Shown here: piece after piece, positions 1 to 64,000 of the stretch
How the letters are laid out: each line of letters begins with the position of its first letter
Numbering within the stretch: the first letter of the stretch is position 1
NCBI GenBank assembly: GCA_002269645.1
Contig: NIVC01001159.1
Span: 299,414 to 363,413, forward strand
Length of the DNA stretch: 64,000 nt
Source: Macrostomum lignano
Taxonomy: Eukaryota
Direction: 5' to 3'
Made by a program: the position numbers and the translations under genes
The notes under the pieces: generated by a model
What the model saw: only the letters and a program-made list of their open reading frames with translations
Databases searched by the model: none
What the model was told of the DNA's origin: nothing

Positions 1-1565
<1,565 letters not shown>

Positions 1566-2193
1566 AGACTGAGCGAGTTTTTGAGCAGTCGCAGAGTCCT
1601 GATTCTTGAATAGTTTAACAGCAAACTTTTGATTCAAATAATATTACTTACCCAACAGTTCAGCCAAAGTGACTGCTCGTCGAATAGTCAGAATAAAAAC
1701 TTTTGCTACTTCCATTGAGCCCGTCGTGTCCCCGCGTCTGAAATGTGCAGTTGCGAGTAATCAATATATTATTAATTTTGCACTTACAGTACAACAGTGA
1801 AACAACAGTAAAACATTCAAAACAAAGCCTATGAATTAATGCTTTGAACTTACATTCGTAAGCCGCTCGTGCTACACAAATTAATAAGTGAAGTTTTATG
1901 AGCTCAGTCGAGTGGCCCATGGTAGCTATTTTCGGATTCGTTGCATCACTTTTTCTGACTTGCACGTTGCTCTGTTCCAGATTCACCTTTTCTCGCAAAA
2001 TTGGAGCATACAAAACTTTGAGGGATTTTGGTCTCGATAAGAGTCTCGAATTTTTGCACTGGCCAAATAATCAGATTTAAAAAAAGCATCGCCAGGTGAC
2101 AACGAAGAAATAAAAAACAATATGAGATTTCCTTTTGATTATGTATACTCAGTAGCATCGACAAGTCGCCATCACAGAAGATACCGTTGTTAG

Positions 2194-2599
2194 CACTCAT
2201 TTTTTGCGCCACAGACAGTCACTCATTTTGGCGCCACAGACAGTCACTCATTTCAGCGCCACAGACAGTCACTCATTTTGGCGCCACAGACAGTCACTCA
2301 TTTCAGCGCCACAGACAGTCACTCATTTTGGCGCCACAGACAGTCACTCATTTTGGCGCCACAGACAGTCACTCATTTCAGCGCCACAGACAGTCACTCA
2401 TTTCAGCGCCACAGACAGTCAATCATTTTTGCGCCACAGACAGTCACTCATTTCAGCGCCACAGACAGTCACTCATTTCAGCGCCACAGACAGTCACTCA
2501 TTTCAGCGCCACAGACAGTCACTCATTTCAGCGCCACAGACAGTCACTCATTTCAGCGCCACAGACAGTCACTCATTTCAGCGCCACAGACAGTCACTT
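2194..2599. repeat. 25-bp minisatellite (GCGCCACAGACAGTCACTCATTTCA/TTG)
   Basis: About 16 head-to-tail units with no spacers. Confidence 0.97.
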
Positions 2600-4089
2600 A
2601 TGTCGCCATATTTGCAATATTTTGGAGCCCTGAAGCAAAATTATTGATTTCCAAAACGGGTCACAATGTGGGGGCAAAGCATTGGAATGTGCCTTGATCG
2701 ATACTAAAACTAGCATATAAAGACATTACTTAACTTTTATTCCGAGTGACAAACGTTTGAGTTTTGCGGGGTGAGGGTTTAGCTGTTGTTGACTATAATT
2801 ATATCCCCACGTTTGCACTTTGACACAGTCGGTTCTTACCTTCTGGAGACAGAAAGAGACATAAAGCTCCAGATATAATGTTTACTGCTTCCAACTCTTT
2901 TTAGAGCTTCAGTGAGTATTCTTGCTTCAGCCGATGACTCTCATTCAGTGTTACTAAAAAGAGGAAAGAGAGTGAGGCGTCAGCGAGATTGCAGCTTTAG
3001 TCGAGGATTTCTTCATCATTTCCTCGTGTCTTCCCTGCGACCGTGGGGATTGGCTCCTGCCAGGGCAGTCCGCCTGGATTTATGGCCCGAGCGCAATCCT
3101 CGTCCTCTATCATCAAAACGTACTCACTTTGGGGGGGAACAAGATAGAAAATTGCATCTGGGGAAACGCACATGTGCACTCTTTAGTTAGCATCAGAGCA
3201 GGGATCGGTTTGCCGCACAGTATATTGTGCATGGTGGGAGATACAGGTCTGTACTCTGAGAGCAGTGGGGAGAAAATGGGTAAAAAGTCAGCCTTGAGGA
3301 GAAAGCTGCATGCCCACCCTGAGTCAACTCTGCGACCGCGAGATGAAAGAGACCATACAGAATTGATGAATAATAAGAAAACTAAACGAATGCGTCTGAG
3401 GTACCAGCGGTCCAGTGAATGGAGACTGCTCAAGCTGAGCAAGGGATAAAAGATTCTCAGGAGAGCATTCAAGAGGCGCATTGTAAGAGATGAAGTCTTC
3501 TCTCATCTTTTCTCTCACTTAGACAAAAATTGAAAACTAGTTATTGGCGATCATTTTCGGCTGATTTTCCATGCAAGAATGGCATTCTTGCACTCTTTTG
3601 CGTGCAGGAATGGATGTCTATGGTAAAATCTCACTGAAAAAGCATTAGGCGCAGAAATGCATTCCTGCACGGTTTTGTGCATTCCTGCACGATGAATCAT
3701 CCGACAATGGAATTCCTTCACGTTCACTCGTGCGTGAAGGACATCGTGCACTCGTGCGCTAGCGCGCACTCGTGCAGATGTCATTCCCGCACTCGTGACC
3801 GTGCAGGAATATATCATTGCCGCTCAAAACTAAGGTTGTGTTCTCAAATAAAGACTAAGCTGATTTTTTTGCCATAGACAAACTTGGCTAATAAAATGCC
3901 ATCAACTATGTCGTCCATGAATGAGTAGTAGAAAAACCTGAAATTATACATGTACTCCCACGTACAGTAGTATAGGATATTGCAATTAACGATGCGAGGT
4001 GATCTGCTTTCTGTCTAAATCCATTGTTCCCTCAGCATCATTAGTCTCTGAGTCCATTCAGATGGGCACTCACTAATGCAATGCCCGGT

Positions 4090-4736
4090 CCATCCTGCTC
4101 TGTCCTTGGTCCATCTGCTGGCTCCTCTGGTTGTCTCCCTGCTTATTGTGTCTCGGCTCTCATCACTAACAGTGGGTTGGAGTCCTGGGCTGGAAGTTCG
4201 TCCCGAATCGGGGAAAACCGGCTGAGTCCGGTTTCCTCTTGCCCCTTGTGCCCCTCCCCCCCTTGGCCTGGCCTCCAATATTGAGCTGGATAGGTGAAGC
4301 CCTTGTGGCTTGCAGCCCCATAGGTAGTCGCAATATCCTGCCTGATTGGGAGACTCGCCCTCGGATACAAGCCTTCCAGACTCGCTCCAATAGTCAAGCC
4401 CTATTCCAAGACTTCTGGGTTTCCCCGCTCTTGGACGGCTTTCAGTAGTATACCCAACCTTTTCATTTCCAATTCTGTTTTTCGCGCACTCCCAAGGACT
4501 TGTCTGCTGGGTTGGTGGTCTGGGTGGACTCGGTCCTGGCACCGTCCCTGATTCCACTCTTTGGGTTGGCGGTGTCTTGTTAGTAGCCCCAAAATTTCCC
4601 TGGCCTAGACGTCGGGGCCCAACCATGTGGGTATCTCGGGCTTAGGCCCCTGGAAGTGCCCCTCAGCGGCAGAGCCCAATTCAGGGCTGATCCGCGGGTT
4701 GCCACCGGCTTCCCACCCTCGTTTAACAACAACAAT
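4090..4736 (+). mobile_element. Dispersed non-coding repeat family X, copy 1 (probably a retroelement UTR or non-autonomous retroposon), ending in GTTTAACAACAACAA
   Basis: Clearly similar to 62000-62632, e.g. shared GGGTATCTCGGGCTTAGGCCCCTGGAAGTGCCCCTCAGCGGCAGAGCCC and TAGGTAGTCGCAATATCCTGCCTGAT; both copies end at a (CAA)n tract. Confidence 0.6.
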
Positions 4737-5539
4737 GCAATAAAAGAATGCTTTCTGTGAAGACCATTAGCGGAGGTACACCTTGTGCAGATTATGAAAA
4801 TATGAAATTTCTACTCCAATAATTTTTATTAACAAGGTAAGACACTTTGCACATTGAATTTATTAGTTATTAATGAATTGTCATACAGATTTCTACCTGA
4901 TCAATGCTAACTGTAATTCACTCAGAGACGTTTCTGTGGTTGTAATTAGTGGTAAGAGTATAATTATGGGCTTCTGAGCTCAGTTGCAGCTGTTTAGCTG
5001 ACTGCAAAATCCAATCGCCCGAACGGTGCAATTCTGTGTAACAATGCATGCACATGCAACCCATATGACCTTGTGCTCTACGAAAACTCACAGGTAAATT
5101 ACGCCCTTTTCGATGCGAAGATTGATCGGCTGATTGATGTTCAAAGACACGATGTTTGTAAAGTACACTGAGCGAGTTTTAGGCGCGAGATTGGCAAGGA
5201 ATTCAAACGAATACTTTTCGGACGCCTCTGCACGCTACTCACAATGGGGATTGCTTTTTTTGAGCAGGTGAGGATTAGGTGCATGGAAAGGTTAAAGGTT
5301 ACATTTACATGTCGTCGGTATAGAGCAGTTGCGTGCGTTGAAATCACTTTGAAATCAAATAATACAATGAGCTGAGCTGATGTCGCTGTTGCTATCATTA
5401 AATCCAGCTGGATCGCCAGGAGTCTGGCGTCTGCTCTGGAGTCTGCGAAATACGCGAAAGCAAGAAGACAACCGGGCTGCGAATATTTATTTTAGCACAC
5501 TCACGTGTGGTGTCTTCGTCGAACCTCAGCCATGCAGAC

Positions 5540-6660
5540 AGAATAGACTTATCCATGCGGGGGACTGTTTTTTAGCCCTAATTAGCTGTCAAGGCCTTTA
5601 GAGCTTAAAAAATGAATCGCTGAGCTCTCTGCTTTCTCATTCCTGATGAGACAGTCCGAAGTGAGCATAGCTGTAGTCGAAAGACTCATCCATACCTAAG
5701 ATGGAAGTCAGCTAACCCCTAATCCTGCAGATTAGGCTAATCCGCCGCCTAACGCGAACAAAATCCATTTGAACTGGCTCACCAAACCTGATCCGTCGAG
5801 GCAGGATTTCCAGCTAGGAGGGATTATAAGGGACATCAAGCAGGCGCTTTTCTGTCCATCTGGAATCATAGAATTATAGAAATGATGTAACCGTCCTTGT
5901 CACCTGTCCGCTCCTATTGAGAGACGAACGCTTGGCTAGAGGGGGCAATGACCATAGGCTGCCTATGACCGGGCAACGACCTGACGGACCTCCAGCACCA
6001 GACTGTCCCGCCCACATGATTAGTAGCTTTGGTAGCGCTTCGTGACCAGAGGGCCAAGGACCCACATGGACCCCACCTGTAGCCAAGGTGCAATAGTTGG
6101 TCACTCGGTCATGGTATGACCGAGTGGCTGCCACCACTCTATGTGACCTGGCGCACCTGGATCTTTCTACCAGACCTCTCGAGGCTAGAGCCCCGCCTGG
6201 ATTGGTTACCAGGGGATTTAGGCTAACAGGGGAGACGCATGCAACCGAGTACAGGGACTCTGCTTGGGGCATGATCGGGAACTCTGGGCTCAATCCTGGA
6301 GGATTTCTCAGCAGGGGATCCTTTGTGGCTGTGAGCGAGGCAGACTTGCGACTTTGATTACTAAGAGTAGTATGAGGCGAACATGTACTGTCTCTAGTTT
6401 AGATTGCTCAGGGCGAAGGGACGCGTTAGCATGGGGTTGCAACCTTCCTACTGCCATTCTGTGCCAAAACTCGCTAATCACCCTCCACTGCACGCACTCA
6501 CGAACCCGCCGCACGCACTCACACAGGCGGGCTTTGCACGGGGAGAGGCCATTAGCTTACCCAAACTTCCTTATGCTTTGCCACCCCGGGAGAAAGGCTT
6601 AGCAAGCCATGAGTTAAATGATGGTGAAAGATTGAATAATGATGAAGTTAGTTAGTAGTT
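5540..6660. mobile_element. Dispersed GC-rich, hairpin-rich repeat family Y, copy 1 (unclassified)
   Basis: Reverse complement of 5700-5830 resembles 61340-61450 (shared GGTTTGGTGAGCCAG); perfect hairpin CACTCGGTCAT-GGT-ATGACCGAGTG near 6101-6125; no credible ORF. Confidence 0.4.
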
Positions 6661-7084
6661 AGTAATTAGGCCTTTAGGCGAATAATTAGGCAATTAGGCG
6701 GCTTCACTATTGAGTAAAATACAGCAAAAAGTTACGGTATCACAATTGGCTCAGCTCTCTAATCAGACAATGGGAAATAGGCAAACCCCGGATAAGCAAA
6801 GGCAATTAGAGCACAAATTAGTAACAGGAACTTACCGGCAGCTGCACAGAGAGAGAGAGAGAGGCGGAGTGACCGGTGGCGGCTGTAGGCTGCAGTCAGG
6901 CAGACAGTGAAGCGGCGATGCGCTGGAGCGACGAGGCGCTGATGTAGATCAGGCGATGCTGATGATGCTGGGCGGTATCAGACCGCTGGCCGATAGGCGA
7001 GCTCACTTGGGGAGCTAAGGATAACTTGGCGGTAACAGACCGCGGACCGGCAGGGATTCGCCTTATAGACGAATAGGTCAGAAC

Positions 7085-7383
7085 ACTACGTAGGACGCAG
7101 AAACTGCTGGGTTTTCAGATGTTTTGACGCAAAAAACGCAAATTATACTACTATCTGAAAATGAAGTAAGTAGTATACGAAAACGCTATCCTAAGCGTGA
7201 TATGGCAATATGTAGTCGTAATAATCCATGTGCTCATATATGTACATTAATTCCATGTACATTAATCCCTATCTATCTCAAATTGGATATGTACATTAAT
7301 TCCATGTACATTAATCCCTATCCCAAATTGTCTATCCCCAATTCTATATGTACACTCACATTAATCTACAGTGTCATCCCCAG
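7085..7383 (+). repeat. Left terminal inverted repeat (degenerate similarity extends to ~7470)
   Basis: Reverse complement of 16278-16630, roughly 90% identical by eye; internal sub-repeats TGTACATTAATTCCATGTACATTAATCC. Confidence 0.95.
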
Positions 7384-7842
7384 CGCGAACCCCCAACATT
7401 ACATGTACAATGCTACATGTACACAGAGGTGAGAATTACTAATCTCATCTACTACCAAATGAGTCAACTAACCGTGTAGCGCACATCATGTATAAGTATT
7501 TACAATGAAGATATATTTACATTTAATCAGTAGCATATTACAGGAATCGAGACATGTACACCATCACCAGCAGATAGAATATACAGAAAATTTTACATTG
7601 TTTTTCAATAATTTTCTCTTCATAAACGATTTTAAACAGGTCTGACATGCAAAATATGTACAATAGATTTTTACATTGGCAATTTCGCCACACACAATAC
7701 AAAAATGCTCTATGTACATGAATTATATATACAGCAAATAGATTCTGATAAATACAGCAGTATTACAATGCAAATTATGTATAATAAATAGATTTTAATA
7801 TTGCAAAATGTACATTGAATCGTCAGTTATAATTGGATTACA

Positions 7843-10800
7843 TTATTTATAGCCATAAGGCCTGCTGCAGGCCCCGTACACACGTTTCGTCAGGACGCGC
7901 TGAAACGTCTTGTCCATACTAACAGTGTGTATGGTACAAGACGCCTTGTCGCGCCTAAACTGAAACTGCGGCAGTTGCAGGGAGCCGCCGTGTAGTAGGG
8001 CACTGCGCAATTCATCGCTGCGCTCCCGAATCTCCGGAGTCAGGCGGATGCCCTTGCATTTCAGGACCTGACTCCGGACACCTGCCGCATCCTCGACAAT
8101 GTAAGTGTAGAGCTTGGGCCCTCCACTTACAAAGTCGGTCATCCGGCTACCTGCGGACACCTCGTCGGTCCACATTCCGAGGCTCGTGCCATGGGGCGGC
8201 TCCCATTGGCCCTCGGAATGCCGGTAAACGACCCTGGGTGTGGGGAGAGAGATAATTAGTTCCACATGCCAACTATTCAATTCTAAATAATTTATCAATG
8301 CAATACTTACGAGTCAGTGTCGCAGTAAATGGCCCGTTCGCCGAGCCCCTCCAAGGCCTCGTACAGGCGCAGCCGGGCCTGCGTGGTCGTAAAGACACCG
8401 ATTGGCACATTGGAGTACCGGAACGGCCGCTGATTAAAGTAGCGGTGCCGGTACTCTAGCAGCATAAACTCGCTGCCAATCGGTTCGCAGGCCTTGACTT
8501 TGAGGTTGGGGTAGGTCAGCCGGGCGAGCCAGTCCTCGTAGCTGGATACTATTTCTGTCGATGTCAGGTCGTCACGCTGACAAAATTTACCCCAGAGCCT
8601 GTGTGTTGTGAAAAGAAGTGCTACTGTTAGTAGAAGAAAATCGTTTTAAAAACAGAATTTATAATTACTTACGAATTCAAAAAGATTTTCGCTACAAAGC
8701 GAAGTCCTGGGTTGGGCTCGACCTTGTCCAGCGTGACGCCCTCCTTTGCAAAGAAATCGGCAATGTAGGCGGCCTTGTCTTCATCCGACATGCCGGGGGA
8801 GCCGCTCGACTCAGCCTTCAGCTTGAGGAAGGTGCTAACATAGTCACTGAACAGGCCGGTCCGCTTCTCTGTCCAGTAGGCTAGTGCGTGCACCACCTGC
8901 AGCCGGTAGCCCAACTGGAAGGCCTTCCGCAGCTCCGGCGTTGCCCAGGTACCAGTCAGTGCCCGCTGCTCGTCTGAGTGGTCACAATCGTCGCCACACT
9001 GCTGCTGCTCCATACAGGTGCGGCAAAGCCCAAAAAAGAGCTTCTTTTGCACTCTGTACGGCAGCAGCGGAATGTGCAAATTTGACGGCGGCAACACAGT
9101 CACTTTGGCAATACCAAAGTAACTAGCCAGCGCGTCAGAATCTAGCACTTGCGGCGTCGGATGTTGCACCGGGTGGCCAATCGGGTACGGGTCCTTTGAC
9201 TGCACCGTCGGGTACAGAGAGACCTGCCAGTTGAAATAAAACATTATTTTCATAAACTGTATTTTTGCAAAATATTCTACTATATCAGTAGTATCACTAC
9301 TCACCACATCCCGATATTTGAGAGTCTCAGTCTCGCTGGCCACAGCATGCGGGATAAAACACTCTACGCGGCCGCCATAGAGAGCATCTTCCATCTTGAG
9401 TGGAGCGCGCAGATGTGCAGTTGCGGCAATGAAATCGGCCTGCGACGCCAATACAGTGTCGTATTCGTGCTCCCAAATGACTCGAACACTGTAATTGTGC
9501 CGCTCCAACTCGCGAGTGAACCACTCAGTCTCGTGGCGGATATGGCTCAGAGGCTGCCGTTTGAGTGGGTGGACAGCATCCTGATCAGGCATGCACTGCT
9601 CGCAGCCATGGTAGAAACAGCCATGAAACTGCAAGACAGTGTTGCTCGCCTCATCAAAACCATCCACCTTGCGGCCAAGAATGACAGCCTCGCCGTCAGT
9701 CGAGTCGCAGGTGCGCAGCCGCCCGCCAAATTCGGTGGCATTCAAATAGGCCAGCCACTTGCGCGCCTTGAATGACTGCTGGTCGGCCTGCCGGGCAATC
9801 ACGCCGACCGAGTTGGGCTCCATAAATCGGGTGGTGAAAACGGCCATTGCCAAACTGGCAATCGTATTGGCCTGTACAAATGGTTCCAGGCCGTCGCAAA
9901 TGTCTCCAATTATTGCCCTGTACTTGATGCAGCCCTCGCGAAGCAGGACTGTGTCGCTCAAACAATAATCGAGATATTCCCGATTAAAGTTGAACAACTC
10001 GCCCTGTCGCGAGGCTAGCCAAGCACAGATTGAGTCATAGTCCTTGTTTGCTTTGCCGCCATAATATTCAATAGCCGGGTAGGAGCCCACGTAGTTCCAA
10101 TTAGCCGGCTTGTTAAACTCGTGGGAAAAGGTCCCCTTGGCCAGCTTTGTGTCAGCGAGTCCCAGAGCTTTGGGGAATTGTGCAAGCGGGATTGGTATAA
10201 AATTTAACGAATCTTTGAATACCAATTTATCCACCGTCATGCTCATTAGCCGGCTGCCCTGGAACAGTACTTGTGGCCGCTTCTTGGCCAGGCCGTTGAG
10301 TAGAGCGCCAAGCAGTAGGAACGAATCGTAGCCTGATGCATTGTGCGCTACAACAATGGCGCCGCCACGGAAAACTGTGCTCAGCCAGGCGAAAAATGCA
10401 TTCAGCGAGGCCGGGCCCACAGACACAAAATCGGCCATTTGGCAGGCGCAGTCTGAGTGGCTGACGCAATTGGAGAATTCCTCCCCCAGATCGCGGCCAG
10501 TCAGACAATTGGCGGCGCTATGCAGGCCATTGCAGAGGCGGCAAGTCTCGCGCGGAAACGCCCGGCCGGAGCAGGTCTCGCAGCACGTGACGGCAGTCAC
10601 CAGGTGCACGTGATGCTGCTTCTCATCGTCCGTGTACGTTTCCGTATCGTAGAACACGTACGGCATAGTCGAAGCTTTCACTTTGGGAGCCTTGACGAAG
10701 CACAAATGCGAGCCGGCCTCGTCGTACTGTTTACACAGTGGGCACTTGACATGCCCGCACTTGTGTTCCGGCTCCTTTTGACCGGCTTTCAGGTCTTCGC

Positions 10801-11825
10801 AATACCCGCAATTGGGGCAGACGCGGGTTGAGCTGCAGCGTGACCGCCCCGCCCGGTTCTTTCGGCGGTGGTTGTCGAAGCACTGCTGATTGTAGCACTT
10901 GAGGCCACAATCAGCACAGCGTTTGTAGTCACGCTGCAGGCTTTTGCAGTCGGTGCCGGGCACTTTGCATTGAGGGCAGGTGTTGGCACACTTGTGCCCT
11001 GCAGAGTTGCAATCATACGGCTGCTGGCAGCGGTCACAATAGCGGCGGGCTCCGAAAAATGGCGGCACCTTGCACACCGCGTTAAAGTGCTCGCAAATTA
11101 GGTGTAGATTCAGCACTTCGCGGCCGGGCAGGGCGTACACGCACGTATTGCCCTCCTCAGCACTGTATACCCGGACGCCGAAATCTCGACCGGGCGACTG
11201 GGCGTTCAGAACTGCCAGCAGTTGGGGGAGCACATCAACCCCGAAAGGCCCGGCCTGTGCAATGGTTGATAAAGACTAAAACATTTGTATATTAATAAAA
11301 TGCAAATTAAAATGTGCAAGAACATTTTTACTCACCGAATACAATTTGGCGGCAATCTGAAGCTCCCCAGTCAGCTTCTTCTGCATTGGGGAGTCGGCCT
11401 TGACGGTTTGCCACGTAGTCCTCGTGATGACCTTGGCCTGCAGGTCGGCAAAGGCCTTGGCCACCACTAGCGCCCGAATGAGGCACCGCTTGTCGCGGTT
11501 GGCGATGACAACATAATTGCGTCCCCCAATTGAATGCCGGGCCTGGATGTGACGCTCCGCCGCATCTAGGCTGCCGCAGCCGCCCCGCGGGACCCAGGCC
11601 TTGAGCAAAAACAATTTAAAGTTGTTGCCCAAGACACTGGAGTCCGACTGCAGAACCTTGTTGATATGCTTGAAAACAAGCTCTGCAGTGAAGCGGGCGG
11701 CGCGGACCGGCGGGACATTGATGGTCAACATCATATTGTCCGCCGTCAGCTTAGCTGCGACGAAATCGTCGACATTCAGGTCGGCGCAGAGGGTTGTTAT
11801 TACCCTAGCGAATGTGTCTCGAATA

Positions 11826-11894
<69 letters not shown>

Positions 11895-13286
11895 TGAACG
11901 ATACCACATATTCACAGCCTTTTGCTCTAAATTTAGGCAGGGCTTTCGCCCCGCCAAGACGCGCAATGAAGCCTGAAAAATTATAGGGTTTTGAAATTAG
12001 AATTGCGAGAGGCGGCAGGTGAATGACTCATGAAATCAACTCCTTACCATCGCCTTCGACAGTGTCGGGCTGGGGCGGGGGTTGAAATTGAGCCAAATCT
12101 GCAATAAAAATGTGCATGGTGACTAAAATTCTGACCGCTTGGAATTTTACAACTGTCAAAAATTTTTGATTGATTGCCTGCAGCAGCAGCAATTTTATCG
12201 CCCCCCACCCCAAGCAACAAAAATCGGCGAGTTGTAAAAACCCCAACTCGGCACGTTCCGACACGTAGCAACAAAAGAAATGTGGGGTTGATTGACCCCC
12301 GTTTCGAATTTTAGGCTGTCAAAAATGTTTGATTGATGACCCCTGATAACACAGATCCTGCCGCAGCAGCCATTGTAAAATTTAAGAAAACCCCCTATCA
12401 GCACGTGCCTCCATTGTGCCTCCTTGACACCTAGCAACAATACCGCGCGGCCGCTTTTGGATTTTAAAGCTGTCTGATTAATAACCCTCACTGTAGCAGC
12501 CAAGTTTTATTGCTGCCAAAACCCCTACTGTCAATTGCAGCGGTGATTACATCATCATGTCCAAAAATCGGGGTTGATTTTATCACTGCCGCCTGCCCAC
12601 CCCCCCCCGCTGAGTCACGTTCGCGCCGCAGGATTGCTGTTTTTGCTTCTCTCTAGTTCAAGGATTAGTCATATACTGCCCCTGGAATTTTATGACTATC
12701 CTCTACAGGCATTATCTGGCTATAGTGCTGCTGCTGATATTCTCTAAAACTCTGTTATTTCAATAGGCCTGAATTGAGAAATCCAGTTTCCTCTTTTTAC
12801 TTCAACATCTATGGCAGGAGGAAATTCATAAATTTTAAGCCAAAATGAATGCTAAAGATGAAAAGCAGTAGTTTCAAAGAAAGCACTATATTATTTCAAT
12901 AAGCATGAATTTAGAGTTTGCAAATCACACGAATACAAATGAATGCTGAACCAAAAGCAGTTCCTCCCTTTACTTCAATCTGCGACAGACAGTCCGAAGT
13001 CCGAATCCGAATTTCAATAAGCTGAATTTAGAGTTTGCAAAGCAACTCCGAATGCGAAGGGTGAAAAGCAGTTTTACAGTGGGCCTATTATTTCAATAAG
13101 CCTGATTTTGAGTTTGCGAAAGCCAAATGAATTCCAAAGATGAAAAATCAGTTTTACAGAGAACAGCCCTATATTTTTCAATAATCCCGAATTTAGAGTT
13201 TCGTAAAAGACAAAGACGAAAAAGAAATTTTTACACAGACTTGCAAGACTCACCTAGTTGTCTCCGCTTTGCAGCCGGAGGCTGTG

Positions 13287-13318
<32 letters not shown>

Positions 13319-13386
13319 CTCGATGGGCCGGCCTGCCCCCACAATGCCGATATTGCCGCTTCCGCAGCAGAGCGCTTCGATGCCAT
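7843..13386 (-). CDS. Protein-primed family B DNA polymerase (pPolB), 7 exons: 13386-13254, 12098-12048, 11972-11336 (one frameshift in a GCA tract), 11254-9305, 9223-8673, 8598-8311, 8233-7843; ~1,330 aa
   Basis: Spliced model restores YRDV|VSLYP (motif A), KIFLNS|LWGKF (motif B) and YCDTDS|VVY (motif C). Also ExoI FYDTET, ExoII AHNASGYD, ExoIII YCLSD, C-terminal PYGY. All junctions are GT..AG with compatible phases. Exons 1-2 rest on splice signals and phase only. Confidence 0.92.
12760..13200. repeat. Degenerate ~85-130 bp tandem repeats in pPolB intron 1
   Basis: About five copies of TTTCAATAAGC..GAATTTAGAGTTTGC. Confidence 0.6.
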
Positions 13387-13527
13387 TTCGATGGGGAAGG
13401 TAGATGGTTGTTGATGCTGCTGATGCTGCGGCTGCTGCTGCTGCTGCTGTTGTTGCTGATGCTGCTGTTGTGGCTTCTGCTGCTGCTGGCTGCTTCTGCG
13501 GATGCGGCTGCAGCAGCTCTCACCCGC

Positions 13528-13535
13528 TTTATATA
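13528..13535 (-). promoter_or_regulatory. Candidate TATA box of the pPolB gene
   Basis: TATATAAA on the minus strand ~140 bp upstream of the proposed ATG (13386). Confidence 0.5.
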
Positions 13536-16277
13536 CCCCGCAAGAGGGAGGGTGGGGTAGGGGCACGAGAATTGTGCGTGATTTTCTTTCCCGGGTCTAT
13601 ATTCTCCAGATTAGTGTACGATTGAACACTCCATTCCGCATTTGGTATAGAAAAGTTGGGGTCAAAATTACCCCGCCAATTCTTTTCTCATGCGGTATTT
13701 TATTGGATCTGAGCGGAGCCATCCAACCGGCACTCTCGCAGGAGTGAAATGGCGACTTCGTCAGAGTACAGTCTCTCAAAGAAGAAGACCGCTTCCTCTT
13801 GCAACATATCTTTTCGACTCGAATCGGATAGAAAACGGTGTTTATCCAGAAAACAATTGGCAGAAGCTGACCAATAATAGCTAAATACAGATGAAAAATA
13901 TGAAAGAAAACTTCTGTGGTTTTTAAGGCCCGCCTGTCTCTGCGAGAAAATGGATGTCAAAAATCGCTGTATCAATTTAATGACCTGGGGGAAATGGGGC
14001 TTGTGTGCAAAGCATCCGATTGACAGAGGCTTGGGGAAGAGTTAATGGTCGATGAAAAGCTCTTGCCATCATCTAAAATATCCATCAAAGAGTAATAGGT
14101 GACAGCCCCTGTCTCGAGCCAAAAAATCAGAGAGACAGAGTTTTCTACTTCTGTTTACGTAATGTTTAGGGATGGACCTGGGGTTATAGTGACAGAGAGT
14201 CAGTTATGGCATTTACGCGGTAGTAAAGAATTGCCTTGGTGAGGCTGGGGTAGGTGTTGTTCTCTCCATATTGGCGAACATTAATAGTCCTGGGTTGAAT
14301 TTTTGAATATAGCTAGAATGTATAGCGGAGAATCGTTGAATTGAAGGGTGATTCAACATGCAAAGTATGCAACAAAACCGATTCAGTGCATCTAAAAGAG
14401 GCTGTTGGGAGCTTCAGAACTGAGAATAACGTTTAAAATAGCATCAATGACATGATTTAGTAATCGAAATCAATTGAATGCTGAAAACTTTAAGTTTAAT
14501 AGCAGACTGTGTTTTTAGCCCCAATTTTACAGTGTCTATACAATATTTCCCCAGCTTCTTGGGCAATATACATGCCTATTTGAATGACAAAACAGCGTTT
14601 TTGATGGTTTATTAGCTAAAATTACGATTTCTATTGATAAAATGACAGATTTCGATCCATAAAGTAAGCATTTTAACGTTTAAAATCGAAAAATGAGGAA
14701 AACTCGTGTTTTTCATGAAAAAAATTGCATTACTAGTAATTTAGCCTCCATTAACTATTTCTTGGGCTGGGCTGGCTGCGGACTTCCATGTGGGATTTAT
14801 TCCTGCTTCGAAGCCGTCTCAAGTAAAGTTGAAACGGCATTTGGGTAAATTAACTGTTGAAGTTTCCAGTGATGAAATTACTGATTTTTATCCACAAAGT
14901 CTAACTTTTAACGTTAAAATTAAAAAACTGTAGAAAACTCGCCTTATATGAAATGTGCTTTTTACGAGCTAGTAATTTAGCTTTTAATAAACTTGGACGG
15001 AATTCCAACTTGGAGAGGTCAGTGGGTGATTCATTCCTGCTTCGAGAGATCGAACTTTCATAGAGTCTGAAAGCTTGAAGTGAGAGGGCAGGGGAAGCGA
15101 TAGAATTGACATAGCCGCACGTTTATGGGCGGGTGGACTTCACTACTTCTAGTATACCGCATTGGCCATAGTGCCAAAGTATTTCTGTGACAAAACACAT
15201 CTATAGAATTCAGTCTCGGAATTGTATGCAGAGGAGACACTGATTCATAGGCTGTGTACATTGACAGATGCAGCTGGGGTTTGTCAATGCAGGTGGAGGT
15301 TGACTCGGATTTGCCCAGATTCGTGGGGTTGATATGTGCATTAAAAGTTGGTTTCTTGCTAACTGGGGCGACATGGATGACGTAATTGGATAAGAGGGGT
15401 TTTGCTGAATGAGGTTTAATTTAAGGTCCGTGCTGTCAAAAGATCTGTTTGAACACTGAAATGGAGAGAGGGGTTGGAATTCCTTGGCATTTAGAAGGGT
15501 GACAGAGAGAACAGGGACGAGTGGTTCAATTCGATTTGCTATAGGGGTCTGCTGACCATTAGAGGGGTGGCTGTTTTCAAACAGTCTTGGGGTTGAATTT
15601 TGAATATGGCCGGAGATAAAGGGTGATTCAACATGCAACATAATTAATTCCATAGTGTACACCAGCGTCAGTGGCACATTTTGCGGATTACAGCGCGACA
15701 AGGGGTCTTGTATCATCTGCACTATCAATAGATATATAAAACATTGCTTTCACAGTCTTGATTTAGAGGCCGACTAAATAAATATATACTTATCAAAGCC
15801 CGGCCGGCTTTTTGTGTAAATATATATACGTCTTTTGACAACTTATTTGACTCGGGTAGAGGCATTGGGAATGACGTAATTGTCTCGGAGTGGTGACGAG
15901 GGCTGAATTCTAGAGGTATGAAGTATAAAAGGAGTGGAAATAACAGTGTGGACCGCGATTTTTGGCTGACTCATGCCTCCTCTGCCAATTTTGGGGGATG
16001 GGCGGCGGTTTCTGCGTACACTGTTTGCTTTCTGTGGATCAGCAGATGCAGATCAGGAAGAGTTAATTCTTGGATGTGCGGCCGCTTTGCAAATTTTGGG
16101 TATAATATCAATATGGGTGGGTGGGCGCTTCTGCATGCTGTTTCAACTATTGAAAACTCATTTGGTAATGGTAGATGAGATTGTACAGCGCGCGCGTACA
16201 CCAATTCTCACCTCTGCGCACAACTGTACACACGTAGTAGGGTTTCGAGTTGTAATTTTGGTGCGCGCGTGGGCCGT

Positions 16278-16630
16278 CTGGGGATGACACTGTAGATTAA
16301 TGTAAGTGTACATATAGAATTGGGGATAGACATGGACATTTGAGATATGGATTAATGTACATGGAATTAATGTACATATCCAATTTGAGATATTTAGGGA
16401 TTAATGTACATGGAATTAATGTACATATCCATTTTGAGATAGATAGGGATTATTGAACATGGAATTAATGTACATATATGAGCACATGGATTATTACGAC
16501 TACATATTGCTACATCACGCTTAGGATAGCGTTTTTGTATACTACTTACTTCATTTTTCAGATAGTAGTATAATTTGCGTTTTTTGCGTCAAAATTCTGA
16601 AAACCCAGCAGAATCTGCGTCCTACGTAGT
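16278..16630 (-). repeat. Right terminal inverted repeat
   Basis: Inverted copy of 7085-7383 with an extra internal sub-repeat. Confidence 0.95.
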
Positions 16631-19298
16631 CAGAACTCAGTCTGACAACAAGTCCCGGAAAGGGGAAAACGTAGAACGTGTGAGGATTCTCATGCCGAAA
16701 TCGCTTCCTTTTATAGACCTCACAGCCGTCTCCTCAAGGTCGTTACCATGGCTCCCTCTCTCTGATTGGCTGCCGGCAAAATGACGTCAGAATGAGTCAT
16801 GATGAGAAGCATGAGACCGGCATAGCAACATGAGAAATCGGGAAATTGCGCAATCCGGAGGTGGGGTTGGGGGGATAATTGGCGCAGCGGGTGGTCGCGA
16901 AAGTATTGCGCAAGCAAACATTGAGAACAATAGGGCTGGGGTCGAGAACAAAGGAATTGGAAAACGGGGATAATTGGGGAGAACTGAGAACAATGGAAAA
17001 GTAAACATTGGGGAAAAGGTGATAATTAGGTGCGAAAACGAGAACAAAAGAAAGAGAAAATCGGAGAAAATGTGATAATTGGTGGGGGTCGAGAGAACAA
17101 AAGAATCAAAAACGAGAACAATAGAAGCGGAGGTGGGGTGGGTGTCGCATGAGAAATTTGGGAAGGAGAACAATAGCGTGAGAAAAGGTTGCGCAAGAGA
17201 GGGGGATGAGTCATCGATGAGTCATCGAGGGGGAGAAGGGGTCACACAACTTGCGTCACCGTTTGGGAGTTTGAGAGGGGATGGGGAGACGGTGAGCACA
17301 CAAAATACTGTAAGTAGACACAGAGAAAGAGAGGACAGCGCAGGAAAAGAGTGCAGAGGGAGACAAAAAGAGGGGGGATAGGGAAAGTACAGGAAGAATA
17401 GGGCGGATAACAGAAGAGATAGGGTAGAGGGGGAGGTACAGAGAGGGGTAGGGGGCTCCGGAAAGGCAGGTGTGGCGGCAGGGGAGACGGGACCAAGGCA
17501 GCAGGAGGGGTGCAGTAGAGCGGGAGTCTCCAGGCCCGGTCGGAGACCTGGCCGAGTCTCGACAGCTCTGCGCAGAGGGTGCACGGGATAGGAGGCACTT
17601 TCGAAAAAGTTCCCATGCCCTATCCCGCGACCAGAGCGTGGTTACATCAGAAGAATAACACCACTGCGACTGCATTCATCGCCACGTGGCTATGTAGGAA
17701 TTCTACAAAGGATCGTTGCACTGCAGTTGAGACAATTGTTGCAACTATCTACATGTGCACGGAAATTATCATTGCTTTTTTATTGAAAATTAGTTTTCGC
17801 GTACCGACATTTGGCTACAAATTGAGTTTAGCTGGCTCTTCTCATCGGTCAGCTCTGATGCAAGATTATTAGAGCCACACGTACATGATCATATGCCAAA
17901 ACTCTCTCCTTAAAGTACATGATTTATATATATGTATCTCGATATTCGCAAGTGCTGGCCTGCAATATTCTGACGTCAGCCGACGTACCCGACCAACGTA
18001 ACCGAGGTCCATGGACGTCGCTGGAAAATGGGTATTACGAGAGCGCATACTCTGACGGATGACGACGTTTATACGTCAGCTCAAAGTGGCGTCGGTGTGA
18101 TAGACGTCCGATGACGTCACTGAAATTTGGATTGCTGCACGGACTATGTCAAATGCTTCAATCCAATTGGCTTCCTGGTACTGTCTTGATTTCTCAGTTT
18201 GTATAGGAATGTTGCAGAAATGTGTGTATATTTTCGTCACGTTTTTCTAAGCTTGCATACCAGCATTGGTTTTACACATGAACTGCATGCATGTACATCG
18301 TAGATTTGAATGATTTGCCTCTGTGTGCTATTTTGTTAGTTAATATATAGTTTAACTGTCGCAAGATTACAGTTTCTTTAGTTTTTTTCTGGGGTATACA
18401 GAGTGTTCCGAACTGCATGCATATGTGGGCCTATTTCTGGATTTTTAAGGCTTCTATATTTTACTCGGGAGACAACATACATTATACCAATTGTTTAGGA
18501 TCTAATAACAAAGATAGAGAGTAGGCCTATCATCGCATACTCGTACGCTCGTCGTCCCAAAGATGGCTGTATCGCAGTGCATGGCTTAAGTGGAACCGGA
18601 TGCGAACAGCTGTACCACATGTACATGTATGCGCAGGTCTGGGGGGCCGGGGGGTTAGGGAGGGACATCATCTAGCACGCCTAAAGACAGTCTAGCCCTA
18701 TATAGCTGTGCCTCTTGCCACTGCGCCACACCTTGCTACTACAGTGTCTGCTATGCCATCCTGCCGCATCTTTATTTTGCTTCACCACCATGCATCTCTA
18801 TGCTGCACTATGCCTTGCTACCACACAATTTGTACCACTCTAAGCAACGCTGCTGCGCCTGCAAGATGCTGGAAGCCTTTTGAAAAGCAATCAATTATTA
18901 TTGATTCGCCGGATACGTACTGTTGCCTTATACTTTTCTCATTATCTCTTCAATTTCAATCCAGTTCTTCAAGGTCTCAAGGATCACTGGACTTCAGCTA
19001 TAAAATCCCAGGCTAATATGTGCAGCTTAAAGTATCGAGTCGAGATAGATATTAGTCTTTTACATCTAAATCGGTTAAATACTCTCTTTTCCTCTGACCG
19101 TTATCTGACCTTTGACGCCATCACATCCATCTTAAAAATTAGCTAAACGTAAAATCGCAAAGATAGGAGTGCTTTATCATAATTTGAGTTCTATATATAA
19201 TTTTCCTTACTTCTTCTGAAGTTCAAAATGAATACATCGAAACGATACTGCTACAGTCCACAGGCCAGTCAATTCAGCATGGGATTCGAAAGTAGTAC

Positions 19299-19742
<444 letters not shown>

Positions 19743-20272
19743 AATATAAAAATAAAAAATATAACCCTAATTCGAGCATTTAAGTCCCTATCGTTTTTTA
19801 TCTAATCGATCTCATTGATAGATAGACACAGACGCAACATTTTTATTATATCGATATATTCTGTACAAGTCTGTGTGGTTATAATGCGTTAAAATTGGCA
19901 CAAACCTAAAGTTTTATTATAATTCTTAACAATTAAAAAAGTCGTTATAACCAACGGTTTTAATTTAATTAATATAAATCGCTTAATTTATTTAATTAAA
20001 CAACATCATTATACATCCCATAAAGCGTCTTCATATGTGAATGTGACTATATATTATATTAAGTGAATTAGTCATAGGCCTACTGCATATAACCATATGA
20101 TATGGTATACATCGTTCCTATGCCCCTAATTTAATTTCCTGTCCACCTACAGGCTACACCTAGTAGGTCCATGACCGGTTTTTCAGTTCCAGTTCCCGAT
20201 AAGATAAAAATAACAAAAAGATCGATTTAGCAGAAAACACTTGAATGTAAAACGATTTTTTAGTCGAAAGTC

Positions 20273-20790
20273 AAATTTACCATCTGAAATCTGTGTATTA
20301 TGTAAAAAATCTGCTTCACAGACCTTACTGTTGCTTCAGTGCAGGTCTCCAATCTTGCATAGCGTGGTGTTGAAACGTCAGTAACTGCAGAATTTCGCAT
20401 ACAGGCCAAATCATTCTACCCCTAGAACTACGAAATACGAAACAGCGACTGTTAACCAATTTTATTTTTGCAATTTACCATCTGAAATCTGTGTATATGT
20501 AAAAAATCAGCTTCACAGACCTTACTGTTGCTTCAGTGCAGGTCTCCAATCTTGCATAGCGTGATGTTGAAACGTCAGAAACTGTACGATGTCGCATACA
20601 GGCCAAATCATTCTACCCCTAGAACTACGAAATACGAAACAGCGACTGTTAACCAATTTTATTTTTGCAATTTACCATCTGAAATCTGTGTATATGTAAA
20701 AAATCAGCTTCACAGACCTTACTGTTGCTTCAGTGCAGGTCTCCAATCTTGCATAGCGTGATGTTGAAACGTCAGAAACTGTACGATTTC
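20273..20790. repeat. ~197-bp tandem repeat, ~2.6 copies
   Basis: AATTTACCATCTGAAATCTGTG recurs at ~20274, ~20472 and ~20669. Confidence 0.9.
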
Positions 20791-20849
20791 GTAGCTACAA
20801 GGGTTTGTAGCGTTGAATTTGTAAAATAACCGGCTTATACTCGTAGGTA

Positions 20850-22200
20850 ATTATAGAACAACAGCAACAAAAAATACGCAGTCGCCCCAGTAGTCAGTGG
20901 AGGGAGCGTCAGATGACATGTCGAAGCGCCAGCAGGCGAATAATCAATTGTCCGGCCCATTGATCGACAGTGTCGGGCGCCCCAACGTTGCTCAGGATGC
21001 AGTCCACGTATCTCCGTGTCCTCGGTCGCTTGAGCCCGCCTGAACTGTTCCAGCAAAGTGAGCGGCAGGATGTCCTGGACAGGCTAGGGCAATAGCCCGG
21101 ATCACGTAACGCCTGTCAGTTGGAGTCGCCGTCTCGCTGCAGAATGGTGCATCCTTGGACGGGACGCTTTTGTCAGCCTGAACGCATGGAGCAGCCCCGC
21201 GGGCCGAGTGATCCAATTGTTTAGCTGTTGCTCCAGCGTGGCCGTTAACATCGGGACGCTAGAATTCGCGCGACTGCCCGAATTTCGCGCGATCTGGCAT
21301 TCGAGCGACTGCATTTGCGCGACTGGAAATCGAACGACCTGGAATTGAAGCGCGCGACTTCTTTCTAGCGACTGGATTTCACACGACTTGATTTAAATCC
21401 AGTCAATCAAAATCCGGTTGCGCGAAATTCAGTCGCGCGAAATCCAGTCGCACGAAATTCTACGTCGCGCGAAATCTAGTCGCTTGAAGTAAGTCGCGAG
21501 AAATGATGCAGTCGAATTCAATTTCAAGTCGCCTAAAATCATCCGATTCGCGCAAAATCCTGGTGCGCAGAAGACAATTAGCGCAAAATCCAGTAGCGCG
21601 AATTCTGGCGTCCCTTGAACATCCACGTCTCTGCAGCGTTGTCGAGCAACACAGCCGAGCCCTCTGACGATCGGGCAGCGCTTTGGACTGAAGGATGACG
21701 CGAATCGACCGGTAGGTCGTCCAGGCAAGTCCTCTCGATCTAGATCTGCGTCGTCGAATTTCGTCCTCAACGTTGGGCATCAGACCTTCGAGGTGAACCG
21801 CTGACAGCGCGCGAGGTTAGTCGTCTGCCCGTCTGCGCCGCGGCATTACGCTGTGGTGACGGCAGACGGCTTGTCTGACCTGTCTGAAACTTCGTTTAGG
21901 AGTGCTACACAGAGCGACACATTCTAGCGCCGTTCCTCTTCGTGCTGCTCCTGGCATGGATTGTGCAGCTTCGGAACGGACCCCCTTCAGCAGGCGACGG
22001 CTTCCTGCTGCGCAGACACATCAGTCGCCGCCACAACGAGAAGCGCCTGAGCGGTTCTGGGCTACGCCGACGACCTCACACTCCTGTCATCAACTGTTGA
22101 TGGCGCACAGCGCTAGATTAAGGTTGGTCGAGGTGGCATCAAAGCGTCGGCCTATTTGTCGACACGCTGAAAGACCGAGGCGCTGGCATGACCATCTCAG
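20850..22200 (-). pseudogene. Decayed RTE-clade LINE 3' fragment; RT piece at 21905-22200 is inverted (+)
   Basis: Minus strand: GLAWTTYRSIRVILQSKALPDRQRARL, TLEQQL, RRRLQL, RTRRYVDC. Plus strand: ILAPFLFVLLL...LGYADDLTLLS. Contains frameshifts and stops. Confidence 0.75.
21253..21614. mobile_element. Palindromic MITE built of ~15-bp units (CCAGTCGCGCGAAAT), inserted in the RTE fragment
   Basis: TIR GGGACGCYAGAATTCGCGC; units invert around central GATTTAAATC; imperfect 8-9 bp duplication (TTAACATC/TGAACATC). Confidence 0.75.
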
Positions 22201-25200
22201 CGAGCCGATATCCCAGCGGAGCTGACATATCACCATACAGCGATATGATGGCGTCAACTAGCTGCTGGGGACTCGACAGGTTTGTAGGACAAAAGGAAGT
22301 GGTACTCTTAGCACTGAATCAAATGCCATAATAATTAAAAACCCTAAAAATGCTGAGCAAAGGCCAAGACCTTTCACAGAGTTGTAACTCCTTTAATTTC
22401 CTATTTTTCCGAGGTTCATGCTGGCGCGTACAGACTCAATTCATATACAATTATTTCCAGCTTGTACATTGTTTCATTTTACGAAATTGTACCTTTAAAA
22501 GCATAATCAAATGCAAGGGCCTGACATCGGGACAACTGTGCATATGTCCCCCCCCCTGGCCTGAGTGAAAGCTATGAAAAAGCGAACAAAATGAGTGTCT
22601 GTGTGGCAATAAAATTGAGTGTTAAAAACAGCGATATAAAAATAATGTAGGAATTTCGTCACTAAGAATTCTTGACTTTGTCCCCCACCATAAAATCCAT
22701 AGCGACGCGCTCACGCCTCTGATCACATGCAAGTTAAGAATTACATCTAATTGTGCAACATATTTACATATATGTTTAATATTTGATCAATTAGATTTGT
22801 AATGTCTGTAGAGAAATTACAATTAATCGATTCAAGGTGCACTATTGGATTAATTTACGTATTGACTGTATTAAGTTATTGATAGAATTTTTACGACAAT
22901 TACATGTATTCTTCTGGAGAAGTAACATATCATAATCTTATAAATTACATGTATCCTATCTTATATTTTTATCTCAATATCTTTATTTCACATGTAATAT
23001 TCAAAACCCATGTTTTATAAGCACTTTTAACTTTTAGGAATTTTTGGCGTCAATTGAAACCATTATTTGAATTGCTATTAGTTAATTTATTAATTTACCA
23101 CAATATTTTGAGTTCAAAGTAATTGTAGTTAACTTAATTGTAGTTAACTACTGTCTTTATCAAGTGTAAAAAGAACGAAAACTTTTTTTAAATGTCTACT
23201 ACTTTCTTTGTTTATTCATTCTACATATTAATTTTTTTATCATATTAAGAAGAGTTCTTACTTCATATTGTTATCGTATCGTCACATTATCACATACAAC
23301 GATAATGATAGATCAAGCTGGCACTCTGAGATCGAACCGTGGTTTTTTGAATATTCGCCTCTATATTAGTACTTGTTTCTACCATAAAATATAAATAAAA
23401 TAAGAAAACGTTTAAATAACATTGTATTTTATATTTTTTAAAACATTAATGTTAACTTCATTCTTAAAGCAGTAAACATTTGTTTTAATATGCGTTGTAA
23501 CATATTCCGTTACGGCGGGATTTTAAAGTACGATTTGGGAACTGGAACTGAAAAACCGGTCATGTAGGTCCTAGGCTAGGCTCTACCAATCGACATATTC
23601 TATCTGCCTGTCTAATACAATTCCTAGTCCTAGCCGCAAACAAAGCGTAGGCCCTTATGATTGCATTGCCTATAAGCCTGTCACTTTTGATGGGCATTTA
23701 AGCTATATATAGCCTAGGGCCCTAGGCCTATCGCCTATAGGGCCTACCTGCCTGCTGCCTATGCAATGCCACCTATCTACTAAAAATGGTTGGTAGGCCT
23801 ATTCAGAGTCAAACAGAATGTCAATCAATGTCAATGTAGGCCTAGCCTAATCAAATTGGCACTTAACACACTTTTTCTAGCTAGATGCCATTTAATTTAA
23901 TTTTAATTAAAATTAATGACACGAAAATGGTGACTTCAGCAACAAGCAATGTTAAATTCGGCGAAAAGTTTCTCTTTCACTTTCACAAATCACTTTCTAT
24001 GGCTATTTATTTAGTCTTTTTATTATATTCTTAGTTTCTTACTAACATAACCAATGCGTCTATATCCTACCATAACCGCCTACAGCCTAGGCCCCAAATA
24101 CTTTCCCTTTTTGTTAAATTTAACAAACACATGTGCTCTGACAAGCAATCCTGTGACATGCTGATTGTTTGTTGGGATAAGAAGCTTTGATAAATATCCG
24201 CACTCTTAGGACCTACTTTGTACCTACCAACCTAAAGAGACCAACCAAGTGTGTGAGCGAGCCCCATTACCAAGGCGGCTTCGTCACAGTACAATCTGCA
24301 ACTCCAATCCTATGAGAACATTTAGGCCTACATGTACTGTGGTTTCTGCATTTATTGAATCAAAATTTCAATTTTATCGTATAGCCACATCTTAAATACC
24401 ATGCATACAAATACAAATGTTTCATGTAATTTGTTGTAAAATGTAGTACGTGGCTATACCACAAAGCTAAAATTCACAAAGTTAAAATACTCTACATTAA
24501 GACATGACTGTGTGGAGATAGGGCCTAGACACACATAAAAAAAGTGCAGTCTCAGTTTTGAAAGGAAAAGTTAGGCTAGCATAAGATTCATACCAAAAAG
24601 AACAAACAGTATTGCATTATGTTAAATTGCAATGTAATTTAACTTAAAAGCATTAAAGGGCATTTAGCCATGGAACATTTAGCCAATTGCAAGCTTCCAG
24701 CAGTGCCTCCTCAGATCGCAGTCCTTTAGAAAATTCTTGCCAAAGCTTTTGAAAAATGGCTTCTCGCCTATGTACGCAAGTGTGCTAGCGACGATGCTGG
24801 TCACCCTGCCTGACAAGGCAGTGGTAAGGCAGGCATCCAGAATGGCCTGATGAGCTTCATCATGCAGGAGTTAGGTTAGCAAGTAAATCTGCAAGTCATT
24901 CCTCTGCACTCTGCTATTAAGCTGGCAATGCCAGCTTTCAAGGTTGTTATTTGTTCTAATCGGCTACCTGTAGACTGAGAGGCACTCCAGTCCCTATAGC
25001 AAGCTGTTAATCTGTTTGACCTAGTGACTCAGACAATAAGCATTGTTGACAAAATTTACTTGTTGCCAAATTTAATATCGCTTGTTGCTGAAGTCACAAT
25101 TTTTTATGTCGCCGAAATCAACTATCGCCAAAAAGCCTAGCACCCAAGCATTCTCTAGTTAGTTTAGACCTAGTCTCTAATTAGATTTAATAATTTATTT

Positions 25201-26879
25201 TTTTTAATAATTTATTTTATTTATGCATTATAATATAGCTATAGGCTAGGTCTTATGCCCTATTTATTGTAGCTAATGGCCATTTGCATTAGGCTCCTAT
25301 TGTATATTATAGACAATGTCTACACAGATTAGTTCCCATCAGTGTTAAATACAATCTAGGGTAGCCTAGGGTACAGTCATTTTGTCTACCACTTTTTCAT
25401 CTACTAGCAAATGAAACAATTTTTAATTTAAAAAAATAAATAGCAAAATACTATATTCCAAAAAGTAGGCTATATATCACATAGGAAAATTCTAGCATGT
25501 ATTTTGGTTTAGCCAAAAATATTAAGCCTAGTATACATTAGCATACATTTTGGTTTGGCTAAAAAAATTGGCATGCATTGGGATATATTAAGGTATATAT
25601 ATATAATGGCATGCTATATTGTAGAATAGCTTGATAGCATAGAGTATGGCCTGTATAGGGGCCCTACCTAATCTTTAATAGACTACCAATCCACCATGCC
25701 TTTATTAAAGTTTAGGTAGGGCCTATGTAAAATCAATCCCCATGAAGACTCTCCCTTTCTAAAAATGCCACACTTAGAGATATAGTGGCCGTGTCTATAA
25801 TGCAAAAACTTAAGAGTAACACTAAATCTTAAAGTGTGGCTATAATTATATGTGTAGATACTGAAAAAGAAATAATTTATTTAATATATATTGGCGGCAT
25901 TGGCTATACTTTGAGATTTAATATTACTATTAAGAAAAATTAATTAATTTAATTTAATTGATTTTTTTAATTAACAAACTTAAAAAGTGCAAGATACAAA
26001 ATTTTCTGTTTGCTAAAAAATTTAAATAAAAAACTAACCACTTGGTATTCAAACCTTATTACATAACCTTATTACTTACTAAACCTTAATCACAAGACAA
26101 TTGAAAAATCCACTTGTATCATTTGCTTATGAGAGAGCCCTACAAAACACACATTTATATCAATGTTTATAGCCATGCCTTAAGCTCAAATATTATAGAC
26201 ATAGCCATTGTGCCTATTAGTACTCCATTCTAAAAATCCCTTATTATTCCCAATGCCCTAGTTGTTAATGGATATCCCTCTAAGACTGCCTTCCCTAAGT
26301 CTTCAAAGGGTCTATCAACTTAAGCTCATAAAGTGAAGCCCAAGTAACCTATCTGCTATCTATATAAATGATATATCATTCTATTCACAATGATACTAGG
26401 AAGCTGGGTTTTTTTGTCCATAACTTGGGTGCAATTTTGCACCCTATGCTAGATTTCAGGGTGCAATTTTCAAGACCAGGATGCCTGCACTGCTGCAGAC
26501 AAAAACTGGTCTAACACTAATAGTGTGTTTCAAAGTTTCTGTCCATTCAAACCATCCAATGATGATCCAAATTCCAAATGCTTAACTTAATTGTTTGATC
26601 TCCTTATAATTCTCCCTTTAGCCTCAGCTCAACAGCTCAGCTCACTCAGCTGTCAGCTCAATAGCAATTAGCAACACTAGATGCAGCACTACACTAATCT
26701 AGTCTGGTCTCTTGTGACCTTCATCTTGTCTGGGTCTAGTCAACGTCAACTAGTCATAACCTAGTCATTGCCCAGTCTAAGTCTGGCTAGCTGGCACCCT
26801 GATGGTCTGACTGGCTGATTGCGAGTCTGACTGAACCTGTCCAATAGTGTTATCATTGAATATGTTCACCATGATTAGT

Positions 26880-27760
26880 AGTGATTTGAGTTGTATTTGA
26901 TCGGTTGCTTCATCAACCTAATAGCAAAAAATACAAGGCATACATGAGGGTGAGGGAAGGCATCCTTGACCAATGACCATTGAACTTTAAGTTAAATCTT
27001 TGAAAGTTAAGAATTTACTTAAGTATAGGAACTACAAATTACAATGCATACCTGCATACTAAAGCACTGAGCTTTGCAAATGTACTCCGCATCAGCCTCG
27101 CTGATTATCTTATTCATTGCATTGGCAAATATGTAGGTTGCAAAGTTTGAGCAATGCTTTTAGAAAAAAGTGCGCCAATGTTGGCAATGGCATTGTCAAC
27201 ATCAACAACTAACTTAATGTCAGCGTTAGTGAGGATGTCGCTTAACTGAGCTTCTACAAGCTTGTGTAGCTCAGATGCGAAGCTTATAGGGCACTTTTGA
27301 ATACAGAAGAGGATGTTTCTCATGTGACCTGTACATGATTGGTTGATGGAGTAGCAATATAATTGGTATTTTGAGTTATAAGTCTTAGTCTAGCTATCAG
27401 TCAGTTTAGGTTTTATTTTATTAGTAGTATAGTAAAACAAAATAATAATGACTGATAAACTAAACTTACATTTTACATCAGGTCGTGCCTACTTAACTAT
27501 AGTCTTGACAGCCTGACTCTAGTCCTTCTATAGCTGCGGCTTCTGTAAAACTGCCTGGTGCGTTTTAGAACTAAAGTGTTTTACAAAGATGCAGTGTCGC
27601 CAGCCTGTATTGTCTAGTTTAAATGTGATGTCGCAGTGCTTGCACATTGCAGTGTTGCTAGATTTTGTATAATGGAGCCAGCCAAACTCCTTTAACCACC
27701 AGGATTTGAATAGGGTCATCTTCTTTTTCGTGGACTTAGAGTCCTTGGAGTTGGGCTAGA
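26880..27760 (-). pseudogene. hAT transposase relic (TTF-type Zn finger and catalytic-D region)
   Basis: FKSWWLKEFGWLHYTKSSNTAMCKHC resembles the TTF Zn finger; VDEATD near 26900-26915 resembles hAT DESTD; many stops. Confidence 0.7.
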
Positions 27761-28539
27761 TGACCTTGACCATGGCTGGTGTCAGTGTGTCTATGTTAGA
27801 ATCAGACTTAGAAGCTGCAGCTGCAGTAGCAGCAGGTGCAGGACCTTCAACTGCAACTAGTGAAGATGAAGTCAAAGTCAAAGATGAAGGAGCTTTGGCA
27901 ACAACAAGCCAACCTATTAGCTTAGCTTGCTTTAATGGTGGACCTTGTTGTCATCCTCCACCTCCACTATCTGTAGCTAGAGCTGCTAGGCCACTAGGAG
28001 TAGGAAGAGCAGGAGCAGTTTTAGGGGTTAGGACCAGATGCTTGATATGGTTGGGTTGCCATTGGGATTGGGGCCTTGGCCAGTACCCAGTAATCAGTAT
28101 CACTGTTTTAGTATTCAGTAATCAATCTAGTCTCTAGTTGGCTATCAGCTATGGCTATGGGCCTATGGCTAAAATAGGAAAGAGTAAAATTTAAACTTGA
28201 TTTGAAAGACATTGAAACAGCAGATTGAGCCTATTGAGGCTTGGGGCTTGAGCTATTGTCTGTTGAGCTGAAGCAAGAGCAGGTTTAACTGTAATTAAGG
28301 TAATTAATGTAATTTATTAACCTTAACCTTAATGTTCTATATTTTGTGAGTGAGACCAGTGAATGAGTGAAATGACATATATACAACTATACAAGTATAA
28401 ATATATATGTCATTTTGTCAAGTGAGTGACAATGACAACAATAAAAATTACATTATGTCTATAGACTACGAGGCCAACTCTTCCATTGGCAGAGTATGGG
28501 GATAGAATTCCCATCACCAGAATTTCATTCCCTGAAATC

Positions 28540-30060
28540 CATCAGCTGAATCCAATGACACAAATCCCATCGTCCAAATCCTTTCCAAATCCTCTATTAA
28601 CCTCCCAAAAACCATAGTTTTACCTGTTTGCAAAAATTGACTGCCTGCCATTGTCCAGACTGAGACTCTTGTCTGTCCCTCTCTCCTCTCCTTTATCTCC
28701 TCTCTGCTCTCTTGTCTCTCTACTTTCTCCCCTCTCCTCTCTCCCTTATCCTCTCGCTTCTCTCTCTTCTCTCTCCCCTCATCTCTACTCATTTATCTCT
28801 TCTCTCTCGTCTTTTGGCTCTACTCCCCCCTGTCTCCTTTTTCTCCTCTCTTACCCCCTCTCCTCTCTCCTCTCAATTCCCTCATCTCTTCTCTCACCTT
28901 TATTCTCTTTTTTTCTTTTCTCTAATCTGTCCCTTTTAATTCTCTCTTTTCATGTTCTCTTTCATATAATCTTTTATCTTCTCTTTCCTTTTCTCTTTTC
29001 TCTATTCCCTTTCATTTAGCCATTTCATCCTCTCCATGAAACAGATATTATCAAAATCCTCTGTTAAACTGAAATCCAGCGTGTATCATCTCCTTCAAGC
29101 TACAATCCATCAATTTAAAAAAATATTATCTCTATCAAATTTCAGTCAATCAAGACTATGAAACTGAAGTCTATAAAAATATGCTTTTTACTTGTCTGGG
29201 TATACGTCAAAAAATCTTCCAAATCTTCCAAATGCTCCATAAAACCTCTGAAATATCATAGCATGCTTTCCCTGTTTGCAAAAATTGACTGCCATTGTCC
29301 AGACTGAGACTTTCTCCTGTCTCCTCTCTCCTCTTTGCTCCTTTATCCAATCTCTTCTCTCTGCTCTCTGCTCTCATCTCCTCTCTCATCTCTACTCTTA
29401 CTTTCTTATCAATCATCTCTCATCTCTCCTCTCTGCGCTCTCATCTCTATTTTCTCATCTCTATTCTCTCATCTTTCCCCTTTGCTCTCTCATTTCTTTT
29501 CTCATCTCTCTCCTCTCTCCCTTCTCTTCTCGCTTCTCTCTCTCTCATCTCTTCTCTCCTGTCTTTTCTCAATTCTCTCTTATCTCTCCTCTTCTCTCTC
29601 ATCTCTCTCTCATCGATCTCACTTATCTATCGCCTCTCCTCTAACCTGTCCTCTCTCTCTCTTCTCTTTTCTCTCTCGTCTCTCCTTTCTGCTCTCATTT
29701 CTCATACTCCTATTTTCTCTCTTACCCTCTCCTTTTTCATCTCTTATCTTTCTTCTCTCCTCTCTACCATCTCCGGTCTTATCTCTCCTCTTTCTTCTCT
29801 GTCCTCTGTATTCTCTTATCCCTCCTCTCTCCTCCCATCTTTTTTCTCCCTCCTTTGCTCTCTCTCTTTTTTCCTCTCTCCCCTCCTTTCTTCCCTCTAC
29901 ATTCTCTTCTCTTCGCTCTCCCTCTTCATTCCCACCTCACTCCCCTCTTCTCTCCCCTCTGTCGTCTTTAATCTCTTATCTTTCATATCTACTGTCTTTT
30001 CTATCATCTTTCTATCTTCTCTTCTCCTTGAAATCTCTCTTCTCTCTCTACTCTCTTATC
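28540..30060. repeat. CT-rich low-complexity tracts in a ~650-bp degenerate duplication
   Basis: CCTGTTTGCAAAAATTGACTGCC..ATTGTCCAGACTGAGACT precedes a CT tract at both ~28622 and ~29270. Confidence 0.85.
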
Positions 30061-32399
30061 TGATGGACTGAAAGCGCCAATAATCAAACCAATTGAAATT
30101 TGTCACCTGCCTCCTCCATTACTGAAATTACTCAAATGATAGCTGGCTTGAATTTGTATACGCAACCCCCCCCTCCCCAACTACAATCTTGGCAGAAAGT
30201 TTAAAAGTATTGAATCATTTTTTCAATGCTGTGCTTTTTGTTTTCATATTTAAAGCAAATAACTTATATCCCCGAATTCAGCGTTGCAAGATCCTTCCAG
30301 CAATATAAGTCTCTTTTCTCAAAGTTTAAAACTCGAGGATTTGCGATTTAAAGCATTAAGTATCATGTGTACATTCACCTGCCTGCTGTTTATTCATTGA
30401 ATTTCACTGTCTAGCTAATACATAGGGCTGCCTTTTGAAAGGCGCCAGTAATAAAACCAATTGAATCTCGACATAGTCCTATATATCTGTTTACAATGTA
30501 CTTTTCTATGTACACTCAGCCAAAACCACCCCCCCCCTATTCTAGGGAATCATTAAATTTTACTGCACCCCAACATGTGGGGGTTTTATTTGCATTGAAC
30601 CCAGAACACGCATCACCCACCCCTCCAAAACATAGCAACCTGCGGGGGGAGGTTGGGGTGGTTGTTTTTACAATATGCCACTGGAAAGGCAAACTGGCCA
30701 AAGAAGGTTAAGAAAACAGTTTTCTGCTTTTTTAACAGACTTAACTTTTAAATTTTCAACATTGAAATAGCCTATTTGTTGCGTAGGAAAATTATACATT
30801 GATATATATAAGTCTCGCATTTGAGTTGCCAGCCATCTAGGAGGAGATACGCGTTAAACCCGGCCGGTTGATCAATCCACTCAGCTTTAGATATAAGATA
30901 GCCTATGACATTGACATTGAAATGTGATTATGAAAACATCCATAAATTATCCATTAAATAAGCATAAGGTTAATAGACAAAATTAAAATAAACAACTAAA
31001 TTATTGTTAACAAAACAATAGCAACAAACTATATTGTCACAGTTAATGTTAATAATGGTTAATGTTATTGTATTGTAATTAATTGTTGAATGTTAAATTA
31101 ACATAAAACATTTCATAAGTTATAAGTTTAATACAATGGGGAGTGGCCCATATATAATTATACTATAGCTTATAGCCCTATATTAAGCATATATTATAAG
31201 CCAATCATCAAATCATGCCAATGTGGCAATGTCAATAAATCATTTAATTTGGAATTAAGTTTATAATTAGATGTTTTATTTGAATAATTAAACAACTTAA
31301 ACTTAATACTTGAGCTTGCTGCCTAACTTTCTGCATTTTGGTTCTGCTTACCAAAATTTAATTGACAGTTGACAATTCCTTAAATTACATTAATTAAGGA
31401 TTCAAAAATTACTGGCTAATTCTAAGAATACAAAGTTATGGACTTAAGATATCCATAACACTAAATTGTAAAATCTGCATCACATCCTTGCAAAAAATTT
31501 TGGTGCGCTTTTTGCACCCTGAGTCAAATTTCAGGGTGCGATTTTTAAGACCAGGGTGCTATTTGCACCCATTTGCACAAAAAAACCTAGCTAGGTAGCT
31601 AGGTTTGGTAAAAAAAAGTGACAAAAGTTGGAGTTTAGATAGATGAAAAAAAGCAAAGGGATAATTATAGAGACTCTACTTTATGAGCTCAAATTAACAT
31701 ACTAATACCTAATTATTCCCTTGATTGTTCTTCCAACTCTAATTTTTGTTGCTTTATTTGCCAAACCTTACTTTCTACTCGTAGTATCACTGTGAGCAGA
31801 ATGATTTATTATTTGTGTATATAGGTTATCTGGGCTCCAATTTATGAGCTTTAGTTGGCATGCCTTTTATTTACCTAATCTTCAATAGACTTCATATATC
31901 TATTGAAGTTTAGATACAAAAATTAATCCCTATCATATAAAGACTCTCCCTATCTTAACCCCCCCCCAATTCTCCATATCTTAGTGGTTGGCTTTGAGCT
32001 ACAAAAAATGAAGCTCAAATTTTAAATCCACACCATAAGCATCAAGAACCCCAATAAAAACAAAATGATAATCCTATCAAAACTGCAACTATTTTATTTA
32101 CCTAAAGTTCAAGAAGTCAAAAATTTATTTCATTGATTAATAAACAAAAATACGAAAAATATATCTTATTATACATCCTAAAATGATCTGCAAAGTCTCA
32201 GTGGCATATCTAGAAAGGGGGTAGAGAGGAAGGCATTTTTCTTTTTTTGCAATGGCTGAACTTGTAAATATGGTGGGGAGTATTGCAATTTTAGGCTTAT
32301 TTAAGGCTTATTCTAGGCCAACCCAAAAATTGCTAGGCCTATTTGTCTTGTTACTTGAGTTTTAATAAAAAAATAACTTTTCTATATATTAAAACCATA

Positions 32400-33330
32400 A
32401 GTAGAATGTAACAAACCTGTTAGCATCCTGCATGTCTATTAGAACATTGACATAGGCTGCAATAGCCTTGTTGGAAATTGAAAACTAGCAACTTTGCAGT
32501 TTCTCTTTTATCAAGATAAGCAACCATATTGACATTGCTACTAGCAAGGAATTCAATGGTAGTGTGGGCAGTGTATATGCTAATATTATGATGTAGATAA
32601 AGGCATTGCAGCAGCTGTCCTTAATACTTTTGCTGCCACTGCTGCAGCACATATGGCAGGCAAATGCTTACATACCATTGTGCCATAATTGTCCAGTGAT
32701 CTTCCTGTGCCACTGTGGCATTGTGGCCAGTTTTCAAGAAAGTTGCTACTATCTTGCCAGTGCTGAGTGCTCTGCAACCTCTATGCTTTCAAAGATGATA
32801 ACTTACCCTTAAAGCACCAGATAGCTAATTGGTGCTTGGTTTCTAGACCAAACTAGTAGATCTATGTCTTGTTGCCTATGACAATGTCTAGCATATCAAA
32901 ACTAATGCCTCTATCAAAGTCAGCAAGCATCTAAAAGCACCACTATATGTAAGCTACCTTCTGCAGCTCTATGAGCGAATTTATTCACCATACCCATTGG
33001 GCACAGAGCTTCTCAACATGCAGGTATTGGTGCAAGATGCTTTCCACCTGGCTGACCCCAATGCCTAGAGCCTCTTAAAGCTGTGCCATGGTTATTCAAC
33101 AATCTGCCAGCAGTAGCTGCTCTATCCATTCTATGTTCTCTAGTGTCACAGCAATGACAGGTTGGTCACTTTGATCCTTATCAGACAGGCTTATCTAGCA
33201 ACTGGTAAACTTATAGTACCAGTTCTTGACTGCAACTAGGAATGGAGCTTAATCCCCAAAAGTTGTTGCAAGCTGCTGGCATTGCTGGGGTTGCTGCCTC
33301 ATCAAACTATGCATGAGGTCATAAAATATC
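32400..33330 (-). pseudogene. Mariner (Tc1/mariner) transposase relic
   Basis: Minus strand reads PVIAVTLENIEWIEQLLLADC*ITMAQL*EALGIGVSQVESILHQYLHVEKLCAQWV, matching the mariner HTH and LCARWVP region; later WTIMAQWYVSICLP. Confidence 0.72.
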
Positions 33331-35653
33331 ATTGCTTCAAAATCACAATTTTTAAGTTGAATGCTCATTTTTAGGTTAGCACACTAAAGTAACAAAAGTC
33401 ATTTTGAATGTGTGCACTACAAATTTAATACTTTGGCTATAGGCATATGGGAGATTGTGTAAGTCAAGTTTTAGACATGCCTCTGCAAGAATAGTAGGTA
33501 GTAGGCTAAAGATTTAAGAGTGACAAAGAAAGCAAGACAAAGTTTTATCCAAAATCAATCACTTTTTATTTATTTTAAAGAAGAGGTTGTTTTTGTATTG
33601 AAGAAACAGAAAGTTTTAAAACCAATAAATCTACTAAAATCACTTTAAATGGCTTTACTACCCAAAAGGGGGCTTTTAAAAAATTAATACTTTATAAATT
33701 TAAGCTCACAGAAGAATTAAAATGGCAAGTTCTAGTAAAGATAAGAGTGGATTTATCATTTTATGATAGAAGCAAAATTATTTAAGTCACAAATGTATAT
33801 AATAATGTTTATAATGGCACTCTACTACATTTTTCAAGAAAAAAAGCTGATAGCTTAAGACATTAATCAAATCAAATTAGATTTTAAAATTAGTTTTTAA
33901 GCAATGTAAGTAAGTAGATGTAAGTAGTAAGTAAGTTATGTAAGTTATGTATCTTATGTAAGTAGATGTATCATACTAATTCAATGTACTTGAAATCATT
34001 ATAAATTTCAATCTCATTAAAATGAGTGATTTAACCAAACTTGGCTTGGTGTCTTGATGATGCTCTAAAGGCTTCTTTTTAGTAGGTGGCTTGTATTTAT
34101 CAGAAAGTCAAACAGGAAAGCAGCACCTTTGTCCACATAATTTGCTTTTGCTTTTACTTAGAGTGCCTTTTCAATAGACTTTTTTCCAATTGTCATAGCT
34201 TCTTGATGTTATCTTGCAAAAATAGGTTATAATAAGAAAGTTTAGTGCAGATATAAAAAATTGAAAAAGTAAATAAATTAGAAATTTTTATTCTATTAAC
34301 CATTAAAATAGACTACATTAGTCTTATAGCATTCCCATTCAAGATTCAATGGTATTTGATCATGGTAAAAGTTGCTTAACTTCTGGTATAGAGATGTTTT
34401 AGTGGGGTGATTGGGTATCATGAACCTATGCAAATAGAACAATAGCTGTGGGTTCACCATGCTCCTCATAGAACTCAAATAATAAAGAATATCAAAATAA
34501 ATCTTATTAGTATAATAATTAAGATTATCTTTTTGTGTTTTTTAAGTCATTGATAATGTTAAAACTATTTTAATAACTAAATTTTTATTACTCTATGTTT
34601 CAAAAAGCAGCAATTTCAATAATAATTTATATATAGGTTTCTCAATGCCACTTTTTATTCTAGTATATACCCGAAATATTTAAAACTATAGCTATGCTAG
34701 TAAGGTCTATCAAGAATATTCTTCTTAGTAAAAGAACTGCTAATGACTCGGTGTTGTAATATATATGTAGTGATACTATGGTGTCTTAAGGGATATGATT
34801 AGAAAACATTATAAAATAGACCTTGGGTAGGCACCAACCAAAAATTTATGGCCCAATTTTTTTGCCATGGCGGATTTCTTGGCTAGTTCCTCCCCCCTCT
34901 GGATCTGCCCCTGACTTCTGTGGCCCATGGTCGACTATTGGGGTAAAATCTATTACCTGGTTGCCCAAAAAGAATTTTTATTTATGAATCAATTCAAAAG
35001 TGGATGAACTGAAAAAAACATTCAGAAATGAACCTGGCATATGTACACACAGGGACTTAGCCATGTGTATATGTACACAAATGAAGAGAGAGAGGCCAGT
35101 TGGTCGTCATTCAGTAACAATGTTGACCAACTCTAGACACATCGGAATGTATGTTTGAGTATGGTTCACCCAAAAAGCATGACATGCTTTTTGTCCATTG
35201 TTACATAGCATTCACTGCTTGAGCCAAGTTTGTTGCTTGCACTGCTGAAAACTAATCGTCAGTAGTCTATGAAAGAAATGTAATCGCAATAGAATGACAC
35301 TAAAAGACAAAATTATTTCTGTTTTCTTATACTTTGTGTCACTTTTTTCACAAAAAAGTTTTCAAGTATCTGACACTGTTCATGCCTAGGCATTCCTAAT
35401 CTTACGCATGAAAAAGTGACAAAAATCATTTTAAGAACAATCTGGCGGTATGGCAACAATACTCGTAAAATAAAAAAACTTATGAAAATTATAAATGTCA
35501 TGTGCGGCTACAAATATGATAATGCAGGATTGATTTAGAAAGATGTCACAGTTTTGCTATCTATAATAACTTTGGGACTTCAGCATGGCAGGGGCACATG
35601 TGTCCAAAAAGGACCCAAAAGGAATGTTGCAAATCTTGCATGCCTCCCCAATC

Positions 35654-38600
35654 ATGTCATCGGATTCCTCATCGTCTAGCGGGCAGCGCTGGTGCATCTG
35701 CCGGTCCACAGACACCGGCCGGTTCATGATTGGCTGCGACAAATGCGAGGAGTGGTTCCACGGCGACTGCATCGGCGTCACGCCCAAGCAGGCCGACGCG
35801 ATGCGCAACTATTATTGCAGACGCTGTTTGAAACGCCATCCATCGTTGCGTATTGTTTGGAAAACTGCGGATCCCGGCGATGAGTCAGCTAGTTCGGGTC
35901 CTGTCGGCTCATCGACTCGCCAGATTCCGCCGCAGGCGCAGCAGCAGCAACAGACGAGCTCCAGGTACATATGCACAGTGCCCTTGTTGATGTATTCTGA
36001 ATTGACTTCTCAACTGGGTTTTGATCTCACTGCTGGGTCAATACTTTGTCTTGAGGTCACTTCTGGGTCAATACTTTGTCTTGGGGTCACTGCTGGGTCA
36101 ATACTGGGTCGATAAGAATAGATCACTACTAGGTCAATCAGAATGGGTCACTGCTAGGTCAATGAGAATGGGTTACTGCTAGGTCAATGCGAATGGGTCA
36201 TTGCTAGGTCAATCAGAAAGGGTCACTGCTAGGTCAATGAAAATGGGTCACTGCTAGGTCAATGAGAATGGGTCACTGCTAGGTCAATGAGAATGGGTCA
36301 CTGCTAGGTCAATGAGAATGGGTCACTACTAGGTCAATGAGAGTGGGTCACTGCTAGGTCAATGAGAATGGGTCACTGCTAGGTCAATGAGAATGGGTCA
36401 CTACTAGGTCAATGAGAATGGGTCACTGCTAGGTCAATGAGAATGGGTGACTGCTAGGTCAATGAGAATGGGTCACTACTAGGTCAATGAGAATGGGTCA
36501 CTGCTAGGTCAATGAGAATGGGTCACTACTAGGTCAATGAGAATGGGTCACTGCTAGGTCAATGAGAATGGGTGACTGCTAGGTCAATGAGAATGGGTCA
36601 CTACTAGGTCAATGAGAATGGGTCACTGCTAGGTCAATGTGAATGGGTCCCTGCTAGGTCAATGAGAATGGGTCACTACTAGGTCAATGAGAATGGGTCC
36701 CTGCTAGGTCAATGAGAATGGGTCACTGCTAGGTCAATCAGAATGGGTCACTGCTAGGTTAATGAGAATAGGTCACTGCTAGGCTAGGTCAATGAGAATG
36801 GGTCACTGCTAGGTTAATGAGAATGGGTCACTGCTAGGTCAATGAGAATGGGTCACTGCTAGGTCAATGAGAATGGGTCACTGCTAGGTCAATGAGAATG
36901 GGTCACTGCTAGGTCAATGAGAATGGGTCACTGCTAGGTCAATCAGAATGGGTCACTGCTAGGTTAATGAGAATAGGTCACTGCTAGGTCAATGAGAATG
37001 GGTCACTGCTAGGTCAATGAGAATGAGTCGCAGCAAGCAGACTGCAGAGGACTAAATTCCTGTGGCACCGCATCTTCAATCTCTATTATTGAAGTTACTT
37101 CAATTCAAAGTGCGCGCGCCACCCCAGCAGGAGCTCGGCCGGTCCGCCCGCTGCTGCCCCGGGGCCGCAGTCTCGAGGCCAGGTCAAGCAGCCGAAACAG
37201 CAGCTCCAGCGTCGCAGACGGGTCCAGCAGCAGCAGCAGCGACCGTCACCGTCGCCCGCCGCCGCCCCAACGTCCACCGGAGCTGCGCGCGTCCAAATCT
37301 CCGAGCGCGCCGGCGCCAGGCGCCAATGCGAAGGCCCGGCGTGTCGGCGAGTCGCCTTGCGCGGCTCCGCCTATTGCGGTAAAGCCTGCGGATTGGAGCG
37401 CGCCAAGCGCCGCCTGATCGACCTGCTGCCGGCCCGGCTGGCCGCCTGGCAGGCCCGGGTGCCGGTGGCCGAGCGGCGGGACTCGCTGCGCCTGTCGCGG
37501 GTTGTCCAAGCCGCCGATGCTGCAAAGTGAGCTGCCTTAGAATCAGGCCGGTGTCTGGATCTTACTAGTTCTAGGTCTAGATAAATTAGTCTGCAGGCCA
37601 GTCACTCCCAGATCCCATAGATGCTGTCACTCTCCCAGATCCCATAGATGCTGTCACTCTCCCAGATCCCATAGATGCTGTCACTCTCCCAGATCCCATA
37701 GATGCTGTCACTCTCCCAGATCCCAAAGATACTGTCACTCCCAGATCCCAAAGATACTGTCACTCCCAGATCCCAAAGATACTGTCACTCTCAGATCCCA
37801 AAGATACTGTCACTCCCAGATCCCAAAGATACTGTCACTCCCAGATCCCAAAGATACTGTCACTCCCAGATCCCAAAGATACTGTCACTCTCAGATCCCA
37901 AAGATACTGTCACTCCCAGATCCCAAAGATACTGTCACTCCCAGATCCCAAAGATACTGTCACTCTCAGATCCCAAAGATACTGTCACTCCCAGATCCCA
38001 AAGATACTGTCACTCCCAGATCCCAAAGATACTGTCACTTCCAGATCCCTAAATTAGCTCGGAAAGAATCAAGCACTTTACCGTATCACGTTAATAAATC
38101 TCGCTATTGTTTCAGGCGCCGCCTCACGGATGGCGAGCTGCGCCACCGCGCCTTGGACCAACTGCTGGCGCGGGGCCGTAGACAGCTGCGCGGCGGCGTG
38201 ACCGAAGAGCCGGGGCCGCCTGGCGAGGATGACGTCACCGTGCCCTGCCCGTCCTGCTCACAGGTTGGTCCTGTTTAATTCTCAGCGGTTCTCAGCAATC
38301 CGCGACTTTTTTAAATTCAAAATACGCGCCCTCACATCCAGCATCCGCTCTTTTAAGTCAAACATCCGCTCCCTCAAATCCAACATCTGCTCCCTCAAAT
38401 CCAACATCCGCTCCCTCAAATCCAACATCTGCTCCCTCAAATCCAACATCCGCTCCCTCAATTCCAGCATCCGCTCCCTCAAATCCAATGAGGAAGTCGA
38501 GGCCGCTGTACACTCTGTTTAGTGTGCTTGAGAGTGCTTGTGCCCCCTCCCAATAAGCAAACAAACAAACAAATACGCTCGTAAATTCAACTAGCTATTG

Positions 38601-39544
38601 TCTGGGTCCACCCCCCCCGCCAGGAAACGCCTGTCCGGTCGGCTCTGCGCCACCTGCTGAAGTGCCAGCAGCGAATCGAGTCCCGCACCAGCTTCGGCGC
38701 TCCCTATCCCTCCCAGATGGACGGAACGCCTCTGTTCTGCGATCGGTACTGTCCAGCTAGCAGGGCCTACTGCAAAAAGCTGGCCGTCCTCTGTCCGGAT
38801 CACTACCGGCCGGACGCGTCCGAGACTGGAGACGCCTGCGGCTGTCCGCTGACGGACGACGAGTTGGCCGGACCGCTGTGTCCGGTTGCTATGTAACGGA
38901 TTTTTTGCTGTTAAGCAGTTAAACTGTCTTGGTTGCTAGGTAGATAGAAGATAACTGATTGGTGATGAGAGGTCATGCTGATCAGTTCTGGTTGCTATGG
39001 TAACTGATTAGTTATGAGAGGTCATGTTGATTATTTCTTGTTGCTATGGTAACTGATTGGTTATGAGAGGCCAGGTTGATCAGTTCTGGTTGCTATGGTA
39101 ACTGATTAGTTATGAGAGGTCATGTTGATTATTTCTTGTTGCTATGGTAACTAATTGGGGGCATCTACCAACCTAGCAACCAGGTGAGCCAACTCTGGTT
39201 GCTAGATATAGTTTAGCCGATATGTATTAAATTTCGAATTCCGACAGTTTTCCGTCTACCACTCCGTTCCCCACGCATCGCCCTGTCGCAGGCAAAAGTG
39301 CACGCGCCACTTTGCCTGGGCCAGAATGCGCCGCGCCGAGATCGACATCGACCGGATGCGGCAGCTGATGCGCCTAGAGGAGCTGCTATTCGAAGAGCGG
39401 GCGATTCGCCAGGCGATGATGCAGCGCGGCGGCGCGGTCAGCCTCCTGTTGCACTCAACTATCGACCACCAGCCTGGCTTCAACCTGCCAGTTGTTGAAG
39501 CGCCCAGCATCGGGCTGCGGGTGCCGCCTAACCATATTCTTTAA
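35654..39544 (+). CDS. CXXC1: CXXC1/Cfp1 (COMPASS PHD-finger subunit) orthologue; exons 35654-35964, 37131-37526, 38116-38263, 38624-38892, 39292-39544
   Basis: PHD WCICRSTDTGRFMIGCDKCEEWFHGDC; QCEGPAC..YCGKACGLERAKRRLIDLLP; ALRHLLKC..ESRTSFG..LFCDRY..YCKKLAVLCPDH; ACGCPL; RRAEIDIDR..EELLFEER..LLLHSTIDH. All phases are consistent. An in-frame upstream start at 35585 is possible. Confidence 0.92.
36121..37025. repeat. 25-bp minisatellite (CTGCTAGGTCAATGAGAATGGGTCA) in CXXC1 intron 1
   Basis: About 36 tandem units. Confidence 0.97.
37604..38050. repeat. 25/27-bp minisatellite (TCCCAGATCCCAAAGATACTGTCAC) in CXXC1 intron 2
   Basis: Tandem units; the first few carry an extra TC. Confidence 0.97.
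38335..38487. repeat. 21-bp minisatellite (CATCCGCTCCCTCAAATCCAA) in CXXC1 intron 3
   Basis: About 7 tandem units. Confidence 0.9.
38945..39153. promoter_or_regulatory. 49-bp tandem repeat, each unit containing an RFX X-box-like palindrome GTTGCTATGGTAAC
   Basis: Motif at 38991, 39040, 39089 and 39138; fits RTHNYYWTRRNRAC. The repeat is certain; regulatory function is inferred. Confidence 0.5.
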
Positions 39545-39892
39545 CGTTCATATGCGCATCGCTAAAAATCCTATATTAGGCAATGCCCGATATGTATAGA
39601 AATAATTAAAGTAAACTGGAATTTTCACTGACTTTTTTAATTGTAATGTTTCTTCTAAAGCATTCTATAATTTAATAATTTCGACAACTCAAGCAAATAA
39701 ATCCGTGCATTTTTATTTATGTCATGTTAAATATGTTAATAAATTACGTGGCTTAATAAATTTCTTACCTGTCTTTTCTTAGCGTTTTTTGGTTGGAATA
39801 GATGCTCACGAAATGCCGTGTTAGTGAAGCAACTTTACTGTGTTGCATCCCTTAACTTGTACTTTATTCTAGCAATGAAAGTCCATCCCTTT

Positions 39893-40051
39893 GTTATCTA
39901 TCCATCTATTTATCTATATATCTATCTATATATCTATCTATATATCTATCTACCTGCCTGTCTATCTGTCTATCCATCCATCTATCTATCCATCCATCTA
40001 TCTATATATCTATCTATCTATCTATTTATCTACCTGCCTGTCTATCTATCC

Positions 40052-40106
<55 letters not shown>

Positions 40107-40226
40107 CATCCATCTATCTATCCATCTATCTATCCATCCATCCATCTATCTATCTATCTATCTATCTATTTATCTACCTGCCTGTCTATCTATCCGTCTA
40201 TCTATAATACCTGCCTGTCTATCTGT

Positions 40227-40289
<63 letters not shown>

Positions 40290-40297
40290 CCTGCCTG

Positions 40298-40379
<82 letters not shown>
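39893..40379. repeat. Degenerate (TATC)n microsatellite between CXXC1 and CCDC61
   Basis: TATC/TATA/CATC/CCTG mosaic. Confidence 0.97.
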
Positions 40380-40516
40380 ACATGCCCTGTATTCATGTGA
40401 TCGCAGATTCAAATCCAGGAGCTTTGCAGAGCCAACATATCTTATATACTGTATGTATAATCTTTAGTTTTCATTTAACATTGCAGACAGCATCCAGTAT
40501 CTGAGCTTCATCATCA

Positions 40517-42534
40517 ATGCAGCAGCAGCAGCAGCAGTTGCAGACGGCTAGTGGCCGATTTTACCTTCGCGGCCGTCAGCTTTCCGTGTCAGTCTCGGTC
40601 AGTCCGGACGCCCTAACGGCCGAGGTTGAGTCGGCTGGCCGACTTTGGGCGGGAGAATTCGAGGCGGCCTACTTGGAGGAGCTGACCAGGAAGACCGGCA
40701 GCTACAAGCGGTTCGAGGTGTTCGCGGGCATGCTGCTGTCGGCTGTGGGCGAGCAGCAGCAACAGCAGAAGCAGAAAAAGAAAAAGCAGCACCAGGATGA
40801 AGCTGAGCAGCTCTCTCTAGACCTAATGACGCTGGAAGATCTGCGAGCCCTGCGAGCTCAGCGACTTGGCGAAGCGGATTCTGCGGCAGCAGCGACGCCG
40901 CGGTCTGGCGCAGGCGGGGATGGCGGCAAGCGCTACCTGATCCTGACCTACCGCACCCGCTTTGATCAAGTGCACTACCCGCTGGCGCTGGCCCACCAGG
41001 GCCGCGTCAGCCGAGCTGGCGCTGACAGACATCGTCGGGATCAACGAGACGGTGTCGACGCAGCATTGACCTCAAGCGACGTCGACGCAGCCAATGAAGC
41101 TGAGCAGAACGGCGACGACGGCAACGGCGAGACGGCGCGCTCTCTTGCCGCCGAGAATGCGCACTTGCGCGCCGAATTGGCGCTAATGCGGCGCCGACTA
41201 ACCGCGGCCGAAGCGGCCTCGGCAAAGCAGAAGCGCCAGGCCGATGAGCTCCGAGCCGGCGAGCGGCTGCTCCGCCTGCGGATTCGCCAGCTGACGCACG
41301 AGCTGGCGCTGCTGCGCAGGGCGCCGCCGTCCCAGTCAGGGTCCCGGTTCACTTCGCCCGTCGGTGGTCGCCGGACAGCCAGTCGTCCAGCCTCGGCTGG
41401 CAATTCGCCGTCGCCTTCGCCAAGAGTGCGAGATCAGAGGAACTATAGTTACCAGCAGCAGCAGCAGCAGCAGTATGCCCGCTATCAGAGGCGTCGGTCG
41501 CCTTCGCCCAGACCGCCGCAGCCGCCAGCTGCGACGCCGCGATCGGCGAGGCAGCCCAGGAGCGGCTACGTCGTCCCGTTGCAGCGAGGTAAATTTTTTT
41601 ACCGCAAAAAATATGGAGCCCGTTCTATAAAGCCATCGTAAGATAAGATCGTTCTTAGCTCCTATCTCCGAAGTCATACACAACGCTCACACAGAGTGTA
41701 CATCGGCCCTGACTGTCTAATCATCAGGCATGTACACTCTCTGTGCCTCATGGGCTGGTCCTCATGGTTATGAGTCTCACGACAACCCGCTGGCCAAGTT
41801 TTCGTGCACGCCAGCCCCTTGAATGAATGCGATGTATGAAGCAGGCTTTATCGTCAGACAGGGGACACAGGAGGTCAGGATTTTGGAATCATATGGGGTT
41901 ATTAGGGTGGGAATTTACAGTAGTCAGATGGGTCAGATGTGACGCGGTTCCATACCTGGTCACTGCACTCATTCAGAGGCCGAATGGGTCGTTCACCCCC
42001 GCAGAGCTTGCATCTTCTGCTAGGCAGCCGCCGCCGCCGCAGCAGCAGCAGCGCAGGCGGCCCCGCTCCAACTCCTGCCCCCGCTTCGATCCCACCGCCT
42101 ACGTCGCCGATGTCGAACGGCGTCGTCAGGAGAGCCGCGAACGCCGTCGACGCGACATCTCCGATCGGATTCGGCTGGCCGGCGCGCCGTCGCCTCCGCC
42201 CTCGGTGGTCTCGTCGACCTCCAGACGCGGCGGCGTCAAACGACGAGTCACCGTCGGCTTGGAGGATTCCTTCGACGGCGGCGTCGGCAGCTTTGACGAC
42301 TTGCTGGACAATGGTGACTTTGTCGACGAGGCTGACAGCGTCCAGTTGGGCAGCTTCAACTTGTCCTCGCGACGGCGCTCTCGACCGCGCCAGCCGCGCT
42401 CTTCGGCGAGAAAGAAAACCCCGGCTTCGGCGGCAGCCACGGCGGTTGAAGGCTACGAAGATGACATTCAGCAGATTGACGAGCGGCTGGACCGGCTGCA
42501 GAGCTTCTTGAACAAGACGCTGCTCATTCACTGA
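40517..42534 (+). CDS. CCDC61: Coiled-coil domain-containing protein 61 (VFL3) orthologue; exons 40517-41588 and 42005-42534
   Basis: WAGEFEAAYLEELTRKTGSYKRFEVFAGML, LSLDLMTLEDL, KRYLILTYRTRFDQVHYPLAL (SAS6-like head), coiled coil, PRFDPTAYV and C-terminal IDERLDRLQSFL; phase-1 donor 41588 fits acceptor CCCCGCAG at 42004. Confidence 0.92.
41705..41830 (+). repeat. Short dispersed repeat, second copy at ~51138-51248
   Basis: Shared GCCCTGACT.TCTAATC.TCAGGCA.TGTACACTCTCTGTGCC and TTTTCGTGC. Confidence 0.6.
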
Positions 42535-42649
42535 GCTTGATTGTGGACATTAAAGTTGCCTTCTAGATAGCAAGATGTTTCCAGGACGCTTCGCCGCATC
42601 ACATTGCAAAGCACGCTGCTTAGATCAAGGCCCAACAGGCCATATCGGG

Positions 42650-42895
42650 TCACTGGAGTCACGGTGGGACACAGGGGTCATGTGAGGACACTGAAGTCAC
42701 AGTAGTACACAGGGGTCATATCAGGACACTGAAGTCACAGTGGGATACAGCGGTCATATCAAAACACAGAGGTCATATCAAGACACGTGGGTCTTATCAG
42801 AACAAATAGTCATGTCAGGACAAATGGTCATATCAAAACACAGAGGTCAAATCAGGACACGTAGGTCATATCAGGACACGTAGGTCATATCAAGA
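42650..42895. repeat. Degenerate ~20-bp tandem repeat (GGTCATATCAGGACAC...)
   Basis: Recurrent GGTCATATCA..ACAC units. Confidence 0.7.
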
Positions 42896-44236
42896 CCATG
42901 TGCCCTTCGCAGAATGCATTGTTGCCATGGTTCTCATTTATATCGTAATTTATTATTCTCAATATGTCTCCCGTCGATCTGCTGTCTCAGTTGAACTTTT
43001 AAAGATTTTATAAGGAATGTAGCGAGAAATTAAAAGTGCATTTTCAACAGTAGTTGAAGCACGGTGTGCGCTCGTATCTGGCTGCTGATGCGGTAATTAA
43101 CAAAAAAATTCGTAAATGTTTTGTCAAGTTGCATTTTCTCGATTTAAAATTTCTTACTCACATTAACTGCACTGGCTGTGACTCAGCTGCATTCGAAATT
43201 GTGCTGCTTTTTTAAAGAAATCTGATCAATTTCCCAGCACGATTTGGTCGCTACTTTGAACAGTAGGCTGTGCAGATTTTAGCTGTCTGTTTATTTCAAT
43301 TTTTATCAACTCTATGCTGGTAATGTTCTAGGGTAGTATAGTTAGTTTTAGTCACCTTGCTGGGCGAGTACACGTGTATGGTCGCGTTGATGCGCACTTT
43401 TATAAATTAACAGTGGAAATATTCGATACTAAACTTGCTGCAGTGTTTTTCTGTGTTCACAATTATTTTGATTGTGGCGATTTCTTAAAGGCATCTGTTA
43501 AAACATGCTAAAAGTTCTACTGCCACAGGACTGTCATGGCAAGACAAAGAAGATTCTCTATACTGTCTACATCCTCTCTATTATCTCCTCTCGGCTCTCT
43601 AAGTCTTCTGCTTGTTGACTGATTTTAGCGGAGCATTGTGGTTTCCAATTTGGCGTCCCCTATAGTTGGAATCCATGAATGCCAAATGGCATTGTACAGT
43701 AATTCTGAAGCTTAAACCCTCCTGATTGTTACTATTAGTAGTAGCCTTGCTTGTAACAGTAGCAGCCTATCGCCGATATGCCGATACCTGCCTGCTGGCT
43801 AACGCCGCCCCAAAGTTGGTTGTTGGCGCGGGCACTCTTTTTCGCCCAAGCCCTGAGACGCTCTGAGGCTTCTAGCCTTCTCACACCTTTGCTATAATGC
43901 TTTACATACGCTGCTACATGTATATAGTGCACACGTGTTTGACTAATGCTTATTTGGGCTTTGGACTTGACCTTGACGCAACAATGCAGCTCCGATCAGC
44001 TGACCACCCACCCCAGCTCAACAACGCGTGCCTCCGCTCCGCTCTGGTGATGGGGCCGATTAAGGGCAGCCTGCGCGTCCTTTTATTTTTCTCTTCCTTC
44101 TCCCTTTGTTTGTTGTTCTTGACAACAGAGCGCATGGGGTGGGCTGGGCGACCGGCGATTTAAACTTTGTCTTTGCTGCTGAAGAGTTTAGCGAGTCTCC
44201 TCAGCATTCAATAAGCTTTCTACTTGTACTTGAAGA

Positions 44237-45534
44237 TAGGGGTGTTCGGGTCGGCCATTTTTTCGGGGTTCGGGGTTTACCCCGAACCCGGTACCCCTAC
44301 CCCGAACACCGAACCCCGTCCCGAACATTTCTTCTAACCCCGAACCCCGAACCCGGTACCAAAACCCGACCCGACCCCGAACGTAACCCCGAACATTTTC
44401 ACGCTTATTTTGGTCAATCATTTTAATAAATTCAGTTTTCAGTTTTCAATTTTTCAGTTTTCAGTTTTCAATTTCAGTTTTAAATTCAGTTTTATATATT
44501 GAGATGTGCCTTAACAGCTTCAACCACTTAGCCTTGTGGTTTTATTTCCCTTAGCTACTCTACAACTAGGAAAATAAATATGAAACACTTCTTGCAATGG
44601 GATTGGGATTGAGATGGAAGGAATACCAAGACCCAAGATCTAATAGTAAGATACATGAAAGGTCACAACTAAAATCAGGACCATTTCGTACCTATACTTA
44701 CAACGAAATTGCTTTCATAGTAATATTACATCTATGAGTTTATTTAAGCTGCAAAAATAGAGTACAATAAAATTAGATTATACCCTGTAGTGCAGATATC
44801 AGTAGAGATAGAACTAGAGCGATAAAGAGATAGCACAGATAAAACAATGATGCAATGAAACAGGAGAGTTAATCACAAATATATATTTATTTTTACTTTT
44901 GACTACAGTTAACAGTAAGTCAGTAGTGGTATAACAGAATTGCTTTGTAAAAACTAAAGTGGTCACGTCTTTACATAAAATTGTATGCTGATATGAGTAG
45001 GTAATCATTGTGATAATTGATTATTGGCGACTGATGCGTGGAGAATAATGGTGTATTTATAAATTTTAAGCTTCCTCATCCAATCCAGAAGTTCAGACCA
45101 TGTTACACGTAGCACATGTAAAATTATTACTGAACGTAATTTTTTAAATCATCAACTGCAAGACTGAATGGGTCGAAAAACGACAATCGTTATTTACCAG
45201 AAAGTGTAAATGAATCCATGGTTCTATCTGCTATTTCCGTTTCAAATTGTATGTAAAATATAACTTAAGTTGTACCTGAAACTCAATGCATATCTTTCGC
45301 ATTGTGGATTTTGCATAAGGAGTAAAAAAAGTGCTTGAAAATACTCTTGAGAATGATAATTGTTCAAAACCCCGAAAACCCCGAAAACCCGGTGGCCAAA
45401 CCCGACCCGAACCCCGAACCCGGTACCCCTACCCCGAACCCCGAACCCGACCCGGAACACCTACCCCGAACCCCGAACCCGGTACCAAAACCCGACCCGA
45501 AACCCGACCCGACCCCGAACCCCGAACACCCCTA
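44237..45534. mobile_element. Non-autonomous hAT-type element with CCCGAAC subterminal arrays
   Basis: Perfect TIR TAGGGGTGTTCGGG; perfect 8-bp TSD CTTGAAGA (44229-44236, 45535-45542). Confidence 0.92.
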
Positions 45535-45572
45535 CTTGAAGAGACTTCTGCTAACAGCGATCTCTGTATTGG

Positions 45573-48260
45573 ATGATGAAGCTTCTGGCCTTACTGATCC
45601 TCGGAGGTTTCTTGGATCCGACTCTTGGCTCCATCACTGAGACCGGTGAGCTCTCGGAATTCCAATCTTGAGTTGTGTTGAGATTGAGGATTCAATGAGA
45701 GTTCAAAACAATACTTTTTTGGAGCCTTTCTCGAATTCAATTTTTTTTCATTTTGTAAGCTGTCTCTCGTGCTTTGTATTCTACATTAGGTCTGTCATGT
45801 ACTTCAATCGATTTGTATCAATACGAGTAAAACATCCAGGTGATTTTTAATCCTTATTATCTTTGGTTTCTCTTAAGAGTTTTGCATTGATGAAGCGAAC
45901 GCTGGTCCCGCCGCGTCCACAACTTCGAACTGGAAGTCCAGCTTACCGGCTCGCAGCGCCATCGAGTGCTCAGCTCTGTGCATGGCTGCGGATGCAGAAG
46001 CCGCTAGTGCAGCCTCCAGCTCTGACAGCGGTTCCGTCGGAAGCGTTCTTGGTTCTGTAGCAGCATCGCCAGCCACCGGCTGCAAGTCCTGGGCATATTC
46101 CTCCGCCACCGGCCTGTGCTTTCTGTCGCCAAATCGAACTGTCAACTTTGCTGGCGTCGCAGATGACGCCGAGGTCTTTCGAAGTGTCGACGGTAAGCAA
46201 ACTGAGGCGCTACGGCTCGGGGTGGGGGGGGCGTAGCCAGTTAAAATTGACGTTATGAGACGCAGATGCTGGCAAAAATCAGATATGATAAATATGCCTC
46301 TGTTTCGATTTGACTTACCCTCGAGTTAACATACGAAAAATTGACTCTAGCAAAATTAAAAATAAATCTAATTTCTGAAGCTCCACCCACAACGACAACA
46401 ACAACAACGACCACGAGTGCGCCGACAACGGTGGCTCCGTCCTCCAGCGCTCTGCCGGATTGCCTCAGAGCAATCGGAAGTCGCACGTTCTGCGTTATTC
46501 AACAGCGTTTAACTGACCAATTGAGCTTTGCTCGCAACTGGTCCGACTATGAAAACGGATTCGGGGATAGCGTGAACTTCTGGATCGGTGAGCTGTACTG
46601 GGGCTGCTCAATGGTTTCAGTTTAGAACCCTGCAGTAGATGGTCCGTAAAGGAAGGGGCACAGTGGAGGATGGAGCACAGTGGAGGATGAGGCACAGTTG
46701 GAGGATGGAGCACAGTGGAGGATGAGGCACAGTTGGAGGAGGGAGCACAGTGGAGGAGGGAGCACAGTGGAGGATGGAGCACAGTGGAGGAGGGAGCACA
46801 GTGGAGGATGGAGCACAGTGGAGGATGAGGCACAGTGGAGGAGGGAGCACAGTTGGAGGAGGGAGCACAGTGGAGGAGGGAGCACAGTGGAGGATGGAGC
46901 ACAGTGGAGGAGGGAGCACAGTTGGAGGAGGGAGCACAGTGGAGGAGGGAGCACAGTGGAGGAGGGAGCACAGTGGAGGATGGAGCACAGTGGAGGATGA
47001 GGCACAGTTGGAGGATGGAGCACAGTGGAGGATGAGGCACAGTTGGAGGAGGGAGCACAGTGGAGGAGGGAGCACAGTGGAGGATGGAGCACAGTGGAGG
47101 AGGGAGCACAGTGGAGGATGGAGCACAGTGGAGGATGGAGCACAGTGGAGGATGAGGCACAGTTGGAGGATGGAGCACAGTGGAGGATGAGGCACAGTTG
47201 GAGGATGGAGCACAGTGGAGGATGAGGCACAGTTGGAGGAGGGAGCACAGTGGAGGATGAGGCACAGTGGAGGATGGAGCACAGTGGAGGATGAGGCACA
47301 GTGGAGGATGGAGCACAGTGGAGGATGAGGCACAGTGGAGGAGGGAGCACAGTGGAGGATGAGGCACAGTGGAGGATGGAGCACAGTGGAGGATGAGGCA
47401 CAGTGGAGGATGGAGCACAGTGGAGGATGAGGCACAGTTGGAGGAGGGAGCACAGTGGAGGAGGGAGCACAGTGGAGGATGAGGCACAGTGGAGGATGGA
47501 GCACAGTGGAGGATGAGGCACAGTGGAGGATGGAGCACAGTGGAGGATGAGGCACAGTGGAGGATGGAGCACAGTGGAGGATGAGGCACAGTGGAGGATG
47601 AGGCACAGTGGAGGATGGAGCACAGTGGAGGATGAGGCACAGTGGAGGATGAGGCACATGATCGTTCGTTCCCAATTTGTGGTCCTTCAGTCTCAATCAA
47701 ATCGATAAAAAACCCGATTCGAAACCCAACCAGACCTCGGCGTACATTCAGAAACGGGGCTTGAACAATAACGCTGTGTCTCAACTGTCAATGGTATCAT
47801 TCAACCCATAGGCCTGAAGACCATTCACAACATGACCTATCCGACACCGCGCCTGTTCCGCATGGAGGCAACGAACCATCAGAACGGCAAGCTGTACGTG
47901 TGCGAGTACTCCAGCTTCTCCATTGCCGATGCCAGCAATTTGTACCAGCTGAGCGTCAGCGGCTACCTGACCAACAGCTCCAACACCTCCAAGGACTCTT
48001 TCTACTACAATAACAACAAGCAGTTCTCCACAATGGACGCCGGACCGAAGACCAGCTGCTCGGTGAGTAACGCCGGCGCCGGCTGGTGGTTCAGCAGCTG
48101 CACCTACCCGAACCCGAACGGCTACTTCAACCTGTCTGAGATTGACAGCAGCCTCAACGGCGAGAAGTTCATGCAATGGCTGTACGCCGCTGATGACACG
48201 TCGTACACGCGGCCAATGCTGCGAAACATTCGCCTGATGCTGGAGGTCAATGGCAACTAG
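45573..48260 (+). CDS. Secreted PAN/apple + Thr-rich linker + fibrinogen C-terminal domain protein (FReD 1); exons 45573-45645, 45878-46192, 46381-46587, 47812-48260
   Basis: Signal peptide MMKLLALLILGGFLDPTLG; PAN SAIECSALC..CKSWAYSSATGLCFLS; FBG VIQQR..FARNWSDYENGFGD..FWIGL, FSTMD, GWWFSSC..NPNG; all introns phase 1. Confidence 0.9.
46658..47657. repeat. 17/18-bp purine-rich minisatellite (CACAGTGGAGGATGGAG variants) in FReD 1 intron 3
   Basis: About 57 variant tandem units. Confidence 0.97.
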
Positions 48261-48342
48261 TCAGGGAGAGGCGGGTCTTCGGAGTAAAAACTTTACTGCA
48301 GGGGTCGCAAAAGTTCTAAGTTCTACTGCAAAAGTTCTACTG

Positions 48343-48558
48343 CAGGGGTCGGCAAAGTCCTGCCAAGCCTCTCTATCCGGCCCTCGGGTCCTTTGAGACT
48401 TCATAATAGAAATCCGGCCCGCTCAAGGTTTGCGTCTCCTCTCAGCTCCCTCCTCCCTCCTGTCGTAATTTGTCTCTTTTCTCTTCACCATTTGCCCTCG
48501 CGAATCCTTTCTCCTGTGCTCTCCTGGCCCTTGAAGTGAAAAGGTTTGCCGACCCCTG
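48343..48558. mobile_element. hAT-type MITE (216 bp)
   Basis: TIR CAGGGGTCGGCAAA / TTTGCCGACCCCTG; flanks TTCTACTG vs TTTTGCTG (6/8). Confidence 0.75.
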
Positions 48559-49194
48559 TTTTGCTGGATGGCCATTTGTAACAGTTTTTTATTCTTTGTC
48601 AGCGACAAAGGTGGCTGACCGAGCGGGAAGGTTAAGCAGTGTTGGCTGTGGTTAGTGCGCGGGTCTATGACATTTTACCGCAAGCCTATGCAAAACTAAT
48701 CCTAATCTAAATATAAACGTTTTTCTCATTTTGAAACCACCAAGACAACGAAAGCGGACAAACAAAACTGCAAAACTGCATGTAGCAAGAATTTCCATAG
48801 TTTGCATGTGAAAATTGGAGATTTGCATACTTTCTAAGAAAGATCAGGCATGGGCAGACGCCAGCGTAGCCATGGGATCACGCGGCCACCTCGTGAACAT
48901 TAAAAAGACGCTTGCTATTGACCCCTTCCCCTACCCTATGAAGCAACACTTAAGTTTGTTCAAGACCCAATGAAAGAGTATGTTGTTCGTGTAGCTCCTA
49001 AAAAGACATCTAAAAATGAATATTTTTTCAACACTTTTCTCTGCAAAAGTTCTATTGATAAAGTTATTCGCAATAGTTAATTCTCCTAAATCCCTTTAGT
49101 TATAATCGCTCATGCATGGACCCATATTTGTAACAAAAACGTGTTTAATCCTCTGTTTTTTGTCACACTTGCTTATGTATTTTTAAGAAAATCC

Positions 49195-50130
49195 TCTTCA
49201 ATCCTCTGCTTTTGTTATGTTATACTCACTCGTGTTAAAATCGTGTTTAATCCTCTGCTTTTGTTATACTCATCCTCTGCTTTTGTTATACTCATCCTCT
49301 GCTTTTGTTATACTCATCCTCTGCTTTTGTTATACTCATCCTCTGCTTTTGTTATACTCATCCTCTGCTTTTGTTATACTCATCCTCTGCTTTTGTTATA
49401 CTCATCCTCTGCTTTTGTTATACTCATCCTCTGCTTTTGTTATACTCATCCTCTGCTTTTGTTATACTCATCCTCTGCTTTTGTTATACTCATCCTCTGC
49501 TTTTGTTATACTCATCCTCTGCTTTTGTTATACTCATCCTCTGCTTTTGTTATACTCATCCTCTGCTTTTGTTATACTCATCCTCTGCTTTTGTTATACT
49601 CATTCTCTGCTTTTGTTATACTCATCCTCTGCTTTTGTTATACTCATCCTCTGCTTTTGTTATACTCATTCTCTGCTTTTGTTATACTCATCCTCTGCTT
49701 TTGTTATACTCATCCTCTGCTTTTGTTATACTCATCCTCTGCTTTTGTTATACTCATCCTCTGCTTTTGTTATACTCATCCTCTGCTTTTGTTATACTCA
49801 TCCTCTGCTTTTGTTATACTCATCCTCTGCTTTTGTTATACTCATTCTCTGCTTTTGTTATACTCCTCCTCTGCTTTTGTTATACTCATCCTCTGCTTTT
49901 GTTATACTCATCCTCTGCTTTTGTTATACTCATTCTCTGCTTTTGTTATACTCATCCTCTGCTTTTGTTATACTCATCCTCTGCTTTTGTTATACTCATC
50001 CTCTGCTTTTGTTATACTCATCCTCTGCTTTTGTTATACTCATTCTCTGCTTTTGTTATACTCATCCTCTGCTTTTGTTATACTCATTCTCTGCTTTTGT
50101 TATACTCATTCTCTGCTTTTGCTATACTCA
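49195..50130. repeat. 22-bp minisatellite (CATCCTCTGCTTTTGTTATACT)
   Basis: About 40 tandem units. Confidence 0.98.
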
Positions 50131-51728
50131 CTCGTGTTATAAATCGTGTTTAATCCTTTGTACACCCGCCCCTATTCGTACTTAATGGTTACAAGCTTCA
50201 ATAAAACTCACTGGCTACATGCAACTCAGCAAACCTTTATTGCTCTCTCTGCTAGATATAGCCTAGTGGCTTTATTTGATCTGAGCCTAAGTTACGAGCG
50301 TACGAGTATTGTTAACCTTGACTGTTAAAGTGAATCCTTCTGTCAAAACACATATTTCTAAATATATATTGATGGAGCTATATGCCACATTACTTTGCAC
50401 TCTGTAACTTACATAAGCTGTCTTTTACTCACGCCATAATTTTTATTAATTTTTACAGGAACACAATGTGACTTAACGCGCAACATTGGAGCAAAATTTA
50501 ATTGTTTTTCCTGCCTTTTTAGAGAGAGAGAGAGAAAGAGAGAGGAGGAGATCAGTCTATGGTAAAGGTTGATACTGGCATCCTTCTTTGTCCTGATGTC
50601 TATGGCCAAATTATCAAGTTGCTTGCCTTCTTCCCGTTCTAATGTCTATGTCTATGGGCAAGACCAGATCTACTGCTGCCAAATTGCAATTCTCAACTTG
50701 GTTGGCCCAATTCCATAAGGAGCTTGTCAATCAACCTCCAATTTTGACCATTTAAAAGTACAGATGTCTTGTCAGTTTACAAGACTCCTGTGACGCCTGA
50801 CTCTCTCTCTGTGGACCTGCTTGGCCACGACTGCTTTGTTAGAGTCTTGGATGGTTGGTGCATTGATGCGGAACGCCTGCATGCCACTGCCACTGGGAGA
50901 ATGCACAGGAGGGAGGGTCCCAGCTTCGATTACAATGCAGCTTGGTGAAAAGCGTTTTCTACAGAATTGGTAGTTAATAATACTGTAATTTTGTGCCAGT
51001 TTCTGCTAACAGTAGTCTGTTTGCTCTTAATTTCATTTATGAATATAGCAACCAATGATATAATAATATTTACATTGTAGGTTGCGGATTTGCGGCAAGC
51101 AAGCAAGCAACGCCAATACTGTACGCAGGCACAGCTGCCCTGACTTTCTAATCGTCAGGCAATGTACACTCTCTGTGCCCTCTGTGGTTGTGAATCGCAC
51201 GACAGTCCACCGGCCAATTTTCGTGCGCACCAGCTTCAAATAATGCGGCCGCGAACGAAATCAAACCGGAGGGTCGTGTGGCCCGCGTCTGGCGCGTTTA
51301 CCAACTGAGCTGCTCTGCAACCAAGTTTTTCAGCCAAATGTGAAAGGTGAGTCCAAAGGCGCGAATGAATGTCAACTTACCAGCGTAATTCTTTTTTTGT
51401 CCCAGACGGAGAGTTTTACGGCTCCAATTCTATTGTTTTTTGCTAGTAGAAAAGAAACTTTTTTGCCTTGGGCCAATTAATTAACCATGAAGTGCACTCA
51501 CCTGTGGGCCATGCTAGCAGAATCGAAATCCCACAATCTAACAGCCTACCGGTAGCTGTCCATCACGGAGCTTTTCATTTTTTTTGGCGATGAATATTTG
51601 AGTGCGCCTATAGATCCACTAGATAGCCAAGAGTTTTCCATTATTCCTTTTTTTGCGAATCAAGGCATGAATTAAAAAGATTTCTGGGGTAAATTATTAG
51701 GCGCGCTGGCACAAGTGCGCATCTCAAA

Positions 51729-52260
51729 TGCATGAGTCCGGCACAAGCTCACAGTCTAGATGCATGAGTCCGGCACAAGCTCACAGTCTAGATGCATGAG
51801 TCCGGCACAAGCTCACAGTCTAGATGCATGAGTCCGGCACAAGCTCACAGTCTAGATGCATGAGTTCGGCACAAGCTCACAGTCTAGATGCATGAGTCCG
51901 GCACAAGCTCACAGTCTAGATGCATGAGTCCGGCACAAGCTCACAGTCTAGATGCATGAGTCCGGCACAAGCTCACAGTCTAGATGCATGAGTCCGGCAC
52001 AAGCTCACAGTCTAGATGCATGAGTCCGGCACAAGCTCACAGTCTAGATGCATGAGTCCGGCACAAGCTCACAGTCTAGATGCATGAGTCCGGCACAAGC
52101 TCACAGTCTAGATGCATGAGTTCGGCACAAGCTCACAGTCTAGATGCATGAGTCCGGCACAAGCTCTCAGTCTAGATGCATGAGTCCGGCACAAGCTCAC
52201 AGTCTAGATGCATGAGTCCGGCACAAGCTCACAGTCTAGATGCATGAGTCCGGCACAAGC
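51729..52260. repeat. 32-bp minisatellite (GCATGAGTCCGGCACAAGCTCACAGTCTAGAT)
   Basis: About 16 near-identical units with no spacers. Confidence 0.98.
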
Positions 52261-53348
52261 GCGCATTTGAATGTTTCAGCTTGAAGTTAGAATGATAACA
52301 CAGGCTTTTTCAGCTCTCCCATCAAGTCAGTGCAGCTCTTGTTGGATGGGCCTTCTCAGAACAGGGCAAGTCGAGCTTGACACTTTCTGGCTGGCAGGGT
52401 GTGCCGAAGTCCGAGGCTGCTGGATTCACTTCTGACTGGCCGTCATCAGCAAGTTGAAGACATGCAATGGCCTCTAGCTGCTCACCAACCGTAGTGCCCT
52501 GGGCAAGCACGCGAAGGCGTATTCAGCATGCCAGTGAAGTATGAGACAGACTAGGCCCATGGGCTAAGGTCTGCGATGCTTCACGCCTGCCCCTATCTTC
52601 AGCAGGTCAAGGCTGGTGGGAGGTCTGCACCCTCTATTTGCCTCTGGCAGCCGCAGACCCCCCCCCCACGCTGTCTCGCAAGTCGACCCAGGGTACTCGT
52701 CCCCGCGTGTGTTCAAGGCAGTCCCTAGGGCTGCTGGACAGACTGGGCTCCGGCGCTGGCGACCCTATCCAGTGGCTTCGGCCGAATTTGGGTATGCGGG
52801 TCTGGCTCGCCAACCTGCAGGCCGTGGTACTGCTCAACGTACTCTCTAATGCCTAAGGTGTTGACCGTGCCGATGGGCTGGAAGGCCGGGGAGTAGTCCG
52901 GTCGCAAGCGGTCCCCCTCCTGGTGTCGGGCCAGCCTTGAGGGTGCTATTGGCCTACTGCCCGGTCAGGTGGAGCGGCCGGGTGGGTACCGCGCCCCTTT
53001 GAGGGTAGCCCACCAACATTTTATCATGGCCTTCGAGCCGACTATGGATAACCAAGCTTTTTCTAGGTACGGGGACCCTTCTAAACCCCAACCTCAGTCC
53101 GAAGGACCGGCCGGCCCTGCTGGCAGATCCCAACCGACTGATTCAACTGTGGCAAAGGAAAAACTCAAAATACCCAAAGACCTGCCAGCTCCGCTGGTGG
53201 ATCTAAGGGAACCGCGAGCTCTGAGCCTAAAGGACCGGCCAAATCTGGCAGATCCGATGAAGCTCAGCGGGCTCGGCTTGAGCGCAAACGCGCTAAACAA
53301 CGCGCCAAAAGGCAGGCCAAGAAGGGAGCTGCGGGGGCCAAAGCGGCG

Positions 53349-54506
53349 GTGTCCACCATGGATGCTGAAGCGACTGGCGTCCCAAGGCAACCAGACGGGC
53401 CGGTCGGTGGAAGCTCCGGTAGTTCAGCGGGGGCGCTCCCTGGAGATGCTGCTGCGGCTGCTGAGGCCGAAACCACGGCGCAACAAATGGCCACTGCCAA
53501 CAAGGAGGTTCCTTCGGGAGCTACCTTTGCGGCGAAGGCCAAGGCCAAAATCCCGGGAGTGATCATCCAAGGTCGCGACCAGGACTGGACCACTGATCAG
53601 CTTCAAAAAGTGTGGAGTGCTGTTGACTCCTATCTGATTGAGCTGACTGTCGAGGAGGGAATCTCCATCGGCATTGAGCGGATGGTGCTGCGAAGCACAT
53701 TCGTTCTTATTGCTCCTAGCAGCGAGGAGGACGCTCGGCAGCTGCTCCAGCGGCTACCGACGGTCTCCTTGGATGCTGACCTTGGCGGAGCTCTTTTTCT
53801 TCGCGAGGGCCAGCGTCCAAAGACGATACCCTATGTGGTTTTCGTCCCTGCTAAGAGCACCGCAGCTGGACCAGACGTTATTCGCCGGGTCCTACTGCGT
53901 CTGAACCCCGACCTCCCTGCTAGTGGACTGGTGTATCACCGCAAAGTCCGCAGGGGGGAGACGGGCAACTCAATTGTCCTCGGCCTTTCCAGCACTTGGG
54001 CGAGTCGGTACCCTAATGGATCCTCTTTCCAGCTGGGTGCCCTCAAGCTCAAGATGCGCCGAGGAAAGTCTGCCAAAGGGAAGGCTACTGCCAACCCCGG
54101 CATCTCCGGCAAGAGCGGGGCGCAGTCTAAGGCCCAAGGAAAGGCGCAAGCCGATCCCAAAGCCAAAGCTGCATCTCGCCCCTCTGCTAGCAGCAGTTCG
54201 GCGACCGCGGTAACGGCTCCGGCCAAGCCCCGGGAACCAAACCTGCCAGTCGGAGAAGGAGTTGAGGACGAGGCCGGGTCTTCGGAATCCGAGCTCTCCT
54301 CGGCCACCCTGGTGGGGTCTGAAGGTAAAGATGCAGGTGAGGAAGCTTCCTCCATCCTGTCATCGGAGCCTGAGGACTCTGCTGGGGGGCCGGTGGGGGT
54401 GAGGAGGCCATGGACGTCGACCAACTCCCATCTCCCAGTCAAGCCCCAGCGGCCTGGGACGAGGACGATCTGTTGTCCAAGTCTCCTTGATGGCCCTGGG
54501 CTCTAG
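53349..54506 (+). CDS. LINE ORF1 (LOA-type; frame is open upstream to ~53142)
   Basis: Position directly before ORF2; basic N-terminal stretch; central domain resembling LOA ORF1; no CCHC knuckle seen. Confidence 0.7.
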   Translation: MSTMDAEATGVPRQPDGPVGGSSGSSAGALPGDAAAAAEAETTAQQMATANKEVPSGATFAAKAKAKIPGVIIQGRDQDWTTDQLQKVWSAVDSYLIELTVEEGISIGIERMVLRSTFVLIAPSSEEDARQLLQRLPTVSLDADLGGALFLREGQRPKTIPYVVFVPAKSTAAGPDVIRRVLLRLNPDLPASGLVYHRKVRRGETGNSIVLGLSSTWASRYPNGSSFQLGALKLKMRRGKSAKGKATANPGISGKSGAQSKAQGKAQADPKAKAASRPSASSSSATAVTAPAKPREPNLPVGEGVEDEAGSSESELSSATLVGSEGKDAGEEASSILSSEPEDSAGGPVGVRRPWTSTNSHLPVKPQRPGTRTICCPSLLDGPGL

Positions 54507-54529
54507 CCAGACATTGCATTTAATACAGT

Positions 54530-57500
54530 ATGACTAAGCTCCACGCTGCCAAAGGAGCGACATTCTGTCTGCAAATAAATTTACAGCATTGCGTATCTGC
54601 GTCAGTAAATCTGATGAAGATTGCTGAGCTGTACAGGCCAGGCCTCATCCTGATCCAGGAACCCTGGATGCGCAACGGTAAGTTGCCCAACATTCCCTCT
54701 GGCTACTCTGATTTTTATGTGTGTGGCCCGGGGAACAGCCGCCCTAGAGCGGCTATCCTCGCTGCTAGCCATCTCCAGGCTTGGCTGAGGACTGATCTCT
54801 CTGATGGAGACCTTTGCGTCATCCAATCTAATCATTTCTCTCCGCGTACGTGTCTTGTTGCCTCGGTTTATATCCCAGGCGACAGAGACCCTGCTCCTGA
54901 GAGTTTACTGCGCCTCGCGCAGTACTGCGAGTCCCAGAACGCTGAGCTGTGCTTAGGGGGCGACCTCAACGCGCACCACAAGCACTGGGGCAGCAAAGAT
55001 ACCAACACTAGAGGAGAGGAGCTTCTGGACCTCATCTCTAACACAAACCTCATGCTCTGCAACCGCGGCAGCACTCCTACCTTTAATAATGGCAGATGGA
55101 CCGAGGTCCTCGACGCCACACTCGTTACCCCAAGACTCTTTGACAGAGTTGAGGAGTGGAGAGTCTGGTCTGAGGAGCCCTCCCTGTCCGACCACTGCTT
55201 TATCGCCTTTAACATCGCGGACACTAAAACCCAGTCTCCGATCACTTGGAGACGCAATATCCGCAACACTGATTGGGCGGCCTACAAGGCTGCCCTTGAT
55301 CTGCACCTGCAGGAACTCACGGACTTACGTCCGATTGAGACCTGCGAGGATGTGGATCATATGGCTGAGACGCTGACAGGTTGCATTATTGAAGCCTACG
55401 AAGCGGCTTGTCCTGCTCGCGCCTACAAAGGCAAGACCTCGGCGCCGTGGTGGAACCCGGAGCTGGGGAAACTCAGGCGGAAGGCCAAAAGCCTTCATCG
55501 CCGTGCCATGAAGACCGGAAACCCGGAGGACATGGAGCTTTTCCGGCAAGCCTCCCGCAATTTCAAATCTGAAGTGCGCAAGGCCAAGGAATGTAAGTGG
55601 CGCCAATTCTGCAATGAATTGGATCAAGACAGACCTACTTCTAGGCTTGTCAAGGCCCTTACAATGGACAAAATGTCCAAATTAGCCATGATCAAAAAAG
55701 ATGATGGCTCTCTTACTAAAGACCCTGAAGAAGTGCTTCAGCATATGCTTAGCACATTCTTCCCGAGGGTACCTACTGCTAGACCGGAGCCCAACCATTC
55801 GATGGATGGAGCCACCCTAGCGGCGGGCATTGTCACTGAAGACCTAATCGCTCGTGCGGTCAGAACCTTCAAACCCTTCAAATCTCCTGGACCTGATGGT
55901 ATCTACCCTGTTCTCCTTCGTGAAGCAGCCAAGATACCCTCGTTCCTGAGACTCACCCGCAATCTTATGCGGGCCTCTATCCAGCTGGGATACGTTCCCA
56001 AATGCTGGACTGAAGCTCGGGTAGTCTTTATTCCCAAACCTGGGAAGGGTGACTACCAAAGCGTCAAGGCCTTCCGGCCTATTAGCTTAACGTCAGCAAT
56101 GCTTAAGCTCACTGAGAGGCTTATTCTCTGGCGGCTGCTGTCCTGCGAGCTGACAGCGATGCCCCTCAGCAATAATCAGCACGCCTTCCGTACCGGGAGG
56201 TCGACTGACAGCGCCTTGCATGCGATTGTCGAGAAGATTGAAAGGGCGGTACTGGGTGACGGTTACGCTCTGGCTCTCTTTCTTGACATTGTTGGCGCCT
56301 TCGACAACGTTATCTTTGAAGCGTTTCAGAGGGCCCTTCAAAATCGCAAAGCTCATGCTACCCTCATACGGTGGATCATGTACATGATCTCCAACCGTAC
56401 GGTCACTGCCCAACTTCTTGGGCAAACTGCCTCCACCAGAGTCTGTAAGGGTGGACCCCAAGGCGGAGTCCTCACCCCGACGCTCTGGAACCTGGTCATG
56501 GACGCTCTTTTGAGTGACTCCCGACCCGACCCCGTCTTCAAAGTCGGGTATGTTGATGACGTCACGGCCATTGTGGCAGGACCGTCTCCCAGCACGCTCA
56601 GGGATCTGATGCAGAGCTTTATCCGCAAAGCAGAATCCTGGGCCAATGACAATGGTCTGGAACTCTCTGAGCCCAAAACCGTTGCCATTATGTTTACCAG
56701 CAGACTACGCTGGAACATACGTCCTCTGCAGCTCTACGGCAGAGATATTGTCTTCGCGCACCAGACCAGATGTCTCGGGGTCATACTTGACCACCGGCTC
56801 AACTGGTCCTCCCACGTGAAAGCAAAAGCCAAGCGTGCCTCAGCCATCCTGGCCCAGCTCCGACGAGCACTTGGCACTTCTTGGGGCCTATCCCCAAAGC
56901 GGCTTTGGTGGATCTATACTTCCGTAGTTAGACCTGCCATTACGTACGCCTCTGTTGTCTGGGTTAGCGCTACCCAGGTCAAAAGCCATGCAGACCTGCT
57001 CAACACGATCCAAGGCAGAGCGTGTAGGCTCATCTGCAACGCCACCAGGTCCACGCCCTTTGCTGGCATGGGGGCCTTCCTTAATCTTCCGCCTCTTGAC
57101 CTCTTCATCAGGGGTGAGGCGGCTAGAACGACGCGGCGTCTAATTGATGCCGGCGTCAAATTCATTTACATGAGAGCACCTGCTAAGCGGAACCTTGTCC
57201 CGCATAGCGATCTGTGCCTCAACTTTCTCAACGAGTGTCAGGCCAATTGCGTCTTCACCGATGGCATTGCCTCAACGCTCAACCTGAGACAGCGCTACTC
57301 CGTAGCTATCGACTCGCGCGATAACATCAATGACCAATGGAACCCTGGTGAGCTTCATTGCTACACCGACGGTTCTAAGCAGTCAGCCAACACCGGCTTT
57401 GGTGTTGGAATCTTTCTGAACGGGAGGGTCATCGCTACCCACGCTCAATACACTGGGGTCAACTCCAGTGTTTTCCAAAATGAAGTTCTGGCCATCAGCT

Positions 57501-58270
57501 CCTGCACTGCAGAGCTTCTCGCCACTGACGTTACTGGTAAGAACATCATTTTCCATTCGGACAGCCAAGCTGCCTTGCACGCCATCAGTGGCTGCAGCAC
57601 CAACTCTGCTACAGTCCTCGACTGTATCAAACTCCTCAACGTGTTGGGTTCCGCCAACAAAATTACCCTTAAGTGGGTTCCGGGGCATGTGGGGATCCGA
57701 GGAAATGAGTTGGCTGACACCCTTGCAAAAGTTGGTGCCTCCGGCTCCTCTCTCAGCCCCGAACCTCTTGTCCCGATTCCTGGCTGTATCATCGACTCGC
57801 GCATCAAAGCGTGGATCAGGACTCAGCACCGCTCGACTTGGGCGAACCGCACGAACTGCAGGCAATCCAGAGGCGCTGTCCCTCAGCCCTCTCACCAGCT
57901 CCGGAAGCTCCTCTTGCGCCTCTCGCGCAGAGACATCCGGGCTGCCACCATGACCCTCTCTGGTCACGGCTGCTTCTCCAGGCACCAGTACCTGCAGGGC
58001 AACGCCACCAACGCCACCTGTAGTTTCTGCAACTCAGGTGACGAAACCGCTGAGCATTTCGTCAGCATCTGTCCCGCCTTCACGCGGGCCAGACTCACTT
58101 ACCTCGGGCCACACACATCTATTACTGAAGCGTGCAAACCCGAAAACTTTAATCAGCTCATGCGCTACCTTCGGGCCACCCGCAGGGCTGAACTTTCCTT
58201 TCCAGAGAGCACCATAGCTGCTGGCGACACTGGGGGACCTCCCTGGGCGGCGCCAACCCTCCGTCCATAG
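54530..58270 (+). CDS. LINE ORF2: AP endonuclease, reverse transcriptase, RNase H, C-terminal CCHC
   Basis: QINLQH, LIQEPW, GGDLNAHH..WGS, LSDH; KSPGPDGI, FRPISL, QGGVLTPTLW, YVDD; YTDGSK, E48-like QNEVLAI, SDSQAAL, WVPGHVGIRGNELAD; CSFC..ETAEHFVSIC; uninterrupted 1,246 aa. Confidence 0.97.
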   Translation: MTKLHAAKGATFCLQINLQHCVSASVNLMKIAELYRPGLILIQEPWMRNGKLPNIPSGYSDFYVCGPGNSRPRAAILAASHLQAWLRTDLSDGDLCVIQSNHFSPRTCLVASVYIPGDRDPAPESLLRLAQYCESQNAELCLGGDLNAHHKHWGSKDTNTRGEELLDLISNTNLMLCNRGSTPTFNNGRWTEVLDATLVTPRLFDRVEEWRVWSEEPSLSDHCFIAFNIADTKTQSPITWRRNIRNTDWAAYKAALDLHLQELTDLRPIETCEDVDHMAETLTGCIIEAYEAACPARAYKGKTSAPWWNPELGKLRRKAKSLHRRAMKTGNPEDMELFRQASRNFKSEVRKAKECKWRQFCNELDQDRPTSRLVKALTMDKMSKLAMIKKDDGSLTKDPEEVLQHMLSTFFPRVPTARPEPNHSMDGATLAAGIVTEDLIARAVRTFKPFKSPGPDGIYPVLLREAAKIPSFLRLTRNLMRASIQLGYVPKCWTEARVVFIPKPGKGDYQSVKAFRPISLTSAMLKLTERLILWRLLSCELTAMPLSNNQHAFRTGRSTDSALHAIVEKIERAVLGDGYALALFLDIVGAFDNVIFEAFQRALQNRKAHATLIRWIMYMISNRTVTAQLLGQTASTRVCKGGPQGGVLTPTLWNLVMDALLSDSRPDPVFKVGYVDDVTAIVAGPSPSTLRDLMQSFIRKAESWANDNGLELSEPKTVAIMFTSRLRWNIRPLQLYGRDIVFAHQTRCLGVILDHRLNWSSHVKAKAKRASAILAQLRRALGTSWGLSPKRLWWIYTSVVRPAITYASVVWVSATQVKSHADLLNTIQGRACRLICNATRSTPFAGMGAFLNLPPLDLFIRGEAARTTRRLIDAGVKFIYMRAPAKRNLVPHSDLCLNFLNECQANCVFTDGIASTLNLRQRYSVAIDSRDNINDQWNPGELHCYTDGSKQSANTGFGVGIFLNGRVIATHAQYTGVNSSVFQNEVLAISSCTAELLATDVTGKNIIFHSDSQAALHAISGCSTNSATVLDCIKLLNVLGSANKITLKWVPGHVGIRGNELADTLAKVGASGSSLSPEPLVPIPGCIIDSRIKAWIRTQHRSTWANRTNCRQSRGAVPQPSHQLRKLLLRLSRRDIRAATMTLSGHGCFSRHQYLQGNATNATCSFCNSGDETAEHFVSICPAFTRARLTYLGPHTSITEACKPENFNQLMRYLRATRRAELSFPESTIAAGDTGGPPWAAPTLRP

Positions 58271-58945
58271 CGACGCGTCGGCCGTTCAGGGACTAGCGGA
58301 ATGGGCGCCCGCGCCTTCCCGCTGTGTCCCCTCCGGGACAGCCCTGCAGCTAAGTAAGTACATGTAAGTAAGCCCTGTGCAAGAGAGCAAAAACGGCTGC
58401 TGAAGCTTCTGCCCACCGTTTTTGCCCGTCTGAGTGCTGTCGAGGTTCCTGGGCTCGGTGCCGGCCGTCCTGTCAAAAGTGCACACTTGCTCCGTCATCA
58501 TGTACAATGCCAAAAAGAATACATGTGCACTAATGTCATGAGCGCTTATTCAGCCCTTCCAGTTTCTGGTTTCTTTATCCTTAGTTCGTTCCTTAGTTCG
58601 TGCGTATGGATGAACGACTCACGTAGTTCTATTTAACTACCAGACCGACTGTCTTGACAGGCGTTCGTCTTGAAAACCTGATTCTTAGAAACAGGCTGAC
58701 CGCTAGATACACGTCTGCCGCTCTAGCCTGATGTTTCCAGAGAAGTAGAACACACTACTAGCACAACGAGTAGACCGTCCAATAGAACGTTTACGCGTTT
58801 ACGACGTTAATTACGACGTTTCCTTATTGGCTGCTAACAGGGTTTTTAAAAGTTACAAAACGGAAAGAAACTCCCCGTCTGCGGTACTTTACTGTCTACC
58901 GATTCAGGACTCTGCTAACTTTATTTTTATATTCGAGCAAAAAAA

Positions 58946-59859
58946 ATGGCTGCTGTAGTTGATCATGCTTTGCTAATAATCTTCATCTTCTTTCTGACAT
59001 CGCCCGCTACAGCAACCGTGAGCGAGACTGGTACGATTCTTTAATCGTACGCCCCGACCCATGACCCATGTATGAAATACATTGCACAATGCTTTAAGGT
59101 GTGAATACCAATGTGACCACAATTTACTTCAGAGTTTAACGCGGAAAAAAGTCCTTCATCTGGCCCAACCAACTCGGTATCCGCTGAGGAATCTGTGACT
59201 GCTAGGAGCGACATCGAATGCTCAACACTGTGCTCGGCTGCTCAGTCGTCTCCCGGAAGTGACTGTAAATCCTGGGCCTTCGCATCCGCTACTGGTCGCT
59301 GCTTTCTTTCATCCAATCGAACCTTTGGTTTCGAGTTTGCGTCATCGATTGGAGCAAGTATTTACCGCGGCCAAGAAGGTGAGTCGTCAGTCAGAACTGT
59401 GAAGCTGAAGTTGCGGTTTATTTCCTACAGCATATTTATTTCGAAGCATTCACCTTTTTTCTACCCTCCTTCCGTTACCAAGACCTACCAACGGCTACAA
59501 CACCGGCCCCTGTATCCGCCAGTCTGAACAATTGCACCACAATGGTTGGCAGCAGGAAGTTCTGCGTCATCCAGCAGCGAGTCAGCGATCAGTACAGCTT
59601 CGCTCGGAGCTACGCCGAATATGAGAACGGATTTGGGGACAGCCAGAACTTCTGGATCGGTAAATTCGTGTTTCTAAAGTCTGCATTCTCTGATATAGTA
59701 TCTCTAACAAGGGGCAACAGACAGGTGATAATCGTTGTTGAATCTGCAGGTCTCAAGAAGCTGAACAACCTGACCGGCTCGACTCCACGACTATTCCGCA
59801 TGGAGGCGGTCAACCTGCAGAACAACCTGCTGTACGTGTGCGAGTACTCCAGCTTCTCC
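58946..59859 (+). pseudogene. FReD 2, paralogue of 45573-48260, truncated in the last exon; exons 58946-59030, 59133-59378, 59483-59659, 59750-59859
   Basis: Same exon structure and phases; similarity to FReD 1 ends abruptly after YVCEYSSFS. Confidence 0.82.
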
Positions 59860-60377
59860 AGAGACAGCATTTGTGAGGTTTGACTTACTACTGATGAGTA
59901 GAAATTACTGAAAATTGTTTGAGTTCTTTAGAAAACTTTTCATAAAAGCTATTAGTACTAGGCTATAATAATGTTAACAGTATTAATAATTAAATTTACT
60001 GTTAATGTTGGGTTAAAAATGACTGACAGATGCGCATGGGTCGTCATTTATCATTTACAGGTCTCCTGTAATAAAAACAATCGTAAAAAACAGTTATTTT
60101 GTTTTGCTAATCTTCTCAGATAACCATTTTTTAGTATATGGATCTACTAAAATCTATATACAAGTACCTCAATGCAATACTTACAACCGCTCATCTAAGG
60201 GCGAGAAAAAGGTCAACAACCCCCCCCCTCCAAAATCCCCCTTAGATGAACATCTAAAATCTATCTAAACATAATGCCCTAACACCTAAAACGAACCACC
60301 CCATCGCAATGCTTAAAACTACTGATCTAAACATAATTTTTTACTTTTTGCATCAGAAACCTCGGACAGCAGAAAAT

Positions 60378-60613
60378 CAACATCCAACACCCAACACCCA
60401 ACACCCAACACCCAACACCCAACATCCAACACCCAACACCCAACACCCAACACCCAACACCCAACACCCGACATCCAACACCCAACATCCAACACCCAAC
60501 ACCCAACATCCAACACCCAACATCCAAAATCCAACATCCAACATCCAACACCCAACATCCAACACCCAACACCCAACATCCAACACCCAACATCCAACAT
60601 CCAACACCCAACA
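60378..60613. repeat. 7-bp tandem repeat (CAACACC/CAACATC)
   Basis: About 33 units; an inverted unit pair appears at the window end (63984-64000). Confidence 0.95.
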
Positions 60614-60614
60614 C

Positions 60615-61010
60615 AATTTCTTTGTAGCTCTTTCTGGTTTTCACCATTGCATACAAAAAAGTCATGCACAGCTCACTGCAGACGTCGCTGTTAATCTCTG
60701 GAAGTATAAAGTCTGAGCGATAAGTGTTTGGTTTTCCAAGTAATTTCTTAATTCTTCAGGTGGAGCTGTTCCATAGCTATCGAAGTAGTAGTATTAGTGC
60801 TTACGGGCTCGTACGATCAGGATCGATCACCCAGAAAACCCAATGAAAACCCGGTTTATCGGAGGTGTCAAAGTTCATGATGCCACATTTTTTTTGTTTT
60901 GGATAGGAGTACTGTGTGAATCGGGAAGTGCATCTCTCATGAAGACCCCTCGGAAGTTTGGAATCTCCAGCTCATTTTGCTAAATCTTGAACAAAAGTGT
61001 TTGTTGTCAT
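60615..61010 (-). pseudogene. Polinton adenain-like cysteine protease relic
   Basis: Across frameshifts: IPNFRGVFMRDALP..CGIMNFDTSDKPGFHWV..YYFDSYGTAPPEELRNYL..NSDVCSELCMTFL. Confidence 0.8.
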
Positions 61011-61027
61011 TTTTTAGATTTTTTTAA

Positions 61028-61160
61028 TTAGAAACCTAATTCTCGCAACCTCCAATGACCAAAGGGTAGACTTTTATTGTTGTCATCACAGACAAATCTC
61101 TTATTGTCTGCACCTAAAAAGCCAATCTTCTTCTGTAGAATTGTATAAATATTGTGGTTC
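61028..61160 (-). pseudogene. C-terminal fragment of a second, different-type pPolB
   Basis: SENHNIYTILQKKIGFLGADNKRFVCDDNNKSLPFGHW matches the typical pPolB C-terminus (H.IYT..Q.K..L...D.KR......TLP.GH). Confidence 0.7.
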
Positions 61161-61289
61161 TCAGACTGCAGTTTCGAGAATTCATGGATAGCTCTCTTAT
61201 TGTGACACAATGACCAAAGAATTCCCTGCACAAGTCCCCTCTGTACCTGCATGGCCAATACGATCAAGTCCCAGCAGTGTCCCTTAACA

Positions 61290-61660
61290 TCGGCTATGAC
61301 TACGAGATTAACAGCAAAAAGACACTAGTTGGCAGGTAAGAGCCCCCTCTAGTTGGAAGCCCGATTTCAAAAGTTCCGGTTTGGTGAGCCAGGACGCACG
61401 GGCTGGTGGCAGCGGGTTAGTTAGTCTGCGGATTAGCTGATCTCTACCTTCAAAATTCTCCCTGCTTGTCTCTCGCTGTCCCTCTCTTAGCTAAGGACCT
61501 AGACTGCTCGCCACAAGATCAAGCTACCATGGGGCTGACCATCTGACAGGAGTGGGGGGCCAGGACTCTAATTGATTTATTTCTGAGACCTGAGGCCCGA
61601 AGGCTTCCCGAAAGGGGCCGAAAAGGCTGAAACCCATCATAGAATTAATTAACAATTCAT
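61290..61660. mobile_element. Repeat family Y, copy 2
   Basis: Partial similarity to reverse complement of 5700-5830. Confidence 0.35.
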
Positions 61661-61739
61661 CCAGTAAAGTTTAAGTTAAAAAAATTGTATTAGGGGGGTG
61701 TACCTGGCGTGAGTGTGTACTCTGGACTGCAGTATGGCG

Positions 61740-62632
61740 AGAACGGGACTTGAGCCCCCCGGTCGTACCCGCCCTGCAGGAAAGAATGACCATTCACAAA
61801 GGTGTACGGTTAGAGCCCAGTAGCATGCCAGCCCTGAGGCTGAGCCCCGGGTTTAGGGCTTAGGTGCTCCTCCCATTTGTTTTTATTCCCATCAATGTGC
61901 ACATGGCATGCCTGCCACTCCAACCGGCAAAATGCCACCTCTAACCAACCTGGAGTTTTGAGCTCTGCCCTGCCCGGCTCATCTTGCTTTGTCCTCGGTT
62001 CCATCTGCTGGCTCCTCTGGAAGCTCCCTGCCTCTGTGTCTCGGCTCTCATCCTGACAGTGGATTGGCGTCCCGGGGAACGAGTTCGTCCCGAGTCGGGG
62101 ATACCGACTGAGTCCGGATCCTCTTGCGCCTTGTGCCCCTTTCCCGACCCCTTGGTCCGGCCTCCAATCTAAAGCTGGATATGTGATACCCTTGGTGCTT
62201 GCAGCCCTATAGGTAGTCGCAATATCCTGCCTGATAGGAGTCTCGCCCTCGGAAACAAGCCTTCCAGCCAAATTCCTAACTATAGCCTTTTCCGTAGACT
62301 TGGGGGTTTCCCCGCTCTCGGACCGCTCTAAGTAGTAAACTAAGCTTTTTCAAACCTTTTTTTCGCGCGCACTCCCAAAGACTTGTCTGCTGGGGTCGGC
62401 CTGGGTGGACTCGGTCATGGCACCGTCCCTGATTCCACTTTTGGGTTGGCGGTGTCTTATACATAGGCTTGGGTTAGTAGGCAGTTCACACCCAGCCCTG
62501 GCCTACGACGTCAGGGTCTAACCAACCGGTGGGTATCTCGGGCTTAGGCCCCTGGAAGTGCCCCTCAGCGGCAGAGCCCCTCTCAGGGCTGATCCGCGGG
62601 AAGCTTAGTCTCCCAACCCCGTTTAACAACAA
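61740..62632 (+). mobile_element. Repeat family X, copy 2
   Basis: Similar to 4090-4736; ends GTTTAACAACAA; 5' boundary uncertain. Confidence 0.6.
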
Positions 62633-62639
62633 GCACACA

Positions 62640-63161
62640 AGGTGTGGATACTTATAATTACTTCTTGGGAAATGTTTTTACCAAACGAAAGCATTTTGAG
62701 ACACCGGATGCGAGTAGACCAGAGAATAAACTGTTCGCTGTTAAACTATCCAATGATCTCACTGTAACGAGAGTGATCCTGCAGGTTCATAAGGATGCTG
62801 AGATTGAGTTTAAAAACGACCCGTGTTGTAGAATTGGGTTTTGAGGTGAAAGTTTATAAAGAGGGTTTGTTCTTAGCCGCCAATATTGCGGACATTATCA
62901 AAAGTTTAAATATTTTAATTCGTAGCAATTTGAGTCTCGATTGACTTTTTAAAGATAAAAGGAGAAATGTACTTTTCAATATTTCAAATTCTGTTGCTGG
63001 CGGTCAGATGTTGGTAGAGAAACCTAAACCCAGTGAAGAGGGTTGTTTTGAGTAATAAAGAAATCAATGAGATTGCCCTTCAGTTTGAAACAGAGGATGG
63101 AGTTGGAGTGGATTTCAATGGTGAAGAGTTTGCGCTAACGATTGTGATTGAGAGAATGTGA
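62640..63161 (+). pseudogene. Polinton minor capsid (penton) relic
   Basis: Across two frameshifts and a stop: LGFEVKVY..NIADIIKSLNILIRSNL..NVLFNISNSVAGGQMLVEKP..INEIALQFETEDGVGVDFNGEEFALTIVIER*. Confidence 0.75.
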
Positions 63162-64000
63162 TGTTAAAAATTACTACTCATCTAATAAATATACTAAATC
63201 TCTAATATAAAATACTAATATTTTGCCAAAAAAAATTTCGACAACACAATGGAAGGGGAGGCTACTCTAAGCCATGCACGCCGAGCGCCCACACTCCACC
63301 TACCCAACAAAGCGAGATCGATTAACTGACGTATCATAACTGTATTTAACATATCAAAAGTTAAAAAACACATTACTGTGTACAAAAAACATTTGATTTA
63401 AATTAAACAGAAAGTATAAAGATAGGGCAATTTTTTCTTCATTTTTACTAATAGTAGTAGAAATTGAGCATCTGTTTTATTTCTCGCAGAAAGGTTGAGA
63501 ACTGACGAAGTCTTCGTCTCATTTTTTCGTAGAGAAAATGTTTTACTTTAATGTTTTTACTAATAGTAGTAGAAATTGGGCATCTGTTTCTAATAAGTTA
63601 ATAAGTCAAAAGGTCCAGTAAAAAAACTGAACCTCTGTTGTACCTTCACCGTCAATAAATTCTACCGTTTCTTGGTTGACACTGAACACTTCCTTTAACT
63701 CCTCATTGCATACTCTATCGATTACTTGTTTGTACTTTAGTAACGTTGACGCGCTAAAGCCCGAAAAAATAAGGGCAGGGACTTAAAAAAAAGTCGTAGA
63801 AACGAATATTTTCAAAAACCTTTCGTTTAGTGATGTTAAACTTCTTTGCAACTGTTTCATCCGAATTTTTTGTTATTCATAATAAAATACTATTGTTCTA
63901 GCTAACTCAAACTCTCTCAAAGTCTTCAACGTAGTCACTGACACAAGGGCTTTTGTTATCGATCGATAATGCTGTTCATCGTGTGTTGGATGTTGGGTAT

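Follow-up and report, generated by a model that had tools for sequence, protein, structure and literature searches.

A polymerase-bearing Polinton-like element of Macrostomum lignano and its integrase- and capsid-bearing partner: probable halves of a bipartite Polinton

Polintons are defined by a polymerase and an integrase on one molecule, and dependence between transposons is normally one-way. The yeast linear plasmids pGKL1 and pGKL2 depend on each other. Bipartite begomoviruses have a DNA-A and a DNA-B of equal size, one of which carries the replicase, and a shared short origin region sets the compatible pairs. The Polintons and adintoviruses presented in the available portions of PMC8502044 and PMC10748475 are single molecules of 13–25 kb in which pPolB and integrase are found together. 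The same portions describe an Alpha-class OTU-pfam03175 PolB for adintoviruses, as well as mixed pairings.

The mobile element studied here occupies positions 7085–16630 (9,546 bp) of the window, which is the whole stretch of 64,000 nucleotides of Macrostomum lignano DNA that was analysed. It is bounded by matching terminal inverted repeats (TIRs) of about 300–350 bp, whose pieces are 90–100% complementary, and a looser complementarity reaches ~7460/16160. An earlier note on this DNA had reported ~300-bp TIRs and a perfect CAGAAC target site duplication (TSD), and both are confirmed: nine of nine other fetched copies of the target repeat are empty and present a single CAGAAC followed by the right flank, which establishes the exact ends and the TSD. 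The target is a high-copy host repeat of at least 2.2 kb (window ~5880–7084 and 16637–17650), conserved at 96–98%, with at least 40 matches listed in the genome. Elsewhere in the window, two long open frames of 454 and 1248 aa (53142–58270, plus strand) presumably belong to a non-LTR retrotransposon with endonuclease, reverse transcriptase and RNase H, and a host ORF encodes a 378-aa coiled-coil protein (40505–41641, plus strand), which may resemble CCDC61.

Compared with Polintons, the element presents TIRs within the range of 100–1500 bp, a TSD within that of 5–8 bp, and a protein-primed family B polymerase (pPolB) with Exo and Pol motifs, exon 3 being out of frame in this copy. Within the same TIRs there is no rve integrase and no capsid, protease or ATPase gene, and the size lies below 13–25 kb.

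The sole gene of the element is pPolB, on the minus strand (PF03175, E 8.7e-27). Its coding sequence of ~4 kb is divided by six introns into 7 exons over 13386–7843 (Table 1), and a TATA-like box lies upstream of exon 1 (13528–13535). Four GT-AG introns are absent from contigs of three runs guessed to be RNA and retained in a run guessed to be DNA, no run being recorded as RNA. Introns 1 and 3 are predicted from the sequence. pPolB contains the motifs of an exonuclease and of a polymerase, as well as a Cys/His pair assigned tentatively to an OTU protease; the motif names and the VSR label used for exon 4 are presumptive and follow the names of homologues. The ~4-kb coding sequence had been recognised earlier, and the frame break in exon 3 had been missed. 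In the window copy this exon (635 nt measured) contains a CAG-type tract (~11830–11895) and has stops in all three frames; it is open in seven of nine sister copies. The window copy is either broken or affected by an assembly error in the repeat, and as assembled it could not make a full-length polymerase.

Table 1. Features of the polymerase element and of its target site, in window coordinates
Feature	Position	Strand	Evidence or remark
Left TSD copy CAGAAC	7079..7084	.	One copy at 9/9 empty paralogous sites
Left TIR (core)	7085..7383	+	Self-comparison; pairs with 16278-16630
Family 'key', terminal 30 nt	7085..7114	+	Common to the family-A integrase/virion partner; predicted origin and integrase site
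pPolB exon 7, C-terminal	7843..8233	-	Sequence and spliced contigs
GT-AG intron right after motif C (YCDTDS)	8234..8310	-	Spliced in 3 RNA-guessed runs; same place in family B
pPolB exon 6, motif B end to motif C	8311..8598	-	Sequence motifs
GT-AG intron inside motif B	8599..8672	-	Spliced in 2 runs; same place in family B
pPolB exon 5	8673..9223	-	dN/dS 0.06 within family A
In-frame GT-AG intron inside motif A	9224..9304	-	Spliced in 3 runs; same place in family B
pPolB exon 4	9305..11257	-	PF03175; putative OTU-protease His, Cys-rich region, Exo I-III, VSR-like insert, motif A start
Intron 3, predicted	11258..11335	-	Donor found; acceptor read off sequence; absent from the spliced joints listed
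pPolB exon 3	11336..11972	-	Putative terminal-protein region and OTU Cys motif; layout by analogy with the available portion of PMC11161782
GT-AG intron 2	11973..12047	-	Spliced in 1 RNA-guessed run; same place in family B
pPolB exon 2, short	12048..12099	-	Weak match to family B; 5' edge predicted
pPolB exon 1	13254..13386	-	Start codon and basic NLS-like end, predicted from sequence
Non-coding arm, subtype A1	13600..16150	.	PC4-like and dUTPase genes there instead in subtype A2; source of gene-less palindromes
~200-bp block	15774..15980	.	81–84% identical to inner TIR of the integrase/virion partner
Right TIR	16278..16630	-	Self-comparison
Right TSD copy CAGAAC	16631..16636	.	9/9 empty paralogous sites

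Genome queries with the TIR (217 candidates, 40 of them scored) and with pPolB (99 matches) revealed, as the earlier note had anticipated, several copies that share gene content and differ in TSD. These polymerase (P) elements are 8.5–10.4 kb long, with TIRs and a distinct 6-bp TSD per copy. The pPolB matches form family A (94–100% aa identity) and family B (62–68%), besides degraded pieces, and the polymerases of the two families are ~65% identical to each other. Full P-A copies measure 9.5–9.7 kb and P-B copies 8.5–9.8 kb; they have the pPolB exons in common, and intron positions are identical in both families (4/4 tested). Within family A the dN/dS of the pPolB exons is 0.06–0.19 (0.10 for exon 4). 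Neither integrase nor capsid was matched in the fetched stretches at 23 family-A loci or in the arms of families A and B. Family-B elements were considered as full-length helpers and rejected, since their layout is integrase-less like that of family A. The view that the window element is a one-off internal deletion does not hold: it is one of a family of copies that agree in gene content and differ in TSD, and among the families fetched it shows no high identity to a resident full Polinton, its pPolB giving no tblastn match (E<=0.01) to those tested and the ends differing. Animal Polinton-type polymerases outside Macrostomum lignano are 33–38% identical to its pPolB.

The earlier statement that no integrase or virion module is recognisable in the element is upheld by several comparisons. 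No Pfam match over cut-off was obtained in the 13 other ORFs scanned. When 277 ORFs from Polinton-bearing loci of the genome were compared with the arms, none for an integrase, capsid, protease or ATPase matched; what did match was low-complexity sequence and a TIR-derived frame that is non-coding. Among five sister copies, the arm at 13.6–16.15 kb shows 8.5–11 frame-shifting gaps/kb, intron 1 shows 11.7 and the exons 0–0.1; by its sequence, the right arm evolves like an intron and is non-coding. Hidden or intron-split genes in 12–16.3 kb, including a split integrase or capsid, were rejected, as ORF, Pfam, protein and gap tests gave none.

The arm type of the element studied here (A1), with neither a PC4-like gene nor a dUTPase, is present in 14 of 23 fetched family-A loci. 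Four family-A loci possess a PC4-like gene (PF02229, E 1e-5) and a dUTPase, and a PC4-like ORF homologous to theirs is found on family-B polymerase elements. Examples of A2 with both genes are G000:C1263:48014-58456 and C157:54556-64414. The description 'replicase-only' is right for the subtype of the element studied here and too broad for the rest; it appears to designate a stripped subtype, not the whole class of polymerase elements.

The same genome contains complete Polintons of at least four families. Those designated C114, C67, C1176, C4619 and C506/C925 measure 15.9–18.2 kb where both ends were found, and the C1176 Polinton has AC...GT ends, the first 7 bases differing between its two ends. 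For PF04665, direct scans find matches and the genome search gave 0, so that this search is uninformative. A degraded, apparently intron-less pPolB with 31% identity to that of the element studied here is located at G000:C234:57213-58975, with a jelly-roll match 17 kb away.

A second class of elements carries the genes that P lacks. The first of these partner (V) elements (G000:C175:235327-245769, 10.4 kb) begins with the family-A first bases and is delimited by a TSD and TIRs of its own. It codes for an rve-chromo integrase (rve PF00665, E 1.8e-8), a putative penton, a major capsid protein, a protease, an ATPase and a TBP-like protein, along with small ORFs; penton, protease and ATPase were called by tblastn to other Polinton loci and by motifs, their Pfam matches being sub-threshold. 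The core Polinton set of pPolB, integrase, capsids, protease and ATPase is complete when P and V are summed, to ~20 kb, compared with the 15.9–18.2 kb of the full Polintons. In the full Polintons of the genome PC4 adjoins the integrase, but in the pair of P and V it sits on P. Ten further V loci were fetched, one of them without both ends found; V elements measure 10.1–10.6 kb, with one of 11.9 kb. Five different pPolBs were compared with ~20 kb around each of the 11 V loci, without a match. The coverage of V in the RNA-guessed runs reveals no introns and does not demonstrate transcription.

The V capsid shares 33% identity with an F54H12.2-like protein and reaches an Atlas score of 0.98 to clusters in which 14–30% of members carry PF21738. 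Its model is all-beta, with two beta-sheet domains (pLDDT 87.6). The jelly-roll assignment is putative and draws on homology, Atlas and secondary structure. A PDB sequence search with the capsid alignment gave 0 matches, scans of viral contigs with V capsid and pPolB found no relative, and ORF236 of V had no usable Atlas match. Capsids 78–80% and 45% identical to that of V occur on contigs of <6 kb (P0045-P0048), which are too short for gene content, and V may have relatives in other hosts. Among 26 metagenome contigs of >=5 kb with a V-like capsid (28–35% identity), 13 carry a C114-like polymerase and none a P-like one. Since none of these distant V-like contigs carries it, the P polymerase may not be the original one of V, and a simple fission is made less plausible by distant monopartite relatives with another polymerase class.

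Two V families can be distinguished, with integrase identities of mostly 97–100% and 77–85%, and capsid identities of mostly 96–100% and 84–87%. The integrase is at most 41% identical to those of resident full Polintons. A Fic-domain ORF (L143:8922-9698, minus; PF02661, E 6.6e-14) and a TBP-like ORF (PF00352, E 9.5e-5) are present in a family-B V element, G000:C181:646907-657417. At 8 loci the V-A integrase matches the 289-aa query without a difference, and the P-A pPolB is 94–99% identical; V-A copies are younger than P-A copies. Several V genes have too few changes within family A for a selection test (dN/dS 0.1–1.5). Between A and B, synonymous sites are near saturation in P and in V, and dN/dS is 0.03–0.13 where computable. 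Both P and V are under purifying selection, seen for the V genes between families, and because synonymous divergence is near saturation while dN/dS is low, the division of the genes between P and V probably predates the divergence of A and B.

The ends of P and V are paired by family. A-type ends are found at all five V-A loci (the group of 97–100% identity) and B-type ends at all five V-B loci (the group of 82%). Over nt 6–24, identity is 0.63 between P-A and V-A and 0.61 between P-B and V-B, similar to the 0.57–0.65 within groups, and 0.21–0.31 across families; three full Polintons compared with P and V gave 0.24–0.35, equal to the cross-family background. The termini form a mosaic of 8-nt blocks, in which nt 9–16 are shared exactly by V-A and P-A in 9 of 14 ends, by V-B and P-B in 9 of 12, and never across families (one of the 25 P-A 'ends' in this comparison is an internal false match). 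Past nt 30 the TIR bodies of P and V differ. In 13 of 14 ends, V-A nt 31–40 equal P-B and not P-A, and P-A and V-A have the ~200-bp block in common, which together suggest that the ends have one origin and that the terminal key has been exchanged. Present P/V pairings may have been re-assorted.

Exact flanking 6-bp TSDs were found in 28 of 32 P and V elements. The nearest distance between a P and a V is 45 kb and no fused copy occurs among 92 P and 62 V loci, both counts being lower bounds (at least 92 and at least 62) that leave room for a rare monopartite copy. The two apparent exceptions in proximity are P-B elements inserted, with their own TSD, in an unrelated full Polinton, within its capsid gene (G000:C4072:14540-22994 and C2932:66727-75423); the capsid genes 4 kb from these P-B loci were rejected as linked partners, being the hosts of nested insertions. 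Complementary essential genes on separate molecules and shared termini, the marks of a multipartite genome, are both found in P/V.

In addition, ten TIR elements of 3.4–9.5 kb lack pPolB and are palindromic over a long stretch or almost throughout; nine derive from the P right arm and eight have a 6-bp TSD. Four further gene-less palindromes present V-A TIRs around a P-A-derived interior. A gene-less element of 18.4 kb (G000:C56:643541-661960), flanked by a 6-bp TSD, combines V-B ends with fragments of P-A and P-B. This element and one of 13.9 kb (C4) were considered as fused elements with partner ends and rejected, the former being gene-less and the latter a V with an insert and no PolB. Palindromes of this kind could arise if P and V replicate together by strand displacement and templates are switched between the two.

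We propose that Macrostomum lignano probably harbours a bipartite Polinton, of which P is one half and V the other. Having no integrase of its own, P would have to borrow one, and to this extent the satellite suggested in the earlier note, borrowing from helper Polintons, agrees with the data. The best-matching helper is a V without PolB, not a full Polinton, and since the end-sharing elements carry integrase and virion genes and no PolB, dependence is likely mutual rather than of a satellite on a helper. It is unlikely that dependence runs one way, with P as a self-replicating, linear-plasmid-like parasite of the V integrase and capsid, and V spreading without P by its integrase alone or with the polymerase of another Polinton. 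Of the readings considered, this one comes nearest to the idea of the earlier note. That V has its own integrase, that V-A copies are more alike than P-A copies and that distant monopartite V relatives use another polymerase class would suit such a parasite. On the other hand, V has no polymerase. Between its families, purifying selection has maintained a complete virion module that could hardly be used if the genome were not amplified; moreover, the terminal blocks of V are shared and co-vary with those of P family by family, and V/P chimeras exist.

Snap-back palindromes are typical of defective genomes, and their presence here, with locus searches that give lower bounds and the 78–80% identical capsids on contigs too short for gene content, could suggest that P and V are two classes of defective genomes, recurrently shed by a monopartite virus not integrated or assembled here. 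We regard this as very unlikely, given the lack of a fused copy among at least 92 P and 62 V loci, the gene-less state of the 18.4-kb element with V-B ends, and the fact that two families at synonymous saturation agree in how the genes are split, in their introns and in having separate TIR bodies. Least probable is that P and V derived independently as non-autonomous elements helped by resident complete Polintons, their shared ends reflecting one helper integrase. Complete families are indeed available, one of them with AC...GT ends, but full Polinton ends are at background over nt 6–24, the P polymerase is unrelated by BLAST to those of resident Polintons, the V integrase shows the low identity given above, and the two end types track two P/V pairs.

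All copies seen are integrated; under the bipartite reading, excised P and V would exist as linear DNA. The terminal protein and polymerase of P would prime DNA synthesis at the 30-nt termini that P and V have in common and replicate both molecules, and the V integrase would insert both, the shared 30 nt serving as origin and integrase site. The V capsid might then package each 10-kb molecule separately, which is the weakest step; the near-equal sizes of P and V and the retained non-coding arm would fit it. Template switching between co-replicating molecules could give rise to the terminal-block mosaic and to the chimeric palindromes of P and V. That the two depend on each other and that they are packaged are predictions. 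More tentatively, and with more doubt than conviction, P and V may constitute a double-jelly-roll dsDNA virus with two separately integrated and packaged 10-kb proviral segments, neither of them autonomous, in which an exchangeable 30-nt key sets the partners; the stripped and palindromic elements would then be parasites of this virus.

If the proposal is right, a stable two-part Polinton whose halves need each other, and which has persisted while two families diverged, would represent a new genome organisation for Polintons. With the replication and virion modules apart in a laboratory animal, extrachromosomal protein priming and particle formation are open to observation. Surveys requiring a 900-aa pPolB ORF with a nearby integrase, as in the available portion of PMC10748475, would miss P/V, and other cases may be hidden. 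No precedent for a bipartite Polinton was found in literature searches or in the available portions of PMC10748475, PMC8502044, PMC11071296, PMC11161782, PMC8363768 and bioRxiv 2026.10.13.758929; repeat libraries such as Repbase and Dfam may contain these families.

P shares TIRs, a 6-bp TSD and pPolB with Polintons, Mavericks and adintoviruses, and P plus V equal their core set. P/V differ from described Polintons in that the modules lie on separate elements of 9–10.6 kb with independent insertion; the ends are ACTAC, versus AGTAGT in the full Polintons of the genome, and the P pPolB has six introns. The yeast plasmids pGKL1 and pGKL2, as presented in the available portion of PMC11161782, are like P in being Polinton-derived TP-OTU-pPolB replicons without a virion module, but are not integrated and have no TSD and no capsid- or integrase-bearing partner. 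Begomoviruses are circular ssDNA plant viruses with a rolling-circle Rep and unrelated proteins, and provide only an analogy to P/V. Bidnaviruses and the Drosophila Vesanto virus (available portions of PMC8502044 and PMC8363768) resemble P/V in being segmented, with a Polinton-related PolB and matching segment termini, but they have ssDNA and a parvovirus-like capsid, without integrase and without TIR/TSD integration. P/V therefore do not belong in Bidnaviridae, whose marks are ssDNA, a single-jelly-roll capsid and no integrase, as V has a Polinton-type capsid and an integrase. If the proposal is correct, P/V would be a dsDNA parallel to the segmented bidnaviruses, whose polymerase came from Polintons.

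Follow-up and report, generated by a model that had tools for sequence, protein, structure and literature searches.

Predicted spliceosomal introns in the catalytic motifs of a Polinton-type DNA polymerase gene of the flatworm Macrostomum lignano

Introduction

The P element of Drosophila is a DNA transposon whose enzyme gene bears an intron that is retained in a tissue-specific manner, and inteins of family-B DNA polymerases lie, at their positions I and II, in motifs A and B. For family-B polymerase inteins three fixed active-site positions are described in the accessible text of PMC549080, one of them being YGD|TDS. Ginger1 elements are mobile at the DNA level and have GT-AG introns in an enzyme gene, with intron positions conserved across families; the enzyme is a transposase, and the available part of the source leaves the placement of these introns relative to catalytic motifs unstated (PMC2836005). 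Spliceosomal-type introns were furthermore reported from dinoflagellate Polinton-like proviruses invaded by introners, and motif targeting is not among the features described for them in the accessible portion of that report (10.1101/2025.03.18.643946).

Polintons with a Vsr-type protein-primed polymerase B (pPolB), i.e. the pPolB2 group of marine nematodes and molluscs, are characterised by the exonuclease motifs Exo I-III, polymerase motifs A-C and a Vsr-like insert, along with long terminal inverted repeats and a 6-bp target duplication (10.1101/2023.08.22.554363, text available in part). Intact vertebrate Mavericks are portrayed, in the accessible part of PMC8097293, as elements with AG/AGT termini and intronless ORFs. 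Spliced pPolB genes go unmentioned in the available portions of PMC8502044, PMC11296320, PMC10675990, PMC5784728 and PMC6431247. In the open literature, Repbase and subscription journals excepted, we found no report of the element described below, of its introns or of introns located in such motifs; intron-bearing Polintons may have been described in Repbase, in subscription journals, in the 2006 Polinton paper or in bioRxiv supplements.

Here, we analyse a Polinton-related element of Macrostomum lignano, the polymerase gene of which has six introns, three of them within motifs A, B and C. An earlier note, made from the letters of the same DNA, had pointed at these three introns and had proposed a long nuclear residence of the element and, possibly, a replicase activity gated by splicing.

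Materials and methods

The window, i.e. the whole stretch of DNA analysed, comprises 64,000 nt of contig NIVC01001159.1 (assembly GCA_002269645.1, positions 299,414 to 363,413, forward strand), and all coordinates are counted from its first letter. A reference profile of 1250 positions was built from 32 full-length uninterrupted homologues. Gene content was assessed with ORF, Pfam and PHROGs searches and with 272 ORFs from 21 Polinton-bearing loci as queries; this query set included three Pfam-confirmed integrases, and also ATPases and one protease. Exon 5 was searched against 1.84 billion representatives, with 4039 matches returned; the best 150 of the 4039 were analysed and seven Macrostomum-like rows were set aside from them, leaving 143 others. 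Phylogeny was calculated with FastTree on 152 rows, with the internally duplicated models P0244 and P0245 omitted.

Results

The element and its gene content

The element is 9,546 bp long and is defined by terminal inverted repeats and by CAGAAC flanking it on both sides (Table 1). Its termini read ACTACG...CGTAGT, and the outer 234 nt of the left and right repeats are 96% identical (224/233 aligned bases). The polymerase matches PF03175 with E 8.6e-27, and its nearest non-Macrostomum homologues among the matches listed are Polinton-type pPolBs. Of the features that make an autonomous Polinton, a pPolB, long terminal inverted repeats and a 6-bp target duplication were found, and an integrase was not: none of the 272 query ORFs gave a match at E < 0.2 inside the element outside pPolB. 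With the same query set no packaging ATPase or cysteine protease was matched in the element outside pPolB, and no capsid gene was detected there with this set, which may have lacked capsid queries. Pfam gave no match for six of the longer internal ORFs, and the internal 2.5 kb yielded nothing credible by PHROGs or Pfam. It should be added that a 104-aa internal ORF was assigned to zf-RVT by Atlas clusters (score 0.92) and that this assignment was rejected, the score being within reach of shuffled proteins. A strongly diverged or finely split integrase gene may nonetheless reside inside the element. We conclude that the element is a Polinton derivative, the only recognisable gene of which encodes a protein-primed family-B polymerase.

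Exo I-III, motifs A-C, the Vsr-like insert, the long terminal inverted repeats and the 6-bp target duplication are all shared with the Vsr-type Polintons of marine nematodes and molluscs (10.1101/2023.08.22.554363, available text), to which the element is likened by description; it differs from this group in its length of 9.5 kb and in that no integrase, ATPase, protease or capsid gene was detected. Neither of the vertebrate-Maverick features applies: the termini contrast with the AG/AGT repeats of the vertebrate elements, and six spliceosomal introns stand against none in intact vertebrate Mavericks, as far as these are described in the accessible text of PMC8097293.

Table 1. Coordinates of the element, its terminal repeats and the exons and introns of its polymerase gene in the window
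Feature	Position	Strand	Basis
Target-site duplication, left copy (CAGAAC, 6 bp)	7079..7084		direct sequence match
Terminal inverted repeat, left; internal short repeats present	7085..7464		repeat alignment
Candidate polyadenylation signal ATTAAA in AT-rich 3' region	7794..7799	-	consensus match only
pPolB exon 7: region after motif C, KxY and KG motifs, up to stop codon	7843..8233	-	profile
Motif C intron, 77 nt, phase 2 in Ser of DTDS, GTAAGT...CAG	8234..8310	-	
pPolB exon 6: motif B (end) through motif C (DTD)	8311..8598	-	profile
Motif B intron, 74 nt, phase 2, in Ser after invariant Asn (KxxxNS), GTAAGT...CAG	8599..8672	-	
pPolB exon 5: motif A (second half) through motif B (KxxxN)	8673..9223	-	profile, PF03175
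Motif A intron, 81 nt, phase 0, in frame, stop-free, GTGAGT...CAG	9224..9304	-	
pPolB exon 4: CxxC-rich region, Exo I-III, Vsr-like insert, catalytic Asp of motif A	9305..11254	-	
Exon 4 landmarks: Exo motifs I, II and III; Vsr-like motifs	10654; 10348; 9967; 9670 and 9628		
Intron 3, 81 nt, phase 0, contains a stop; poorly conserved region (site rank ~0.73)	11255..11335	-	
pPolB exon 3, N-terminal region; frame change in CAG tract	11336..11972	-	
Intron 2, 75 nt, phase 1; models P0001 and P0002 join the same flanks	11973..12047	-	
pPolB exon 2, 51 nt	12048..12098	-	
Intron 1, 1155 nt, phase 1, internally repetitive; inferred	12099..13253	-	splice signals and phase
Putative exon 1, start at ATG 13386; Gln/Ala-rich and of low complexity; inferred	13254..13386	-	
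TATA-like box ~150 nt upstream of putative start	13529..13535	-	consensus match only
Internal 2.5 kb without recognisable Polinton gene	13600..16155		ORF, Pfam and PHROGs searches
Terminal inverted repeat, right	16156..16630		repeat alignment
Target-site duplication, right copy (CAGAAC)	16631..16636		direct sequence match

Exons and introns of the polymerase gene

All six introns are bounded by GT-AG at the positions that had been proposed in the earlier note. Donors are GTGAGT or GTAAGT in five introns and GTAAGG in one, and acceptors are CAG throughout. The GC content of the introns (0.26-0.41) is below that of the exons (0.56-0.64), and the low-GC 40-nt windows of the gene coincide with four of its five short introns and, in one case, with exonic sequence; a branch-point-like CTAAY is located 26-32 nt upstream of the acceptor in three of the six. 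Exons 4-7 are each open in the frame that the junctions require and occupy profile positions 248-831, 832-1014, 1016-1110 and 1112-1246, correspondingly; they are colinear with the profile, and no positions are missing apart from the two Ser codons that the phase-2 introns interrupt. The link to the putative exon 1 was drawn solely from splice signals and phase, and no homologue tested confirmed it.

The catalytic residues of pPolB are all present in Exo I-III and in motifs A-C. The profile of the relatives (alignment A1) matches PDB chain 1xhx, a DNA polymerase that we take to be that of phi29, with E 4e-8, and E. coli Vsr (1vsr) with E 8e-4. An AlphaFold model of P0127 (pLDDT 76.9) contributed nothing further. 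The motif A intron sits one codon past the catalytic Asp, at the YRDV/VSLYP junction, and a stop-to-stop frame (8669-11275) runs through it, so that its retention would add a peptide of 27 aa, as had been noted earlier. A change of reading frame inside a CAG tract (approximately 11893-11826, exon 3), upstream of the catalytic domains, had been missed. This copy, as assembled, is thus broken upstream of these domains; the change may be real or a read error.

With regard to the type of intron, all six have a GTRAG-like donor, a YAG acceptor and an AT- or pyrimidine-rich interior, as is usual for the U2 type, and removal restores colinearity, with junctions at profile positions 831/832, 1014/1016 and 1110/1112. 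Self-splicing group I or II introns and inteins were rejected in view of the length of 74-81 nt and of Rfam, which had no match over any intron at E up to 1 and matched CAG tracts only; two of the three motif introns, those in B and C, are not multiples of 3. Introners were also rejected: only one of ten intron pairs scored above shuffles (3/500, uncorrected), edge repeats span 0-2 nt and terminal inverted matches at most 5 nt. In comparison with the dinoflagellate introners (10.1101/2025.03.18.643946, accessible part), the introns here are mutually unlike, lack terminal repeats and appear to be old and common to subfamilies. Classical MAG|G proto-splice sites were looked for at motif B and rejected. 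Consensus splice signals, colinear exons and the PF03175 match bear out the suggestion of spliceosomal introns in a Polinton-type polymerase, and the host spliceosome very probably removes all six constitutively.

Placement of the introns relative to conserved motifs

Ranked by conservation in a 7-residue window over the profile positions, the intron sites in motifs A, B and C fall in the top 2.3%, 1.4% and 0.3%, correspondingly, and over three window sizes their ranks range from 0.2% to 4.7%. The remaining three introns lie in the variable N-terminal part of the gene. The motif hits are in excess of random expectation: the probability of at least three of six introns at sites so conserved is 3.5e-4 under a generous null, and that of one intron in each of motifs A, B and C is about 2e-5, both calculations being framed post hoc. 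Intron placement in this gene is therefore non-random.

As in the family-B inteins (pol-a, -b and -c), intervening sequences are here located at three active-site motifs, and the distance from the YGD|TDS intein point to the motif C intron downstream of it is 8 nt (PMC549080, accessible text). Unlike inteins, these introns of 74-81 nt would be removed at the RNA level by the spliceosome, have neither coding capacity nor a homing endonuclease, and do not interrupt exactly the same phosphodiester bond.

Related copies in M. lignano and age of the introns

Gene models of M. lignano constitute the 44 best of 120 listed homologues and are divided into a close (n = 9) and a divergent (n = 35) subfamily. 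YRDV is present in all 35 divergent models, of which 18 go on to VSLYP; the other 17 depart to different sequence precisely after YRDV, and a splice donor is thereby marked at this position. At motif B, every divergent model with a motif-B start (30/30) proceeds to LWGK; at motif C, two of 21 deviate directly after DTDS, and in the close subfamily P0002 ends after DTDS. P0242, which is 59-63% identical, is a 197-residue ORF that extends from the motif A acceptor to the motif B donor, and 30 residues around motif B are identical in two of the three subfamilies. The closest non-Macrostomum relative among the matches listed, P0247, is uninterrupted at A, B and C and could be a transcript.

At the protein level, the three motif junctions appear to be common to subfamilies that are 59-70% identical, and the introns appear to be older than the split of the three subfamilies and to have been copied along with the element. 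As the junctions are shared across subfamilies, the long nuclear residence that had been proposed is likely (17 of 35 jumps after YRDV; ends of P0242), and as the element is copied as DNA, the introns would be inherited by each new copy.

Breaks at motif B in other polymerases

Among the 143 others from the best 150 of 4039 exon 5 matches, 83 reach the C-terminal end, three stop short of motif B and 57 break off early beyond it. Of these 57 early ends, which are distributed over 196 positions, 14 fall within the six codons of motif B, against 1.74 expected (P 1.4e-9); after restriction to proteins ending at most one residue from the match, 10 of 20 do so. Motif B is read through in 119 of the 143 and is broken at the same site as in our gene in seven; the identical intron positions in known pPolBs that would have spoken against the earlier note are hence not common. 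In six proteins the invariant Ser is replaced by Arg, followed by the protein end (n = 4), Tyr or Cys, as read-through of an AG|GT donor would give. One other protein ends at Ser, like P0242, and others end or diverge at Trp, Gly or the next residue. At motif C three proteins diverge after DT with Gly, i.e. three of the 57 early ends (P 0.11, not significant).

The motif B breaks are found in several separate supported clades among uninterrupted relatives, in a tree in which 69 of 149 branches have support below 80 and deep branches are weak. A count of nine changes on this tree was discarded as inflated, spliced Macrostomum models being coded in it as intron-lacking; the value of one change compares only two labelled groups and is uninformative. 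Trimming at the Pfam domain end was rejected as a cause, as the match of exon 5 residues 2-142 covers no more than positions 239-366 of 468. Short proteins searched with the C-terminal part of P0046 gave a list of 120 mostly uninterrupted polymerases, with the patterns of motifs A, B and C in 115, 109 and 100 of the 120, correspondingly; this search is biased in favour of uninterrupted genes and was kept outside the hot-spot test. The search with the B-to-C linker of P0127 returned eight proteins only, which are too few for a survey of motif C. Moreover, 73 further related proteins seemingly break in the Vsr motif.

Judged solely from protein ends, motif B looks like a recurrent break site in unrelated polymerases. 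The breaks, read as donors at several adjacent positions, would fit repeated gain near one spot over one inherited intron.

A second intron-bearing lineage

In a scan of genome contigs, 57 pattern matches were reduced to 21 loci, of which four related ones (L015, L018, L019 and L020) have GT-AG introns in pPolB that were verified on DNA. Five introns of 61-78 nt are present in L018; the intron sites of its group have conservation ranks of 0.29-0.90 and are all located outside the motifs, with A, B and C uninterrupted. Intron-bearing Polinton polymerases therefore exist beyond this flatworm, and motif placement is not obligatory. The premise of the earlier note that Polinton genes are intron-poor is consistent with the intact vertebrate elements in the accessible text of PMC8097293 and does not extend to Polintons in general, as these four loci demonstrate.

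Discussion

The reading that we favour, with a probability of roughly 45%, is that constitutive introns were gained or kept at conserved motifs by the logic known from inteins and homing introns. Conserved sites are favoured in inteins and group I introns both because invasion is targeted and because deletion has to be exact, and spliceosomal introns in cellular genes are stated to have no such preference, which counts against applying this logic to them (both from the available part of PMC2814812). Polinton-like elements commonly carry nucleases of the homing type (PMC12220804), and in some pPolBs such nucleases occur as inserts (10.1101/2023.08.22.554363), according to the accessible portions of both sources. 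The element would have integrated by means of a Polinton integrase that was supplied from elsewhere or was lost later. The polymerase motifs that are most conserved would be cut by sequence-specific nucleases, either those carried by competing elements or the one inserted in the polymerase itself, and repair of the break at a motif might occasionally leave a spliceable insert, which would destroy the cut site; since such an insert could be lost only through exact deletion, it would persist. The placement may reflect targeted gain or slowed loss. Repair near the cut would account better than homing of one intron for unrelated introns at several neighbouring positions. It should also be added that the non-significant result at motif C, the off-motif introns of the L018 group and the frame change in this copy were all counted against this explanation.

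Introns could also have been gained in a neutral manner at splice-friendly G|G and AG| contexts, which the invariant Ser-x-Trp-Gly of motif B offers in every lineage, the triple hit being a matter of luck; we consider this possible although doubtful. In seven uninterrupted genes, G|G contexts are 3.6-fold denser in motif B, so context may explain a part of the approximately 8-fold motif B excess without nucleases. The six Asn-Arg cases imply an AG| exon end, the introns of the L018 group occupy unconstrained sites and three of the six introns in our gene are in variable regions, all in favour of this alternative. The size of the excess itself is at odds with this alternative, as are the absence of AG|G and MAG|R from motif B in the seven genes counted (with a MAG| ratio of 0.75), the TC|G context of the B and C introns of this gene, which is not a classical proto-splice site, and the post hoc probability calculated for the triple hit. 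One might alternatively suppose that there are no introns at all and that decayed insertions or assembly errors in a dead copy mimic GT-AG; the break at the CAG tract would agree with it, and so would the gene models in databases, which splice inconsistently and may be ab initio predictions. Given that GT-AG borders are seen in six of six cases with near-consensus donors and AT-rich interiors, that colinearity with uninterrupted homologues is exact and that the same junctions occur in subfamilies only 59-70% identical, with catalytic residues intact, we hold this for extremely improbable.

Two further alternatives assign a function to the introns. In one of them, introns would be kept because the long transcript of the element resembles that of a host gene and so escapes silencing or gains export, with position being secondary. 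HUSH represses long transgenes that lack introns in human cells, and introns counteract this repression (PMC8770142, available text), some Ginger1 DNA transposase genes have 1-4 introns (PMC2836005, accessible part) and introns are seen in several independent pPolB lineages; the motif placement is left unexplained by it and an exon of 1950 nt remains, and we find it quite unlikely. The other is the gate suggested in the earlier note, in which tissue-specific retention of the motif A intron would produce a full-length dead polymerase, the other two introns would serve as fail-safes and replication would be confined to germline or stem cells. Such retention is a feature of the P element, with which our element has in common an intron in the enzyme gene of a DNA transposon. 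The motif A intron is in frame and stop-free, and its retention would split the catalytic motif; stop-free 81-nt introns, however, occur in 6.7% of shuffles, and three of the short introns are multiples of 3. Furthermore, 8-mers of the retained peptide are found in 0 of 396 proteins, all three motif donors are perfect consensus (GTGAGT or GTAAGT), and a frame-shifting intron anywhere would gate equally well, with no need for motif placement. P0242 begins at the motif A acceptor, which suggests that the open state of the motif A intron is not kept in its subfamily. Gating by splicing is thus unsupported and, in our view, very unlikely.

As to novelty, introns in Polinton-like elements are already known, and what seems to be new is their position at the catalytic motifs of a Polinton polymerase together with the pile-up at motif B. 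Location in such motifs is a pattern described so far for selfish homing elements and not for ordinary introns. The element breaks the rule that intact vertebrate Mavericks are intronless (PMC8097293, accessible text) and, along with the motif B pile-up, challenges the statement that spliceosomal introns have no preference for conserved sites (PMC2814812, available part). The layout, with a polymerase only and no integrase, merits description in its own right, and at least 44 related gene models are present in this one flatworm. Elements that are spliced, and possibly active, will be taken for decayed ones in surveys that require long ORFs.

As Polinton polymerases were uninterrupted ancestrally and replicate as DNA, each of their introns counts as a gain and can be mapped to a tree, and the question of why introns arise where they do becomes directly testable in many independent Polinton lineages. 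A bolder version of the favoured reading, which we regard as rather unlikely, is that Polintons are in conflict with one another through nucleases and that spliceosomal introns serve them as immunity alleles. Endonucleases borne by the elements, possibly including the Vsr-like domain of the polymerase, would cut uninterrupted polymerase genes of rivals at the catalytic motifs; spliceable repair scars would protect their carrier and spread, and many lineages would independently gain introns in the same few codons. If this is true, spliceosomal intron gain would be driven by homing-type selection, and intron-split Polintons would represent a large class overlooked by ORF-based surveys.

Introns and CAG tracts of the polymerase gene

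Two introns of the Polinton-type polymerase gene (pPolB) in the window, intron 3 (11335-11255) and the motif-A intron (9304-9224), are both 81 nt long and start with GTGAGT. Their similarity exceeded that of 497 of 500 shuffles, a marginal result given 10 comparisons, and hints that one was copied from the other. CAG tracts were located in three parts of the gene (Table); that of exon 3 is absent from database paralogues and therefore expanded in the lineage of the window's copy.

Features of the window and of contigs with intron-bearing pPolB loci
Feature	Location	Strand	Remarks
CAG tract	window 13520-13413		5' leader of pPolB
CAG tract	window 13326-13290		exon 1 of pPolB
CAG tract	window 11893-11826		exon 3 of pPolB
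Short protein-like stretch	window 13810-13700	-	end of 113-aa frame, upstream of polymerase promoter
TATA-like box, then 104-aa ORF	window 15925-16287	+	ORF extends into right inverted repeat
Inverted-repeat pair, 39-46 nt	window 20159-23575		spacing 3.3 kb
Inverted-repeat pair, 39-46 nt	window 23924-25103		spacing 1.1 kb
LINE	window 53142-58270	+	454-aa ORF, then 1248-aa ORF
pPolB locus with introns	L018:2591-5163
pPolB locus with introns	L019:1764-2082
pPolB locus with introns	L015:2731-4106
pPolB locus with introns	L020:844-1209

Other frames and repeats

Within the element, the 104-aa ORF matched no Pfam or PHROGs family and Atlas gave only a weak lead, while family searches with the short protein-like stretch, including Pfam and PHROGs, returned none. 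Elsewhere in the window, the longer ORF of the LINE encodes endonuclease, reverse transcriptase and RNase H domains, and the two inverted-repeat pairs are possibly small DNA transposons. It should be added that minisatellite arrays are numerous throughout the window.

Related polymerases in databases

In three Macrostomum protein models (P0012, P0020 and P0030) the polymerase is joined with domains of the metalloprotease/disintegrin or zinc-finger type; these fusions are probably prediction artefacts at sites where the element inserted next to host genes. Furthermore, Polinton-type polymerases are encoded on 21 contigs (L001-L021) binned as bacterial genomes, three of them with a Pfam-confirmed rve integrase, and their presence in such bins is likely due to eukaryotic or viral contamination.

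Introns in other polymerases

Among these contigs, L018 is a Polinton with ATPase-like and adenain-like genes adjoining a pPolB that is interrupted by five GT-AG introns of 61-78 nt each. Some of its intron sites recur in three related contigs, L015, L019 and L020 (about 60-74% identical), at position 988 of the pPolB alignment profile in all three, at 934 in two and at 622 in one; all sites of the group fall outside motifs A-C. Assigned to a bacterial genome bin, these contigs look eukaryotic.

As for motif A itself, homology starts abruptly within or just ahead of it in several unrelated polymerases (P0303, P0270, P0288, P0249 and P0361), some with an acceptor-like leader before this start, which is suggestive of introns at motif A in other polymerases.

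Moreover, in 72 of 73 related proteins (P0047-P0120 without P0048) lysine directly follows FWHG, a motif in the Vsr-like domain. Most of the set end shortly thereafter, the outcome expected of a G|GTAAG donor, and three continue past the motif and end just short of motif A. Judged from these sequences, the set probably represents another intron-bearing lineage.
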